Positions 1-64,000 of a stretch of DNA of 64,000 nucleotides are shown here, in pieces. This stretch comes from Candidatus Dormiibacterota bacterium. GTDB taxonomy: Bacteria; Chloroflexota; Dormibacteria; Aeolococcales; Aeolococcaceae. Every line of letters starts with the position of its first letter. Positions within the stretch are counted from its first letter, which is position 1. The stretch lies in contig CAWGML010000002.1 of NCBI GenBank assembly GCA_963823765.1, forward strand, positions 231,626 to 295,625. The letters run 5' to 3'. Under the pieces are notes generated by a model. It made no database searches, had not been told where the DNA came from, and was given only the letters and a program-made list of their open reading frames with translations. Made by a program: the position numbers and the translations under genes.

Positions 1-1316
1 TCGACTTCGTGGCCCGCGCCATGGACCACATCGCCCACCTCGAGGGCCTCGACAACCGCGCCTTCCACCTCGTCGACCCGGCGCCGCTGTCGCTCGGGGA
101 CACGCTCAACACCTTCTGCCGGGCCGCTCACGCCCCCGAGTTCGCCCTGCGCTTCGACCGGCGCATGACCAAGATGATCCCGGGCGACACGCTCAAGGTG
201 GTGGGCGACCTCCCGGCCATCAAGCGCGTGCGCCGGCAGGTGCTCGACCGTCTCGGCATCCCCGAGACCGCGCTGGAGTACATGGACTACCCGGCGACCT
301 TCGACGCGGCCCACGCCCAGACCGCCCTGGTCGGGAGCGGCATCCGCGTTCCCCGCCTCCACGACTACGCCTGGAAGGTGTGGGACTACTGGGAGCGCCA
401 CCTCGACCCCGACCTGCCGACCGCGCACAACATCCGCCGCGTCGCCGGCGGCAGGGTGGTGGTGATCACCGGCGCGTCGAGCGGCATCGGTCGCGCCGTC
501 GCGAGCGCGCTGGCCGGTTCCGGCGCGACGATCGTCGGCGTCGCCCGCGGCATCGAGAAGCTCGAGGAGATGAAGGCGGAGGTGGAGGCGCTGGGCGGCA
601 CCGTGCAACTGCGCCCCACCGACCTCAGCGACCCGGCGGCGTGCAAGCAGATGCTCGAGGGGGTCATCGAGGAGCACGGCCGCGTCGACGTGCTGATCAA
701 CAACGCGGGACGCTCGATCCGTCGTTCGGTGATGGACTCGCTGGACCGCTTCCACGACTTCGAGCGGACCATGCAGCTCAACTACTTCGGCGCCATCGCG
801 CTGATCATGGCCGCCCTGCCGAGCATGAAGCAGCAGGGCAACGGCCACATCATCAACATCACCTCGATCGGCGGCCAGACGTACCCGCCGCGGTTCGCCG
901 CGTACGTCGCCAGCAAGGCGGCGCTCGACGCGTACTCGCGCTGTCTCGCGCCCGAGGTGGCCGCGGACGGCATCGACATCACCACCGTGCACATGCCCCT
1001 GGTGCGCACGCCGATGATCGCTCCCACCGGCATCTACAAGAACTTCCCCACGATCAGCCCCGAGGAGGCGGCCGAGATGGTGGTGCAGGCGATGATCACG
1101 CGTCCGCACGAGGTCTCGACGCGGCTGGGCAAGTTCGGCGAGCTGACCCACTCGGTGGCGCCCGGCGTGCACAACCTGATCATGAGCGCCGCCTACCACA
1201 TGCTCCCCGACAGCGGTGGCCGCTCCAAGGACAGCAACGGCGAGGCGAAGGAGGAGGCACCGGTCACCGCTGAGGCCTACGCTCTCGGCATGCTCATGCG
1301 CGGCATTCATCTCTAG
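1..1316 (+). CDS. 5'-truncated fusion protein: acyl-CoA/thioester-reductase-like region followed by a classical short-chain dehydrogenase/reductase (SDR) domain
   Basis: ORF 9..1316 stays open to the window edge (upstream in-frame codons read DFVARA). Rossmann motif VVVITGASSGIGRAVA and catalytic YVASKAA (YxxxK). High third-position GC. Confidence 0.8.
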   Translation, partial: DFVARAMDHIAHLEGLDNRAFHLVDPAPLSLGDTLNTFCRAAHAPEFALRFDRRMTKMIPGDTLKVVGDLPAIKRVRRQVLDRLGIPETALEYMDYPATFDAAHAQTALVGSGIRVPRLHDYAWKVWDYWERHLDPDLPTAHNIRRVAGGRVVVITGASSGIGRAVASALAGSGATIVGVARGIEKLEEMKAEVEALGGTVQLRPTDLSDPAACKQMLEGVIEEHGRVDVLINNAGRSIRRSVMDSLDRFHDFERTMQLNYFGAIALIMAALPSMKQQGNGHIINITSIGGQTYPPRFAAYVASKAALDAYSRCLAPEVAADGIDITTVHMPLVRTPMIAPTGIYKNFPTISPEEAAEMVVQAMITRPHEVSTRLGKFGELTHSVAPGVHNLIMSAAYHMLPDSGGRSKDSNGEAKEEAPVTAEAYALGMLMRGIHL

Positions 1317-1326
1317 GGCTCCCCGG

Positions 1327-2334
1327 GTGAGTCCCGCAGCGGACGAGGCCCCCGGCTCGGCTGTCGATCGCTGTCCCTACTCGCGCTCCTTCACGGCGGC
1401 ATTCGCCGACGACCCGGAGTGCCCCGCCTTCCAGGGTGCATCGTTCACGGTCACGGACACCGCCAACCGTCCGCTCGGCGTGGCGCTCACGTGCCGCCAC
1501 CTCACCGTCGGCAACGACACCCGCCGCGCCGGTCGCTTCTACCCGCGCTGCGGCCTCGGCGAAGCCCGCGACCGCCTGCGCTGGCTGGCGACGGTGACAC
1601 CCGCTCGCCTGGCGGTGATGCGCTCGCTCGAGGAGGAGTTCGACGCGGCCACCGCGAGCGACCGCAGGCTGCTGCTCGACGCCAAGGCGAGGCTGCTCGA
1701 CGGCGGGTTCGACGCCGCCGCGATCGAAGCGCTGGAGGTCCGCCTCAGCAGGTTCCTCGACCGCGTCGACGATTTCATCGAGGAGCGCAGCGATCGCCTA
1801 GCCGACATTGGCCTGCACGCCGCCCAGCTACAGCAGCTGCTCGCCGACTGGTCGATGGCGTGGCTGCGCAGCCACCGCCTCTTTGCGCCGGGCATCGATG
1901 GCCTGAGGATGGCCGGGCTCGCGCCCGAGGCCGCGGCGTTCCTCGGAGCGGGGGTGCACGTCCGGCCGGCTGTCGAGACATCGGCGCAGGTGGTCGCGGA
2001 GGTCGGGGCGTTGGCCATCGAGCGCAGCGAGGCGCCACGGGTGCTCCACGTCCGCGGCGAGATCGACGTCAGCAACTCGGATGCCATCGCCACCGCGGTG
2101 GCCGGCGCGCTGCTGGACGCCGGCGACGTCACCGTCGATTTCCAGCGTGTGCTCTTCTGCGACCTCAGCGGTCTGCGCACGCTCGTCCGCGCGGCGCAGG
2201 ACCTTGCCGAGGGACAGCGCATCCTCGTGACCGGCCTCCCCGAGCACCTGCAGCACGCGTTGCGGATCGTGGGCTGGTCAGACATCTCCGGGCTGGTCAT
2301 CGCGGGCTCAGCCGATCCGACCGAACGGCCGTGA
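1327..2334 (+). CDS. STAS-domain protein (anti-sigma-factor-antagonist type) with a ~230-aa N-terminal extension containing four Cys
   Basis: C-terminal VLHVRGEIDVSNSDAIATAVAGALLDAGDVTVDFQRVLFCDLSGLRTLVRAAQDL is SpoIIAA/RsbV-like. Start placed at GTG 1327 right after the upstream stop; the ORF-track start 1216 would overlap the SDR gene by 100 nt. Start uncertain. Confidence 0.6.
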   Translation: MSPAADEAPGSAVDRCPYSRSFTAAFADDPECPAFQGASFTVTDTANRPLGVALTCRHLTVGNDTRRAGRFYPRCGLGEARDRLRWLATVTPARLAVMRSLEEEFDAATASDRRLLLDAKARLLDGGFDAAAIEALEVRLSRFLDRVDDFIEERSDRLADIGLHAAQLQQLLADWSMAWLRSHRLFAPGIDGLRMAGLAPEAAAFLGAGVHVRPAVETSAQVVAEVGALAIERSEAPRVLHVRGEIDVSNSDAIATAVAGALLDAGDVTVDFQRVLFCDLSGLRTLVRAAQDLAEGQRILVTGLPEHLQHALRIVGWSDISGLVIAGSADPTERP

Positions 2335-2419
2335 GCGAACAGATGAGCGTGAGCCCGTACGCGAGGCTATGCTTGAACGGAGAACGCACTCGTCCGACAG
2401 CTCGTGGAGTCGCCACCAC

Positions 2420-3361
2420 ATGAACGCAACCAGCCCGGGCGAGACCTTCCGGCACGAGGCGTTGCTGTACGTGGGGCACGACGACTTCGTGCGCTCCACC
2501 GCGCGGTTCATCCGCGACGGCGTGGCGGCTGACGAGCCCACGCTCGTGGTGGTGGCGCGTGCCAAGATCGACAGCCTGCGTGAGGAGCTCGGTGGCGAGG
2601 CCGGCACTGTGGTCTTCGCCGACATGGCCGAGGTTGGTGCCAACCCCGGCCGGATCATCCCCGCCTGGCACGAGTTCGTCGAGGCGCATGCCGGGTCATC
2701 GCGCCGGCTGCGTGGCGTCGGCGAGCCGGTGTGGGCAGGGCGCGACCCGGTGACGCTGCTCGAGTGCCAGCGCCACGAGGCCCTGCTCAACCTCGCGTTC
2801 GACGGTGGCCGGGAGTGGTGGCTGCTCTGCCCCTACGACACCATGACGCTCTCCGCGGATGTCCTGGCCGAGGCCGAGCGCAGCCACCCCTACGTCAGCG
2901 AGAGCGGGTCGGCGCGCACCAGCACCAGCTTCGACCGGGTGGGGCTGGGGAGCACCCTGGACGCACCGCTGGACGCGGTGCCGGAGGGAACGCGAGCTCA
3001 TGCGTTCAGCTGGAGAACGCTGCGCGGGCTGCGCTCGCTGACGTCGGCGGAGGCGGCACGCGCCGGGCTGCTGTCAGCGCGCATCGCGGAGCTGGTGCTC
3101 GCCGTCAACGAGGTGGCCACCAACAGCCTGCGCCACGGCGGCGGGAAAGGCCACCTGCGGCTCTGGCGGACGCCCCGCGGAGTGGTGTGCGAGGTCAGCG
3201 ACGCAGGCGGGATCGAACACCCGCTGGCCGACCGGCGCCGTCCGGGCGGCGATCCGCAGGACGGTCGCGGGCTGTGGCTGGCGAACCACCTCTGCGACTT
3301 GGTGCAGCTGCGCTCGTCGGCCGCGGGCACGACGGTGCGCCTGCACATGCAGGTGACGTAG
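2420..3361 (+). CDS. MEDS-domain protein fused to an RsbW/SpoIIAB-like anti-sigma Ser/Thr kinase (HATPase_c) domain
   Basis: N-terminal FRHEALLYVGHDDFVRSTARFIRDGVAADEPTLVVV is MEDS-like. C-terminal ELVLAVNEVATNSLRHGGG...DGRGLWLANHLCD is an N-box/G-box-like ATPase. ATG at 2420. Confidence 0.75.
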   Translation: MNATSPGETFRHEALLYVGHDDFVRSTARFIRDGVAADEPTLVVVARAKIDSLREELGGEAGTVVFADMAEVGANPGRIIPAWHEFVEAHAGSSRRLRGVGEPVWAGRDPVTLLECQRHEALLNLAFDGGREWWLLCPYDTMTLSADVLAEAERSHPYVSESGSARTSTSFDRVGLGSTLDAPLDAVPEGTRAHAFSWRTLRGLRSLTSAEAARAGLLSARIAELVLAVNEVATNSLRHGGGKGHLRLWRTPRGVVCEVSDAGGIEHPLADRRRPGGDPQDGRGLWLANHLCDLVQLRSSAAGTTVRLHMQVT

Positions 3362-3370
3362 AGCGCCCGG

Positions 3371-4078
3371 TCAGGCGGGCGCGGTCAGCAGCGTGAGCTC
3401 GTCGTCGACGCCGAGCGTGCGCGCGGTCGGCGAGGTGGGCACCGCGTCCCTGGCCGGGTGCGTACGCAGCACGTAGTCGGCCACCGGGTTGGTGACCCCG
3501 AACCAGTACTGCTCGTTCTTGTAGTGGTGCAGGATGTGCGCGCGCCATACCGCGCGGAACGCGGCGGTGCGAGGCACGTACGGCGAGTGGATCAGGTAGT
3601 GCGACCACTCGTAGCCGAAGAGGAAGGTGGTCATCGTCGCCAACGCGGTGAGGCCGAGCCGGTGGTCGGGGAAGGCCAACCCGCTGACCGCTGCCAGCAC
3701 CACGAAGAGGCCGGTGAGCACCGGCAGCGGCACGAACACCAGCGGGATGTTGCGCGGGTCGCGGTGGTGCATGCGGTGGCGCCGGGCAAAGAGCGGGTCG
3801 AGGCGGCGGCCGGCGATGGTGCGGGGCCGGAAGTGGAGCAGGAAGACGTGCAGCAGCCACTCGGCGAAGGGCTCGACGGCGAGGATGCCGCCGACCACCA
3901 GCAGGTCGGCCCAGCGGAACCCGCCGACCGCGACCCGCGCGACCACGGCGGCGCTCGCCGCGATGGCCATGAGCCGGGGGCTGCCGTACTCCACGAAGAT
4001 GCGTGCGGCTGCGCCGAGCGTCAGTGTGCGACTGCCGGAGGCCGCGGCCTCACCGGCCGCGAGGTTGCTCACCGGCAC
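3371..4078 (-). CDS. fatty acid hydroxylase / sterol desaturase superfamily membrane protein
   Basis: Histidine boxes HVFLLHFRP, HRMHHRDPRN and WRAHILHHYKNE, with hydrophobic segments. Confidence 0.75.
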   Translation of the reverse strand: MPVSNLAAGEAAASGSRTLTLGAAARIFVEYGSPRLMAIAASAAVVARVAVGGFRWADLLVVGGILAVEPFAEWLLHVFLLHFRPRTIAGRRLDPLFARRHRMHHRDPRNIPLVFVPLPVLTGLFVVLAAVSGLAFPDHRLGLTALATMTTFLFGYEWSHYLIHSPYVPRTAAFRAVWRAHILHHYKNEQYWFGVTNPVADYVLRTHPARDAVPTSPTARTLGVDDELTLLTAPA

Positions 4079-4081
4079 AGT

Positions 4082-5647
4082 CTACGAGGCGACGCGCAGC
4101 CAGATGGAGAATGCCCCGCTGCCGAAGACGCGCTGGTACGCGCCGCTGTCCAGGACGGTGCTGATCTCGGGCCACTGGTTCTCCGCGTCGGTCGAGACGA
4201 TGATGAGGGTCGGCTTCATGATCGCCACGGCGTCGGCGACGGGGCCGTTGTTACCGAGCAGCACCTCGTCGTTGTAGATCGGCGGCGTGGGCATGAGCAC
4301 CGGGAGGTCGGCCAGTGAGTAGAGCCACGAGTTCGACGACCACACCACCGCGGATGTGCCCGTGTAGCCGTGCTCGGCGATCCACGTCGCCATCGCCTCG
4401 TCAGCAGCCACGTGGGCGTCGAAGTCGTTGTCCCAGTCACTGTCGTCGGCCTTGAGCGCCGAGCTCACCGCTCCGCCGTAGTACTGGGTCAGGGTCCTGG
4501 TGGAGTTCTGCGTCGGCGACGGCGCCGCCTGCGGCACCCAGTCCAGGCCGGTCACCCTGGCCAGGCCGGCGGCGATCGCCAGCCCGGCCACGGCGGGGGC
4601 GAGCCTCAGGGCAGCGGCGCGGTCGAACCGGCGCACCCTGGCCGGCAGCGGCACAAACGCCAGCGCGAGCGACACCGGGGCCGCCGCTGCGGTCAGGTAG
4701 TGCGCGTACGGCTGACCGGCCATGGCCGCGACCAGCAGGGACGCGCCTGCCCAGAGGACCACCGCCCAGGCCGGGGTCGCCTGCCTGCGGGCCACGAACG
4801 CGCCGGCGCAGAGGAGGAGGGCCGCGGCCCCCACCGCGCCGATGTGCACGAACACGCCGCCGTTGTCCGAGGGGAGCACGGAGCGCGTGTAGGGGATGTA
4901 GAAGCCGACCAGCGCGAACGCCACCCGGCTGGCGCCGGCGGTGGCGATGGCCACGGAGACCCAGGCCGCGGTGATCACCGCCACCGTGCCGACATACGCG
5001 ACCAGCTCCCGCCGACGGGTGCGCGGGCTGAACGCGATGATCAGCCCGAACGCCCCGGCCTCGGCGACGACCGTCTGCTGGTAGGCGAGGCCCGCCGCCA
5101 CCAGCGCGCCGACGGCGAACGGCCACAGAGGCAGGCGGCGCGGCGGCGCCGCCGGGCGGCGAGGGTCGATACGAACCAACAACAGCGCTCCCGCCCAGGT
5201 GATCGGGGCGATCAGCAGGCTCTCGGGCAGCGCGAGCTCGGCATCGATGACCGGCAGGCCAAGCGCGATCGCGCAGACCAGCGTGGCCAGGCACGCGCGC
5301 CGCGGCCCGACGATCCGGGTAGCCGCGAAGGCCACCGCGGCGAGCGCTGCGAAACCGGTGACGAAGGTGAGCAGGTGCAGACCGACCTCGCTCGTCCCGA
5401 AGAAGCGCACCTCGGTCGCGATCGTCCACGACTGCAGCGGAGGTTTGTTGTTCCAGATCTGGCTGTACAGCAGCTTGCCGCGCAGCAGCGAGCGCGCCAC
5501 GCCGACGTAGCTGGCCTCGTCCGTGTACCAGTGCGGCTCGAAGAAGGATGGCAAGCGCAGCAGGGTGAACACCAGGAAGCTCGGGGCCGTCCACCACACC
5601 GCGCTGCCGCGCGCCGGCCACCTCAGCTCAGGGGCGCGCAGCCGCAT
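4082..5647 (-). CDS. polytopic membrane glycosyltransferase (GT39/ArnT-PMT-like family)
   Basis: 521-aa ORF with more than 10 hydrophobic helices. N-terminal HWYTDEASYVGVARSLLRGKLLYSQIWNNKPPL is typical of ArnT/PMT-like lipid-linked sugar transferases. Confidence 0.65.
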   Translation of the reverse strand: MRLRAPELRWPARGSAVWWTAPSFLVFTLLRLPSFFEPHWYTDEASYVGVARSLLRGKLLYSQIWNNKPPLQSWTIATEVRFFGTSEVGLHLLTFVTGFAALAAVAFAATRIVGPRRACLATLVCAIALGLPVIDAELALPESLLIAPITWAGALLLVRIDPRRPAAPPRRLPLWPFAVGALVAAGLAYQQTVVAEAGAFGLIIAFSPRTRRRELVAYVGTVAVITAAWVSVAIATAGASRVAFALVGFYIPYTRSVLPSDNGGVFVHIGAVGAAALLLCAGAFVARRQATPAWAVVLWAGASLLVAAMAGQPYAHYLTAAAAPVSLALAFVPLPARVRRFDRAAALRLAPAVAGLAIAAGLARVTGLDWVPQAAPSPTQNSTRTLTQYYGGAVSSALKADDSDWDNDFDAHVAADEAMATWIAEHGYTGTSAVVWSSNSWLYSLADLPVLMPTPPIYNDEVLLGNNGPVADAVAIMKPTLIIVSTDAENQWPEISTVLDSGAYQRVFGSGAFSIWLRVAS

Positions 5648-5746
5648 GCGGGAAGGGAATCTGCCGGGTCACCGGCCAGTAATACCATCTGGCAGGCCCC
5701 GGCCAGTTCGCCACGGTAGGATGGGGCGGGCACGAGGAGGTGGCCG

Positions 5747-6034
5747 GTGACCCAGAGCGACATTCCCGAGGGATACCCCGACAGCCCGCCCGAGGAGACG
5801 ACCCCGCCGGAGCCGCCGGAGTCGCTGGAGGACGCCGACCGCGAGCTCGAGGACGAGGGCGAGGTGAGCCCGCGCGGGGCGCAGCCCGACCTCAGCGACC
5901 GCGAGGATGCGTTCAACGACGCGCCGGACGCCGACCAGCTTGCCGCCGCCGAGGTCGGCAACCAGGGATCACGGCCCGAGGACGCCGCCAACTTCGAGGA
6001 CAACGCCGCCGAGTGGTCGCGCGAACGCAGCTAG
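5747..6034 (+). CDS. small acidic, Pro/Glu/Asp-rich hypothetical protein
   Basis: GTG 5747 preceded by AGGAGG (5735-5740) at 6-nt spacing. High GC3. No recognisable domain. Confidence 0.5.
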   Translation: MTQSDIPEGYPDSPPEETTPPEPPESLEDADRELEDEGEVSPRGAQPDLSDREDAFNDAPDADQLAAAEVGNQGSRPEDAANFEDNAAEWSRERS

Positions 6035-6037
6035 CCC

Positions 6038-6841
6038 TCACGGGCCGCTGTTGCGGTCGGCCCCGGTGATGGCCAGCACCTCGTCATGCAGCAGCCCGTT
6101 GGTCGACAGGCCCGTCCCTCCCAGCGGTCCCTCGCCGGAGCGGTCGAGGAAGCGCCCGCCTGCCTCCTCGACGATGAGCGACAGGGCGGCGTAGTCCCAG
6201 AGATTGGCGCGCGAGGTCCAGCCGATGTCGGCCGAGCCGCGTGCCACCGCCAGGTGCGAATGAGTGTTGCCGAGGCCGCGGGCCTCCCAGCAGAGGTTGG
6301 TGATCTCGAGCAGCTCGACCCACATGCCGGCGCGCTGGAATCCCGACACCGAGCTGTGCGCAAGCATCGCCTCGCTCACGTTGAGCACCCGCGACACGCT
6401 GATCGTCTCCCCGTTGACAGTGGCGCCGCCACCGCGCACAGCGGCGTGTCGATGCCCGTCCGCGGGTGTGGACGCCACCGCCACTACCGTTAGCCCGTCC
6501 CACTGGAGCGCGATCAGCGTGCCCCAGGTCTCCATGCCGCGCACGAAGCTCTTGGTGCCGTCGATGGGGTCGATGACCCAGCGCCAGCCGTCGCGTGCGT
6601 GCACGTCGCCGCCGAACTCTTCGCCGATCACCGCGTGTGCCGGGCGGCGGCTGGCGAGCAGCTCTCGCAGCGCCAGCTCGATTGCGTGATCCGCCTCGGT
6701 GACCGGGCTGCGGTCAGGCTTGGCCGTCACCACCAGGTCGTGGGCACGGAAGCGCGCCATGGAGAGGACGTCGGCGAGGTCGGCCAGCTCGTGGGCGAAG
6801 GCGAGCTCCTCCTCGAGCGCGGCGATGGAGATCCCGACCAT
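6038..6841 (-). CDS. inositol monophosphatase family protein (HisN/ImpA-like paralog)
   Basis: Motifs PDRSPVTEADHAIE and [20 protein letters not shown] at 6841 (MVGISIAAL); the longer ORF-track N-terminus is R/P-rich and unlikely. Confidence 0.8.
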   Translation of the reverse strand: MVGISIAALEEELAFAHELADLADVLSMARFRAHDLVVTAKPDRSPVTEADHAIELALRELLASRRPAHAVIGEEFGGDVHARDGWRWVIDPIDGTKSFVRGMETWGTLIALQWDGLTVVAVASTPADGHRHAAVRGGGATVNGETISVSRVLNVSEAMLAHSSVSGFQRAGMWVELLEITNLCWEARGLGNTHSHLAVARGSADIGWTSRANLWDYAALSLIVEEAGGRFLDRSGEGPLGGTGLSTNGLLHDEVLAITGADRNSGP

Positions 6842-6922
6842 GCGCCAAGCGTACCGGCGACCCGGACGGCGACGGCCGTCGTACCCTAGATCGCACTGAG
6901 CATCCCAGAGGAGCAACGCACC

Positions 6923-7573
6923 ATGGCCCACCGCAAGCTGCCGATCTTCGACGAGAAGGGTTTCGTCATCCTCCGCGACTACGAGGGCCCGGCGATCCCG
7001 GAGAGCGAGTGGATGGGGCTCGAGTACATGGACTGGAAGAGCGGGGGAGACACCAACTTCGCGCCACTCGCGTCCGCGCTCGGTGAGATGGAGTGCGCCG
7101 GCTTCTGGGACCACGGCAAGCCCGACAAGGACGGCATCTGGACCAAGAACAGGGAGATCGCGCCGTCGCTGGTGCGCTACGTGGAGGCGGTGGGCTCGCG
7201 CTACGGGCGCGTGCGGGTCATCAAGCTCAATCCCAGCGACGAGGCGTTCGCGGTGCGCCAGCTACACCTCGACGACAACAACCGTCTCAACCCCGACGGT
7301 GAGGGGTGGGTGGTGCGCTCGTGGCTGGAGCTGACCGACAACAACGCCACATTCATCCTCCGCGAGGAGAAGGAGGACGAGGGCACGGAGTCGCGCATCC
7401 CGCTGCACAAGGGCATGCAGTTCGTCATCGACACCCAGCGTCTCTGGCACGTCGTCCACAACCCCGGTCCCGAGCCACGCTACGCGCTGATCACCTCCTG
7501 GGAGTCCGGCGACGCCCTGCAGGCGTGGATCGACGCCGAGCTGCCGGTGGAGATGTCCGCTCCGGCGACGTGA
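6923..7573 (+). CDS. hypothetical protein, possibly cupin / Asp-Asn beta-hydroxylase-like 2OG-Fe(II) oxygenase
   Basis: 216-aa ORF with coding-like composition. A possible HxD...H triad (QLHLDD ... LWHVVHN). Assignment tentative. Confidence 0.5.
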   Translation: MAHRKLPIFDEKGFVILRDYEGPAIPESEWMGLEYMDWKSGGDTNFAPLASALGEMECAGFWDHGKPDKDGIWTKNREIAPSLVRYVEAVGSRYGRVRVIKLNPSDEAFAVRQLHLDDNNRLNPDGEGWVVRSWLELTDNNATFILREEKEDEGTESRIPLHKGMQFVIDTQRLWHVVHNPGPEPRYALITSWESGDALQAWIDAELPVEMSAPAT

Positions 7574-7607
7574 GCCTCGCCTCCCCTGACGGAGAAACGC
7601 GATGCGG

Positions 7608-7715
7608 TCACCTCGCGGGCGCGTCGGGATCGATGGCCTCGCCGCACGTGGGGCAGAACTCCGCCGCGCTGTCGTCGACCCATTCCCCGCACGCCGGGCA
7701 CTGCTGCGTTGTCAT
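7608..7715 (-). CDS. 35-aa zinc-ribbon protein
   Basis: MTTQQCPACGEWVDDSAAEFCPTCGEAIDPDAPAR has CPxCG...CPxCG. GGAGG lies 6 nt upstream of ATG 7715. High GC3. Confidence 0.5.
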   Translation of the reverse strand: MTTQQCPACGEWVDDSAAEFCPTCGEAIDPDAPAR

Positions 7716-7812
7716 GACCATCCTCCACCACTCTCCTCCGCCTGGCTGAGACGACGTTGCGCGCCCGCGGCGGACAATGGAAGGACCACCACAACAACAT
7801 CGGAGGACCACG

Positions 7813-8787
7813 ATGCAGGCACGCACGCTGGGCCAGGGATTGACCGTGTCCGCGCAGGGGCTCGGCTGCATGGGGATGTCGGACGCGTACGGACCGGGCG
7901 ACGACGAGGAGTCGATGCGCACCATCCACCGCGCGCTCGACCTCGGCGTGACCTTCCTCGACACCGCCGACATGTACGGTCCCTGGAAGAACGAGCGCCT
8001 GGTGGGGCGGGCCATCGCCGGTCGCCGCCATGAGGTGGTTCTGGCCACCAAGTTCGGCAACGTGCGCAACGAGAGGGGAGACTTCCTCGGGGTGCGCGGC
8101 GACCCCGAGTACGTCCACGCATGCTGTGACGCGTCGCTGCAGCGGCTCGGGGTCGACGCCATCGACCTCTACTACCAGCACCGCGTCGACAAGACGGTGC
8201 CGATCGAGGAGACGGTGGGCGCCATGGCCGAGCTCGTGGAGAAGGGCAAGGTGCGCCACCTCGGTCTCTCCGAGGCGGCCCCGGCCACCATCCGCCGCGC
8301 CCACCGCGTGCATCCGATCAGCGCGCTGCAGACCGAGTACTCGCTGTGGACGCGCGACCCCGAGCGCGAGATCCTGGCGATGACTCGCGAGCTGGGCATC
8401 GGCTTCGTGGCCTACAGCCCGCTCGGTCGCGGGCTGCTCACCGGCCGCTTCCGCACCGCGGACTTCGGTCCGGGCGACGGCCGCGGCAGCCACCCCCGGT
8501 TCCAGGGCGAGAACCTCGAGCAGAACCTGAAGATCGTCGACGCGGTGGAGGCGACCGCCAGGCGCAAGGGCGCGACCGCCGCCCAGGTGGCGCTCGCCTG
8601 GGTGCTGCACCGCGGTGACGACATCGTGCCCATCCCGGGCACCAAGCGGGTGCGCTACCTCGAGGAGAACGTCGCCGCCGTCGACATCGAGCTCGATGCC
8701 GACGACCTCGCCGCCCTCGAGGACGCTGCTCCACTGGGCGCCGGTGCCGGCGCGCGTTACGCGAGCATGGCCAGCATCGACAGCTGA
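7813..8787 (+). CDS. aldo/keto reductase
   Basis: [29 protein letters not shown], and a C-terminal [15 protein letters not shown] motif. GGAGGA before ATG 7813. Confidence 0.9.
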
Positions 8788-8789
8788 CG

Positions 8790-9677
8790 TCAGCCCGCCA
8801 CGACCTCGTTGGCGATGCGCCCGACACCCTCGATCACCACCTCGCAGCGCTGGCCGGGCTGGAGCCACAAGGGTGGCGTGCGTCCCATCGCCACGCCCGA
8901 GGGTGTGCCGGTGAGGATGACGTCGCCCGGTTCGAGCGTGGTGGCCGCGCTGCAGTGCGCGACCAGCGTGGCGATGTCGAAGATCATCAGCGATGTGCTG
9001 GAGTCCTGCCGGGTCTCGCCGTCGACGAGGCAGGTGATGCGCAGGTCCTGCGGGTCGTCGACCTCGTCGCGGGTGACGATGGCCGGCCCCAGTGGGCAGA
9101 AGCCGTCGAACGACTTGCCGCGCACGAACTGACCGGTGGCCCGCTGCGCGGTGCGCGCCGAGACGTCGTTGGCGCAGCAGTAGCCGAGGACATGCTCGAA
9201 GACGTCGGCGGCGCTGAGGTCACGTCCGCGGCGGCCGATGACCACGGCCAGCTCGGCCTCGTAGTCGAGGTCGTCGACGAAGTGCGGGCGCGGGATGGGG
9301 TCGAATGGGCCGCTCACCGCCGTCGGGTACTTGGCGAAGATCAGCGGTTCGGGCGGCAGGTCGCTGCCCAGCTCGCGCGCGTGGTCGGCGTAGTTGCGCC
9401 CGATGCCGATGACCTTGCCGGGGCGCGGGATGGGCGCGGTGAGCCGCTCCAGTGGATGCGCCTCCACCCCCGCGGCGAACAGGTCGTCGATCTCCGCGCT
9501 CACCGCCCGCAGGTCGGCCTGGATATCGTCCCAGCGGTGCAGCAGCGACAGCGTGTCGGTCGCGGGACCGATGTGGCGGCCGGCTTTCACGCACGCGTCG
9601 GCAAGAACGATGGCGTGGTCCTCGGAGACCAGCGCGGCGACGGTGCGCCTGCCGAGACGGAGCGTCCCGATCCTCAT
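8790..9677 (-). CDS. fumarylacetoacetate hydrolase (FAH) family protein
   Basis: KVIGIGRNYADHARE, DYEAELAVVIG, GDVILTGTPSGV. ATG at 9677 (MRIGTLRLG). Confidence 0.9.
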   Translation of the reverse strand: MRIGTLRLGRRTVAALVSEDHAIVLADACVKAGRHIGPATDTLSLLHRWDDIQADLRAVSAEIDDLFAAGVEAHPLERLTAPIPRPGKVIGIGRNYADHARELGSDLPPEPLIFAKYPTAVSGPFDPIPRPHFVDDLDYEAELAVVIGRRGRDLSAADVFEHVLGYCCANDVSARTAQRATGQFVRGKSFDGFCPLGPAIVTRDEVDDPQDLRITCLVDGETRQDSSTSLMIFDIATLVAHCSAATTLEPGDVILTGTPSGVAMGRTPPLWLQPGQRCEVVIEGVGRIANEVVAG

Positions 9678-9684
9678 GCGCTGG

Positions 9685-10197
9685 CTAGGCCTGCGATTCG
9701 AGCCTGGTCCAGGCGACATGGAGCACGTCGGCCGCGGCTGACGACGCCAGCAGCGCGCTGATGTCGCGAGTGGCATTGGGCGCGTGCAGCCAGGCGATCG
9801 CCAGCGCGGTGGCGGCCCATTGGTTGAAGCAGAATGGGCAGGTCAGCAGCTCGCCGATGGCGTAGCGCAGCCCCTCGCCCCGCGGTGACTCGTTGACCTC
9901 GGCGCCGTCGCCCTCCTCGACGAACTCGGTGAAGGGCGCCCGTACGAAGCCGGTGACCTTGTCCTTGGTGACCAGGCGGCTCAGCTTGAACGCGGCGACG
10001 GCGAGCAGGGCGCCGTCGCTGAAGGTCGGACGCGCGACACCGCGCCGGCGCACGCCGGTGAGCACGCCCACGCCGGTGAGCCCCACGTAGGTGGCGAACA
10101 GGGTGGCGTAGGCGCCGAGCTGGTGCTCACGACCGTAGCCGGAGACGAGGCCGGCGATCGACGGCGGCCGCTGCCGGCGCAGGGTGGGGCGGATCAC
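9685..10197 (-). CDS. DUF1360-like membrane protein
   Basis: Hydrophobic helices plus LTCPFCFNQWAATALAIAWL, which I recall as the DUF1360 signature. Family name from memory. Confidence 0.65.
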   Translation of the reverse strand: MIRPTLRRQRPPSIAGLVSGYGREHQLGAYATLFATYVGLTGVGVLTGVRRRGVARPTFSDGALLAVAAFKLSRLVTKDKVTGFVRAPFTEFVEEGDGAEVNESPRGEGLRYAIGELLTCPFCFNQWAATALAIAWLHAPNATRDISALLASSAAADVLHVAWTRLESQA

Positions 10198-10240
10198 CTC
10201 GCCAGCCTACGGGTCGGGGACCATCCGAGGCGGCGGCGCC

Positions 10241-11013
10241 TCAGCGCGGGCCGGCCAGGCACGCGACCACGTCGGCGTGGAGGAGACCGTTGCTGGTGAC
10301 CACGTTGCCGCCGCGGCAGTGGTCGACGCCGCCGAAGTCACTGAAGCCGCCGCCTGCCTCGCGGACGATGAGCCGCACGGCGCTGACGTCCCACTCGTTG
10401 ACCACCGGCTCGACCCCGCAGTCGATCGCGCCCTCGGCGACGAGCATGTGCGACCAGAAGTCGCCGAAGCCGCGCACCACCCGGCAGGCGCCGGCGAGGC
10501 GGCCGAAGCCCTCCTCCCAGCCGTGGCGGGCGAAGTCACGCACGTCGGTGAACGACAGCGTCGCCTGGTCCAGGCTCGCCACCGACGACACGCGAAGCCG
10601 TCCTTCGCCACTCCATGCGCCGGCGCCGCGGGCAGCCCACCAGCGTCGCCCCAGCGCCGGCGCGGACACCACCGCACACGTCTCCTCGCCATGGTGCTGC
10701 AGCGACAGCAGCGTGGCCCACACCGGCACGCCGCGGGCGAAGTTCTTGGTGCCGTCGATGGGGTCGATGATCCAGCGCCACTCGCCGTCGCCGCTGACTC
10801 CCTGTTCCTCGCCGAGGACAGCGTGGCCTGGCCGAGCAGTCGCGATGCGCTGGCGCACCAGGGCCTCGACGAGGCGGTCCGCGTCGGTCACCGGGCTGTC
10901 GTCGGGCTTGGTGTCGACGCGCAGGTCGACGGCGCGGAAGCGTGCCGTGGTGATGCCGTCGGCGAGGCCGGCCAGCTCGAGCGCCAGCGCGAGGTCGTCC
11001 TCCGCGTCAGCCA
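10241..11013 (-). CDS. hisN: histidinol-phosphatase, inositol monophosphatase family
   Basis: [18 protein letters not shown] and [25 protein letters not shown]. Its start overlaps the hisI stop, placing it last in the his operon. Confidence 0.8.
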
Positions 11014-11336
11014 TCGTGGTGGCTCTCCACCGCGGTGAAGAAGCACGACGGCGCGCCGGTGTGGCACGCCGGGCCCGCTGGATGGACGCGCAGCAACACG
11101 CTGTCGTCGTCGCAGTCGAGGCGCACCTCCACCACTGCCATGCGGTTGCCACTGGTCGCGCCCTTCTCCCAGAGCCGGCCACGGGAGCGGCTCCAGAACC
11201 ACGCCTGGCCGGTGCGCAGCGTGGCTTCCCACGCCTCGTCGTTCATATAGGCGAGCATCAGCACCGCACCTGTGTGCGCGTCCTGCACCACGGCGGGCAG
11301 CAGGCCGTCCGGCCCGAAACGCGGCTCAGCGCTCAC
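11007..11336 (-). CDS. hisI: phosphoribosyl-AMP cyclohydrolase
   Basis: [25 protein letters not shown]...[19 protein letters not shown]...[10 protein letters not shown]...ACHTG. Confidence 0.9.
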
Positions 11337-12091
11337 AGGCGCACCTCCACACCCGCAGCGGCGAGGTAGCGCTTGGTCTCGGGCAGAGGATGGGCGTCGA
11401 AATGGAAGATCGACGCGGCCAGGGCGGCGCCGGCGCCCCCCTCGGTGAGCACGGAGCGGAGGTGCTCGGGCTCGCCCGCGCCACCGCTGGCGATCACCGG
11501 GACAGGCACCGCCGCGGCCACGGACGCGGTGAGGGCCAGGTCGTAGCCGCTCCGCGTGCCATCCCTGTCCATGCTGGTGAGCAGGATCTCACCGGCGCCG
11601 CGGCCGGCAGCCTGGCGTGCCCACTGCATGGCGTCGTGGCCGGTGTCCCGCCGTCCCCCGTGGGAGAACACCCGCCAGCCGTCGCCGCGGCGGCGGGCGT
11701 CGATCGCCACCACCACGCACTGCTCACCGAACCGCGCCGCGGCGTCGTCGATGAGCTGGGGACGGTCGAGGACAGCGGTGTTGAGCGACACCTTGTCGGC
11801 GCCCGCGCGCAACAACCGGTCGATGTCGCCGAGGTCGCGGATGCCGCCGCCGACGGTGAGCGGGATGTAGACGACGTCGGCGGTGGCGCGCACCGCGTCG
11901 ATGAGGATGTCGCGGCTGTCGCTCGACGCCGTGATGTCGAGGAACACCAGCTCGTCGGCGCGGTCGGCGTCGTAGCGCGCGGCCAGCTCGGCAGGGTCGC
12001 CGGCATCGCGCAGGTCGAGGAAGTGGATCCCCTTGACGACACGCCCGCGGTCGACGTCGAGGCACGGGATGACCCGCTTGGCGAGGCTCAC
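11333..12091 (-). CDS. hisF: imidazole glycerol phosphate synthase, cyclase subunit
   Basis: [17 protein letters not shown]...[13 protein letters not shown]...GGGIR...[10 protein letters not shown]...ASGGAG. Confidence 0.95.
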
Positions 12092-12825
12092 GACGGTGGC
12101 TCATCCGCGTAACGCTCCAGTGCGCTGCGCAGGTCGAAGACGCCTTCGTGGAGAGCACGCCCGACGATGACCCCCGCCGCGCCGGCGTCGCGGCACATGC
12201 CGACGTCGTCGATGGTGGTGACGCCACCACTGGCCAGCACCAGGCCGCTGTAGCGGTCGCAGACATCACGGAGCGACTCCAGCGCCGGACCCTGCAGGGT
12301 GCCGTCACGCTCGATCGCGGTGTACACGACGCCCGCCAGCGGCCACGAGCTCCAGCGCTCCAGGTGGATGCGCGCGTCGCCGCCGGCCTCCGTCCACCCC
12401 TGCGCGCGCGCCTCGCCGCCGCTGACATCCAGGCCGGCGAGCACGCGGCCGGGAAAGGCGGCGCAGAGCGATTCCGCGACCGTGGGGTCGCGCACCGCGA
12501 GGCTGCCGATCACCACGAAGGCCGCCCCCGCATCGAACCAGCGCTGCGCGGCCGCCACGTCGCGAATCCCGCCGCCCACCTCGGCCTCGGCGCCGGCCTC
12601 CACCAGCGCGCTCACCGCGGCGCGGACGGTGTCGGTCGAGTCGAGGTCGGGCCGGCCGCGCGCGGAGTCGAGGTCGACGATGTGGACGCGGCGCGCGCCG
12701 GCGGCCACGAACGCCTGCGCGACGTCGACCGGGTCCTGGTCGAAGAGCATCTCCTGCGCGTAGTCACCGCGCACCAGCCGGACCAGCCTGCCCAGGCGCA
12801 CGTCGATGGACGGGATGACCAGCAT
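12088..12825 (-). CDS. hisA: ProFAR isomerase (HisA; possibly the bifunctional PriA type)
   Basis: [22 protein letters not shown]...[11 protein letters not shown]...GGGIRD. Coupled to hisF (overlap 12088-12091). Confidence 0.9.
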
Positions 12826-12831
12826 CGCGGC

Positions 12832-13476
12832 TCAGACGCGCACCGGCGTCGCGCAGCGCGCCGCGAAGTTCGCGTACACGCGCAGCCCGGCGGCGCCGCT
12901 CTTCTCGGGGTGGAACTGCGTGCCCATCACGTTGTCACGCTCGACCGCCGCCACCAGCTCGCCGCCGTAGTCGGCGGTCGCGACCACGTCATCCCCCCGG
13001 CCGGCGCTGACCGCGTAGGAGTGCACGAAGTACATGTGCTCGCGCTGTGCGACGCCCTCGAGCAACGCGGACGGCCGCGACACCGCGATGCGGTTCCAAC
13101 CGATGTGCGGCACCTTGCCCCGGCTGCTGTCGATGCGCCGGGCCTGCCCCGGCAGCAGCCCGAGCCCTTCGCCGCCCTCACCCTCGTCGCTCTCGTCGAA
13201 GAGCAGCTGGAAGCCGAGGCAGACACCGAGCAGCGGCCGGCCGCCGCTCACCAGATCGCGGATCACCGGCTCCAGCCCGCGTTCGCGCAGCGCTGCGGCC
13301 GCGACGGCGAACGCCCCGACGCCGGGCAGCACCAACCCGTCGCAGGTCCTCAGGTCGGCCGGGTCGGCGCTGACCACCGCCTCAGCCCCGGCGGCGGCCA
13401 GCGCCCGCGCCACGCTGCGGAGGTTGCCGACCCCGTAGTCGCACACCCCCACGCGCACCGCCGCGCTGGGGCTCAC
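12832..13476 (-). CDS. hisH: imidazole glycerol phosphate synthase, glutamine amidotransferase subunit
   Basis: VGVCDYGVGNLRSV...LVLPGVGAF...LLGVCLGFQLL...HIGWN...YFVHSY...QFHPEKS. Confidence 0.95.
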   Translation of the reverse strand: MSPSAAVRVGVCDYGVGNLRSVARALAAAGAEAVVSADPADLRTCDGLVLPGVGAFAVAAAALRERGLEPVIRDLVSGGRPLLGVCLGFQLLFDESDEGEGGEGLGLLPGQARRIDSSRGKVPHIGWNRIAVSRPSALLEGVAQREHMYFVHSYAVSAGRGDDVVATADYGGELVAAVERDNVMGTQFHPEKSGAAGLRVYANFAARCATPVRV

Positions 13477-14057
13477 AGGGTTCCCTTGGTGGACGGGACG
13501 CCACCACCGAGGACGGTGAGCGCCTGACGGGTGGCCAGGCCGAGCGCCTTGAACGCGGCCTCGGAGAGGTGGTGGAGGTTGTCGCCGCGGATCATGTCGA
13601 GGTGGAGGCTGATGCCCGCGTTCTGGGCGTAGCCGCGCACGAACTCCTGGAGCACGCTGACGTCGAAGTCGTTGATGCGACCGCGCAGCGCGGCCATCTC
13701 GTAGACGACGTGGGGACGCTTGCCGTAGTCCACAGCGCAGCGCACCAGTGCCTCGTCGAGCGGTGCGTAGGCATGACCGAAGCGGGCGATGCCGGCACGG
13801 TCGCCGAGCGCCTCGGCCACGCAGCCTCCCAGCACCAACCCGGTGTCCTCGACGAGGTGGTGCGCGTCCACATCGACGTCACCGCGGCCACTCAGCGTCA
13901 CGTCCATGCCGCTGTACTTCACAAAGGACTCGATCATGTGCCTGAAGAAGGGGAGGGGAAGCTCCACCGCCGCCTGGCCGCTGCCGTCGACGAGCACGGT
14001 GCACTCGATGCGTGTCTCCCTGGTCTCGCGCAGCGTGTGCGCGGTCCGTTCGCTCAT
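13473..14057 (-). CDS. hisB: imidazoleglycerol-phosphate dehydratase
   Basis: RETRETRIECTV...FFRHMIESFVKYSGMDV...DAHHLVEDTG...NLHHLSEAAFKALG. ATG 14057 overlaps the hisD stop (ATGA). Confidence 0.95.
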   Translation of the reverse strand: MSERTAHTLRETRETRIECTVLVDGSGQAAVELPLPFFRHMIESFVKYSGMDVTLSGRGDVDVDAHHLVEDTGLVLGGCVAEALGDRAGIARFGHAYAPLDEALVRCAVDYGKRPHVVYEMAALRGRINDFDVSVLQEFVRGYAQNAGISLHLDMIRGDNLHHLSEAAFKALGLATRQALTVLGGGVPSTKGTL

Positions 14058-15339
14058 GACGCGCGACCGTCCATGCGCAGCCTGATCGCCTGCTCGTGCG
14101 CGGCCAGGCCCTCGGCGGTCGCCAGGGTGACCGCCACCGGCGCCAGCGCGTCGAACTCCTCGCCGGTGAGGTCGACGACCGAGGGCCAGCGCACGAAGTC
14201 CATCACCGACAGCGGGCCGCGGTAGCGCGCCGCCCCCTGGGTGGGCAGGGTGTGGTTGGGTCCGGCCACGTAGTCGCCGATGGACACCGGCGACAGCGCG
14301 CCGCAGAACACCGCGCCGGCGCCGCGGACCCGGTCGCGCAGCGCCTCCGCTGCAGGGCCCTGCAGCGACAGGTGCTCGGGGGCGAAGGCGCGCACCAACG
14401 GCAACGCGGCGTCGAGGTGGTCGACGGTGACCACGGCGCCGTGGCGCCCCGCCGACTCGGCGATGATGCCCGCGCGCGCCGCCGCCGGCGCGAGGCGTTC
14501 GAAGCTGGCCGTCACCGCGGCGGCGAGAGGTGGAATCGGTGACACACACGGCCCAGGCGAGCGGATCGTGCTCGAGCTGCGAGACGAGGTCGGCGGCGAC
14601 GTGGTCGGGGTCGGCGCCCGCCGACGCCAGCACCATGATCTCGCTCGGCCCGGCGAGCTGGTCGATGCCGACAGCCCCGAAGACGTCGCGCTTGGCGAGG
14701 GTCACGAAGAGGTTGCCCGGGCCCACCACCTTGTCGACCGCCGCGATCGTCTCCGTGCCGTGGGCGAGAGCTGCGATCGCCTGCGCTCCCCCGACGGCAT
14801 GGACCTCGGCGACGCCGAGGAGGTGGGCGGCCGCGCCCACCAGAGGGTGCACGGTGCCCGCGGGCGTGGGCGGGCTGGTGATGACGATCGACTCGACCCC
14901 TGCCGCCTGGGCGGGGATGACGCTCATCAGCACCGTGCTCGGGTACGCGGCGCGCCCACCGGGCACGTAGCACCCCACGCGACGGAGAGGCTCGGGCCGC
15001 AGGCACAGGCGCGGCCCGCCCCGCGGGCGGACGTCCACCTGCAGGTCGTGGAAGGCGCGGATCCGATCGGCGGCGGCGGTGAGCGCCTCGCGCAGCTGAG
15101 TCTCCAGCTCGGCCCAGCAGCGCGCCATCCAGGCCGGGTCGGCCCGGGCGACGTCGACCCGAGCCCCGTCGAGCCGTTCGGTCCACTCGACGACCGCGGC
15201 GTCGCCACGGCGGCGCACGTCGGCGACGATCTCGCGCACCGCGTCGACGGCGGCCGTCTCCGGGATGTCGAAACGGCGCGTCGGCGCCGGCTGCCTCCGC
15301 CTGCCACTGCTCGCCGGTGAGCACGCGCAGAGCGATCAC
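14054..15339 (-). pseudogene. hisD: histidinol dehydrogenase; reading frame broken twice as assembled
   Basis: Three collinear pieces in different frames: MIALRVLTGEQWQAEAAGADAP (from GTG 15339, GTGA overlap with the hisG stop), then FDIPETAAVDAVREIVADVRRRGD...LEHDPLAWAVCVTDS, then PLAAAVTASFERL...GPNHTLPT...AHEQAIRLR. Frame hops near 15272 and 14531, each consistent with one extra base. Confidence 0.85.
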
Positions 15340-15972
15340 GACCCGGCCCGCTCGACGGTGCGCCGCAGCGTGGTGGCCAGCTCGGTGATGGCCGCGCCGC
15401 GCGTCTTCATGGAGGCCACGTTGACCACCAGCCGGGCCGTCGAGGTGGCGATGGTGGCCACCTCACACAGGCGGTTGGCCCGCAGCGTGGCACCGGTGGC
15501 GACGAGGTCGACAATGCCGTCGGACAGGCCCGCGGACGGGGCCAGCTCCACCGAGCCGTGCAGCCTGATCAGCTCCGCGCCGCCGCCGCGGCCGGCGAAG
15601 AACCGTCGCGCCGCCTGGGGGTACTTGGTGGCCACCCGCAGCGAGGACGGCCAGCTGCCTCCGGCCAGCACTGAGCCCTCGGGCGCCGCCAGCACGAGGC
15701 GGCAGACTCCGAAGCGCAGGTCGGCGAGTTCGTACAGCTCGACGCTGCGACTCCCAGAGCACGTCCTTGCCGACGATGCCGCAGTCGCATGCCCCCATCT
15801 CGACGTACACGGGCACGTCGGTGGGGCGAACCGTGATGACCTCGTTGCCGCCGACCTCCAGCTGGAGGCGCCGCTCGAACGACCCCGGGTGCAGGCCTGG
15901 CGCGACCCCCGACTCGCGCAGGAGAGCGCACGCGTCCGCCAACAGCGCACCCGTCGGCACAGCGATGCGCAA
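15336..15972 (-). pseudogene. hisG: ATP phosphoribosyltransferase, short (HisZ-dependent) form; frame broken once as assembled
   Basis: LRIAVPTGALLADACALLRESG...ITVRPTDVPVYVEMGACDCGIVGKDVLWES, then after a hop near 15744 VELYELADLRFGVCRLVLAAP...VATKYP...ELAPSAGLSDGIVDLVATGATLRAN. Candidate TTG start at 15972. No stop separates it from hisZ. Confidence 0.8.
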
Positions 15973-16986
15973 GCCGCCGCCGCGGCGCGTCCCGTCGACG
16001 CGGCGGCGCGTGACCGCGTCGTGGCAGCGATCGGCGTGGACCACGAAGCCCGTGGCCGGCTGGTCGAGCCCGAACCGCCCCAGCAGCGAGTCGTAGCGGC
16101 CCCCGGCGCCGAGCGGGAAGCCCAGGTCACCGCTGAACAGCTCGAAGGTGGGCCCGGTGTAGTAGTTCCAGTCGCGCACCGCACCGAGGTCGAGGTGGAC
16201 GCGCTCCTCGAGGCCGCGCTCCGTGAGCAGGTCCCAGAGCCGCGCCAGCTCGTCGAGCGCGCGCAGCGGCTCCGCCGCCGCCAGGCCGGCGCGTGCCTGC
16301 TCGAGCAGCTCGCGGCCCCCGCGCAGGGCCGGGAAGCGCAGCAGCAGGGTGTGCTCGGCAGGCCCCAGCGAGGTCGCCGCCAGCGCGCGTTCGACGGCGA
16401 CGAGGTCGCGCGCCGCCAGCGCCGCGCCGATCTCGTCGCGACTGTCCGCGTCGATGCCGGCCCCTGCGAGCAGCGCGGGGAGGAAGGCGGCGTGGCCGAC
16501 ATCCACCTGGATGTCCGGAACGCCGGCGGCGTCGACCGCGGTGATCGCCAGCGCGATGCACTCGGCGTCGGCGCCGAGGTCGGCGTCGCCGACCAGCTCG
16601 CAGCCCGCCTGCATCGCCTCGCGGCGGCGTCCACCGAGCAGGGTGCGGTTGCGGACGACAGGGCCCGCGTAGCAGAGCCGCATCGGGAAGGGGCCGCGAC
16701 GCAGCTGGGTGGCCACCGTCCGCGCCACGCTGACGGTGCGCTCGCCCACCAGCGCGAGCATGCTGCCGTCGGCGTCCATGAAACGGAACAGCTCCTCGCC
16801 CGCGTCGCCGCCCAGGCCGCGCTCGACCGTGTCCGCGTACTCCACGGTGGGGGTGTCGATGAGGTCGTAGCCGGCGGCCTCGAAGGTGGCGACCAGCGCG
16901 CCGGTCAGCGCACGCCGCGCCGAGGCTGCGCCGGGCAGCCAGTCGCCGAACCCACCGGGACGCGCAGCCGCGCCGGATGCCTTCAT
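15973..16986 (-). CDS. hisZ: ATP phosphoribosyltransferase regulatory subunit (HisRS paralog)
   Basis: ATG 16986. GFGDWLP...FEAAGYDLIDTPTVEY...LFRFMDADGSMLALVGERTVSVAR...PMRLCYAGPVVR...GAGGRYD. The 3' boundary is nominal because the frame runs straight into hisG. Confidence 0.75.
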
Positions 16987-17021
16987 TCGCGACAGTGTAG
17001 GGACGGCCTCGGCGAGCGGCC

Positions 17022-18053
17022 TCAGCGGAGCGCGGCCAGCAGGGCGTCGTTCTCCGCGACGGTGCCCACGGTGATGCGCAGCCGTCCGCGCTCGCCGCTG
17101 TCGAAGCGGCGCACGAGCACGCCTCTCTCGCGCAGCCGGGCGGCCGCGTTCGCCGCCGTCCCCGCGGGCGGGACGGCGCACACGAAGTTGGCCTGCGACG
17201 GCGTGACTGACCAGCCCATCCCGGCCAGCGACGCGCTCACCCGGCTGCGTTCGGCGACCACCTCGTCGACGATGCGACGGTGGTGCTCAGTGTCCTCGAG
17301 GGCCGCGAGCGCGCCGGCGACCGCGCAGCGGTCGACGGGATAGGACTCGCCGACCGCGGCCAGGTCGGCGATGAGATCCGCCGCGCCCACGGCGTAGCCC
17401 ACCCGCAGCCCGGCAAGCGCGTACGACTTGGAGAACGTGCGCAGCACGATCCAGGAGGGCCGGCCGGCGAGCTCCGGCACGCACGAGCCCGGCGCGAAGT
17501 CGGCGTACGCCTCGTCGACGACCACCACGCCCGGTGCCCGGTCGAGGTCACGGGCCAGCCGGGCGGGTTCAGACCACGTCCCCGTCGGTGTGTTGGGGTT
17601 GACGACGAACCGCAGAGGCGCGTCGGTCCTGGCGAATGCCCCGGGAAGCCGGTCCTCCTCATCGAGTGTCAGAGACTGGACGTGGACACCGTGGAGCTGC
17701 GCCGCCACGGGGAGCAGCGAGTACGTGGGGTCGGTGAGCAGCACCGTCTCGCCCGGCTCGCAGAAGGCGCGGATGCAGTCGGTGATGAGCGCGTCCGCGC
17801 CGTTGCCGACCACCACCTGGGACGGCTCGACGCCGTGGTGGGCTGCCAGGGCGGTGCGCAGCGGCTCCGCCTGCGGGTTCGGGTAGCGGTTCAGCTCGGC
17901 TGCCGCCGCGCTCACCGCGGCGGCGACCCGCGGCGACGGGCGCAGCGGCGACTCGTTGGTGTTGAGCTTGACCCAGGGCGCACCGTCCCGCGGTTGCTCG
18001 CCGGGGGTGTAGCCGAAGCCGTCGCCGAGCGAGCGGCGCAGGTACCTGGACAT
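17022..18053 (-). CDS. hisC: histidinol-phosphate aminotransferase
   Basis: VKLNTNESPL...VVGNGADALI...VVVDEAYADF...VLRTFSKSYALAGLRVGY (PLP-lysine motif). Confidence 0.95.
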   Translation of the reverse strand: MSRYLRRSLGDGFGYTPGEQPRDGAPWVKLNTNESPLRPSPRVAAAVSAAAAELNRYPNPQAEPLRTALAAHHGVEPSQVVVGNGADALITDCIRAFCEPGETVLLTDPTYSLLPVAAQLHGVHVQSLTLDEEDRLPGAFARTDAPLRFVVNPNTPTGTWSEPARLARDLDRAPGVVVVDEAYADFAPGSCVPELAGRPSWIVLRTFSKSYALAGLRVGYAVGAADLIADLAAVGESYPVDRCAVAGALAALEDTEHHRRIVDEVVAERSRVSASLAGMGWSVTPSQANFVCAVPPAGTAANAAARLRERGVLVRRFDSGERGRLRITVGTVAENDALLAALR

Positions 18054-18147
18054 CGCCGGAGTTCTACGAAGCGGCCGCCGCGCGGCCGCCGAGGGTCACG
18101 CTATCGTCTCGCGACGCCGCGGATCGAGAGCTGAGGAGAGCGGTGCT

Positions 18148-19140
18148 GTGACCGAGGCGAGCGCCCACGACCGTGCGCTCGGCACCGACGTGCACGTGGT
18201 GGTGACCCGCCCGCAGCGCCTCGCCGCCGCCAAGCAGCGCGGTCGACCGTGTGCTCCGCGACATCGACGACGCCTGCAGCCGCTTTCGCGAGGACAGCGA
18301 GCTGAGCCGCGTCAACGGCGCGACGGGCCGCGAGCAGACGGTGAGCCCGCTGCTGGCCATGGCCATCGGTCACGGGCTGCGCGCCGCGCAGGTCACCGAC
18401 GGCGACGTCGACCCCACCGTCGGCGCGGCGATGCGGGTGATCGGGTACGACGTCGACTACGCCCGCGTGGCGGCGACGGGGGAGGCGTTGGTGCTGACCG
18501 CGCAGCCGATTCCCGGATGGAGGACGGTGCGCTTCAGTCCGACGACACGCAGCGTTGTCGTCCCGCACGGCGTCGAGCTCGACCTCGGCGCCACGGCCAA
18601 GGCGCTGGCGTCGGACCTCGCCGCTGCGGCTGCGCTCGCCGCCCTGGGCGACGGCGGTGCGCTGGTGAGCCTCGGCGGTGACATCGCCGTGGCGGGGGAG
18701 GCGCCGCCTGGAGGCTGGACCATCCAGGTGTCGGACGACAGCACCGCGTCCTTCGACAGCGGGGCCGAGCGCATCAGCGTCAGCACGGGTGCGCTGGCCA
18801 CGTCGAGCACGCGCACGCGCAGCTGGCGGCGCGGTGAGGCGCGCCTGCACCACATCGTCGACCCGCGCACCGGCCTGCCGGTCAACAGCGCCTGGCGCCT
18901 CGCCACGGTCGTTGCCGCGACCTGTGTCGATGCCAACACGGCGGCCACGGCGTCGATCGTGCGCGGTGAGGCGGCCGTGCCGTGGCTGGAGGGACTGCGC
19001 CTGCCGTCGCGCCTGGTGCGCAACGACGACGGCATCGTGCGCGTCGCCGGCTGGCCGCACCCGGCGCTCTCGGAGGGACTGACTCACAGCGGACATCCCA
19101 GCGTCAGCCAGTCGATTCCGACGTGGCGCGGCCAGCATGA
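18148..19140 (+). pseudogene. apbE: FAD:protein FMN transferase (ApbE family); frame broken near 18238 and 3' end unresolved
   Basis: VTEASAHDRALGTDVHVVV...AAAKQ (GTG 18148), then after a +1 hop AVDRVLRDIDDACSRFREDSELSRVN...LDLGATAKALASD...LATSSTRTRSW...HHIVDPRTGLP...DANTAATA. As written the frame runs on to 19732, which is implausible for ApbE. The end coordinate is approximate. Confidence 0.7.
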
Positions 19141-19617
19141 GGTCATGACCAAGAACGCGAACGCGATCCACCGGCAGGCCGCCGCGCAGCACGCCGCAGC
19201 GCCGCGACCGCGCGCAGCCGCCTGCGCCGCCGGCTCACCACGCGGTCGCGGCGGTGACGGGTGCGGGAACCGTGGCGGCCTTCGGGGTGCTGGCTGCGAG
19301 CCACAACGCGGCACCAGCGGCGGTGGCGACCACGGCCGCCGACAGGCCGTCATCAGCGCCCCCGCGGCGCGGCGTCGAGCTCGGCGAACAGCGTCCTCCA
19401 CGTCCGGCTCGCCGTCCGCGGCGACCGCCGCGCCGACCATCGCGCCGGCCACCGCGGCTCCCACAGCGACCGCAGCCCCGACCGCGCAGGCGGTGACCGG
19501 CGGTTCCGGAGGGGTGATGCGGCATGTAGACGGCCTCGAACGCGTCAGTCCACGTTCACGACGCCCGCGAACCGCGCGATTCCACCGACCCACCACACCA
19601 CAACGAAGGACACCACC

Positions 19618-19964
19618 ATGGACACAGACAACATCGAACCCGCCGGTCCGCCGCCGCCGCCACCCGCGCAGCGCCGGCGGTTCGGCGGCATGCGCCGGCG
19701 CACGGCCCTGGCCGCCACGGCCGCGGGGCTGATGGGCGGCGCCTTCGCGGGCGGCTTCATCGTGACCCACGCGGCCACCTCCGCGACCACGCCGAGCGCC
19801 AGCGCCAGCACGGGGACAGCGACCCCTCGACAGGCAGCACCACGACGCCGGCCGCACCCCCGACAGGCACGTTCCACTCCAACGAGAGCGCCGCCCACGA
19901 GGCGGGTGAGAGCGCTGCGCGCGAAGCGCAGGAGAACGCCGGGCAGGTGCCCACCGTCCCGTAG
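19618..19964 (+). pseudogene. small Pro-rich, single-TM-anchored protein with a conserved C-terminal HEAGESAAREAQENAG motif; one frame break
   Basis: ATG 19618 after GAAGGA. MDTDNIEPAGPPPPPPAQRRRFGGMRRRTALAATAAGLMGGAFAGGFIVTHAA, then after a hop near 19805 the other frame reads ...TGTFHSNESAAHEAGESAAREAQENAGQVPTVP* (stop 19962-19964). N-terminus is paralogous to the 21176..22113 gene. Confidence 0.55.
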
Positions 19965-20048
19965 CCCGCGCCAGGCTCGGGTAGCCCATCCAGAGGGCCG
20001 GCAACGCGCCGGCCCTTTCGCGCGCCGCGCGTGCGTATGCTCGTCGTC

Positions 20049-21112
20049 ATGACACGCGCGTCGCCGGCTCGGCGCGGGCTTCCTGATCGTTGGCGGCGGC
20101 TGGTGTTCGGGCGTCCACCGGCCGCAGGCGGACCCGTCACTCCGCGTCGCGTCCCGGCAGCCAAGCCCGCCCGGCCCGCGCGACCTCGTCGCCGGCGTCG
20201 GCATCGCGCTGCCGGAGCCGCTGACGATCGCGGCCATGCGGGCCCGCGCGTACCCCGCGAGCAGGCTGACCACCGTGCGATCCGACGGTGACCAGGGCGG
20301 CTACGTCAACACGGTTGTCTCGTTCGTCTCCGACGGCCTCACCGAGTACTCGCTGCTGAGCGTGCCCGACGGCGGGCGGCCCGCCGCGGGATGGCCGGTG
20401 GTCATCGTCAGCCACGGCTACATCGACCCGCGGACGTACGTCACCGACGACGGCTCGTACGCGCAGTTCATCGCCGCCTTCGCGCGCGCCGGCTACATGG
20501 TGCTGAAGCCGGACTTCCGTGGCCACGGCAGGAGCCAGGGGGTGGCCGAGGGCGGGTACCTGTCACCGGTGTACGCGTACGACCTGCTCAACCTCATCAG
20601 CACGGTGAAGGCGGATCCGCGGGTCGACGCGACGCGCATCGGGCTGTTCGGCCACAGCCTCGGCGGGTACGAGGCGCTGCGTGCCATGGTGGTGTCGAGC
20701 GACATCAAGGCGGTCGTGTTCATGTCCGCGGTGGTGGGGTCGCTCGACGACATCTTCTTCCACTGGTCGACGGTGACCCCGACACCGACCGCGCGCCCCG
20801 CCACCCGTGCAGCAGCAGGTGGCGCAATCACTGATCGCCAGGAAGGGCACGCCGCAGACCGACCCCGTCTTCTGGAGCGCGGCGTCGCCGATCAACTACG
20901 TGAGCGACATCCAACGCCGCGGTGCAGATCGACGAGGACGTCAACGACAGCCAGGTGCCGAAGCTGTTCTCAGACCACCTCGACGCCGCCCTGCAGGCGG
21001 CCGGGAAGAGCGTGGGGAGTACGTGCGCTATCCCGGGGACGACCACCAGTTCACCAGGAACCGCGCCGCCGTGCTGGCCAACATGCTCGCCTTCTACCGG
21101 GCGCACCTCTGA
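20049..21112 (+). pseudogene. alpha/beta hydrolase (S9 / dienelactone-hydrolase-like esterase); about four frame breaks
   Basis: Core WPVVIVSHGY...GLFGHSLGGYEA (GxSxG nucleophile elbow), then GTPQTDPVFWSAASPINYVSDIQ, AVQIDEDVNDSQVPKLFSDHLDAALQAAGKSV and EYVRYPGDDHQFTRNRAAVLANMLAFYRAHL* in successive frames. Hops near 20070, 20806, 20916 and 21015. Confidence 0.7.
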
Positions 21113-21123
21113 CCGGCACGAGA

Positions 21124-21156
21124 AAGCCCGCCCTCGCGCACGAGGACGGGCTTCCG
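21124..21156. terminator. GC-rich hairpin between convergent genes (candidate bidirectional terminator)
   Basis: AAGCCCGCCCTCG-CGCA-CGAGGACGGGCTT: 13-bp arms with one mismatch. It lies between the hydrolase stop (21112) and the inferred stop of the minus-strand gene (21176). Confidence 0.45.
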
Positions 21157-21175
21157 GGGGGAGGGGATGACGAGG

Positions 21176-22113
21176 TCAGTTGGCCGGGCCGATACCCCAG
21201 CGGGCGCCGCCGGTGGGCCGCCGCCGGGCCGCCGAAGCCGTGGGCAGGCTCGGTGCCGTTGACCATGTCGGTGACCCGCTGCGTGGTCATGGCCTTGTCC
21301 TGGGCGGCCTGGGCGGCGGTGATCTGGCCGCTGGAAACGCGCTGATCGATCTCGCTGTTCTCCGACTTCACCAGGGCGCTGATGACCGTGGCTGCGGCGA
21401 CGTTGTGCGCCTTGGCGACCGCCGCCACCGTCTTGCCCGCGGTGAGCTCGGTCTGCAGCTGCGTGGTGGTGATGCCGATGGCTGTGGCGATCACCTGCTG
21501 GTCCTCAGCCTGGAGACCACGGGGCCCGCCTGGTCCACCACGGCCACCGGGGCCGTGCGCCGGCTCGGTGCCGTTGACGAAGTCGGTCACCCGCTGGGTG
21601 GTCTGCGCCTTCATCTGGGTGGCCTGGGCACTGGTGATGGTGCCCGCCTTCAGCGCGGCGTCGATCTCCGAGTTCTCATCGGTCGACCAGGGTCGTGATG
21701 ACCTTGGACGCGGCCACGTTGTGCTCTTTGGCGATCGCCGCGATCGTCTTGCCCGCGGACATCTCGGTCTGCAGCTGCGTCGGTGTGATGCCGATCGCCC
21801 CGGCGACCTGCTGCAGGTCCTGGGTGCGCGCCGCGGCACCGCCGCCGGCGAACCCGGGCGGGCCGTGGCGGCCGTCCGGTGCGGAGCCGCTGCTGGGGCC
21901 GGCCGTGGCAGACGGCGAGGGTGAGGCGGCGTGGGAGATGACGTACCCGCCGGCCACGCCTCCCATGACCAGCCCGCTGGCCACCGCGACCGTGGCGCCA
22001 CGGCGGCCGATCAGCCGGCGCCGGGTGGGGCCGGCCGCCGGGGGCGGAGGCGGAGGTGGTGGCGTGAGCCAGGTTGGGGGGCCGCTGTCGGGGTCGTCGG
22101 TGCCGTCGTGCAT
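21176..22113 (-). pseudogene. Pro-rich, TM-anchored protein with two ~95-aa tandem helix-turn-helix-like modules; one clear and one inferred frame break
   Basis: ATG 22113 after AGGAGG. MHDGTDDPDSGPPTWLTPPPPPPPPAAGPTRRRLIGRRGATVAVASGLVMGGVAGGYVISHAAS. Module 1: IGITPTQLQTEMSAGKTIAAIAKEHNVAASKVITTLVD, hop near 21681, then DENSEIDAALKAGTITSAQATQMKAQTTQRVTDFVNGTEPAHG. Module 2: IGITTTQLQTELTAGKTVAAVAKAHNVAAATVISALVKSENSEIDQRVSSGQITAAQAAQDKAMTTQRVTDMVNGTEPAHG. A stop at 21176 requires a second hop near 21215. Confidence 0.6.
21238..21845 (-). repeat. two tandem ~300-nt coding repeats inside the 21176..22113 gene
   Basis: Units of about 21238-21537 and 21548-21845 encode the two modules above. 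Similarity is visible at both DNA and protein level. Confidence 0.7.
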
Positions 22114-22181
22114 TGATGTGCCTCCTGGGTTCTTCACGCAGACGGGGTTCTGCCGTCTGACTGAAGGATGAGGCCGCGGCC

Positions 22182-22436
22182 TTACAGGACCGTGACCTGT
22201 GGCTGTGAGTCGGCTGTGAGTGCGGGTTCTCCGCGGGTCGCGGCGGACAGCTTCAGCGCCAGCACCGGGCAGCTCGACACCGCGCGCCGGGCATGGGCGA
22301 GCAGCCGGTCCGGGACGACGCCCCCGGCGACGACCGGGTACCCCCAGTCGTCGAGCGTGATGACCTCGGGCAAGAGCTCGGCACAGACGCCGCGTCCGTC
22401 GCAGCGGAGGCGGTCGACCATGATGCGCGCGGTCAT
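22182..22436 (-). CDS. small ferredoxin (single-cluster, three-Cys type)
   Basis: RCDGRGVCAELLPE...SSCPVLAL (Cx5C...CP). The ATG overlaps the upstream stop (ATGA at 22433-22436). Confidence 0.75.
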   Translation of the reverse strand: MTARIMVDRLRCDGRGVCAELLPEVITLDDWGYPVVAGGVVPDRLLAHARRAVSSCPVLALKLSAATRGEPALTADSQPQVTVL

Positions 22437-23650
22437 GCCGCTCGCACCTCGCGACCCACGTGGCTGCAGCCCCGCCGCTCATCGTGGCGCTGGAACTCAT
22501 CCCCGAAGACATCGAGCGCGCTGAGCAGCATGGCCGCGGCGCCATCGGGGTGGTGGCAGGCACCGCGACCCCCGAGCTGGGCGGCCCAACGGCGGGCGCG
22601 GGCGAGGTCGCCGGGGTTGGCGATCCCCGCCGCGACCCGCTGCACCGCCGCCGCGATGGCGCGAAGGCCGAAGACGCAGGGTCCGCACTGGCGGGCGCTC
22701 TCGTCGGCGAGGTAGGAGACGATGCGCGCCGTCTCGAGCACCCCGCAGCGGTCATCGCCCAGCAGCGACACGACGCCGCAGCCAAGCGTCGACCCGGCGG
22801 CGCGCAGCGCGGTGGAGTGCAGGCGTGTGGCCCAGGCCGTGCCCGCATCGACCCAGCCGCCGAAGTAGCCGCCGAGCAGCACGGCCTGCGGAGCGGTGGT
22901 CGCCCCACCGCCGCCGGCGACCGCCTCGGCGACAGTGCTTCCCTGGGCGACCTCGATGACGCCGGGGGTGGCGACGGCGCCGCTGACGGTGAGCAGGACG
23001 GTGCCGGGCGCGCCCGCGCCGATGGACTGGAACCACTCCCCACCGAAGCGGGCGATCATGGCCACGTGCGCGAGCGTCTCGACGTTCTGCACCAGCGTCG
23101 GCTTGCCGCGCACCCCGCGCTCGAACGGCCGCGGTGGCGTGGTGGTGGGGAGTGCGACGCCGTCGTTGACGCAGTGCACGGCGGCGCTCTCCTCACCCGC
23201 GACATAGCGCGGTGGCGCCTTCACGAAGCGGGTGCGCCGCTGTTCGGCAACTGGGCGCTCGAGTAGCGCACGGCGCAGCATGGTGCCGGCCGCAGCGTGC
23301 TCCTCGCCGACGTAGAGGACGACCTCGCCGGCCCCGAGCGTCTCGGCGGCGATGGCGGCGCCGTCGAGGACGAGGTGCGGCCGGGTGGACATGAGCACCC
23401 GGTCCTTGTGGCTCAGCGGTTCGCCCTCGGCGCCATTCACCAGGACAGCCGCCCGCCCGCCACTGCCGGCGACGGCGCGCCACTTGGTGGCCACCGGGAA
23501 CGAGGCACCGCCACGTCCGCGCAGGCCGCTCACCTCGAGCGCGTCGAGGACCTGCGCGCCCCCGCCCGGTCGTGCTCCTAGTCGCGCCGTCTGCGCCTCG
23601 AGCAGCTCCATGCCCTCGCGGGCGTCGCGGCCGCTGAGCAGGCTCTTCAT
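22433..23650 (-). CDS. NuoF-like NADH-binding / FMN / 4Fe-4S protein (orphan complex I 51-kDa subunit homolog)
   Basis: GLRGRGGASFPVATKW, NGAEGEPLSHKDRVLM, LVQNVETLAHV, ESARQCGPCVFG. ATG 23650 overlaps the upstream stop (ATGA). Confidence 0.8.
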   Translation of the reverse strand: MKSLLSGRDAREGMELLEAQTARLGARPGGGAQVLDALEVSGLRGRGGASFPVATKWRAVAGSGGRAAVLVNGAEGEPLSHKDRVLMSTRPHLVLDGAAIAAETLGAGEVVLYVGEEHAAAGTMLRRALLERPVAEQRRTRFVKAPPRYVAGEESAAVHCVNDGVALPTTTPPRPFERGVRGKPTLVQNVETLAHVAMIARFGGEWFQSIGAGAPGTVLLTVSGAVATPGVIEVAQGSTVAEAVAGGGGATTAPQAVLLGGYFGGWVDAGTAWATRLHSTALRAAGSTLGCGVVSLLGDDRCGVLETARIVSYLADESARQCGPCVFGLRAIAAAVQRVAAGIANPGDLARARRWAAQLGGRGACHHPDGAAAMLLSALDVFGDEFQRHDERRGCSHVGREVRAA

Positions 23651-24228
23651 CGGGCGCTCCGCGCCAGCCGATGGCGGCCGGCCTGCCGCTCGGCGGCCAG
23701 CGACTCGCCGCGCGCGCGCAGCCGCCAGGCGAGCGCCAGGAGGACGGCGCCGACCGAGGCGACGTCGACACCGACCATCCAAGGCGTCGACGCGTCCGTG
23801 CCGGTGCCGATGCCGTGGAGCACGGCCACCGGCCAGCTCAGGTAGGCGAGCCAGTGCACCGCGCGCCACACCCTGACGCCGATGAGATCGCGCAGCAGGC
23901 TGGTGGCGATGATTGCCAGCATCAGCTCGAAGGCCACCGTCCCGAGCCCCAGCCAGAGGGTGCGGTAGTACGACCCGAACGGCACCGTCGCGGCCGTGAT
24001 GCCGAGGTGCGTGAAGGGGTCGACGACGGCGGTGACGATGTGGAGCGCCAGGAACACCAGCGCGAGCAGTGAGACGTCGCGGTGCAGCGCCGCGGTGGCG
24101 AAACGCGGCCAGCCGCGTGCCTGGAAGCGCGCGTTGGTGAGCAGCCCGAGCACCACCGTGGCGCTGAAAAGGAGCAGCACGACCGCGCCGGCACCGCGTG
24201 TGGTGTACCAGAGGAGCGTGTCGTTCAT
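23647..24228 (-). CDS. ferric-reductase-like transmembrane (di-heme b type, MsrQ/FRD-like) protein
   Basis: Six hydrophobic helices with paired His (LHRDVSLLALVFLALH and VHWLAYLSWPVAVLH). GAGGA before ATG 24228. Confidence 0.75.
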   Translation of the reverse strand: MNDTLLWYTTRGAGAVVLLLFSATVVLGLLTNARFQARGWPRFATAALHRDVSLLALVFLALHIVTAVVDPFTHLGITAATVPFGSYYRTLWLGLGTVAFELMLAIIATSLLRDLIGVRVWRAVHWLAYLSWPVAVLHGIGTGTDASTPWMVGVDVASVGAVLLALAWRLRARGESLAAERQAGRHRLARSAR

Positions 24229-24301
24229 GTCCTCAGGATGAGCCGGCGTGCTTGGCGCGCCATGGGCCGTTGCTGGGCGGTTGCTGTGAGTCGCCCGGTG
24301 G

Positions 24302-25771
24302 CTACGCGACAGCGGGGTCGGGCGTGCTCACCGCTTCGTGATCGACCGGCGGTGGCGGCGATGTCACGATCGCCGGCAGCTCGATGCGGAACGTCGCGCC
24401 GCCGCCACGCGTCTCCTCGACGTGGATGCGCCCGCCATGGGCGGCGACCACGGCGGCCGCGATGCTCAACCCCAGGCCGCTGCCCCCCTGGTCGCGGCTG
24501 CGACCCGGGTCCGACCGGTGGAAGCGCTCGAAGATGCGATGGGCGTGGTCGGGCGCGATGCCTGGACCGTGGTCGACGACGTCGATGACCGCGTTGGCAC
24601 CGTCGAGGCCGAGCACGATCTCGATGGGCGTGCCCGGCGGGGTGTGGACGAGGGCGTTGCGCACCACGTTGCCGAGGACCTGGCGCAGCCGCATGTCGTC
24701 GCCGCTGACCCGGACGGGCGCGTCGATGCGCACCACGATGGCACGGCCCGCGTCCGCGGCGCGGGCGTCAGCGCCGGCGTCGGTCACCAGGGTGTCGAGG
24801 TCGACGGGCATCCTCTCCAGCGGCCGGCCCTGGTCGAGGCGTGCCAGGAGAAGGAGGTCGTCGACGAGCACGCCCATGCGCCGCGACTCCTCCTCGATGC
24901 GCCTGGTGGCGAGGATGACGTCCGTCTCGGTCATGTTCGGGTTGCGTCGCAGCAGCTCGGCGTAGCCGCCGATGGAGGTCAGCGGGGTGCGCAGCTCGTG
25001 GGAGGCGTCGGAGACGAAGTGGCGCAGCTTCTGCTCGTTGGCGGCTCGCTCGGCGAACGCGGCCTCGAGTTGCGCGAGCATTTCGTTGATGGCGACACCG
25101 AGACGCCCCACCTCCGTCTTCTCGGTGGCCGGCTCGACTCGCTGGCTGAGGTCGGCGGCCGCCGCGCGCGCCATCCGTCCCATGCGGTTGAGCGGGCGCA
25201 GGCCGCCGCGCACGATCAGCCAGGTCGCCCCCAGTACCACGATGGTGATGGCCGCACCGGCGACGAGCTCGAGCAGGAGAAGCTGGGACAGCGTGGCGCT
25301 GACATCGTCGAGTGGCAGCGCGACGAGCAGCACGGCGCCAGTGGTGCCCTGTGCCTGCACGGAGTCGACGTACACCCGAAAGGACGCGGAGGCGCCGGGG
25401 CCGGTGCCGTGTGTTGTGAAGTAGGTCCCGGGCGTGAGCGTGCTGGGCAGCACCAGGCCGTTGGTGGCGTCGTCACCCCCCTGCCCCGGAAAGTCCTGAG
25501 GGCTGGTGACAGTGCCCGTCGACGTGACGAACTCCCCGAATGTCCCCGGGGGGAACTGTACGTTCCCGAACTGCGGGCCACGCCCGAACTCTCCGCCGTC
25601 CTGGGGGCTGAGGAGGGAGGCCTCCACGGATTGGTGGATGGACAGGATCTGCTCGTCGAGCTTGTCCACCAGGAAGGACTGCAGGGACACGTAGGTGGCG
25701 ATGTCCACCGCCACCAAGCCGAGGATGAACAGGGGCGCCAGGGTGAGGATCAGCCGCCGCCGCAGCGACAT
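24302..25771 (-). CDS. sensor histidine kinase (2 TM, HAMP, HisKA, HATPase_c)
   Basis: FVSDASHELRTPLTSI (H-box), NALVHTP (N-box), DHGPGI and GSGLGLSI (G-boxes). Confidence 0.9.
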   Translation of the reverse strand: MSLRRRLILTLAPLFILGLVAVDIATYVSLQSFLVDKLDEQILSIHQSVEASLLSPQDGGEFGRGPQFGNVQFPPGTFGEFVTSTGTVTSPQDFPGQGGDDATNGLVLPSTLTPGTYFTTHGTGPGASASFRVYVDSVQAQGTTGAVLLVALPLDDVSATLSQLLLLELVAGAAITIVVLGATWLIVRGGLRPLNRMGRMARAAAADLSQRVEPATEKTEVGRLGVAINEMLAQLEAAFAERAANEQKLRHFVSDASHELRTPLTSIGGYAELLRRNPNMTETDVILATRRIEEESRRMGVLVDDLLLLARLDQGRPLERMPVDLDTLVTDAGADARAADAGRAIVVRIDAPVRVSGDDMRLRQVLGNVVRNALVHTPPGTPIEIVLGLDGANAVIDVVDHGPGIAPDHAHRIFERFHRSDPGRSRDQGGSGLGLSIAAAVVAAHGGRIHVEETRGGGATFRIELPAIVTSPPPPVDHEAVSTPDPAVA

Positions 25772-26487
25772 CAGACGCCTCGCGGCACTCGCGCCACGTA
25801 GCCGACACCGCGCACGGTGTGGATCAGCGAGGGCTCCGCCCTGTCGACCTTGCGACGCAGGTAGCTGATGTACGTCTCGAGCACGCTGGCGTCGCCGCCG
25901 AAGTCGTACTTCCAGACGTGGTCGAGGATCTGGGTGCGCGAGAGCACCCGCCCGGCGTTCATGAGGAGGTAGCGCAACAGACGGAACTCGGTGTTGGTCA
26001 GCTCGACCACGCGGCCGGCGCGGAACACCTCGTGGGTCTCCTCGTCGAGCTCGAGGTCGGCGAGTTGGAGGCGCGAGCCAGGCCGGTCCGGCGCCTCCCC
26101 GTGGCGCCGCAGGACGACCCGGATCCGCGCCACCAGCTCCTCGACGCTGAACGGCTTGGTCACGTAGTCGTCCCCACCGACGGTGAGGCCGCGCACCTTC
26201 TCCTCGGTGGAGTCGCGCGCGGTGAGGAAGATCACCGGCACCTTGATGCCGTCAGCGATGAGTCGCTGGGTGAGCGCGAACCCGTCCTCGTCGGGGAGCC
26301 CCACGTCGAGAACCACCAGCGCCGGGCGGAAGTCCATGACCGCGGTGCGGGCGTCACGGGCGGTGGCCGCGGTGGTCACCGCGAAGCCCTCGTACTTCAG
26401 CGCCATCGCGACCAGGTCGGTGATCGCCCGCTCGTCGTCGACGACGAGGATGCGGACCGCTTCGTCCGGTGCTTGCATAGCCGACAT
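25771..26487 (-). CDS. OmpR/PhoB-family response regulator
   Basis: RILVVDDE...LVVLDVGLPDEDG...LTARD...GGDDYVTKPF, plus a winged-helix C-terminus (LTNTEFRLLRYL...VRGVGY). The stop shares 1 nt with the kinase start. Confidence 0.9.
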   Translation of the reverse strand: MSAMQAPDEAVRILVVDDERAITDLVAMALKYEGFAVTTAATARDARTAVMDFRPALVVLDVGLPDEDGFALTQRLIADGIKVPVIFLTARDSTEEKVRGLTVGGDDYVTKPFSVEELVARIRVVLRRHGEAPDRPGSRLQLADLELDEETHEVFRAGRVVELTNTEFRLLRYLLMNAGRVLSRTQILDHVWKYDFGGDASVLETYISYLRRKVDRAEPSLIHTVRGVGYVARVPRGV

Positions 26488-26541
26488 GATCACCAGGAAA
26501 GCTGGGAAATTGCTCAGAGGCTCATCCGGGCCCGCTGCGAG

Positions 26542-27930
26542 TCAGGCGCTGATGACCACAGGGGTGCCGATCGGTGTCCACGAGAACGCCCACTGCATCA
26601 CCGGGGTGGGTGTGTGGACGCAGCCGTGGCTGGCGGCCGACAGGTTGTCCTCCCCACCCGGGCCGTAGGCGCCGGACGGCTCCCAGGGCGCGTCGTGGAT
26701 GAAGTAGCCGCCGCCGGCGAACTCCATGACCCAGCTGACCGGGCTCGGGACGTAGTAGTACGGCGAGCTCTTCGGCCACGGCGAGATGAAGGTGAACGGG
26801 GTCTTCTTGTAGAAGATCGAGTACCGGCCCGTCGGGGTGCGCAGCTGCGGCCGGCCCGTGGTGACCGGGGTGGCCTTGACGACGCAGCCGTCCTGGTAGA
26901 ACACCATCTCCTGCAGCGACAGCGAGATGGTGATGACCTTGCCGGCGCCGACTGCATGGCCGCACTGGTGGGCCGCCAGCTCAGCGACGACCTGGGCCTG
27001 CAGGCCACTGACAGTCGTGGCGACGGCGTTGAGCTGTGCCGCGGTGCGCGCCGCCCGGAACTGGGCGCCGATCCCGGACTGGTGGGCGGCGAGCGAGGCG
27101 GCGTTCGGGGTGGACTCCGCCTCGGCCTGGTCGACGCTCCAGAGCAGGGGCAGGACCTGCGCGCCGACCTGGTTGTTGAGGTTGACCAGCGACTGCAGCG
27201 TGGCCATCGCCGGGAGCAACTGTTCACCGGTGCTCAGCGCGGCGACGTTGTCGTTGGCCGCGACCTGGCTGCTCAGCCGGCTGGTGAGCGCGGGCACGTT
27301 GCCGGCGTCGAGGTTGGCGTCCGCCGCCACGGCGATGAGCCGGCGCGCGGTGACCAGCAGCGTGTGAGGGCCTCCAGCCGACTGCAGGGCGGCCACCAGC
27401 TTGGCCTGCTGGGCGGCCACCACGGTGGTCCGCTGCTGGGCGAGGAAGCTCGTCCAGGAGGCGGTGAGCCCCGTCACCTCGGCCGGGGAGGAGGCGGTGC
27501 CGAGCAGGCTCTGCCACTGGGCCGCCATGGCGGCGGACGCAGGGGTGACCCACGCGGATTGCTGCGTGGCGAAGTCGGTCCACTGGCCGATCACCGCCTG
27601 GGCCCGGGCGCGGGCGCCCTCCAGCGCTGCATTCCACGCCGACTGGGTCTGGCCGCGCAGGCGGGCCACCAGGGCCTGGCCGTCGTCGCCGAGCCACCCG
27701 GGCGACCACCAGGCGGCGGTGGGCTGCCGGCTGCTCAGCTCGACCCGGAGTGGCGCCAGGCTGGCCGCCGGCACGCCCTCGGCCTGGTCATGGTCCCATT
27801 GCGCGCGCAACTCGGCGGACGCAACGCTGAAGCTCCTCTGGCGGTCGCCCGCGGCGTGGGCGGTGACCGCTCCGCCTGCCACGACGCAGACGAGCAGCAG
27901 GAGGGGTGGGATCAGGTAACGGAGGCGCAT
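26542..27930 (-). CDS. secreted L,D-transpeptidase (YkuD domain) with a long Ala/Gln-rich N-terminal region
   Basis: Signal peptide MRLRYLIPPLLLLVCVVAGGAVTAHA. C-terminal TTGRPQLRTPTGRYSIF...GYFIHDAPW...ASHGCVH (catalytic HxC). Confidence 0.85.
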   Translation of the reverse strand: MRLRYLIPPLLLLVCVVAGGAVTAHAAGDRQRSFSVASAELRAQWDHDQAEGVPAASLAPLRVELSSRQPTAAWWSPGWLGDDGQALVARLRGQTQSAWNAALEGARARAQAVIGQWTDFATQQSAWVTPASAAMAAQWQSLLGTASSPAEVTGLTASWTSFLAQQRTTVVAAQQAKLVAALQSAGGPHTLLVTARRLIAVAADANLDAGNVPALTSRLSSQVAANDNVAALSTGEQLLPAMATLQSLVNLNNQVGAQVLPLLWSVDQAEAESTPNAASLAAHQSGIGAQFRAARTAAQLNAVATTVSGLQAQVVAELAAHQCGHAVGAGKVITISLSLQEMVFYQDGCVVKATPVTTGRPQLRTPTGRYSIFYKKTPFTFISPWPKSSPYYYVPSPVSWVMEFAGGGYFIHDAPWEPSGAYGPGGEDNLSAASHGCVHTPTPVMQWAFSWTPIGTPVVISA

Positions 27931-28030
27931 GGGTGGGTGGGCCGTGGGGCTGGGATGAGCGAACTGTACCCTGTGATCTCGGAATCGGACTGTCGGTGGG
28001 TGAACCGGGCGTGAACGGCGGGAGTTACGC

Positions 28031-29170
<1,140 letters not shown>

Positions 29171-29179
29171 CCTGGGACG

Positions 29180-30211
29180 TCAGGACGCGGCGTCCTCGCG
29201 ACGGTGCGTCGCCGCCAACTGGCTGAGCATGGCCGGGTCGAGGTCGGCGCCCTTGATGGTGGCCACCTTGCAGGGCGTGACCGCGCGCAGGGTGGCGGTG
29301 CGGCGACCGCCCTCGATGAGCGCGCGCTCGCCGAGGACCGCCCCGGGGCCGAGCTGGCCGAGCGCTGCCCCCTTGACCTCCACCGACACCACGCCGTCGA
29401 GCACCAGGAAGACGTCGGTGCCCTCGTCGCCCTCGCTGACCAGCGTTCCACCCTGCGACACGTTGCTGATCCGCGGCCTGGTACCGCCGCGCATGATGTG
29501 ACCGGACAGCTCGCGCTCCAGCGCCGTCTCCACCTCGCTCACCAGCGCCGGCAAGTCCTCGTCACCCCAGGGCGTGTGCGAGCCGAAGGCGCGACCCCAC
29601 CAGCCCTTGAAGTCGACCAGCCCCGACTTGAGGACGAGGGCGCCCTCGCGGTCGTAGATCCAGTGGCGCGGGAAGGGGCTGGCCCCGACCACCTCCTGCT
29701 CCGAGCTGCCGTCGGCGTGGATGGTCAGGGCCAGCGTCGTCCATGCCAGCGGAGCCGAGACCTGCACGAAGGGCGGGTACTTGACGCGGCGCGGCGCGGG
29801 CACGCCGGTGCGGCCGCCGCAGGTCTGGACGAATCGCACCGATGTGTCGGTCACGACCGGGGGCTGCTGGCGGTCCGGGAACGCCACCGGGGCGAAGGTG
29901 GCCACCTTGCCGCCCAGCTTCACGGTGGTCGAGTCGATGTGCCCCCGGCCGCTGTACCCGTGCGCCGTGATGCGGCCGTCATCGACCTCGATCCACGCCT
30001 GCAGCTCGTTGGCGAAACGGAAGCGATGGGCGTCGGCGAGATCCCCGAGCCCGGCGATGTGGTCCGGTGGCGGGTCGTCGTAATGGGTCACGCCCATGTC
30101 GAAGGGGAGGCGGGTCATGCCCCGCACTGCCTCTGAGGGAATCCACGAGATCGAGGTGACCGACGATTCGATGCGCACTGCCTGTACCTCCACCGCCACG
30201 GTCGCGCTCAC
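29180..30211 (-). CDS. protein with an unknown ~235-aa N-terminal domain and a C-terminal cyclic-nucleotide-binding domain (no HTH)
   Basis: C-terminal GTLVSEGDEGTDVFLVLDGVVSV...LGPGAVLGERALIEGGRRTATLRA (cNMP-binding beta-barrel with the GE..L....RTA phosphate-binding cassette). Confidence 0.8.
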   Translation of the reverse strand: MSATVAVEVQAVRIESSVTSISWIPSEAVRGMTRLPFDMGVTHYDDPPPDHIAGLGDLADAHRFRFANELQAWIEVDDGRITAHGYSGRGHIDSTTVKLGGKVATFAPVAFPDRQQPPVVTDTSVRFVQTCGGRTGVPAPRRVKYPPFVQVSAPLAWTTLALTIHADGSSEQEVVGASPFPRHWIYDREGALVLKSGLVDFKGWWGRAFGSHTPWGDEDLPALVSEVETALERELSGHIMRGGTRPRISNVSQGGTLVSEGDEGTDVFLVLDGVVSVEVKGAALGQLGPGAVLGERALIEGGRRTATLRAVTPCKVATIKGADLDPAMLSQLAATHRREDAAS

Positions 30212-30321
30212 CCGGAGGTGCGTCGAGGGTGCCGGCGCGAGATTCTCCGGGGATGCTTCCCACCGGCAATCCTAGTGCCCACCCCCATTGCCGAATCCCG
30301 GGCGACGCCTACAGTCGCGTC

Positions 30322-31650
30322 ATGGCACCAAACGCGTCCATACGGGTGGTGCTCGCTGACGACAACCTGATCGTCCGCGAGGGGGTGCGGGCGCTCCTGC
30401 TCACCGCCGGCGACGTCGACGTGGTCGGGGTCGCCGGTGACTACGACGAGCTGGTCGCGGCGGCGGATGCGCTGACCCCGCACGTGGTTGTCACCGACAT
30501 CCGCATGCCGCCCAACTTCACCGACGAGGGGATCCGGGCCGCGCGGCTGATCCGCAAGCAGCACCCGGGAACGGGCGTCGTGATCCTCTCGCAGTACGAC
30601 GAGCCCGAGTACGCCATCTCCCTGCTGAGCGAGGGGGCCGCCGGCTATGCGTACCTGCTCAAGGACCGGGTCGCCGAGGGTGACCAGCTGGCCCGCGCGG
30701 TGCGCGAGGTGAGCGCCGGTGGCTCGATGCTCGACCCGCGCATCGTCAACGCGCTCACCAAGCCGGTGACCGACAGTGGCGGCCTCAGCGACAGCGACGA
30801 GCGGCTCCTGCAGATGGTGGCGGAGGGACGCCCGATCAAGGCGATCGCGGTGGCCACCAACTCCACCCCTGAGGCAGTCTCCGACGCTGTCGAGCAGCTC
30901 TTCCTGACGCTGGCCCAGCAGGCCAGCACCGGCACGCAGAGCGCCCTGCAGCGGCTTCGCCTGCTGCACCGGGCGATCGTCGATCGTGAAGAGCAGGGGG
31001 AGAGCCTGAGCCGGATGCTCCCCGGCGGCATCGCGCAGAAGCTGCGTGAGCAGGGCGTCAAGCCCGGCGAGACCGAGCGGCTGAGGGTCACGGTGCTGAT
31101 GTCGGACATTCGCGCGTACTCGACGATCGCGGAGATGGCCGACCCCAGCGTCCTCGCCGGCCAGCTCCACGAGCACCGCGCCGAGATGAACCACGCGCTG
31201 CTCGGCGAGAACGGCACGGTGATGCAGTTCGTCGGCGACGCGGTGATGGCGGTGTTCGGAGCGCCGTTCCCGCAGCCCGACCAGTGCGAGCGCGCAGTGG
31301 CGGCAGCCGAGGCGATGCACGCGCGCCAGGCCCAGCTCAACGCGCGCTGGGACGTGGCCGGGCTGCCGCCCTTCCACCTCGGCATCGGCGTTTCCACGGG
31401 TGACGTCGCCGCCGCGCTGCTGGGCTCGGACGAGCGCCTCGAGTACTCGGTGGTCGGCGACGCGGTGAACCTCGCGCAGCGACTGCAGCAGTGGGCCGAG
31501 GGCGGCCAGACGGTGCTCAGCGAGCCGACGTTCGCCGCGCTCGCGCAGGCGCCGCATGCGGAACGGCTCGAGCCGGCACTGGTCAAGGGGCGGCAGACGC
31601 CCGTGGGCGCGTACCGCATCGGCGTCGCGGTCGCGAGCGTGCCGGCGTGA
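30322..31650 (+). CDS. response-regulator receiver + degenerate LuxR-type HTH + class III adenylate/guanylate cyclase fusion
   Basis: REC: IRVVLADDN...VVVTDIRMPPNFTDEG. HTH-like: LSDSDERLLQMVAEGRPIKAIAVATNSTPEAVSDAVEQLF. Cyclase: VTVLMSDIRAYS...FVGDAVMAVFGAP...GIGVSTGDV...EYSVVGDAVNLAQRL. Confidence 0.85.
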   Translation: MAPNASIRVVLADDNLIVREGVRALLLTAGDVDVVGVAGDYDELVAAADALTPHVVVTDIRMPPNFTDEGIRAARLIRKQHPGTGVVILSQYDEPEYAISLLSEGAAGYAYLLKDRVAEGDQLARAVREVSAGGSMLDPRIVNALTKPVTDSGGLSDSDERLLQMVAEGRPIKAIAVATNSTPEAVSDAVEQLFLTLAQQASTGTQSALQRLRLLHRAIVDREEQGESLSRMLPGGIAQKLREQGVKPGETERLRVTVLMSDIRAYSTIAEMADPSVLAGQLHEHRAEMNHALLGENGTVMQFVGDAVMAVFGAPFPQPDQCERAVAAAEAMHARQAQLNARWDVAGLPPFHLGIGVSTGDVAAALLGSDERLEYSVVGDAVNLAQRLQQWAEGGQTVLSEPTFAALAQAPHAERLEPALVKGRQTPVGAYRIGVAVASVPA

Positions 31651-33795
31651 ATGACCAGGCCGCGCGGCGCCGCACCACCGCGATCGCCGTTGCACTCGCC
31701 GTCTTCGCTCTCGCCGGAGCGGCGACGACCGTCGTGCTTGCGGTGCTCAACCGAGCGCACCTGCCCAACCTTGACGCGGCAGACCCATCCTCGATCGCGG
31801 TGCCCATGGGAGCGATCATCGGCGTGCTGGTGGCGTGGCGCCGTCCCCACAACCCGGTGGGATGGCTCATCCTGTTCATCGCGGTTGCCTCGAGCCTGCA
31901 GGGTGTCGAGGACCAGTACACCCGCTTCGCGCTGCTCACGCACCCGGGTCTGCCCGGCGCCGTCTGGTCCGAGTGGCTCGGCAGCTTCGTGGCGGTGCCG
32001 ATCTTCCCCGCAGGCGCCGTGGCCTGGCTCCTCGTGCTGCTGCCCGATGGTCACCTGCCCTCGCCACGCTGGCGACTTCTCCTGGTCGCGGGCGCGGTGG
32101 ACACCGCTGTCCTGGTGGTCGTCACGGCATTCGCCCCCGGCCCGCTGAACGTCGGCACCAATGGCGCCAACTACCCCAACCTGAACAACCCGCTGGGCCT
32201 GGGTGCTCTCCAAGCGTTCTCTGCCAACGGGAGCGCGCTGTTGGGGGGCGTGATCTGGTTCAGCGGGCTCGCCCTCCTGCTCATCGCCGGCGTTGCCCCG
32301 CTGCGGCGGTTGCGACGCGCCAGCGGTGATGAACGCCAGCAGCTTGAAGTGGGTCGCCTACGCGGTGCTGGTCACTGTGGCAACGGTGGTCGTCTTCGTC
32401 TTCCTGGCCGGTTCCGTACTGCCCAGTTGGACGTTCGACATCCCCATCGTCCTCGGTTTCGGGGTGGCATTCCCGGTGGCGATTGGGCTGGCGATATTCA
32501 AGTACCGCCTGTACGACATCGACGTGGTCATCAGCCGCACGCTCGTGTACGGCTCGCTGGCGGCGTTCATCACCGCCGTCTACGTCGGCATCGCCGTCGG
32601 CTTGGGCGCGCTCGTGGGGGGCGGGGGCAAGCCCAACCTGGCGCTGTCGATCGTCGCCACCGCGATCGTGGCGGTGGGATTCCAACCGGTACGTGAGCGT
32701 GTGCAACGAGTCGCCAACCGGTTCGTGTACGGCAAGCGGGCGACGCCGTACGAGGTGCTGTCGCAGTTCTCCGAGCGCGTCGCCGAGTCATACGCCGCCG
32801 AGGAGGTGATGCCACGCATGGCGCGGGTGCTCGCCGACGGGACAGGTGCGCAGCGCGCCGACGTGTGGCTGCGCAGTGCCGGGACCTGGCACCAGGCTGC
32901 GGTGTGGCCCACCGACGCCGCGCTCGCTGAGCCGATCGCCGCGGTCGATGGCACGCTGCCGACGCTCGGCGGAGTCAGCCGGCTCGTCGAGGTGCGCCAC
33001 CAGGGCCAGCTGCTCGGTGCGCTGGGGGTAACCAAGCGCAGCGGAGAGACGCTGACACCCGTCGAGGAGAACCTGCTCAACGACCTCGCCGGCCAGGCCG
33101 GGCTGGTGCTGAAGAACGTCGGTCTCACCAGCGACCTCCAGGCCCGGCTCGCCGACCTGCGTGCGTCGCGCCAGCGCCTGGTCACCGCGCAGGACCAGGA
33201 ACGCCGCCGGCTGGAACGCAACCTCCACGACGGCGCCCAGCAACACCTGGTGGCGCTCAAGGTGAAGCTGGGCCTCGCCGAGATGCTCGCGTCGCGCGAC
33301 CCGGAGAAGGCCACGGCGACGATCGCGCAGCTCAAGGACGACGCCGACGAGGCACTCGAGACCCTGCGCGACCTCGCGCGCGGGATCTACCCGCCGCTAC
33401 TCGCCGAGAAAGGCCTCGGGGTTGCGCTCGAGTCGCAGGCGCGCAAGGCCACCGTCCCGGTGACCGTGGACGCCGAGGGAATCGGCCGCTACTCCCAGGA
33501 CGTCGAGGCGGCCGTGTACTTCTCGGTGCTCGAGGCGCTCCAGAACGTGCAGAAGTACGCGCAGGCGTCGCAAGCGACGGTGCGTCTGCGTGAGGAGGGC
33601 GGCTCACTCAGGTTTGACGTGGCCGATGACGGCATGGGTTTCGACATCGCCACCACCTCCAGGGGATCGGGCCTCACCAACATGGCAGACCGCGTCGACG
33701 CGCTGGATGGTCAGGTGAAGCTCACGTCGGAACCCGGCCGGGGAACCCAGCTGCAAGGGTCGCTGCCGGTGATGGCCGTCGGTCTGCAGGCGTGA
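31647..33795 (+). pseudogene. multi-TM sensor histidine kinase (GAF-like + HisKA_3 + HATPase_c), paralog 1; one frame break
   Basis: GTG 31647 (GTGA overlap with the cyclase stop). Membrane domain runs to ...RRASGDERQQL, then a +1 hop near 32346 to KWVAYAVLV.... The paralog reads GDERQQLKWIAYAV uninterrupted. H-box RRLERNLHDGAQQHL. Confidence 0.85.
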
Positions 33796-36023
33796 GCCAG
33801 CCCCGGACGCGTCCGCGCTGGGCGATGCCGCTGGCCCTTGCGCTGGGGGGATGCGCAGTGGCCGCGTCGCTGGCCACGGCGGCCCTGGCCACGGTGAACA
33901 GCGCATCGCTGCCCAACCTCGACGCCGCCGACCCCATCGCCATCGTCGTCCCCATCGGCCTGGGGGTGGTTGGCGCCCTGGTAGCGTCGCGCCAGCCTCG
34001 CAACGCCACCGGCTGGTTGTTCGTTGCGGCTGCAGTGGTCACCGCACTGGGCGGGGCCGCGGACCAGTACGCGCGCCTGGGGCTGATCACTCACCCCGGT
34101 GTCGTGCCGGACGCGGTCTGGGCACTCTGGTTCAACAGTTGGTCGCTCGCCCTGGTGTTCCCAACGGGCGCGGTGGCGATGCTCCTCCTGCTGCTTCCCG
34201 ACGGCCACCTGCCGTCAAGGAGATGGCAACCAGTGATGGGGCTGGCGGCCTTCCTGGCCGGCGCCTTCGTCTTCCTTGGAGTGTTTGCGCCCGGCCCCCT
34301 GAACCCGCAGACAAGCGCAGGGTGGGCGTCACCACCGATCAACCCGAGCGGCGTTGCCGCCCTCTCCGGCGTGCTCGCCAACGGCGGACAGGGCGGCCTC
34401 GGCCTGCTTTGGCCGCTCGGCCTGGTGGTGCTGCTGGCCGCGGCCTCCGCACCGCTGGTGCGCATGCGCAGGTCTGCGGGTGACGAGCGACAGCAGCTCA
34501 AGTGGATCGCCTACGCCGTCTTCACCACGGCGCTGGTGTGCCTGCCACTGGGCTTCCTGACCGGCTCGGTCCTCCCGGACTGGGCCTTCGACCCGGCGAT
34601 CATCGCCGGGTTCGGGATCGCTGTGCCGGCAGCCGCCTGTGTGGCGATCTTCAAACACAGGCTCTACGACATCGACATCGTCATCAGTCGCACGCTGGTG
34701 TACGGCTCGCTGGCGGTCTTCATCACCGCGGTGTACGTCGGTATCGCCGTGGGCATCGGCGCGCTCGTCGGTGGCGGCGGCAAGCCCAACCTGGGCCTGT
34801 CGATCCTGGCGACCGCCATCGTCGCCGTTGGATTCCAGCCGGTGCGCGAGCGCGTGCAGCATGTCGCCAATCGGCTCGTGTACGGGCAGCGGGCAACGCC
34901 TTATGAGGTGCTCTCACAGTTCTCGGAGCGTGTCGCCGAGTCCTACGCCGGAGACGACGTCATGCCCAGGATGGCGCGCGTCCTCGCCGAGGGGACAGGG
35001 GCGCAGCGCGCTGACGTGTGGCTGCGCAGCGGAACCGCCTGGCGCGACGCGGCGGTCTGGCCGCTGGATGTACCGGCTGCAGAACCGATCGCCGTCGAGA
35101 ACGGGACGCTACCGTCGCTCGACGGGGTCAGCCGGGTTGTCGAGGTGCGCCACCAGGGCGACCTTCTCGGTGCGCTGAGCGTGACCAAGCGCAGCGGCGA
35201 ATCCCTGAGTCCAGTGGAGGAGAACCTGCTGTCCCACCTTGCTGGTCAGGCGGGCCTGGTTCTGAAGAACGTCGGCCTCACCGCCGATCTGCAAGCCCGG
35301 CTCGTCGACCTGCGCGCCTCGCGTCAGCGGCTCGTCTCCGCGCAGGACGAGGAGCGCCGACGTCTGGAGCGCAACCTGCACGACGGCGCCCAGCAACACC
35401 TGGTGGCGCTCAAGGTGAAGCTGGGCCTTGCCGAAATGCTGATGGGTCGCGACGTGGAGAAGGCGACCGCCACACTGAACCAGTTGAAGGGTGACGCCGA
35501 CGAAGCCCTCGAGACGTTGCGCGACCTGGCTCGCGGCATCTACCCGCCGCTGCTCGCCGACAGGGGGCTGCAGGCGGCCCTCGAGTCGCAAGCCCGCAAG
35601 GCGATCATCCCGGTGACGGTGGACGCCGAGGGGCTCGGCCGCTACCCGCAGGACGTCGAGGCCGCAGTGTACTTCTCGGTGCTCGAGGCACTGCAGAACG
35701 TGCAGAAGTACGCGCAGGCGTCACGCGTCGCGGTGCGGCTGTGCGAGCAACAGGGCGAGTTGCGTTTTGGGGTCGTCGACGATGGCCAGGGCTTCGACGT
35801 CGGCGCCACCGCCAAGGGCTCCGGCCTCACCAACATGGCAGACCGCCTGGACGCCCTCGGCGGCACCATGACAGTGCGCTCGGCGCCCGGCAACGGGACC
35901 GAGCTCTTCGGATCGCTCCCCGTCTACGGGGCGAGCGCCGCTGCCGACCAGGCCTCTTCAAGCCGTTCTGGGCTGAACTCCGACTTGGGAATGAAGCCGG
36001 CGGCGCCGACCTCCTCGGCTTGA
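33792..36023 (+). CDS. multi-TM sensor histidine kinase (GAF-like + HisKA_3 + HATPase_c), paralog 2
   Basis: 743-aa intact ORF, GTGA overlap with paralog 1. RRLERNLHDGAQQHLVALKV, VLEALQNVQKYA, GSGLTNMADR. The last ~30 codons have low GC3 and overlap the convergent REC gene. Confidence 0.85.
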   Translation: MSQPRTRPRWAMPLALALGGCAVAASLATAALATVNSASLPNLDAADPIAIVVPIGLGVVGALVASRQPRNATGWLFVAAAVVTALGGAADQYARLGLITHPGVVPDAVWALWFNSWSLALVFPTGAVAMLLLLLPDGHLPSRRWQPVMGLAAFLAGAFVFLGVFAPGPLNPQTSAGWASPPINPSGVAALSGVLANGGQGGLGLLWPLGLVVLLAAASAPLVRMRRSAGDERQQLKWIAYAVFTTALVCLPLGFLTGSVLPDWAFDPAIIAGFGIAVPAAACVAIFKHRLYDIDIVISRTLVYGSLAVFITAVYVGIAVGIGALVGGGGKPNLGLSILATAIVAVGFQPVRERVQHVANRLVYGQRATPYEVLSQFSERVAESYAGDDVMPRMARVLAEGTGAQRADVWLRSGTAWRDAAVWPLDVPAAEPIAVENGTLPSLDGVSRVVEVRHQGDLLGALSVTKRSGESLSPVEENLLSHLAGQAGLVLKNVGLTADLQARLVDLRASRQRLVSAQDEERRRLERNLHDGAQQHLVALKVKLGLAEMLMGRDVEKATATLNQLKGDADEALETLRDLARGIYPPLLADRGLQAALESQARKAIIPVTVDAEGLGRYPQDVEAAVYFSVLEALQNVQKYAQASRVAVRLCEQQGELRFGVVDDGQGFDVGATAKGSGLTNMADRLDALGGTMTVRSAPGNGTELFGSLPVYGASAAADQASSSRSGLNSDLGMKPAAPTSSA

Positions 36024-36307
36024 GGGCCGTACTCGGCGGCCTCGTACGTGGAGAGCACGAGCACGACCACCGGCTTGCCGCCGGCATGGTCGGCGAGGAT
36101 CCGTCGCGTCGCCTCGAGACCATTGATCCCCGGCAGGTTGACGTCCATGAGCACCAGGTCTGGGTTGAGCTCGTGGGCGCTGCTTACGGAGTCCTCGCCC
36201 GTCTCCGCTTCGCCGACCACCTCGAACCCGTCGGTCATCTCGACGACGGTGCGCGCCACCGCGCGGAAGGGCTCCTGGTCGTCGACGATGAGCACGCGAA
36301 CCGGCAT
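35924..36307 (-). CDS. stand-alone receiver-domain response regulator (CheY-like)
   Basis: MPVRVLIVDDQEPFR...DLVLMDVNLPGINGLE...VLSTY...GAAGFIPKSEF. Confidence 0.85.
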   Translation of the reverse strand: MPVRVLIVDDQEPFRAVARTVVEMTDGFEVVGEAETGEDSVSSAHELNPDLVLMDVNLPGINGLEATRRILADHAGGKPVVVLVLSTYEAAEYGPQAEEVGAAGFIPKSEFSPERLEEAWSAAALAP

Positions 36308-36381
36308 GACACGAGGATAAGCGCCACGGCTGCCCGCGACCAATGGTGCCAGCCCCACTCCGGCAGGGAGGCAAGCCCCTG

Positions 36382-37098
36382 ATGGCTGCCCTCGAATATC
36401 CTCGCGGCGTGCCGCTCCGTGTCGTTCTCGCCGAGGACAACTACCTCCTCCGCGAGGGGCTCGCGCAGCTGCTCGGTTCGTCGGAGGACATCGAGCTCGT
36501 GGGAGTGTGCGGTGACCTGCCCGCGCTGGAGCGGGCGATCGACGAGCGCGACCCCGACGTCGTCGTCACCGACATCCGCATGCCCCCGACAGGGACGGAT
36601 GAAGGGCTGCGCGCGGCGGAGCGGCTGCGCTCCGAGCGTCCGCGTGTGGGCGTGGTGGTGCTGAGCCAGTACGCCGAGCCGGAGTACGCGCTCGGGCTGC
36701 TCAAGGACGGGGCCGCCGGCCGCGCCTACCTCCTCAAGGAGCGCGTCTCCGACATGGACCAGCTGGTGCGGGCGATCCGCGAGGTGGCCCGAGGAGGCTC
36801 AGTCATCGACCCGGCGGTGGTCGAGGCGCTGGTCGCGTCCCGCGCCGCGGCCAGGGACTCCCCGCTCCGTGAGCTGACTCCTCGCGAGAGCGAGGTGCTC
36901 TCGCAGGTGGCCCAGGGGAGGAACAACGCGGGGATCGCGGCGGCCCTCTCGCTCACCGACCGGGCCGTCGAGAAGCACATCAACGCGATCTTCTCCAAGC
37001 TCGGGCTGTCCGAGCAGCCCGACACCCATCGCCGGGTCAAGGCCACCCTCGTCTACCTCGCCGAGCATCGCCCGCCCGCCGCCACGAACCAGGCCTAG
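36382..37098 (+). CDS. NarL/LuxR-family response regulator
   Basis: LRVVLAEDNYLLREG...VVVTDIRMPPTGTDEG..., plus LTPRESEVLSQVAQGRNNAGIAAALSLTDRAVEKHINAIFSKLG. GGGAGG lies 11 nt before ATG 36382. Confidence 0.9.
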   Translation: MAALEYPRGVPLRVVLAEDNYLLREGLAQLLGSSEDIELVGVCGDLPALERAIDERDPDVVVTDIRMPPTGTDEGLRAAERLRSERPRVGVVVLSQYAEPEYALGLLKDGAAGRAYLLKERVSDMDQLVRAIREVARGGSVIDPAVVEALVASRAAARDSPLRELTPRESEVLSQVAQGRNNAGIAAALSLTDRAVEKHINAIFSKLGLSEQPDTHRRVKATLVYLAEHRPPAATNQA

Positions 37099-37121
37099 GC
37101 CCGAGGAACGGTCCGGCGGCG

Positions 37122-37127
37122 TACAAT
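37122..37127 (+). promoter_or_regulatory. candidate -10 hexamer (TACAAT) for csp with a ~95-nt leader
   Basis: An AT-rich TACAAT hexamer in an otherwise GC-rich intergenic region upstream of csp. No convincing -35. Confidence 0.25.
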
Positions 37128-37230
37128 GGGCCAGTCGGCCGCAATGGTCGGCAGTCGCTCGTGCTTCGTCCTCGCCTTCTCGAACGGACCGCGCGTCGTC
37201 GAGAAGAGTCGAGAGGGAAGGAGACACGAT

Positions 37231-37443
37231 ATGTCCACCAACGGGACAATCAAGAAGGTCCAGAGCGACCGCGGCTTCGGGTTCATCGCCGCCGAGGATG
37301 GAGAGGAGTACTTCTTCCATCGCAGTGGCCTCGACCCGTCGCTGAACTTCGACAGCCTGGCGGGCGGCGAAGCCGTCACGTTCGAGGTCGAGAAGAGCGA
37401 CAAGGGCCCGCGGGCCAGCCGCGTGCGCGCTCAGGGCAGCTGA
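37231..37443 (+). CDS. cold-shock domain protein
   Basis: GTIKKVQSDRGFGFIAAEDGEEYFFH (RNP1/RNP2 motifs). GGGAAGGAG before ATG 37231. Confidence 0.9.
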   Translation: MSTNGTIKKVQSDRGFGFIAAEDGEEYFFHRSGLDPSLNFDSLAGGEAVTFEVEKSDKGPRASRVRAQGS

Positions 37444-37461
37444 ACCAGCACCTGGACGGGA

Positions 37462-37489
37462 CCGGGGGCATCGCGCCCCCGGCCTTTCC
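37462..37489 (+). terminator. hairpin after csp
   Basis: CCGGGGGC-ATCGC-GCCCCCGG followed by CCTTTCC (weak U tract). Confidence 0.4.
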
Positions 37490-37682
37490 GGGGTCGGCCC
37501 AGCTCCCCGGTCGCCGCACCGGGTGGAGCTCCAGCCCCTGATCTGATCTCAGCCGGGCACGGCTGAACGCCCACCGAACGCGTCGAACAACGCGAAGGTA
37601 GCAATCTCATCGGACCTTTGTTACAGTTCTGTCCAACAAGAAGCGATTGGGGCATTTGCCCCGCTTGTATGGAGGTCCACCG

Positions 37683-39254
37683 ATGTCGAGAGGGAACGTG
37701 CGGCACACCGCCGAGGGCCGCGAGCGCCGCCTCGGGAACCGTCTGCGCACCGGCGCCGCGGGTGCGATCGTCGTCGGGGGGGCCATCTTCATGGGCGGCG
37801 CCGCCGGCCTCGTGACCGCGTTCGCGCACAGCGGAACCGTGTCCGTGGCGCAGGACTGCTCGACCTGGTCGGCATCCGTGTCGCTGGCCCAGAACGTCAC
37901 CGCGGACCGGTTCGTGGACGTGATCACCACCATCCCCGGCACCACCGGGTTCGTCAACCAGCACTTCAACCCCACCTACGGCGTGATCTGGGGGCCGAAG
38001 ACCGGTGCCGCGGTCCAGTCGGGCACCGTGACGCTGAAGATCTTCACGAACAACAATGGCCAGCCGGGCAGTCTCGAGTTCAGCCAGTCGGCCAGCCTGC
38101 CCATCCCGACCGGCTGCATGTCCTCGCCGACGCTCAGCACCGACGCCTCGGCGGGCGGCGCTGTCGGCACCGTCATCCATGACACCGCCACCTTGAGCGG
38201 AGCCAACGCACCCACCGGTGACATCGTGTTCACGCTGTACCCGGACCTCGCCTCGTGCAACGCTCACACCGGCGCGCTGTTCACGCATTCGTCGCCGCTG
38301 TCGACGAGCGCTCCCTTCATGGCGAACAGCACCGACTACACCACCAAGGGCGTCGGCACATTCCAGTGGCTGGCCTCCTACGCCGGTGACGCCCACAACC
38401 ACGCCGCGTCGAGCGCCTGCGGTTCCGAGCCCGTCTCGATCACCAAGGCGTCGGCCGCGATCGTCACCCACCAGTCCGCCGGCGGCCCGGTGGGAACAGT
38501 GCTCAGCGACACAGCGACAGTGACCGGCAGCGCGGGCAGCCCCTCGGGCTCGGTCACCTTCAAGCTGTACCTGCCGAGCAACCCGACCTGCAGCGCCTCG
38601 GGCACGGCGCCGATCACCTCGACGGCCAACCTCACCAGCGTGACGCCCGGCGTCAGCAAGGCCGCCAGCGCCCCGCACACCAGCGCCGCCGTCGGCCAGT
38701 ACCACTGGGTCGCCGACTACAGCGGCGACAGCACCTACAAGCCTGCCGCGAGCGGTTGCGCGGACGAGCCCGTCACCACCGCGAAGGCGGCTCCCAGCAT
38801 CGCCACCACCGCATCCGCGGGCGGCGACGTCCCGGTCTCGGTGAGCGACTCGGCCACGGTCAGCGGTGGCGTCAACCCGACCGGTTCCGTCACCTTCACC
38901 CTGTACCCGAGCCTGGCGGACTGCACCGCCGGCACCAACGCGGTGGCTGGTTCCACCTCGACGGTGGCCCTCTCGGGCGGCAAGGCGAGCAGTGGCGCGG
39001 TCACGCTGACCACCGCCGGCACCTTCCAGTGGCAGGCCACCTACAGCGGTGACGCCAACAACGTCGGCATCGCCAGCAAGTGCGGGGACGAGCCTGTGAC
39101 CACCAACACCGGCGGCGTGCTCGCGATCACCACGCCACCGACCGGCTCGACCGGCTCGCTGGTCGGCGTCACACTCGGCGGCTTCATGCTCCTCGGCGGC
39201 CTGGGCGTGGCCCTGGTGGGATCCATGGTGCCGCGCCGCCGGCGCACCCAGTAA
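37683..39254 (+). CDS. secreted surface protein with three Ig-like repeats and a C-terminal sorting-signal-like anchor
   Basis: GGAGG 6 nt before ATG 37683. N-terminal TM/signal GAAGAIVVGGAIFMGGAAGLVTAFA. Three ~105-aa repeats. C-terminus PPTGSTGSLVGVTLGGFMLLGGLGVALVGSMVPRRRRTQ. Confidence 0.8.
   Translation: MSRGNVRHTAEGRERRLGNRLRTGAAGAIVVGGAIFMGGAAGLVTAFAHSGTVSVAQDCSTWSASVSLAQNVTADRFVDVITTIPGTTGFVNQHFNPTYGVIWGPKTGAAVQSGTVTLKIFTNNNGQPGSLEFSQSASLPIPTGCMSSPTLSTDASAGGAVGTVIHDTATLSGANAPTGDIVFTLYPDLASCNAHTGALFTHSSPLSTSAPFMANSTDYTTKGVGTFQWLASYAGDAHNHAASSACGSEPVSITKASAAIVTHQSAGGPVGTVLSDTATVTGSAGSPSGSVTFKLYLPSNPTCSASGTAPITSTANLTSVTPGVSKAASAPHTSAAVGQYHWVADYSGDSTYKPAASGCADEPVTTAKAAPSIATTASAGGDVPVSVSDSATVSGGVNPTGSVTFTLYPSLADCTAGTNAVAGSTSTVALSGGKASSGAVTLTTAGTFQWQATYSGDANNVGIASKCGDEPVTTNTGGVLAITTPPTGSTGSLVGVTLGGFMLLGGLGVALVGSMVPRRRRTQ
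38127..39104 (+). repeat. three tandem ~320-nt coding repeats (Ig-like modules)
   Basis: Each unit reads xSAGGxVGTVxxDTATxxGxxxPxGxVTFxLY...C...GTFQW.AxYxGDxxxxxxxSxCGxEPVxxT, with one conserved Cys pair per unit. Confidence 0.75.
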
Positions 39255-39268
39255 CCGTCTGCGAACCC

Positions 39269-39300
39269 AAAAGGGCCGGTGCCGGCGCACCGGCCCTTTT
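39269..39300 (+). terminator. rho-independent terminator
   Basis: Perfect 14-bp stem AAAAGGGCCGGTGC-CGGC-GCACCGGCCCTTTT ending in a T run, 15 nt after the stop. Confidence 0.8.
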
Positions 39301-39321
39301 CTTGTGCACAGTGCTGCGGCC

Positions 39322-40092
39322 ATGAGCACGCTGGTCGTCGGCGCGGACGCGGTCCTGCCGGAACGCTATACGGCTGAGGCGACGCTCGTCTTCGACGCCG
39401 ACGAGCGAGCCCGCTTCCTCGACGAGGCCGGCCGCCCGCGCCACCCGGACGAGGTTGCCTGGGAGTTGCTCTACCGCATCGAGCCTGAGCTGTACGACCG
39501 GCTGGTCGCCGGCGAGCGGTTGCACGACGGCATCCTGCAGTGGTTGCCGGACCAGTGCGGCAGCGCGCTCGAGATCGGTGCCGGGGCAGGCCGGCTGACG
39601 CTCGACCTCGCCCCCCGGTGCCTGAGGCTGGCGGCGGTCGAACCCGCAGCCGGGTTGAGGCGCATCCTCGAAGAGCGCCTGCTCGCCGCCGGCATGACCA
39701 ACACGACGGTGCTCCGCGGCTTCTTCGACTCCCTGCCGTCGCCGGGGGCCGAGTACGACCTGGTGATCAGCTGCTCCGCCTTCGCCGTGGACGCGGTGGC
39801 GCGCCCCGAGGAGTGCGTGCGCGCCATGGAGAGCCGCTGCGCCCCCGGTGGCCTGGTCGTGCTGGTCTGGCCGAGCGACGTGCCCTGGCTTGGCGAGCGG
39901 GGCTTCGAGCACGTCGTCTTCGAGGGCCCGATGGTCGTCGAGTACTCCTCGCCGGAGGAGGCGGTCGCCCTGGCCCGGGTCTTCTACCCCCAGGCGGTCG
40001 AGGCCGTCCAGGCCGCCGGCTCGCGCTTCGTCGACTTCACCACCCTGGGGTTGCGACCACCGCGCGACCTCTGCTGGAAACGGCCGCGGTGA
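39322..40092 (+). CDS. class I SAM-dependent methyltransferase
   Basis: ALEIGAGAGRLTLDLA (motif I), DLVISCSAF. ATG 39322 chosen because GTG 39304 lies in the terminator tail. Confidence 0.8.
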   Translation: MSTLVVGADAVLPERYTAEATLVFDADERARFLDEAGRPRHPDEVAWELLYRIEPELYDRLVAGERLHDGILQWLPDQCGSALEIGAGAGRLTLDLAPRCLRLAAVEPAAGLRRILEERLLAAGMTNTTVLRGFFDSLPSPGAEYDLVISCSAFAVDAVARPEECVRAMESRCAPGGLVVLVWPSDVPWLGERGFEHVVFEGPMVVEYSSPEEAVALARVFYPQAVEAVQAAGSRFVDFTTLGLRPPRDLCWKRPR

Positions 40093-40123
40093 TTGGCTGT
40101 CGAGACCGCACCCGGAGGGCCGT

Positions 40124-41203
40124 GTGCGCCTCGCGCTGATCGCCCCCCTGGTCACGCCGATCAACGAGGTTCACCTCGGTGGCGCGCAGGCCGTGGTCGC
40201 GGACCTTGCGCGCGCGCTCACCGCTCGCCGGCACGACGTGGTGGTGTACGCGGCCCGCGGTTCGTCGATCGACGGCGTCACCATGGCCGCGATCGAGGTC
40301 GATTCCAGCGCGCTTGGCGTCGACCTCTTCCGTGCCGGGCAGGAAAGGCTCGCGTCGGCGGCGATGGTGGCGGCGTACCGGGCTGTCTACGAGCACGTGC
40401 GCGGCCGGCGCTTCGACGTTGTGCACAACCACGGTTTCGACGTCCCGGCGATCAGCGTCGCGGCCGAGATGGACGTCCCGGCGCTGCACACGCTCCACCT
40501 GCCGCCGTCGCGCGCGGTCGCGGATGCCATCGACCGGGTGCGACGCGGCGACGGCTCGGTATGGTGCGCCGCGGTGTCCGAGTCCCACGCTGCGTCCTGG
40601 GCGCGGCTGGTCGCCATTGACGCCGTCCTGTGCAACGGTGTCCCCACCGGCGAGATCCCGTTCCGCGCGCAGGCAGAGCGGTCCGCGATCATCGCGGCTC
40701 GCTTCAGCGCCGAGAAGGGCGTCGACGAGGGCATCGCCTCCGCGCGCCTGGCCGGCCTGCCGGTCGACGTGTACGGCAGCGCGTATGACGAGGCGTACGA
40801 GGAAGTGGTCCATCGTCGCTGGGAGGACGACGCCGGCGTGCGTTTCCACGCACCGGTGCCGCGCACACAGCTGTGGCAGGCCCTGGGCACAGCCGCAGCC
40901 GCGCTCTGCCTGTCACGCTGGGATGAGCCATTCGGGATGGTCGCCGCCGAGGCGCAGGCGGCCGGGACCCCTGTGGTCGCGTCGCGCCTCGGTGGCCTGC
41001 CTGAGGTGGTGCGCGATGCGGTGACCGGGTACCTCGTGCCGCCGGGTGACGTCGCGGCCGCGGCCGAGGCGCTGGGCCGAGTCCATGGTCTCTCCCGTCG
41101 CGGGTGCCGCCGCCACGCGGAGTCCGCGTTGGGCCTCGCCGGCTCGGTCGACCGGCACGAGGAGCTGTACGCGCGCCTCGTCGCGGCAGGTACACCGCGC
41201 TAG
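40124..41203 (+). CDS. glycosyltransferase family 4 (GT-B)
   Basis: GGAQAVVADLARAL...DVVHNHG..., plus C-terminal EPFGMVAAEAQAAGTPVVASRLGGLPEVV. GGAGGG before GTG 40124. Confidence 0.85.
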   Translation: MRLALIAPLVTPINEVHLGGAQAVVADLARALTARRHDVVVYAARGSSIDGVTMAAIEVDSSALGVDLFRAGQERLASAAMVAAYRAVYEHVRGRRFDVVHNHGFDVPAISVAAEMDVPALHTLHLPPSRAVADAIDRVRRGDGSVWCAAVSESHAASWARLVAIDAVLCNGVPTGEIPFRAQAERSAIIAARFSAEKGVDEGIASARLAGLPVDVYGSAYDEAYEEVVHRRWEDDAGVRFHAPVPRTQLWQALGTAAAALCLSRWDEPFGMVAAEAQAAGTPVVASRLGGLPEVVRDAVTGYLVPPGDVAAAAEALGRVHGLSRRGCRRHAESALGLAGSVDRHEELYARLVAAGTPR

Positions 41204-41242
41204 GCTGGCGTCACGGAGTGTCAACAGCTCACAGGGGACACC

Positions 41243-41551
41243 ATGATGGCCACTGAGAAGCAGAAGGCCGCGGCTCGCCAGAACATCAAGAAGGCACAGA
41301 CCGCCAGCAGGAAAGGCGGCATGGACACGGGCAAACGCGACTCGCTCACGGACGCGACGTTTGCCTTCCCCAAGCAGCGCAAGGAGCCCCTCAACGACGC
41401 GCGCCACGTCCGCAACGCCATCTCCCGCTTCGACCAGGTCGAGGGAGTGAGCGACGCGGAACGGGACGCCGCGTGGAAGCGGATCAAGTCGGCAGCCAAG
41501 AAGTACGACGTGGAGGTCGAGGCCGACAGCTGGCGCGAGCTGGTCAAGTAA
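41243..41551 (+). CDS. conserved hypothetical protein (DUF6582-like, from memory)
   Basis: LTDATFAFPKQRKEPLNDARHVRNAISRFDQVEGVSDAERDAAWKRIKSAAKKYDV. Coding-like composition. Confidence 0.6.
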   Translation: MMATEKQKAAARQNIKKAQTASRKGGMDTGKRDSLTDATFAFPKQRKEPLNDARHVRNAISRFDQVEGVSDAERDAAWKRIKSAAKKYDVEVEADSWRELVK

Positions 41552-41590
41552 CCGGGCATCCATTCCCTCGCGTCGTGCGTAGGGAGGGGA

Positions 41591-42337
41591 GTGCAGGGAG
41601 TCGCCGACCGCGGCCGCCCGATGACCGTCATCCAGCACCTCGAGGAGCTGCGCAGGGTGCTGGCCATCTCGGCGATGGCGTGGGTGGTGGCGACGGTCCT
41701 GGCGTTCGTCTTCCATGCCGCGATCTTCGAGTTCCTGCTGCGCCCACTCACCTCGGTGCTGGGAAGGACCAACAACCACATCACCTCGACGGCCGTCTTC
41801 ACGAGCCCCACAGAGGGCCTGACCATCCCCATCAAGATCTCGGCGATCTCCGGGCTGGTGGGCGCTCTGCCCGTCATCCTCTGGCAGGTGTGGACGTTCG
41901 TCTCGCCCGGGCTGCGTCCGGTCGAGAAGAGGTTCGTGGGGCCCTTCGTTGCGTCCGCGTTCCTGTTGTTCCTCGGCGGCGCCGCGTTCGCCTACTTCGT
42001 GATGCCGATCGGTTTGAACTTCCTGGCCACGTTCCTCGGCAACAGCGCCGTGTACCTGCCCGACATCAACTCGTACCTCTCGTTCCTGCTCCTGCTGATC
42101 GTCGCGTTCGGCGTGACCTTCGAGCTGCCGGTGGTGGTGATCCTGCTCGGCGTGCTCGGCGTCGTCTCATCACAGCTCCTCCGGCGCAGGCGCAAAGCCA
42201 TCTGGGTTGGCATCGTCGTGGCCTCCTTGCTGGTCACCCCGGGAGCAGACCCCTACACCCCGACGGCGCTGTTCGTCCCCTTGATCATCTTCTTCGAGGC
42301 CTCGATCCTCATCCTCGACAAGGTGCTCAAGCGCTGA
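41591..42337 (+). CDS. tatC: twin-arginine translocase subunit TatC
   Basis: MTVIQHLEELRRVL...six TM helices...FELPVVVILLGVLGVV...DPYTP. Start is either GTG 41591 or ATG 41621. Confidence 0.85.
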   Translation: MQGVADRGRPMTVIQHLEELRRVLAISAMAWVVATVLAFVFHAAIFEFLLRPLTSVLGRTNNHITSTAVFTSPTEGLTIPIKISAISGLVGALPVILWQVWTFVSPGLRPVEKRFVGPFVASAFLLFLGGAAFAYFVMPIGLNFLATFLGNSAVYLPDINSYLSFLLLLIVAFGVTFELPVVVILLGVLGVVSSQLLRRRRKAIWVGIVVASLLVTPGADPYTPTALFVPLIIFFEASILILDKVLKR

Positions 42338-42387
42338 GCAGCCGGCCTGCCTGAGGCGAGGACGGTGCGGGATCCGATACTGCGTCG

Positions 42388-43986
42388 ATGGGTTTCATCG
42401 AGGTGTCCGGCCTGCGTCACGTGCTCGGCGATGGCCGTGTCCTGTTCGACGACGTGTCGTTCCGGGTGGCCGACGGTTCCAAGTCCGCGCTGATCGGTCC
42501 CAACGGCGCCGGCAAGACGACGTTGCTGCGGATGATCGCGGGAGACATCACGCCGTCATCCGGCACCATCTCCAGCCGCGGCGGTGTCGGGGTCATGCGC
42601 CAGTTCATCGGGTCGATCCGCGACGAGAGCACCATCCGCGACATCCTCGTGGCGGTGTCGCGCCCGTCGATCCGAGCCGCCCGAGCGGCGCTGGACGACG
42701 CCGAGCGACGACTGTTCGCCGACGACAGTGCGGTCGCGGCCACCGCGCACGCGCAGGCCATCGCGGACTGGAGCGAGGCGGGCGGCTACGACGCCGAGGT
42801 GGTGTGGAACCTCTGCACGCAGGCTGCGCTCGGGCAGTCCTACGACGATGCCTGGTCGCGACCCGTCGCTGAGCTGAGCGGTGGCGAGCAGAAACGACTG
42901 GTGCTGGAGGCGCTGCTGCGCGGTGGCGACCAGGTGCTGCTCCTCGACGAGCCGGACAACTACCTCGACGTCGACGGGAAGGAGTGGCTCGAGCAGGCGC
43001 TGCGGTCGACGCGCAAGACGGTGCTGTATGTCACCCACGACCGCGAGCTGCTGGCGCGCACCGCCCAACGCGCCATCACGATCGAAGCCGGCGCCGCGTG
43101 GACGCACGGGGGCGACTTCGCCGGCTACGCGCAGGCCCGACGATCGCGCCACGAGCGGCAGGAGGAGGTGCACCGGCGCTGGTCGGAGGAGCACGAAAGG
43201 CTGCGCACCTACGTGCGCACGCTGCAGCAGCAGGCCGCGCGCAGCGCCGACATGGCGTCGCGCTACCGCGCCGCGCAGACGCGGCTGGCGCGCTTCGAGG
43301 CCGAGGGCCCACCGCCGGAGCGGCCGCGCGAGCAGAACCTGCGCATGCGCCTGCGCGGAGCTCGAACCGGCCTGGTCGTGCTGGTGTGCGAGGGCCTCGA
43401 GCTCACCGGCCTCACCCGCGCCTTCGACCTCGAGGTGTACTACGGCGAGCGCCTCGGCGTCGTCGGGCCCAATGGATCGGGGAAGTCACATTTCCTGCGA
43501 CTGCTGGGCGGGGGAGAGGTCGCTCACTCCGGGCGGTGGCGCCTCGGCGCTCGGGTCGTCGCCGGGAGCTTCTCGCAGCTGCACCGGCGCGCCGACCTCC
43601 ACGACCGCACCCTCGTGGACGCTCTCCACGATCACCGGCTCGACCGCGGCCAGGCGATCGGGACCCTGCGCCGCTATGAGCTCGGCGGCCAGGCGGACCA
43701 GCCGTTCAGCACGCTCTCGGGCGGACAGCAGGCGCGCTTCCAGATCCTCCTGCTCGAACTGGGTGGCGCCACGTTGCTGTTGCTCGACGAGCCCACCGAC
43801 AACCTCGACCTGGAGAGCGCGCAGGCTCTCGAGGACGGGCTCGCCGGCTTCGACGGAACGGTCATCGCGGTCACCCACGACCGCTGGTTCGCGCGCTCCT
43901 TCGACCGCTTCCTTGTGTTCGGCGCCGACGGCGAGGTGTGCGAGTCGGACGCGCCCGGGTGGGCGGAGGCGCCGCGCACGTCATGA
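42388..43986 (+). CDS. ABC-F family ATPase (two ABC cassettes, no TMD)
   Basis: GPNGAGKTTLL / LSGGEQKRL / LLLDEPDNYLD and GPNGSGKSHFL / LSGGQQARF / LLLDEPTDNLD. Confidence 0.9.
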   Translation: MGFIEVSGLRHVLGDGRVLFDDVSFRVADGSKSALIGPNGAGKTTLLRMIAGDITPSSGTISSRGGVGVMRQFIGSIRDESTIRDILVAVSRPSIRAARAALDDAERRLFADDSAVAATAHAQAIADWSEAGGYDAEVVWNLCTQAALGQSYDDAWSRPVAELSGGEQKRLVLEALLRGGDQVLLLDEPDNYLDVDGKEWLEQALRSTRKTVLYVTHDRELLARTAQRAITIEAGAAWTHGGDFAGYAQARRSRHERQEEVHRRWSEEHERLRTYVRTLQQQAARSADMASRYRAAQTRLARFEAEGPPPERPREQNLRMRLRGARTGLVVLVCEGLELTGLTRAFDLEVYYGERLGVVGPNGSGKSHFLRLLGGGEVAHSGRWRLGARVVAGSFSQLHRRADLHDRTLVDALHDHRLDRGQAIGTLRRYELGGQADQPFSTLSGGQQARFQILLLELGGATLLLLDEPTDNLDLESAQALEDGLAGFDGTVIAVTHDRWFARSFDRFLVFGADGEVCESDAPGWAEAPRTS

Positions 43987-43998
43987 GCCGCGCGTGCG

Positions 43999-44682
43999 TC
44001 AGCGGCTGCGTCCGATCCACTCGGCGAAGCCGGCCATCAGCCGGCGCGACGTCTGCGCGTCGCGCATCTCCTCGGGATGCCATTGCACGCTCATGAGCAG
44101 CAGCTCCTCGGACTCGAGGGCCTCCACGCACCCGTCGAGGCTGTGTGCCACCGCGCGCAGAGGATCGGCCACCACATCGATGGCCTGGTGGTGCCCGCTG
44201 TTTACCTGCGCGCTGTCGACACCGAGGAGATGGTGGAGGTGCGTGCCGGCGTCGATGCGCACCTCGTGGACGCTCTCCCCGGGGTCGTCCGCCCACTGCG
44301 GGTGGTCGATGTGCTGGTGCAGCGTGCCGCCGAGCGCGACGTTGAGCAACTGCTGCCCCCTGCAGATGCCGAGCACCGGACGCCCCGCGGCGCGCGCCGC
44401 ATGGAAGAACTCCATCTCGAGGTCATCGAGCTCGGGCGTGACCGCCTCGAGGTCCGGGCTCGGCTCCTGGCCGTACAGCGACGGGGCGATGTCCGGACCG
44501 CCGGGCAGGAGGAGGCCGTCGAGGCGGTCCAGCAGGCTGGTGGCCACCCCCGGGGTGATGAGGACAGGCGTCAGGCCCGCCTCCACCATGAGGCGCGCGT
44601 ACTTGAGGGCGTTCTCACCGGGGCGCGACGAGCGGTCCACCAGGTCGTCGCTCCAGGTGATCCCCACCGCCGGGGTGGTCAT
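43999..44682 (-). CDS. class I glutamine amidotransferase, peptidase C26 (gamma-glutamyl-GABA hydrolase-like)
   Basis: LLLPGGPDI...PVLGICRGQQLLNVALGGTL...VQWHPE. ATG 44682. Confidence 0.85.
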   Translation of the reverse strand: MTTPAVGITWSDDLVDRSSRPGENALKYARLMVEAGLTPVLITPGVATSLLDRLDGLLLPGGPDIAPSLYGQEPSPDLEAVTPELDDLEMEFFHAARAAGRPVLGICRGQQLLNVALGGTLHQHIDHPQWADDPGESVHEVRIDAGTHLHHLLGVDSAQVNSGHHQAIDVVADPLRAVAHSLDGCVEALESEELLLMSVQWHPEEMRDAQTSRRLMAGFAEWIGRSR

Positions 44683-44737
44683 CCGCCCCGTCTCGGGTGC
44701 GCTTCGAACTGCGTCATGAGGGTCGTAGGATGACCGC

Positions 44738-45427
44738 ATGGGTGGCACGGCGGTCGTCTGCGGCGCCAGCGGTGGCCTCGGCCCCGCCGTCGCCGCCGCT
44801 CTCGCCGCGGGTCACTCGCGCGTTGTCGGTGTGGCGTCTCCGCGCCAGTCGGGGAGCGAGCTGGCGGCGATCTCGCCGGGCACCCACTGGGAGCGGGCCG
44901 ACCTGACCGACCCGGACTCGGTGGAGGACCTGTGGGAGCGCCTCGACAGGCTGTCGGGCGACGTCGACGCGGTGGTGAACGTCACCGGCGGCTTCAGCGC
45001 CGGCACGGTCATCGACACCAGCCCGGCCGACGTCATGCGCATGTTCGCGCTCAACCTGCGCACCGCGTGGTGGTCGAGCCGGGCGGCGGCGACGCGGATG
45101 CGCAGCGCCGGCACCGGCAGCATCGTCAACGTGGGCTCGCGGTCGGCCCTGGTCGGGGGCGACGGAGCGGCCGCGTACTCGGTCGCCAAGGCGGCGGTGA
45201 TCCGGTTCACCGAGGTCCTCGCGGCCGAGCTCAAGACCACGGGCGTGCGTGTCAACGCCGTCGTCCCGGCGGTCATCGACACCCCGGCGAACCGCTCATG
45301 GATGAAGCCCGCGGACCTCGCCAAGGCGGTGTCGCCCAGCGCCATCGCCGGCGTGGTCGCGTTCCTGTGCAGTGACGACGCTGCGGCCATCACCGGCGCC
45401 ACGGTCCCGGTGTATGGCAGCTTCTGA
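44738..45427 (+). CDS. SDR family oxidoreductase
   Basis: [14 protein letters not shown]..., YSVAKAA (YxxxK), [10 protein letters not shown]. Confidence 0.85.
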
Positions 45428-45728
45428 GCCCGCGGCGGCGATCACCCCCGAGGACGCCTACCGGGCGCTGAAGGCGCACCGCTCGTGGATCGTCGAGCGT
45501 GACCGCATCCACCGCGACCTGCGCTTCACGTCGTTCGCGGCAGCGATGGAGTTCGTCGACCGCGTCGCCGCCCTCGCCGAGACCCTCGGTCACCATCCCA
45601 ACATCCGCGTGCATGAATGGTGCTTCGTGGAGTTGGAGATCTACTCGCACGTCAGCGGCGGCCTGACCCGGCGCGACGTGGACCTGGCCGCCGCCATCGA
45701 CGCCCTGCTCGACGACCAGCCCGGCTAG
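45414..45728 (+). CDS. 4a-hydroxytetrahydrobiopterin dehydratase (PCD/DCoH)
   Basis: [45 protein letters not shown] 45414 overlaps the SDR 3' end by 14 nt. Confidence 0.8.
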
Positions 45729-45752
45729 CCGCGCTGCTCTATCCTCGCGGCT

Positions 45753-46589
45753 GTGCGGCTGGCCACCTGGAACGTCAACTCACTCGCGGCGCGCATGCCC
45801 CGCGTCGTCGACTGGCTGGCGGCCACGCGTCCGGACATCCTCTGCCTCCAGGAGACCAAGCTGGCCGACGCGGCCTTCCCGCATGCGCAGCTCAACGAGC
45901 TCGGGTACGAGGCCGCGGTGCACGGGAGTGGGCAGTGGAACGGGGTCGCGATCGTCTCGGCGGTCGGGCTCGCCGACGTCCGCCGCGGTTTCGAGGGCGA
46001 GCCCGGCTTCCCGGAGACGGAGGCGCGGGCCCTCAGCGCCACCTGCGGTGGCACCCGCGTGTGGTCCCTGTACGTGCCCAACGGGCGCACCGTCGACAGC
46101 CCGCACTTCGCGTACAAGCTGGCATGGCTGGCGGCCGTGCGCGGCGCGATCGCGGCCGACGCCGCGACGTCCCCGGCGATGGCGGTGTGCGGTGACTTCA
46201 ACGTCGCGCCAGCTGACGCCGACGTCTGGGATCCCGGCGCGTTCGTCGGCTCGACGCACGTGACACCGTCCGAGAGAGCCGCGGTGGCCTCGCTGCTGGA
46301 GATCGGGCTGGTCGACGTCGAGGCACGCGCGCTCAAGGGCGACCGCCCGTTCACGTACTGGGACTACCGGGCCGGCAACTTCCACAAGGGCCTGGGCATG
46401 CGCATCGACCTCGTCCTGCTCAGCACTTCCCTTGCCGCGCTGGTCAGCGACGCGTACGTCGACCGCGACGCACGCAAGGGCAAGCTCCCCTCGGACCACG
46501 CCCCGGTTGTCGTCGACCTCGACATCGCGCCCGCCGGCGCGCCCGCAGCGTCCCCTGGCGTGCAGGCGGGCGCTGCCCCGGCCGTCTGA
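45753..46589 (+). CDS. xthA: exodeoxyribonuclease III
   Basis: MRLATWNVNSL...DILCLQETK...GDFNVAP...RIDLVL...SDHAPVVVDL. Confidence 0.9.
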   Translation: MRLATWNVNSLAARMPRVVDWLAATRPDILCLQETKLADAAFPHAQLNELGYEAAVHGSGQWNGVAIVSAVGLADVRRGFEGEPGFPETEARALSATCGGTRVWSLYVPNGRTVDSPHFAYKLAWLAAVRGAIAADAATSPAMAVCGDFNVAPADADVWDPGAFVGSTHVTPSERAAVASLLEIGLVDVEARALKGDRPFTYWDYRAGNFHKGLGMRIDLVLLSTSLAALVSDAYVDRDARKGKLPSDHAPVVVDLDIAPAGAPAASPGVQAGAAPAV

Positions 46590-46591
46590 GC

Positions 46592-47083
46592 GTGGCCCTC
46601 GGGGTCCGGCGCGGCGGCGCCGCCGACATCGACTCGCTGCAGGCGCTGTGGATGTCGATGGTGGACCATCACCGCGCGGTGGCGGGCGCGGATTGGCCGG
46701 TGCGGCCCTCCGAGGCCGCCTGGCGGATCCGACGCGAGGAGTACCGCGCCTGGCTCGCTGATGGCTCGGGCACGCTGTTCGTCGCCGGTGCGGATGCCGA
46801 CGCGCCCGTCGGGTACGCCATGCTGCGCATGCACGAGCCGGGTGCGACGTGGGATCTCGGCGCGCAGGTGGGGGAGGTGGAGTCGCTCGCGGTTGCCGCG
46901 GACGCGCGTGGCGCCGGGGTTGGCACGCGCCTGCTCGCCTCCTGCCGCGACGAGCTGCGCGGCCGGGGGATCCGCTACTGGTCGGTGGCGGTGGTCGAGG
47001 CCAACGAGGGGGCGGTGCGCCTCTACGAACGCGAGGGCTTCCGCGCGTACTACCGGCTGCTCCTCGGCGAGGTCGGGGAGTAG
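46592..47083 (+). CDS. GNAT family N-acetyltransferase
   Basis: VESLAVAADARGAGVGTRLL...NEGAVRLYEREGF. Confidence 0.85.
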   Translation: MALGVRRGGAADIDSLQALWMSMVDHHRAVAGADWPVRPSEAAWRIRREEYRAWLADGSGTLFVAGADADAPVGYAMLRMHEPGATWDLGAQVGEVESLAVAADARGAGVGTRLLASCRDELRGRGIRYWSVAVVEANEGAVRLYEREGFRAYYRLLLGEVGE

Positions 47084-47091
47084 CCCGAGCC

Positions 47092-48048
47092 TCAGCCGAT
47101 CTTCGCGCCGGCCGCCACGGCACCGGCCGGATGGGCCACATCGTGGACGACCGGCTCCGTCACCGCGCTGGGCACGCCACGGCGATGACGGATCGCGTCC
47201 ACGGCCAGGATCACCAACGCCAGCCACACCAGCGCGAACCCGCCGAGCAGCGCGGGCGGCAGCGGCTCGTGGCGTACCACCACCCCGATGAGGAATTGCA
47301 TGACCGGGGCGAGGTACTGGAGGAGACCGATGGTGGTGAGCGGCAGCCGCTTGGCGGCAGCGGCGAAGAAGAGCAGCGGGACGGCGGTGGCGGGCCCCGC
47401 CGCCGCGAGGAGGAGCAGGTGTGCGGGTGTGGCCGCGTGGCCCACCCAGGTGGCGTTGCCGGTGCCCGCCAGCACGCCGAGCACGGCCACGGCGGGCACC
47501 GTCAGCACGGCCGCCTCGATGAGCAATCCCTCGGGCGCGCTGGCGCGGACGCGCTTCTTGATCAGCCCATAGGTCGCGAACGACATAGCGAGGAACAGCG
47601 CCAGCCACGGGGGGCGCCCGTAGTCGACGCTGAGTATGGCGACAGCGACAACCCCAAGCGCTACCGCCGTCCACTGCATGCGACGCAGGCGCTCATGCAG
47701 CACGACCACACCGAGCGCGACGGTGATGAGCGGGTTGATGAAGTAGCCGAGGCTGGTCTCGACTACGTGTCCGTTGTTGACGCCCCAGATGTATGCGCCC
47801 CAGTTCACCGCAATGATCAACCCGGCGACGCAGAGCCGCAGCACCGTGCCGCGATCGAGCCGCCGCAGCGCGCGCAGCTCCTGACGCGCTGCGAGAAGCG
47901 ATGCCACCACCGCCAGGCTCAGCACGATCCGCACGGCGAGGATCTCGAGCGCGCCCGCCGGCTCCAGCAGCGGCCAGTACAAGGGGAACAACCCCCACAG
48001 CAGGTACGCGGTCGCGCCTGCCAGCAGTCCTCGTCTCGCCGTGCTCAC
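47092..48048 (-). CDS. rarD: EamA/RarD family transporter
   Basis: GLLAGATAYLLWGLFPLYW is the RarD N-terminal signature. Ten TM helices. Confidence 0.8.
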   Translation of the reverse strand: MSTARRGLLAGATAYLLWGLFPLYWPLLEPAGALEILAVRIVLSLAVVASLLAARQELRALRRLDRGTVLRLCVAGLIIAVNWGAYIWGVNNGHVVETSLGYFINPLITVALGVVVLHERLRRMQWTAVALGVVAVAILSVDYGRPPWLALFLAMSFATYGLIKKRVRASAPEGLLIEAAVLTVPAVAVLGVLAGTGNATWVGHAATPAHLLLLAAAGPATAVPLLFFAAAAKRLPLTTIGLLQYLAPVMQFLIGVVVRHEPLPPALLGGFALVWLALVILAVDAIRHRRGVPSAVTEPVVHDVAHPAGAVAAGAKIG

Positions 48049-48072
48049 ACCTCAACATACAATGCGAGCGCG

Positions 48073-48525
48073 ATGAACTGGTTCCTGGTTCTCAAGTCGC
48101 TGCACGTGCTCTCGGCGATAGTGGCGGTGGGATCCAACGTGACCTACGGCCTCTGGACAGCGCTGGCCAAACGGGACCCGGCGCACCTCGGGTTCGCGCT
48201 CCGGGGCATCAAGATCGTCGACGATCGACTCGCCAACCCGGCCTACGGCGTGCTGCTGGTCACCGGGCTGATCATGGCGTTCACCACCTACAGCATCACG
48301 CTGACGTGGATACTCATCGGCCTCGGCCTGTACATCGTCATGGCGGCGGTGGCCACCGCCGTGTTCTCGCCGACGCTGCGCGCGCAGATCGCGGCGCTGG
48401 ACGCCGCCGGTCCGGCGAGCCCCGCCTACCGGTCCGCGGACGCGCGCATGCGTGGCGTCGGCATCTTCCTGGGCGTCCTGGCTGTGTTCGTCGTCTTCGT
48501 CATGGTGTTCAAGCCGCAGCTCTGA
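48073..48525 (+). CDS. DUF2269-like integral membrane protein
   Basis: MNWFLVLKSLHVLSAIVAVGSNVTYGLW and four TM helices. Family name from memory. Confidence 0.7.
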   Translation: MNWFLVLKSLHVLSAIVAVGSNVTYGLWTALAKRDPAHLGFALRGIKIVDDRLANPAYGVLLVTGLIMAFTTYSITLTWILIGLGLYIVMAAVATAVFSPTLRAQIAALDAAGPASPAYRSADARMRGVGIFLGVLAVFVVFVMVFKPQL

Positions 48526-48598
48526 GAGACCGCCGCCCCTCCCGATACTGATACCGCCGCTGTACGCGAAGCTGCTACCGACAGGGTATGATGCCGGC

Positions 48599-48865
48599 GT
48601 GGCTGAGCATGACCCCGAGGCCTTCCAGGAGCTGTTCGAGGCCGAGCCGGACCAGCCGTCGCAGGAGGAGGTCACCCAGTGGGTGGGCCTGTACAGCCGG
48701 CTCGTCGACCTCCTCGAGCGCCAGCTGGACGAGACATCGCGTTTCGCGCAGTCGGTGCCCGAGGCGCTCCGCGAGTACCTGGGGAGGGAGAACGGGAAAA
48801 TCCTCACCGAGGAGCTGGAGATCTTCCGGGGCCGGCTCGCCCATTGGCGCGGGCTAGCGGGCTGA
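48599..48865 (+). CDS. hypothetical acidic helical protein
   Basis: GTG 48599. Uniformly high GC3. EEVTQWVGLYSRLVDLLERQLDETSRF.... No recognised domain. Confidence 0.5.
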   Translation: MAEHDPEAFQELFEAEPDQPSQEEVTQWVGLYSRLVDLLERQLDETSRFAQSVPEALREYLGRENGKILTEELEIFRGRLAHWRGLAG

Positions 48866-49267
48866 CGCGCTGACGGCGCTGACCGGGGCCCGCTCGTGGT
48901 GGTCGGCCTCGTAGCGGTCGATGAAGTCGATGATCATGTCGCGCATCCCGCACAGCTCGCGCGCCCAACCGTCGAGCACCGCGCTGCCGGACGGGGTGAT
49001 CTCGTAGCGCCGCCGCCGCGGTCCCTCCGCGGAGCGCTCCCACGTTGACCGGACCAGTCCGTCGTCCTCCATTGTGTTGAGGGCGCGGTAGACGGAGCCG
49101 GGGTCCCAATGGCCGAGGGAGAGCGGGGCGAGCTTCTCGCGCAGCTCATAGCCGTAGGTCGGCTCCTCGCCGAGGAGCAGCAGCAGGCAGGGACGCAGGT
49201 AGTTCCTCGGTTGGACAGGCAGCCGCGAGCCGTTGGCGTGGTTGCTCGGCGGGCCGGCGTGGCGCAT
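48854..49267 (-). CDS. PadR family transcriptional regulator
   Basis: LRPCLLLLLGEEPTYGYELREKLA...PGSVYRALNTMEDDGLVRSTWE...RRRYEITPSG. GGAGGGAGG before ATG 49267. Confidence 0.85.
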   Translation of the reverse strand: MRHAGPPSNHANGSRLPVQPRNYLRPCLLLLLGEEPTYGYELREKLAPLSLGHWDPGSVYRALNTMEDDGLVRSTWERSAEGPRRRRYEITPSGSAVLDGWARELCGMRDMIIDFIDRYEADHHERAPVSAVSASAR

Positions 49268-49448
49268 CTGCCTCCCTCCGAGCTTGCTGCTGGTGAGAGC
49301 CTCGCAAGGCTGCATCCGCATCGTCGGTACGGTTGCGTACAACCGCCGCCGCCGTCGTTGCAGCTTCGACGATGCGCGCCGCGACCCCCTCAACGCAAGC
49401 GCCGATCGAGAGTCGCTCGGCGGCATTCGTAGGTGGTGGATGCACTTA

Positions 49449-49477
49449 TTGACGGCACCGGGAGTGGCTCCTACGGT
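49449..49477 (+). promoter_or_regulatory. candidate sigma-70-type promoter for the hydrogenase operon
   Basis: TTGACG (49449-49454), 17-nt spacer, TACGGT (49472-49477, TAnnnT type), about 75 nt upstream of the hhyS ATG. Sequence inspection only. Confidence 0.3.
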
Positions 49478-49554
49478 GACGCCTTCGCGCGTGTGTTCCG
49501 CGACGTCGCAGATGTCGCAAGGTGTCCAATCGCAGCCAGGGAGGTGTGCACCAC

Positions 49555-50655
49555 ATGGTGACCGAGGCAGCGCCGTACGGACGGAAAACACAGAAGGAGC
49601 CTCCCGTCAAGGACGTGCACATCGTGTGGATCACCGCCGGCCTCAGCTGCGACGGCGACTCCGTGTCGATCACCGCCGCCACCCAGCCGAGCATCGAGGA
49701 CGTGCTGCTCGGCTCCATCCCCGGCCTGCCGACGGTCCACCTGTACAACCCCGTCCTCGCCTACGACAACGGGGACGATTTCCTCAAGCCGTGGTTCGCG
49801 GCCGCGCGCGGCGAGCTCGACCCGTTCGTCCTCGTCATCGAGGGATCGATCCCCAACGAGAAGCTCAACGCCAACAACGGCGGCTACTGGGCGGCCGTCG
49901 GCACCGACCCGGCCACGGGTCAGCCGATCACCACCAACGAGTGGATCGACCGGCTCGCCCCCAAGGCCCTTGCGGTCGTGGCGGCCGGCACGTGTGCGAC
50001 GTACGGCGGCATCCATGCGATGCAGGGCAACCCGACGGGCGCGATGGGCCTCGCCGACTACCTCGGCTGGGACTTCAAGACCGGTGCCGGGTTGCCGGTG
50101 ATCAACGTGCCCGGTTGCCCGGTGCAGCCCGACAACTTCATGGAGGTGGTGCTCTACCTTCTCTACCAGGTGGCCGGCTTGGCGCCGGTGATCCCGCTCG
50201 ACGAGGAGCTGCGCCCCACCTGGCTGTTCGGGGCCACTGTGCACGACGGCTGCGACCGCGGCTCGCACTACGAACAGGGCGAGTTCGCCAAGGTGTACGG
50301 CTCGCCGCTGTGCCTGGTCAAGCTCGGCTGCTGGGGCCCGGTCGTCAACTGCAACGTGCCCAAGCGCGGCTGGATGGCCGGCATCGGCGGCTGTCCCAAT
50401 GTCGGGGGCATCTGCATCGGCTGCACCATGCCGGGCTTCCCGGACAAGTTCATGCCGTTCATGGACGAGCCACCGGGCGCGAAGCTCTCCACCAAGATCG
50501 TCGGCGGCTACGGGAAGGCGATCCGCGGGCTGCGCACGATGACCAACAACACAGTCAACAAGGAGCCGAAGTGGCGCCACAACAGGCCTGAGCTGACCAC
50601 CGGGTACAAGCCGCAGACCGGCGGCGTCGCCAGGTCATTCAACCGTCCTTCGTAG
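49555..50655 (+). CDS. hhyS: [NiFe]-hydrogenase small subunit, group 1h (high-affinity type), without a Tat signal
   Basis: HIVWITAGLSCDGDS, AAGTCATYGG, NVPGCPVQPDN, GCDRG...CLVKLGCWGPVVNCNVPKRGW...GGCPNVGGICIGC. GGGAGG 11 nt before ATG 49555. No RRxFxK motif. Confidence 0.9.
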   Translation: MVTEAAPYGRKTQKEPPVKDVHIVWITAGLSCDGDSVSITAATQPSIEDVLLGSIPGLPTVHLYNPVLAYDNGDDFLKPWFAAARGELDPFVLVIEGSIPNEKLNANNGGYWAAVGTDPATGQPITTNEWIDRLAPKALAVVAAGTCATYGGIHAMQGNPTGAMGLADYLGWDFKTGAGLPVINVPGCPVQPDNFMEVVLYLLYQVAGLAPVIPLDEELRPTWLFGATVHDGCDRGSHYEQGEFAKVYGSPLCLVKLGCWGPVVNCNVPKRGWMAGIGGCPNVGGICIGCTMPGFPDKFMPFMDEPPGAKLSTKIVGGYGKAIRGLRTMTNNTVNKEPKWRHNRPELTTGYKPQTGGVARSFNRPS

Positions 50656-50673
50656 CGGTAAGGAGAAGCAGCG

Positions 50674-52461
50674 ATGGCGACACTCATGCAGAAGGGCGGC
50701 ACTCCCAAGTCCGGGACGCTCACCGAGGTCTCCTGGGACCCGATCACGCGCATCGTCGGCAGCCTCGGCATCTTCACCAAGATCGACTTCGCCAACCGTG
50801 TCGTCGCCGACGCGCGCAGCACCTCCTCGATCTTCCGCGGCTACAGCATCTTCATGAAGGGCAAGGACCCGCGCGACGCGCACTTCATCACCAGCCGCAT
50901 CTGCGGCATCTGCGGCGACAACCACGCCACCTGCGCGACCTACGCGCAGAACATGGCCTTCGGCATCAAGCCGCCGGCGATCGCCGAGTGGATCGTCAAC
51001 CTCGGCGAGGCGGCCGAGTACATGTTCGACCACAACATCTTCCAGGACAACCTGCTGATGGTCGACTTCTGCGAGCAGATGGTCAAGGAGACCAACCCCA
51101 GCGTCCTGGCCAAGGCCGAGAACACGCCGGCCCCGCACGCGGGCGACCACGGCTACCGGACCATCGCCGACATCATGCGCGCGCTCAACCCGTTCACCGG
51201 CGAGTTCTACCGCGAGACCCTGCACGTGTCGCCGCTACACGCGCGAGATGTTCTGCCTGATGGAGGGGCGGCACGTCCATCCCTCCACGCTGTACCCGGG
51301 CGGCGTCGGCACCGTTCCCACCGTGCAGCTCTTCACCGACTACCTCGTGCGCCTCATGAAGTACGTGGAGTTCATGAAGAAGGTGGTGCCGCTGCACGAC
51401 GACATCTTCGACTTCTTCTACGAGGCGCTGCCCGGCTACGAGGAGGTGGGCCGGCGCCGCATGGACACCGTCTGCTGGGGATCGTTCAACGACCCGGCGG
51501 TGTGCGACTACACCTACAAGCGCATGGGCGAGTGGGGCAAGGCGATGTTCGTCACCCCGGGGTGCGTCGTCGACGGCAAGCTGGTGACCACCGACCTCGT
51601 CGACATCAACCTCAACATCCGCATCCTTCTCGGCCATTCCTACTACGACGACTGGGCCAACTCCGAGACCTTCGTCACCACGCGACCCGCTCGGCAACCC
51701 CGTCGACCAGCGCCATCCGTGGAACCAGACCACCCTGCCGCGCCCGCAGAAGCGCGACTTCGACGACAAGTACAGCTGGGTGATGTGCCCGCGCTGGCTG
51801 CACAACGGCGAGCACCTCGCCATGGACACCGGCGGCGGCGCGTTCGCGCGCCTGCTGGCCACCTCTCTCGCCGGGCTGGTGGACATCGGCTACGTCAAGG
51901 CCACCGGCCACAGCACCAAGATCTACCTGCCCAAGACGCAGACCAAGCCCGAGGTGGAGTTCGAGTGGCACGTGCCCAAGTGGAGCAACGCCATCGAGCG
52001 CGACCGCGCCCGCACCTACTTCCAGGCGTACTCCGCCGGCGCGGCGCTGCACTTCATCGAGAAGGCGTTCGAGGAGCTGCACGCCGGGCGCACCGACACC
52101 TTCACGCCGTTCGAGGTGCCGGACGAGGCGATCGGCTGCGGCTTCCACGAGGCGGTGCGCGGCGTGCTCTCGCACCACGTGGTCATCCGCGAGGGCAAGA
52201 TCGCCAACTACCACCCGTACCCGCCCACCCCGTGGAACGCCACGCCGCGCGACAGCTACGGCACGCCCGGGCCCGTACGAGGACAGCGTGCAGAACACGC
52301 CGATCTTCGAGGAGAACGGCCCGGACAACTTCAAGGGCATCGACATCATGCGCGCCGTGCGCAGCTTCGATCCCTGCCTGCCGTGCGGGGTGCACATGTA
52401 CCTCGGCGATGGCAAGGTGCTGGAGCGCAAGCACTCGCCCACCTTCGGGGGCACGCACTGA
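50674..52461 (+). pseudogene. hhyL: [NiFe]-hydrogenase large subunit, group 1h; three frame breaks as assembled
   Basis: AAGGAG before ATG 50674. L1 motif ITSRICGICGDNHATC. Pieces in three frames: ...FYRETLHVS, hop near 51232, RYTREMFCLMEGRHVHPSTLYPGGVG...SYYDDWANSETFVTT, hop near 51683, DPLGNPVDQRHPWNQTTLPRPQKRDF...SYGTPGP, hop near 52275, YEDSVQNTPIFEENGPDNFKGIDIMRAVRSFDPCLPCGVHMY (L2 motif), stop at 52459-52461. Confidence 0.9.
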
Positions 52462-52517
52462 CAGCCGCAGCCGTCAGCCCGCCGTCCCGCGGCTCCGACG
52501 GAGAGTTCGCGGGGCGG

Positions 52518-53066
52518 ATGGCGCGCATCGACGAGCTGGTCGGGGAGCTGGGGGCGCTCCCCGACCCGGCGATGCGAGCGCGCGCCGAGGAGCTGATCGG
52601 CGCCGTCCTCGAGCTGCACGGCGACGCGCTGCGCCGCATGCTCGACGCGGTCGCCGACCAGGCGGACGGCGGCGCCGCGCCTGTTCGCCGAGTTCGCCGC
52701 CGACGAGCTGGTGCGCAGCGTGCTGCTCGTCCACGACCTGCATCCCGTCTCGCTCGCCGACCGCGTCGAGCAGGCGCTGGAGTCGGTGCGACCGATCATG
52801 CACGGGCACAAGGGCGACGTCGAGCTGCTCGGCATCGAGGACGACGTGGTCCGCCTGCGCCTGACGGGCAGCTGCGAGGGGTGCCCGTCGTCGGAGCTCA
52901 CCATGAAGGCGGCGGTCGAGAAGGCGCTGTACGAGGCCGCGCCCGAGCTCGCCGGGATCGAGGTGGAGGGGATGAGCCCGCCGCCCCGGGTCCGCCCACG
53001 ATCGAGTGCCTCGTCCCGCTGCAGATGGCGTCACCGCGCGCCGGCGCGGCCGCCGGGCCGCGGTGA
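52518..53066 (+). pseudogene. NifU-like Fe-S protein of the hydrogenase cluster (HhyE-like); at least one frame break
   Basis: MARIDELVGELGALPDPAMRARAEELIGAVLELHGDALRRMLD...DGGAA, hop near 52680, LFAEFAADELVRSVLLVHDLHP...VELLGIEDDVVRLRLTGSCEGCPSSELTMKAAVEKALYEAAPEL (NifU C-terminal CxxC). The C-terminal PTIECLVPLQM...* lies in a third frame, so further hops near 52987-52997 are possible. Confidence 0.7.
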
Positions 53067-53072
53067 ACGGGG

Positions 53073-53719
53073 ATGGCGCTCGAGACTGAGCCGTCGCTGG
53101 CGTCCCTGCGCCGGTTCGTGCGTGAACGGGAGCCGGCGCGAGCGGTGCGAGCTGTGCGCCGCGGGCATCGCGCCGCACCCGCAGCACGAGCACCTTCTCG
53201 ACCCGAGCGGAGCGCCAGCTGCTGTGCAGCTGCACGCCGTGCGCGCTGCTCTTCCCGGTGGAGGCGCAGAAGCGCTTCCGTCGCGTGCCCCGCCGGCTCT
53301 GGTCGCTCACCGACTTCACCATGACCGACGCGATGTGGGATCGCTGGCGATCCCGGTCAACATGGCGTTCCTGCTCACCAGCGCGCCGCGGGCGAGCTGC
53401 ACGCGTACTACCCGAGCCCGGCGGGCGCGACGGAGTCGCTGCTGACGCTCGAGGGCTGGTCGGAGCTGCTCGAGGCCAACCCCGCGCTGACGTCGCTGGT
53501 GCCCGACGTCGAGGCGCTGCTCATCAACCGCGTCGGCGAGCGCCGCGACTACTTCATCGCGCCGATCGACCGCTGCTACGAGCTGGTCGGGCTGCTGCGC
53601 GTGCACTGGCGCGGGCTGTCGGGCGGCACCGAGGTGTGGGAGCGCGTCGGCAGCTTCTTCGACGAGCTGCGCAGCGCGCGCGCGCGCCAAGCCGGCACAG
53701 GGAGCTGGTCCGTGCCTGA
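53073..53719 (+). pseudogene. conserved hydrogenase-cluster protein (DUF5947-like, from memory); four frame breaks
   Basis: MALETEPSLASLRRFVREREPA, hop near 53139, ERCELCAAGIAPHPQHEHLLDPS, hop near 53208, ERQLLCSCTPCALLFPVEAQKRFRRVPRRLWSLTDFTMTDAMWD, hop near 53343, LAIPVNMAFLLTSAPR, hop near 53393, ELHAYYPSPAGATESLLTLEGW...CYELVGLLRVHWRGLSGG...FFDEL. 3' end uncertain: the only nearby stop (53717-53719) is in another frame. Confidence 0.65.
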
Positions 53720-54366
53720 CCTCGACTTCGCCGTCGACTCGGCCAGCCGCCGTCGACGGCTCGCTGACGCCGCTGCTCGAGTTCGAGCTGCGCATCGAGG
53801 AGGTCGACGGCCGCGACATCGACACCATCGCGCTGAGCTGCCAGATCATGATCGAGGCGGTGCGGCGGCCCTACGCGGCCGCGCGAGCAGGAGGCGCTGC
53901 TCGACCTCTTCGGCACGCCCGCAACGCTGGGGCACCTCGCTGAAGACGATGCTCTGGACGCACGCCGCCATGGTGGTGCCGGGCTTCGAGGGGGCGCACC
54001 ACTGTGCGGCTCCCGGTGCCCACCAGCTTCGACCTCAGCCTGGCGCGCCACCAAGTACTTCTTCGCGCTCGAGGACGGCGAGGTGCCGCTCGACCTTCCA
54101 GTTCAGCGGCACCGTCTTCTACCGCGACGCCGACGGCGACGCTGATGACCGAGCGCATCCCCTGGACCAAGGAGGCGCGCTTCCGCCTGCCGGTCGCGGT
54201 CTGGAGCGAGCTCATCGAGCGCCACTACCCCGACGGCGCCTGGCTGTGCCTGCGCCGCGACGTCTTCGACCGCCTCTACCGGTACAAGGCGCGGCTGGCG
54301 GTGCCGACGTGGGAGACCGTCGTCGACGAGCTGCTCGAGAATGCCGGCAGCGAGGCGCTCCGGTGA
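53712..54366 (+). pseudogene. conserved hydrogenase-cluster protein (DUF6084-like, from memory); seven consecutive +1 frame breaks
   Basis: VPDLDFAVDSAS | AVDGSLTPLLEFELRIEEVDGRDIDTIALSCQIMIEAVRRPYAAA | EQEALLDLFGTP | QRWGTSLKTMLWTHAAMVVPGFEGA | TTVRLPVPTSFDLSLAR | TKYFFALEDGEVPL | TFQFSGTVFYRDADG | TLMTERIPWTKEARFRLPVAVWSELIERHYPDGAWLCLRRDVFDRLYRYKARLAVPTWETVVDELL. Hops near 53748, 53886, 53921, 53997, 54049, 54092 and 54138. Confidence 0.65.
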
Positions 54367-55432
54367 ACCGCGAGCAGGTCGACCGCATCGTCGCCGCGAC
54401 CCTGTACGAGGGCTACATCCTCTACCCGTACCGGCCCAGCTCGGTGAAGAACCAGGTGCGCTGGACCTTCGGCGGCGTGTACCCGCGCGAGTACAGCGAG
54501 GCCGTCGGCGGCGCCGAGCCGTGGTCGGCGACGACCGAGTGCCTGCTGCGTGGCGGCGACGACGCCGAGGTGGAGGTGACGGTGCGCTTCCTCCACGTGG
54601 TGACGCGCACCGCGGCGCGCGTCGACATGCCGGCGCGCGGCACTCCGGCCGACGGAACCGAGAGCCTGCACCCGTGTCGAGGCGTTCGAGATCGACGGGC
54701 GCATCACCGCACCTGGGAGGAGGCCGCCGAGCGCCGGCTCGAGCGCCGGCGTGCGCACGCTGCGCCTCCCTGCTGCGCGAGCCGCGGCGGTCGACGCTGA
54801 CCGTCGGGCCGGGGAGGAGGTGGAGTGGCTGCGCGGGCAGCGATGGGCTGGTCGCCGGGGCGCTGGTGCGCACGCACCGGCCGCTGGCCGTCGCGGTCGA
54901 CGTCTCCGCGCAGCGCGTGAGCCCGGGCATCGCCCGCGTGCGCGTGTCGAGTCACCAACGTCACCCCGGTGACGGCTGACGAGGTGGCCGGACCGCGACG
55001 CGGCGCTGCGTCACGCGCTGCTGTCGACGCACGTGGTGCTCGGGGCCGCAGGACGGCGCGTGGCTGTCGCTCGCCGACCCGCCCGGCGACGCGATCGAGC
55101 ATGCCGCCGCCTGCGTCAACACCGGGCTGTGGCCGATCCTGGTCGGCGCAGCCGGCTCCGCTGACACGGTGCTTGCCTCGCCGATCATCCTCGAGGACCA
55201 CCCGCAGGTCGCCCCGGAGTTCGCCGGCGAGCTGTTCGACTCGACCGAGATCGACGAGATCCTCTCGCTGCGCATCCTCACCCTGACGGACGACGAGAAG
55301 GCGGAGATGCGCGCTGCCGACGAGAGGGCGCGCGCCATCCTCGAGCGCACCGAGTCGCTCAGCCAGGACGACTTCATGCGCATGCATGGGACGCTGCGGT
55401 CGGTCAGCCCGCGCATCGGTGAGACGCGATGA
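54363..55432 (+). pseudogene. conserved hypothetical protein of the hydrogenase cluster (~355 aa); about nine frame breaks
   Basis: GTG 54363 (GTGA overlap). VNREQVDRIVAATLYEGYILYPYRPSSVKNQVRWTFGGVYPREYSE.... Later in-frame islands: VEAFEIDGR, TWEEAAERRLE, SLLREPRRSTLTVGPG, GEEVEWLRG, SDGLVAGALVRTHRPLAVAVDVSAQRVSPGIARVRV, VTNVTPVTADEVAG, RDAALRHALLSTHVVLGAA, DGAWLSLADPPGDAIEHAAACVNTGLWPILVG...SPIILEDHPQVAPEFAGELFDSTEIDEILSLRILTLTDDEKAEMRAADERAR...*. Middle-section frames were chosen by GC3 and residue composition. Confidence 0.55.
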
Positions 55433-55763
55433 CCGAGGTACAATCCCTGGGCGACGCTGGGCGACGACCCGTTCGCCGAGAGACCGCGGCGGCAGTCGGT
55501 GCGCTGGCGCGGCGGCGAGCTGCGCGTCGGTGACCAGGTGCGGCTCGCACCGAAGGGCAGCGCCGACGCCCTCGACATCGTGCTGCGCGGCCGCGTCGCC
55601 ACCATCGAGTTCGATCGAGCAGGACTACGAGGACGTCGTCTACCTGGCCGTCACCGTCGATGACGACCCCGGCGCCGACCTCGGCATGATGCGCCAGCCC
55701 GGGCATCGCTTCTTCTTCACTCTCGATGACGTCGAGGCGGTCGTCGAGGAGCAGGGGACATGA
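55429..55763 (+). pseudogene. small conserved hydrogenase-cluster protein; two frame breaks
   Basis: ATG 55429 (ATGA overlap). MTE, hop near 55438, YNPWATLGDDPFAERPRRQSVRWRGGELRVGDQVRLAPKGSADALDIVLRGRVATIE, hop near 55610, SIEQDYEDVVYLAVTVDDDPGADLGMMRQPGHRFFFTLDDVEAVVEEQGT*. Confidence 0.55.
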
Positions 55764-56317
55764 GCGCGCGCGTCCTCGTCGCCGGCATCGGCAACATCTT
55801 CCTCGGCGACGACGGCTTCGGCGTCGCGGTCGCCCAGGAGCTCCTTCGCCGCGGCTCGCTGGGCTCCGGCGACGTCATGGTCGGCGACTACGGGATCCGG
55901 GGCTACGACCTCGCCTACGAGATCCTCGGCGGGTACCAGACGGTCGTGCTGGTGGACGCCACCCAGCGTGGTGACCGGCCCGGCACCCTCTACGTCATCG
56001 AGGCGGACACCGATGCCGATGTGTCGGACAGCGCCGATGCCGACCACGGCCAGGGCGCCTTCCAGGGCCACCTGATGACCCCGGCGGCCGTGTTCCACCT
56101 GGTCAGGACCATGGGCGGCGCGACCGGCCGCGTGCTGGTGGTCGGCTGCGAGCCGGCGACGTTCGGCCCGGAGAACATCGGCCAGATGGAGCTGAGCCCC
56201 GCGGTGGCCGCCGCCGTGCCCGAGGCGGTGGCCATGGTCGAGCGCATCGTTGCCGAGGCCGAGCGATGGAGGCCTGCGGCACTGCCGCGCGGACAGTGGG
56301 AACGGGGGTGCGGATGA
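55760..56317 (+). CDS. hydrogenase maturation endopeptidase (HyaD/HupD family)
   Basis: VLVAGIGNIFLGDDGFGVAVAQEL...VVLVDAT...GTLYVIE...HLMTPAAVFHL. ATGA overlap with the upstream gene. Confidence 0.8.
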   Translation: MSARVLVAGIGNIFLGDDGFGVAVAQELLRRGSLGSGDVMVGDYGIRGYDLAYEILGGYQTVVLVDATQRGDRPGTLYVIEADTDADVSDSADADHGQGAFQGHLMTPAAVFHLVRTMGGATGRVLVVGCEPATFGPENIGQMELSPAVAAAVPEAVAMVERIVAEAERWRPAALPRGQWERGCG

Positions 56318-56400
56318 CATGGTGGGCATGGTTCTCATCGCCATCGGAGTGCTCGTCCTCGGGCGCCGTCCCCGGTGACCGGGGCCGGACGCGGCGCACG

Positions 56401-56739
56401 GTGCATGAGATGGGGCTGGCCCAGGCAATCGTCGACACCGCGCTGGAGATCGCCGGCGATCGCCCGCTGCGGCGCGTGGTCGTGTCCGCGGGGGAGGGGC
56501 AGGCGGTGAGCGCCGAGTCGCTGGCGTTCAACTTCGGGCTGGTGGCCGCCGGCACCGCCGCGTCGGGGGCCACGCTGGAGGTGCGACCCGCGCCCGGCGC
56601 GCGGCTTCTCATCGATGAGGTCGAGGTGGGCGGCGAGAGCCCGGAGGTGCTCCGCCGCGGCGAGGCCGAGATCGTCGAGGCGCCGCATTCGCATCCCCAT
56701 GAGCACGGTGGCCAATCGGTGCATCCGGCATGGTTGTGA
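56401..56739 (+). CDS. hypA: HypA-like nickel metallochaperone lacking the Zn-finger cysteines, with a His-rich C-terminal tail
   Basis: VHEMGLAQAIVDTALEIAGDRPLRRVVVSAGEGQAVSAESLAFNFGLVAAGTAASGATLEV is collinear with the HypA N-domain (MHE start, GTG 56401). No Cys anywhere. Tail EAPHSHPHEHGGQSVHP. Confidence 0.65.
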   Translation: MHEMGLAQAIVDTALEIAGDRPLRRVVVSAGEGQAVSAESLAFNFGLVAAGTAASGATLEVRPAPGARLLIDEVEVGGESPEVLRRGEAEIVEAPHSHPHEHGGQSVHPAWL

Positions 56740-56773
56740 TCGCAACCGCAGACGACACAGTGGAGGTGACGCG

Positions 56774-56875
56774 ATGAAGAAGCTGCTCCTGCTTGCGGCG
56801 GTGGCGGCGGTGGCCGGGGCGGCCGCGTTCAACGGGAAGGACGTGAGGCGGTACCTGCGCATGCGGAGCATGTAG
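56774..56875 (+). CDS. 33-aa membrane-anchored micro-protein (resembles small DUF6893-type proteins of actinobacterial hydrogenase loci, from memory)
   Basis: GGAGGTG 5 nt before ATG 56774. MKKLLLLAAVAAVAGAAAFNGKDVRRYLRMRSM*. Confidence 0.55.
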   Translation: MKKLLLLAAVAAVAGAAAFNGKDVRRYLRMRSM

Positions 56876-56901
56876 CGGGGCGCGGGGAGCGAGGGACCAC
56901 A

Positions 56902-59271
56902 GTGACAGTGATGACGGGAAGCGCGGGCGCCGTCCACGCACCGGCGGTCGGGGGTGGGCGCGAGCGCCGCCGCTACACCGTTCGCGGTGTCGTCCAGGGC
57001 GTCGGCTTCCGGCCGTACGTCTGGTCGCTGGCGCACCGGCATGAGCTCGCGGGCTCGGTGCGCAACACCTCCGGCGCGGTGGTCGTCGAGGTGGAGGGGA
57101 CGAGCGCGAGCCTCGACCGCTTCGGCATTGAGCTCGTCGCCCTGGCCCCGCCACTGTCACGGATCGACCACGTCAGCGTGAGCGCGCTGGCGCCCGACAG
57201 CGCGCGCGGCTTCGTCATCCTGAAGAGCCGGGCCGTGCGCGGCGCTTACCAGCCGATCGCTCCCGACGCGGCGACCTGCCCGGCGTGCCTCGCCGAGCTC
57301 TTCGACCCGTCGGATCGCCGCTACCGCTACCCGTTCATCAACTGCACGAACTGCGGGCCGCGGTTCACCATCATCGAGGACGTGCCGTACGACCGCGCGC
57401 TGACCACGATGCGGCACTTCGAGATGTGCGCGCTGTGCGCGGCTGAGTACGCGGACCCCGCCAACCGCCGCTTCCACGCGCAGCCCGATGCCTGTCCCGA
57501 CTGCGGTCCGCGCGTGTGGTTTGCCGATCGCGCCGGCGCCGAACAGCGCGGTGACGCCATCGCCGCCGCCGCCGCGGCGCTGGGCCGGGGCGAGGTCGTC
57601 GCGGTCAAGGGCCTGGGAGGCTTCCAGCTGGCGGTGCCGGCCCACGATGCGGAGGCGGTGCGGCGGCTGCGCGTCCGCAAGCATCGCCCCCACAAGCCGT
57701 TCGCGGTGATGGCTGCCGACAGCGACGGGGTGCGTGCGATCGCGGTCGTCGATGACGCCGAGCTGGCGGCGCTGACCAGCAGTGCGCGGCCGATCGTGCT
57801 GCTGCGCCGGCGCCCGGGCCAGCACGCTGTGGCCCCCGCTGTCGCGCCCGGCCTCGACGAGGTTGGCGTGATGCTCCCCAGCACCCCGCTGCACCACCTT
57901 CTCCTCGAACGCGTCGGCGCGCCCCTGGTGATGACCAGCGGCAACGTCAGCGACGAGCCCATCGCCAAGGACAACGACGAGGCGGTCACCAGGCTCAGCG
58001 GCATCGCCGACGCGTTCCTCCTGCACGACCGCGACATCTACGCGCGCTACGACAACTCGGTGGTGCGCGTCGTCGCCGGTGAGCAGCACGTGATGCGCCG
58101 TGCGCGCGGCTACTGCCCGCTGCCGATCGAGGTGGCCACCGGCCCGGCAGCGCCGCCGGTGCTGGCGATGGGCGCGCACCTCAAGAACACGTTCTGCATC
58201 CTGCGCGACGGCCGGGCTTTCGTCGGTCCACACATCGGCGACCTCGACCACCCCGACAGCCTGCGTCACCAGGAGGAGGCGCTGGGCACGTACCTCCACC
58301 TCTTCCGGACCAGCCCGGGCGCGGTCGCGGCCGACCTGCACCCCGACTACGCGTCGACCGGCATCGCCGAGCGGTGGTGGCGGGACGGAGCGCACCCGGT
58401 GCGCGTCCAGCACCACCACGCGCACATCGCCAGCGTCATGGCCGAGCATGGCCTGCGCGGCCCCCTGCTCGGCGTGGCCTTCGACGGCACCGGTCTCGGC
58501 GAGGACGGGACCATCTGGGGCGGCGAGTTCCTGCTCTGCGACGAGACCGGCTACCGGCGGATCGGCCACCTCGCCCCGGTGCTGCAGCCTGGCGGCGACC
58601 GCTGCGCGCGCGAAGGCTGGCGCATGGCGATCGCGTACCTGCGCGCCGCCGGGCTGGAGGACGGCCGGCTGCCGGCCTGGTTCACGAGCGCTGCAGGCGG
58701 CCCCGATGAGCGCCGCTGGCGGCTGGTCAGCCGGCTCGCCGCTGCGGGCGGCCCGGCTGCGCCCGTGACCACCAGCGCCGGGCGCCTCTTCGACGCTGTG
58801 GCCAGCCTCCTCGGGGTGGCGCACAGCTCGAGCTTCGAGGCCTCCGCCGCGATGCGGCTCGAGACGCTGGCGCGCAGCGTGCCGACCGGGGCGGCCGAGG
58901 CGATCCCGGTCCGCCGGTCGGGGACCCCGCTGGTGCTCGACACCACCGCGCTGGTGATGACGCTGGTCGACCAGCGTCGCGCCGGGAGGGACGTCGCGGA
59001 GCTGGCGGCCGCGTTCCACGAGAGCCTCGCGGCCGCGGTCGCATTGGCCTGCGTGGAGCTGGCGCACGCCAACCGGGTCACCCGGGTCGCGCTCAGCGGC
59101 GGCGTCTTCCAGAACGCGCTGCTGCTGGCCCGCACGTCCGAGCTCCTGCGCGGGGTGTCCTTCGACGTGTATGTCAACAACGCGGTGCCCGCCAACGACG
59201 GCGGGGTCAGCCTCGGGCAGGCATTGGTCGCCGCTTCGCGCTGTGCCGGCTCCGCGCGAGGGTGGACATGA
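56902..59271 (+). CDS. hypF: carbamoyltransferase HypF
   Basis: Acylphosphatase VRGVVQGVGFRPYV. Zinc fingers CPACLAEL...CTNCGPRF and CALCAAEY...CPDCGP. YrdC-like VAVKGLGGFQL. Kae1-like C-terminal domain. 789 aa, intact. Confidence 0.95.
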   Translation: MTVMTGSAGAVHAPAVGGGRERRRYTVRGVVQGVGFRPYVWSLAHRHELAGSVRNTSGAVVVEVEGTSASLDRFGIELVALAPPLSRIDHVSVSALAPDSARGFVILKSRAVRGAYQPIAPDAATCPACLAELFDPSDRRYRYPFINCTNCGPRFTIIEDVPYDRALTTMRHFEMCALCAAEYADPANRRFHAQPDACPDCGPRVWFADRAGAEQRGDAIAAAAAALGRGEVVAVKGLGGFQLAVPAHDAEAVRRLRVRKHRPHKPFAVMAADSDGVRAIAVVDDAELAALTSSARPIVLLRRRPGQHAVAPAVAPGLDEVGVMLPSTPLHHLLLERVGAPLVMTSGNVSDEPIAKDNDEAVTRLSGIADAFLLHDRDIYARYDNSVVRVVAGEQHVMRRARGYCPLPIEVATGPAAPPVLAMGAHLKNTFCILRDGRAFVGPHIGDLDHPDSLRHQEEALGTYLHLFRTSPGAVAADLHPDYASTGIAERWWRDGAHPVRVQHHHAHIASVMAEHGLRGPLLGVAFDGTGLGEDGTIWGGEFLLCDETGYRRIGHLAPVLQPGGDRCAREGWRMAIAYLRAAGLEDGRLPAWFTSAAGGPDERRWRLVSRLAAAGGPAAPVTTSAGRLFDAVASLLGVAHSSSFEASAAMRLETLARSVPTGAAEAIPVRRSGTPLVLDTTALVMTLVDQRRAGRDVAELAAAFHESLAAAVALACVELAHANRVTRVALSGGVFQNALLLARTSELLRGVSFDVYVNNAVPANDGGVSLGQALVAASRCAGSARGWT

Positions 59272-59897
59272 TGGTGTTGAAGAGCGCCGCCCCGGCGACC
59301 GACGTCGACCTGGCGTGGCTGCGCGATGGCGTCGCGGCGCGGTGTGCGGCCGGCGAGGCGTACTTCGCCACCGTGGCGCACGAGCTCGCCCAGTGCGCGG
59401 CGGCGATGGCCGACCGCTTCTTCGCGGGCGCCACCCTGCTCGTCTTCGGCTCAGGCGCAGGCGCCACGGATGCGCAGCACAACTCCGTCGAGTACGTGCA
59501 CCCCGTGCTGCCCGGCTGCCGCGCGCTCCCGGCGCTGTCGCTGACCAACGACGTCAGCACGGTGACCGGGATCCTCGGTGGCGCCGACCCGCTCGACGTC
59601 TACGCGCACCAGCTGCGCGTGCTCGGCCGGCCCGGGGACATCGCGCTCGCCTTCCTCAGCGCACCCGAGGGAGGAGCGCCGCTGCGCGGCCTGCGGGTGG
59701 CGGGGGAGCGGGAGATGCTCACCATCGCGCTGCGCACCGGCGCTCACCGGGTCGACGCGCCTGCCACGCATGTGTTCCATGTCGACGATCCCGACCCGCT
59801 GATCGCCCAGGAGCTGCACCTGGCCACGTACCACATGCTCTGGGAGCTCACCCACATCGTGCTCAACCACCGCGGCATCGCGGAGGCACGGTCGTGA
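59268..59897 (+). CDS. SIS-domain (GmhA/phosphoheptose-isomerase-like) protein, copy 1 (degenerate)
   Basis: LLVFGSGAGATDAQHNSVEYVHP...GDIALAFLS...QELHLATYHMLWEL. ATG 59268 gives an ATGA overlap with the hypF stop. Confidence 0.7.
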   Translation: MMVLKSAAPATDVDLAWLRDGVAARCAAGEAYFATVAHELAQCAAAMADRFFAGATLLVFGSGAGATDAQHNSVEYVHPVLPGCRALPALSLTNDVSTVTGILGGADPLDVYAHQLRVLGRPGDIALAFLSAPEGGAPLRGLRVAGEREMLTIALRTGAHRVDAPATHVFHVDDPDPLIAQELHLATYHMLWELTHIVLNHRGIAEARS

Positions 59898-60121
59898 ACG
59901 GCGCCGTGTGCAACGACGAGGTCTGCGTGACCTGCTCCGACCAGCTGCTCGAGGTGATCGTCACCGCACTGAGCACGGATGGCACCGTCGTCGCCATCAC
60001 CCGCGACGGCGTGGCGTGCGAGGTGGCCACCGACCTGCTCGGCGATGTCGTGCCCGGCGAGCACCTGCTCACCCATGGCGGCGTCGCCCTGCAGCGCGGT
60101 TCGCTGGAGGCAGCGCGATGA
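59894..60121 (+). CDS. HypC/HupF-like small chaperone (CxxC-type N-terminus rather than MCLGIP)
   Basis: VNGAVCNDEVCVTCSDQLLEVIVTAL...VVAITRDGVACEVATDLLGDVVPGEHLLTHGGVAL. GTGA overlap upstream and ATGA overlap downstream. Confidence 0.6.
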   Translation: MNGAVCNDEVCVTCSDQLLEVIVTALSTDGTVVAITRDGVACEVATDLLGDVVPGEHLLTHGGVALQRGSLEAAR

Positions 60122-60792
60122 CGCAGCGCGACGACCCGTTCTCGCAGCTGCTCTACCCGATGCTGAGCGAGCAGCCACCGGTCGACGTGGCGGTGGTCGC
60201 GGAGCTGGCCCATGCCCCACTGCAGAAGTCCGCCGAGAGCAACGCGCTGCGCGTGCAGCTCATCGAGGCGCACGCCGAGGAGATCGCCGGCTGCGCCCGT
60301 GCCATCTCGAACGCCGTGGCCGCGGGCGGCCGCGTGCTCGCCTGCGGCAACGGCGGCAGCGCCACGTCGGCTGCCGACATGGTGTCCGAGCTGCTCCACC
60401 CGGCCGGCACACGAACCCCGGTGGCGGCGCTGTGCCTGACCGCCGACATCGCCGTTGTGACCGCGATCGGCAACGACGTCAACTACGACGACGTCTTCAC
60501 CCGGCAGCTGCAGGCGCTGGGCCGGCCAGGCGACGTGCTCGTGGCCATCTCCACCAGCGGCAACTCCGAGAACCTGGTGCGCGCCGTGCGCGGGGGACGG
60601 CGGCTGCGCATGCTCACCGTCGGCATCGCCGGGCACGACGGCGGGCGGATGCGCGCCGAGGGCGCGCTCGATCATCTCTTCACCGTTCCGTCGTCGAGCG
60701 TCCACCGCATCCAGGAGGTGCAGACCACGCTGTACCACCTCCTCTTCGAGCTGGTGCAGCGACATCTCATGGAGGTCCCGGCATGTGCCTAG
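60118..60792 (+). CDS. SIS-domain (GmhA-like) protein, copy 2
   Basis: RVLACGNGGSATSAADMVSEL...NDVNYDDVFTRQL...GDVLVAISTSGNSENLV...VHRIQEVQTTLYHLL. Confidence 0.8.
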   Translation: MTQRDDPFSQLLYPMLSEQPPVDVAVVAELAHAPLQKSAESNALRVQLIEAHAEEIAGCARAISNAVAAGGRVLACGNGGSATSAADMVSELLHPAGTRTPVAALCLTADIAVVTAIGNDVNYDDVFTRQLQALGRPGDVLVAISTSGNSENLVRAVRGGRRLRMLTVGIAGHDGGRMRAEGALDHLFTVPSSSVHRIQEVQTTLYHLLFELVQRHLMEVPACA

Positions 60793-61106
60793 CGATTCCC
60801 GCCAAGCTGGTCGAGTACGTCGACGCCGAGCGCAACTACGGCAGGGTTGAGCTCGGCGGAGTGCGCCGCCAGGTCAACACCTCGCTGCTGGTCGGCGAGG
60901 ACGCCGCCGAGCCCGGCGACTACGTGCTGGTGCACGTGGGCTTCGCGCTCAGCGCGATCAGCGAGGCCGAGGCTGACGAGACGCTGCGCATCCTCGAGGA
61001 GATGGGCCCGGCCTACACCGACGAGTTGCAGCAGATCCGCCAGTCCCAGGCGATGGAGCTCGAGCTCGTCGGACCCGACTACCGCAGGCAGGTCACCGAG
61101 ATATGA
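60783..61106 (+). CDS. hypC: hydrogenase assembly chaperone HypC
   Basis: MCLAIPAKLVEY...GDYVLVHVGFALSAISEAEADETLRILEEM. Confidence 0.85.
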   Translation: MCLAIPAKLVEYVDAERNYGRVELGGVRRQVNTSLLVGEDAAEPGDYVLVHVGFALSAISEAEADETLRILEEMGPAYTDELQQIRQSQAMELELVGPDYRRQVTEI

Positions 61107-62267
61107 AGTTCGCCGACGAGTTCCGCGACGCCGAGCTGGCGCGCTCGCTGGGAGCGCGGATCGCCGCCGAGGCGGGGGAGCGGCACTGGAAGATCATGGA
61201 GGTGTGCGGCGGTCACACCCACACCATCTTCAAGTACGGCATCGAGGACCTGCTGCCCGCCAACGTCGAGCTGGTGCACGGCCCGGGGTGTCCGGTGTGC
61301 GTCATCCCGATGGGCCGCTTGGACGACGGCATCGCGCTGGCGCGCGACAACGACATCATCTTCACGTGCTTCGGCGACCTGATGCGCGTGCCGGGCAGCG
61401 ACGGCAGCCTGCTCGACGCCAAGGCCGCCGGCGCCGACGTGCGCATGGTGTACTCGCCGCTCGAACTCGTTGAAGATCGCCCGCGAGAACCCCGACAAGC
61501 AGGTGGTGTTCTATGCGATCGGCTTCGAGACCACCGCGCCGTCGACGGCGCTGACGCTGTTGCGCGCCAAGGCGGAGGGCATCGGCAACTTCTTCGTGTT
61601 CTGCAACCACGTCACCATCATCCCGCCGATGAAGGCGATCCTCGATTCGCCCGACCTGCGGCTGGACGGCTTCCTGGGCCCCGGCCACGTGTCGACAGTG
61701 GTGGGGGTGCGTCCCTACGAGTTCGTGACCAGGACGTACCGCAAGCCGGTCGTGGTGGTGGGCTTCGAGCCGCTCGACATCCTCCAGGGCGTGCACATGG
61801 TCATCCGCCAGGTGCTCGAGGGCCGCTGTGAGGTGGAGAACCAGTACACGCGCGTGGTCCACGACGACGGCAACCCCAAGGCGCTCGAGGTGCTCGCCAG
61901 GGTGTTCAGGCTCCGCCCGCACTTCGAGTGGCGTGGCCTGGGGTTCATCAGCCAGAGCGCGCTGGAGCTCAACGACGACTTCGCCGACTTCGACGCCGAG
62001 CGCGTCTTCACCGTGCCGGGCATCCGCGTGGCCGATCCCAAGTCCTGTCAGTGCGGCGAGGTGCTCAAGGGCGTGCTCAAGCCGTGGGAGTGCAAGGTGT
62101 TCGGCACGGCGTGCACGCCAGAGACGCCGATCGGGACGTGCATGGTGTCGTCGGAGGGGGCGTGCGCCGCCTACTACAACTTCGGCCGGTACTCCCGCGC
62201 CCGTGACCGCGAGCGCGTGCTCGCCGACGGCCCCGAGCTCACCCCGATCGCGGTGCGGGCGGGATGA
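61103..62267 (+). pseudogene. hypD: hydrogenase formation protein HypD; one frame break
   Basis: MKFADEFRD...IMEVCGGHTH...HGPGCPVCV...VRMVYSPLEL, +1 hop near 61469, LKIARENPDKQVVFYAIGFETTAP...GPGHVS...CQCGEVLKG...FGTACTPETPIGTCMVSSEGACAAYY. Confidence 0.9.
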
Positions 62268-63412
62268 CCGAGACGTCGGCGCCCGCACCCGGCAGCGGGG
62301 CCGCGATCCGCGCGGCCGCCGCGCGCATCGCCGACCCCGAGCAACGCGTGCTCGAACGCATCGCGGAGATCCGCAAGCGCCGCCCCCTGCTGCGCGAGAC
62401 TGCGATCACCATGAGCCACGGCGCCGGCGGCAAGGCCAGCCACACGCTCACGGCCGCGGTGTTCGCCGACATCCTCGACAACCCGGTGCTCGCCCAGCTC
62501 GGTGACCAGGCCGTGCTGCGCGTCCCGGGGCTCGACGGGGCGCGACTGGCGATGACCACCGACAGCTTCGTGGTGAGCCCGCTCTTCTTCCCGGGCGGCG
62601 ACATCGGCGAGCTGGCCATCAACGGCACCGTCAACGACCTCGCGGTGGGCGGCGCGGTGCCCCTGGCGGTCTCGGCAGCCTTCATCCTCGAGGAGGGGCT
62701 CGACATCGGCGTGCTCCGGCGCGTCGTCGAGTCGATGCGCCGGGCCGCGGACGTGGCGGGCGTCAGTGTGGTCACGGGCGACACCAAGGTGGTGCCCCGC
62801 GGCAAGGCGGATCAGCTCTTCATCACCACCACCGGGATCGGCGTGGTGGCCGAGCCCGGCCGGCTGGGGATCGATCGCGTCGGCGCCGGTGACGCGGTGC
62901 TGCTGAGCGGGGCGATGGGCAACCACGGCGCGACGGTGATGCTGGCCCGGGGCGACGTCGATCTCGAGGCCGACACGCTGGCCAGCGACACCATGGCCCT
63001 CAACGGCCTGACCAGCGCGCTGCTCGACGCCGGTGTCGACGTGCACTTCATGCGCGATGCCACGCGGGGCGGGGTGGCGACTGTGCTCAACGAGATCGCT
63101 CAACAGGCGGGCGTCGCCGTGGCCATCGACGAGGATGCGCTGCCCGTGCACGAGGTGGTGCGCGGCGTCGCCGAGATCCTCGGCATCGATCCGCTCTACA
63201 TCGCCAACGAGGGCAAGCTGGTTGCGCTGGTTGCCGGCGCGGATGCCGAGCGCGCACTGGCGCTGATGCGTTCGCGCGTCGAAGGTCAGGAGGCGGCGAT
63301 CATCGGCGAGGTGCGCGCCGAGCCGGACGGCATGGTGTTCATCCGCACCGGGTTCGGCGGCACCCGCGTCGTCGACATGCTCATCGGCGACCCGCTGCCG
63401 CGCATCTGCTGA
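62264..63412 (+). CDS. hypE: hydrogenase expression/formation protein HypE
   Basis: ITMSHGAGGKAS, TTDSFVVSPLFFPGGDIG, GDTKVV, MRDATRGG, and the C-terminal PRIC* motif. Intact. Confidence 0.95.
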   Translation: MTETSAPAPGSGAAIRAAAARIADPEQRVLERIAEIRKRRPLLRETAITMSHGAGGKASHTLTAAVFADILDNPVLAQLGDQAVLRVPGLDGARLAMTTDSFVVSPLFFPGGDIGELAINGTVNDLAVGGAVPLAVSAAFILEEGLDIGVLRRVVESMRRAADVAGVSVVTGDTKVVPRGKADQLFITTTGIGVVAEPGRLGIDRVGAGDAVLLSGAMGNHGATVMLARGDVDLEADTLASDTMALNGLTSALLDAGVDVHFMRDATRGGVATVLNEIAQQAGVAVAIDEDALPVHEVVRGVAEILGIDPLYIANEGKLVALVAGADAERALALMRSRVEGQEAAIIGEVRAEPDGMVFIRTGFGGTRVVDMLIGDPLPRIC

Positions 63413-63796
63413 CCGCCGTCGCAGGCTCGTGTCCGGGGCGTGCTCGGGCGTCCCGAGGTGGGCCACGACTGTCCAGGGACCACCAGGCGAGCCGAGGATC
63501 GGCACGTCGTCGTCGTCGCGTGGCGGGTCGTCCGGCGGCGTGTCGCCGGCGCCCGGGCTCATGCACGCCACCGACAGGCCGGCCATGACGATGGCGATGA
63601 CGATCCCGTTGGGCAGCGAGACGTACAGCGGGGCTGCGGTGATCTGCCCGATGGTGAGGAAGGCGAGGATGGTGGCCACGAGAACGGCGGCGGGCACCAG
63701 CCAGAATCGCTCAGGAGAGCCGTCGCTCTCGATGCCGAGCCTGGTGTTGAGCGCGCCCAGCCGGCGGCGTAGATCTGCCTGCCCAGTTCGTCTCAT
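63413..63796 (-). CDS. putative two-TM membrane protein with an acidic Pro-rich tail; 3' end unresolved
   Basis: ATG 63796. FWLVPAAVLVATILAFLTIGQI and LPNGIVIAIVMAGLSVACM, then PGAGDTPPDDPPRDDDDVP. High GC3 down to the hypE stop, but no stop codon in this frame until 62174 (antisense to hypE). Confidence 0.35.
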
Positions 63797-63843
63797 GGGA
63801 TGGACACGCAGTGTACGTTGAGCGCCATTCCTATAGTGGGCTC

Positions 63844-64000
63844 GTGACCTGTCCAACCTGTGGCGCTGACAACCGCGCCGGCGGCAAGTTCTGCGACGAG
63901 TGCGGCACCGCGCTCACCGCATCCTGTGTGGCATGCGGGAACGCCCTGCGCCCGCAGGCGCGCTTCTGCGACGAGTGCGGTGTTCCGACCGGCACGGCGC
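63844..64000 (+). CDS. 3'-truncated protein starting with a double zinc-ribbon (N-terminus typical of large signalling ATPase/cyclase regulators)
   Basis: GTG 63844. VTCPTCGADNRAGGKFCDECGTALTASCVACGNALRPQARFCDECGVPTG. Open to the window end. TATAGT sits 6 nt upstream, so a leaderless transcript is possible. Confidence 0.6.
   Translation, partial: MTCPTCGADNRAGGKFCDECGTALTASCVACGNALRPQARFCDECGVPTGTA

Follow-up and report, generated by a model that had tools for sequence, protein, structure and literature searches.

Gene content and frame breaks of the hydrogenase locus

The window (the whole 64,000-nt stretch of DNA that was analyzed) carries a [NiFe]-hydrogenase locus in which hhyS, hhyL, a NifU-like gene, a DUF5947 gene, a DUF6084 gene, two conserved genes encoding 354 and 110 aa, and hycI are followed by hypA, hypF, SIS, hypC, SIS, hypC, hypD and hypE, with Pfam matches for hhyS, NifU, DUF5947, DUF6084, HycI, HypA, HypD and HypE. 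This 16-gene order is the same as that of the group 1h loci in the relatives L001 and L081–L083. The small-subunit gene of the group 1h-type hydrogenase, hhyS (49555..50655, + strand), is intact (Pfam Oxidored_q6 and NiFe_hyd_SSU_C) and aligns without a frameshift to the hhyS of L081 (95% amino acid identity). The translation of the large-subunit gene, hhyL (50674..52461, + strand), reads both the N-terminal RICGICGDNH and the C-terminal SFDPCLPCGVH nickel-binding motifs, which belong to group 1h in the HydDB classification, and the hhyL orthologues in L081–L083 are called as Pfam NiFeSe_Hases. As in the group 1h (Hhy) loci of Dormibacterota and other soil bacteria, hhyS and hhyL occur here with group-typical cysteine motifs, and no difference from such a locus is left after removal of the indels described below. 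Dormibacterota have been reported to carry hydrogenases of this kind (PMC9561532).

An earlier note on this DNA had proposed at least 26 single-nucleotide frame breaks between positions 51232 and 55610. We found 29 within 51,232–55,610, and the positions given in the note proved very accurate: a GC3 frame plot and a frame HMM both showed the coding frame of the (+) strand hopping at the sites listed there. The breaks are spread over six neighboring hydrogenase genes (hhyL, 3; NifU-like, 2; DUF5947, 6; DUF6084, 7; 354-aa gene, 9; 110-aa gene, 2), and every event is 1 nt in size, with 24 of the +1 type (83%, matching the earlier estimate that about five of six hops behave as an extra base) and five of the −1 type. 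Breaks were called by tblastn and frameshift-aware protein-to-DNA alignment against seven Dormibacterota relatives and by DNA alignment against L001 and L082; antisense "shadow ORF" matches in the first frameshift scan were high-GC noise and were filtered out. The density reached ~6.6 breaks per kb over 4.4 kb versus ~0.15 per kb elsewhere in the window, a ~40-fold local hot spot. As many as 28 of the 29 shifts were seen in the window alone, with 55610 being the single site common to another assembly (L001).

Specifically, hhyL carries three +1 breaks (51232, 51680 and 52266), all of them called by seven of seven references, and its corrected product (594 aa) shows 99% amino acid identity to the HhyL of L001. 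The NifU-like gene (52518..53066, + strand; Pfam NifU) is broken at 52681 (+1) and ~52985 (−1); the site previously placed at ~52680 was thus borne out, while only one of the two further sites suggested near 52987–52997 was found. Its corrected length of 182 aa equals that in L081 and L083, and it carries a complete NifU domain. Six breaks interrupt the DUF5947 gene (53073..53719, + strand; 214 aa corrected), comprising the four already noted (+1 at 53139 and 53209, −1 at 53341 and 53388) and two +1 breaks that the note had missed (53679 and ~53700); the corrected protein spans positions 1–175 of the 177-position Pfam DUF5947 model. The run of seven consecutive +1 hops that had been described for 53748–54138 corresponds to the seven breaks of the DUF6084 gene (53712..54366, + strand; 215 aa corrected), which are consecutive, all +1 (53746, 53880, 53917, ~53993, 54046, 54092 and 54138) and each called by six to seven references. 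After correction, its product spans positions 2–211 of the 213-position Pfam DUF6084 model.

The conserved 354-aa gene (54363..55432, + strand), which has no Pfam family, holds nine breaks, which were located by aligning it, with frameshifts allowed, to L001 and three further relatives, seven of them +1 (54675, 54744, 54763, 54835, 54947, 54990 and 55054) and two −1 (54705 and 54808). Among its 14 best database homologues, 13 are 353–354 aa long and one is 355 aa, with identities of up to 84%. Two +1 breaks (55438 and 55610) fall in the conserved 110-aa gene (55429..55763, + strand). The gene for the hycI/hupD-type maturation protease (55760..56317, + strand; Pfam HycI) is intact and free of frameshifts relative to L081; it is the first clean gene past the hot spot, and hypA, hypF and hypE, also near the broken genes, are clean as well. 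The hypD gene (61103..62267, + strand) has one +1 break at ~61466, outside the 51,232–55,610 range, and its corrected protein spans positions 2–350 of the 351-position Pfam HypD model. The description of the flanking genes as intact therefore holds for hhyS, hypF and hypE but not for hypD. A 375-aa ORF at 59979–61106 overlaps real genes and was dismissed as a spurious shadow ORF.

Frame breaks elsewhere in the window

The rest of the window (~60 kb) contains at least five solid single-base indels and ~9 in all, mostly inserted bases. Similar lesions, again mostly +1, interrupt hisG, hisD and a sensor kinase gene in addition to hypD. In hisG (15341..15990, − strand), a +1-type break at ~15745 places positions 1–27 and 32–157 of the Pfam HisG model in different frames. 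Likewise, positions 9–257 and 260–411 of the Pfam Histidinol_dh model fall in different frames of hisD (14062..15340, − strand), which has a +1-type break at ~14530 and, as read from the translation, a probable second break near 15300. The sensor kinase gene (31641..33793, + strand) has a +1 at 32343, and its alignment with an intact paralogue in the window (33.8–36.0 kb) reads ...SGDERQQ/LKW... over the break. An alpha/beta hydrolase gene (20053..21112, + strand) has probable breaks at ~20805 (+1), 20911 (+1) and 21015 (−1), based on the frame HMM and a three-frame reading, and its N-terminal piece matches only the first half of hydrolase models; this is the weakest of the cases outside the cluster. 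The opposition of a broken cluster to intact flanks, as drawn in the note, was accordingly too sharp, given the breaks in hisG, hisD, the sensor kinase gene and probably the hydrolase gene.

Frame correction, selection and indel context

One of the checks proposed along with the original observation was an alignment to relatives combined with one-base edits, and it restored full-length ORFs of orthologue size. Edits at all 29 sites gave ORFs of 594, 182, 214, 215, 354 and 110 aa, each with a terminal stop only, and the genes called in the same order in L081–L084 (four syntenic relatives with intact orthologues, including short-read-style assemblies) encode 593–594, 182–197, 199–214, 215, 354 and 110 aa. 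The GC3 of the corrected genes is 0.89–0.98, in agreement with the high GC3 and lack of in-frame stops claimed for them previously. Relative to L001, dN/dS ranged from 0.04 to 0.32 in the broken genes and from 0.07 to 0.31 in their intact neighbors. At sites conserved in the four relatives, window-specific replacements amounted to 15 of 1,337 (1.1%) in the broken genes, compared with 2.0–3.2% by the same measure in the relatives with intact genes. The corrected genes thus revealed no sign of relaxed selection, with neither a raised dN/dS nor an excess of lineage-specific replacements. A mixed decay spectrum was also absent from the six genes, in which we found zero in-frame stops, zero multi-base deletions and no deletion bias. 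In bacteria, substitutions naturally outnumber indels several-fold, and the indels are deletion-biased and of varied length; from this general pattern, 29 real indels should have been accompanied by several in-frame stops as well as by some hundreds of substitutions.

We found no homopolymer enrichment of the indels (11 of 25 were homopolymer compatible versus 50–57% expected for random insertions), and no 4-mer was significantly enriched around 30 indel sites after multiple testing (TCGA, 7 observed versus 5 expected). The Nanopore homopolymer or methylation/sequence-motif signature that was sought in the indel contexts is therefore absent; this speaks against one particular platform signature and leaves the error explanation itself untouched. 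Within the window, the hot-spot region has neither a repeat nor a paralogue that could confuse assembly. In the search for a second, independently assembled genome of this species, exact protein matching of hhyS (with two start codons), hypF, hypE and the 375-aa shadow ORF returned none, metagenome contigs scanned at the DNA level with exact and with wobble-degenerate sequences yielded 0 matches, and no sequence from the same species turned up in the searched collections, with the best match to the corrected 354-aa protein being 84% identical.

Origin of the frame breaks

Taken up as the favored of two readings in the note, the proposal that the breaks are insertion-biased consensus errors is supported by the restoration of the ORFs, the selection tests, the 24:5 excess of insertions and the breaks elsewhere in the window, and we consider it very probable that the frame breaks arose as errors of the assembly consensus and not by mutation in the organism. 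The most likely source would be a noisy-read assembly, presumably long-read or hybrid. Over the 4.4-kb stretch, where local read support was presumably low, reads may have been too few or too discordant for consensus calling or polishing to clear the indels; random substitution errors would have been outvoted and the indels left, at sites for which the true base is a presumed one.

Residual indels are known to fragment genes in long-read assemblies, especially below ~40× coverage (PMC9262707; proovframe preprint). Those of long-read and hybrid assemblies are likewise single-base, scattered in coding sequence and fixable by protein-guided one-base edits, and they are worst at low coverage. The relatives from a Nanopore-only MAG catalogue offer a miniature likeness, as they show sporadic similar breaks in the hydrogenase locus (two in L001 and two in L006); MAGs of this type were assembled from Nanopore reads only, with one Medaka polishing (PMC12313526). 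Unlike typical Nanopore consensus errors, however, the breaks in the window are extremely dense and local, insertions are far more frequent than deletions, and homopolymers are not favored, which brings the window closer to the profile of raw PacBio continuous long reads (~8% insertions versus 3% deletions; proovframe preprint). A point against the error reading is that so steep a local rise (40-fold), flanked by clean genes, calls for some cause specific to this stretch.

A special form of the error might be a consensus of mixed strains, in which reads of closely related, co-occurring populations fall on one contig and both alleles of a SNP are kept as adjacent bases (+1) or dropped (−1). Many of the insertions could represent a wobble base present twice, as two different synonymous alleles (ACG|C, GCG|C, CTC|G), AGCC in the window stands against ACC in L001 and GCC in L082, and the breaks are densest where the genes are more variable. 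A strict definition of such a "wobble doublet" applies to 15 of 25 insertions, but simulated random insertions agree with it in 37–47% of cases (p = 0.02–0.14), so the signature, striking by eye, is weakly above chance, and we regard strain mixing as an unlikely though tenable origin. It is a subtype of the artefact explanation and not a biological alternative.

The other reading in the note was that the structural and accessory hydrogenase genes were very recently inactivated and are decaying by indels, with atmospheric H2 oxidation lost. The ~40-fold concentration of breaks in one functional unit, next to clean hhyS, hycI, hypA, hypF and hypE, would fit such a loss, and sequence alone cannot prove any indel to be an error. 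True pseudogene clusters in decaying genomes resemble the window in having many frame disruptions in adjacent genes, but the window differs from them in lacking stops, multi-base deletions, excess substitutions and relaxed dN/dS, and in that housekeeping genes are hit too. Bacterial pseudogenes show a deletion bias, the opposite of the 5:1 excess of 1-nt insertions seen here; replacements in the broken genes, at 1.1%, are below the 2.0–3.2% of the relatives, without a raised dN/dS or a single in-frame stop; and similar lesions occur in hisG, hisD, the sensor kinase gene and hypD. For already-dead genes to have taken 29 independent hits with almost no substitutions would require an unknown, insertion-only mutational process. 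Every sequence-based test that was run favored consensus error over recent pseudogenization, which we judge very improbable.

It is less probable still that some shifts are decoded by programmed ribosomal frameshifting or other recoding, an idea that concerns chiefly the T at 55610 common to L001. Two species-level assemblies, the window and L001, have the additional T of ATCGAG[T]TCGATCGAG, and the frame 3′ of it is kept between them, with ~10 synonymous changes versus 1 non-synonymous change over 41 codons, and is under purifying selection in the two of them. On the other hand, ten further relatives, the four closest among them, lack the shift, a search of the protein database found no other carriers, and L001, itself a MAG built from Nanopore reads only, has a second break close by; moreover, 29 shifts of both signs in unrelated sequences cannot be programmed. 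There is accordingly only a slim chance that the T at 55610 is a real, conserved +1 recoding site, or that some of the indels stem from an insertion-prone mutational process at the locus.

Under consensus error, the frame breaks carry no new biology, and the evidence says that the hydrogenase locus itself would be intact and under purifying selection. The group 1h [NiFe]-hydrogenase genes make up a set that is complete and looks functional, in a high-GC Dormibacterota-like genome, and the organism is, as predicted from these genes, still a likely hydrogen oxidizer. If the record were annotated as deposited, six hydrogenase genes would be labeled pseudogenes or fragments, and a loss of atmospheric H2 oxidation would be attributed to the lineage. 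Before gene content, pangenomes or completeness are analyzed, the contig has to be polished or its frames corrected with the help of protein sequences. Since error density in such assemblies can vary 40-fold over a few kb, clean neighboring genes are no guarantee that a region is correct. Residual indels of this kind are the target of IDEEL-type tests, short-read polishing and proovframe.

Frame breaks and gene content of the hydrogenase locus

With a G+C content of ~70% in the window and a GC3 near 0.95 in its genes, base composition by itself is enough to show the coding frame, and both a GC3 frame plot and a seven-state frame HMM revealed repeated frame hops on the (+) strand between 51.2 and 55.6 kb. 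Syntenic loci were retrieved from relatives, the best matches being Candidatus Dormibacteraeota MAGs; one of these comparison loci, L001, shared 84% DNA identity with the window over 48,895–62,252, and another, L082, was closer (87%). Using proteins from two short-read assemblies (L004 and L005) and a Nanopore MAG (L003) as tblastn queries, we recovered hhyL as four pieces in frames 1, 2, 0 and 1. A frameshift-aware protein-to-DNA aligner, written for this analysis, gave a break list that was consistent across seven references, and DNA alignment against L001 and L082 narrowed the positions to a few bases. The total comes to 29 breaks (24 that act like a single-base gain and 5 like a single-base loss), distributed over hhyL (3), the NifU-like gene (2), the DUF5947 gene (6), the DUF6084 gene (7), a 354-aa gene (9) and a 110-aa gene (2). 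The frame plot, the HMM and the seven-reference alignment thus bear out the earlier note, which had described such breaks from the sequence by eye; nearly all of its positions stood, but it missed two at the 3′ end of the DUF5947 gene (53679 and ~53700), and where it suspected two near 52987–52997 there is one.

The earlier note had also proposed removing one base at each site. Correction by one base at every break yielded ORFs of 594, 182, 214, 215, 354 and 110 aa, each with a single terminal stop and with GC3 values of 0.89–0.98, and so regained orthologue-like lengths: in four closer relatives (L081–L084), reached with the corrected 354-aa protein as query, the called genes measure 593–594, 182–197, 199–214, 215, 354 and 110 aa. 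According to Pfam, the corrected DUF5947 and DUF6084 proteins cover model positions 1–175 of 177 and 2–211 of 213, respectively, the NifU-like protein has a complete NifU domain, and hhyS contains both small-subunit domains; the translated large subunit carries the motifs RICGICGDNH and SFDPCLPCGVH. The order of 16 genes is the same in the relatives (hhyS, hhyL, NifU, DUF5947, DUF6084, 354 aa, 110 aa, HycI, HypA, HypF, SIS, HypC, SIS, HypC, HypD and HypE). As judged from the sequence, this is a predicted group 1h-type hydrogenase cluster, ordinary for a Dormibacterota-like bacterium, and it is probably functional.

No other gene in the locus comes close to hhyL in constraint: its protein is 99% identical to that of L001 at a synonymous divergence of ~0.24 (dN/dS 0.04). 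Between hycI and hypA, L081 has a DUF6893-like mini-gene of 35 aa that can be aligned to the window (56314–56400) over 16 residues only, where position 56331 may mark a −1 break, and that is not among the L082 gene calls. The 354-aa protein is identical in L083 (GCA_000763215.1, JRHI01000010.1; a 2014 GenBank assembly) and L084 (ERZ16270753 k119_285386), an unrelated ENA metagenome contig, and the 110-aa genes of these two are 100% identical in DNA.

Probable consensus error and its alternatives

If the hydrogenase genes had truly and recently become pseudogenes, relaxed constraint would be expected. Instead, dN/dS of the corrected genes vs L001 ranged from 0.04 (hhyL) to 0.32 (354-aa gene), the same range as in the intact neighbours (0.07–0.31). 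At sites where four relatives agree, the window differed at 15 of 1,337 (1.1%) across the six broken genes, below the 2.0–3.2% obtained for each relative by the same scoring. In bacteria, indels arise several-fold less often than base substitutions, and those of pseudogenes are deletion-biased and variable in length. Against this background, 29 real indels in 4.4 kb should have come with substitutions by the hundred and with several nonsense codons. This is not what the stretch shows: no stop codon has newly arisen in the six corrected genes, and all 29 events are of one base, with insertions exceeding deletions 24 to 5. Pseudogenisation is therefore very improbable, and dN/dS, lineage-specific change and the lesion spectrum all support the reading that the earlier note preferred, namely that the breaks are, with high probability, consensus errors. 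No independent assembly of the species was found by protein look-ups or DNA scans of metagenome contigs.

As to how such errors arose, gene-fragmenting residual indels are known for long-read data and are worst below ~40x coverage (PMC9262707). Five of the comparison loci (L001, L002, L003, L006 and L007) are MAGs from a Nanopore-only catalogue, of which L001 and L006 show about two breaks each in the hydrogenase locus. The insertion excess in the window resembles the raw PacBio continuous-long-read profile (~8% insertions vs 3% deletions; proovframe preprint). Neither homopolymers (11/25 vs 50–57% by chance) nor any 4-mer were enriched at the window indels, and no repeat or paralogue of the hot-spot region was found within the window. 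Possibly, the consensus retained both alleles of strain SNPs, and many sites in the DNA alignments fit this by eye, but simulation gave p = 0.02–0.14. We infer that residual consensus indels of a noisy long-read or hybrid assembly would be the most likely origin, and that the hot spot may reflect sparse or discordant reads in this stretch. The breaks appear as an artefact in an otherwise ordinary locus, of practical importance only: annotation should wait until the contig has been polished or its frames have been corrected, and these breaks are no ground for recording a loss of the hydrogenase trait.

The L001 breaks lie at 12338 (DUF6084) and 13909 (110-aa gene), and those of L006 at 3667 and 6758 (hhyS and nifU).

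An extra T shared with a relative

L001 shares one of the extra bases: the T at 55610, within ATCGAG[T]TCGATCGAG, is also found at its orthologous site (window 55604–55616 aligned with L001 13901–13912) but not in ten other relatives, and no further carriers were found in the protein database. In the L001 MAG, MFD04580.bin.2.87, this site falls on contig_12725 at about 1,604,676–1,604,679. Since the frame 3′ of this T is kept between the window and L001, with mostly synonymous changes, it should not be an old inherited lesion; one context-dependent consensus error in two assemblies would account for it, or, improbably, a recoding site. The shifted frame of L001 runs on into hycI, producing a fused ORF.

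Frame breaks elsewhere in the window

The frame HMM flagged further candidate sites over the window, and the breaks are not specific to hydrogenase genes. Pfam HisG positions 1–27 and 32–157 lie in different frames around a break at ~15745, as do Histidinol_dh positions 9–257 and 260–411 in hisD (~14530). A sensor kinase gene (31641–33793) has a +1 break at 32343 by comparison with an intact paralogue 2 kb downstream, in which the ...SGDERQQLKW... motif is uninterrupted. In hypD, correcting a +1 break at 61466 gives a 387-aa protein that covers the whole HypD model, and an alpha/beta hydrolase gene (20.0–21.1 kb) probably has three breaks (~20805, 20911 and 21015). All outside breaks are +1 except one; their background density is ~0.15 lesions per kb vs 6.6 per kb in the hot spot, and the 13.5 kb directly flanking the latter contain one solid break.

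In the histidine operon (hisZ, hisG, hisD and hisB; 13473–17024, minus strand), the hisZ frame continues to hisG without meeting a stop codon, and hisD probably has a further break near 15300. The tandem membrane sensor kinase paralogues (31641–33793 and 33791–36021, the second intact) share 79% DNA identity over 1.4 kb. Frame hops also cluster at 18238–21112, a patch that takes in the alpha/beta hydrolase gene; here an ApbE-family ORF stays stop-free for ~0.5 kb beyond its Pfam match and a small Pro/Ala/Thr-rich, secreted-looking protein shows an apparent frame switch near 19790.
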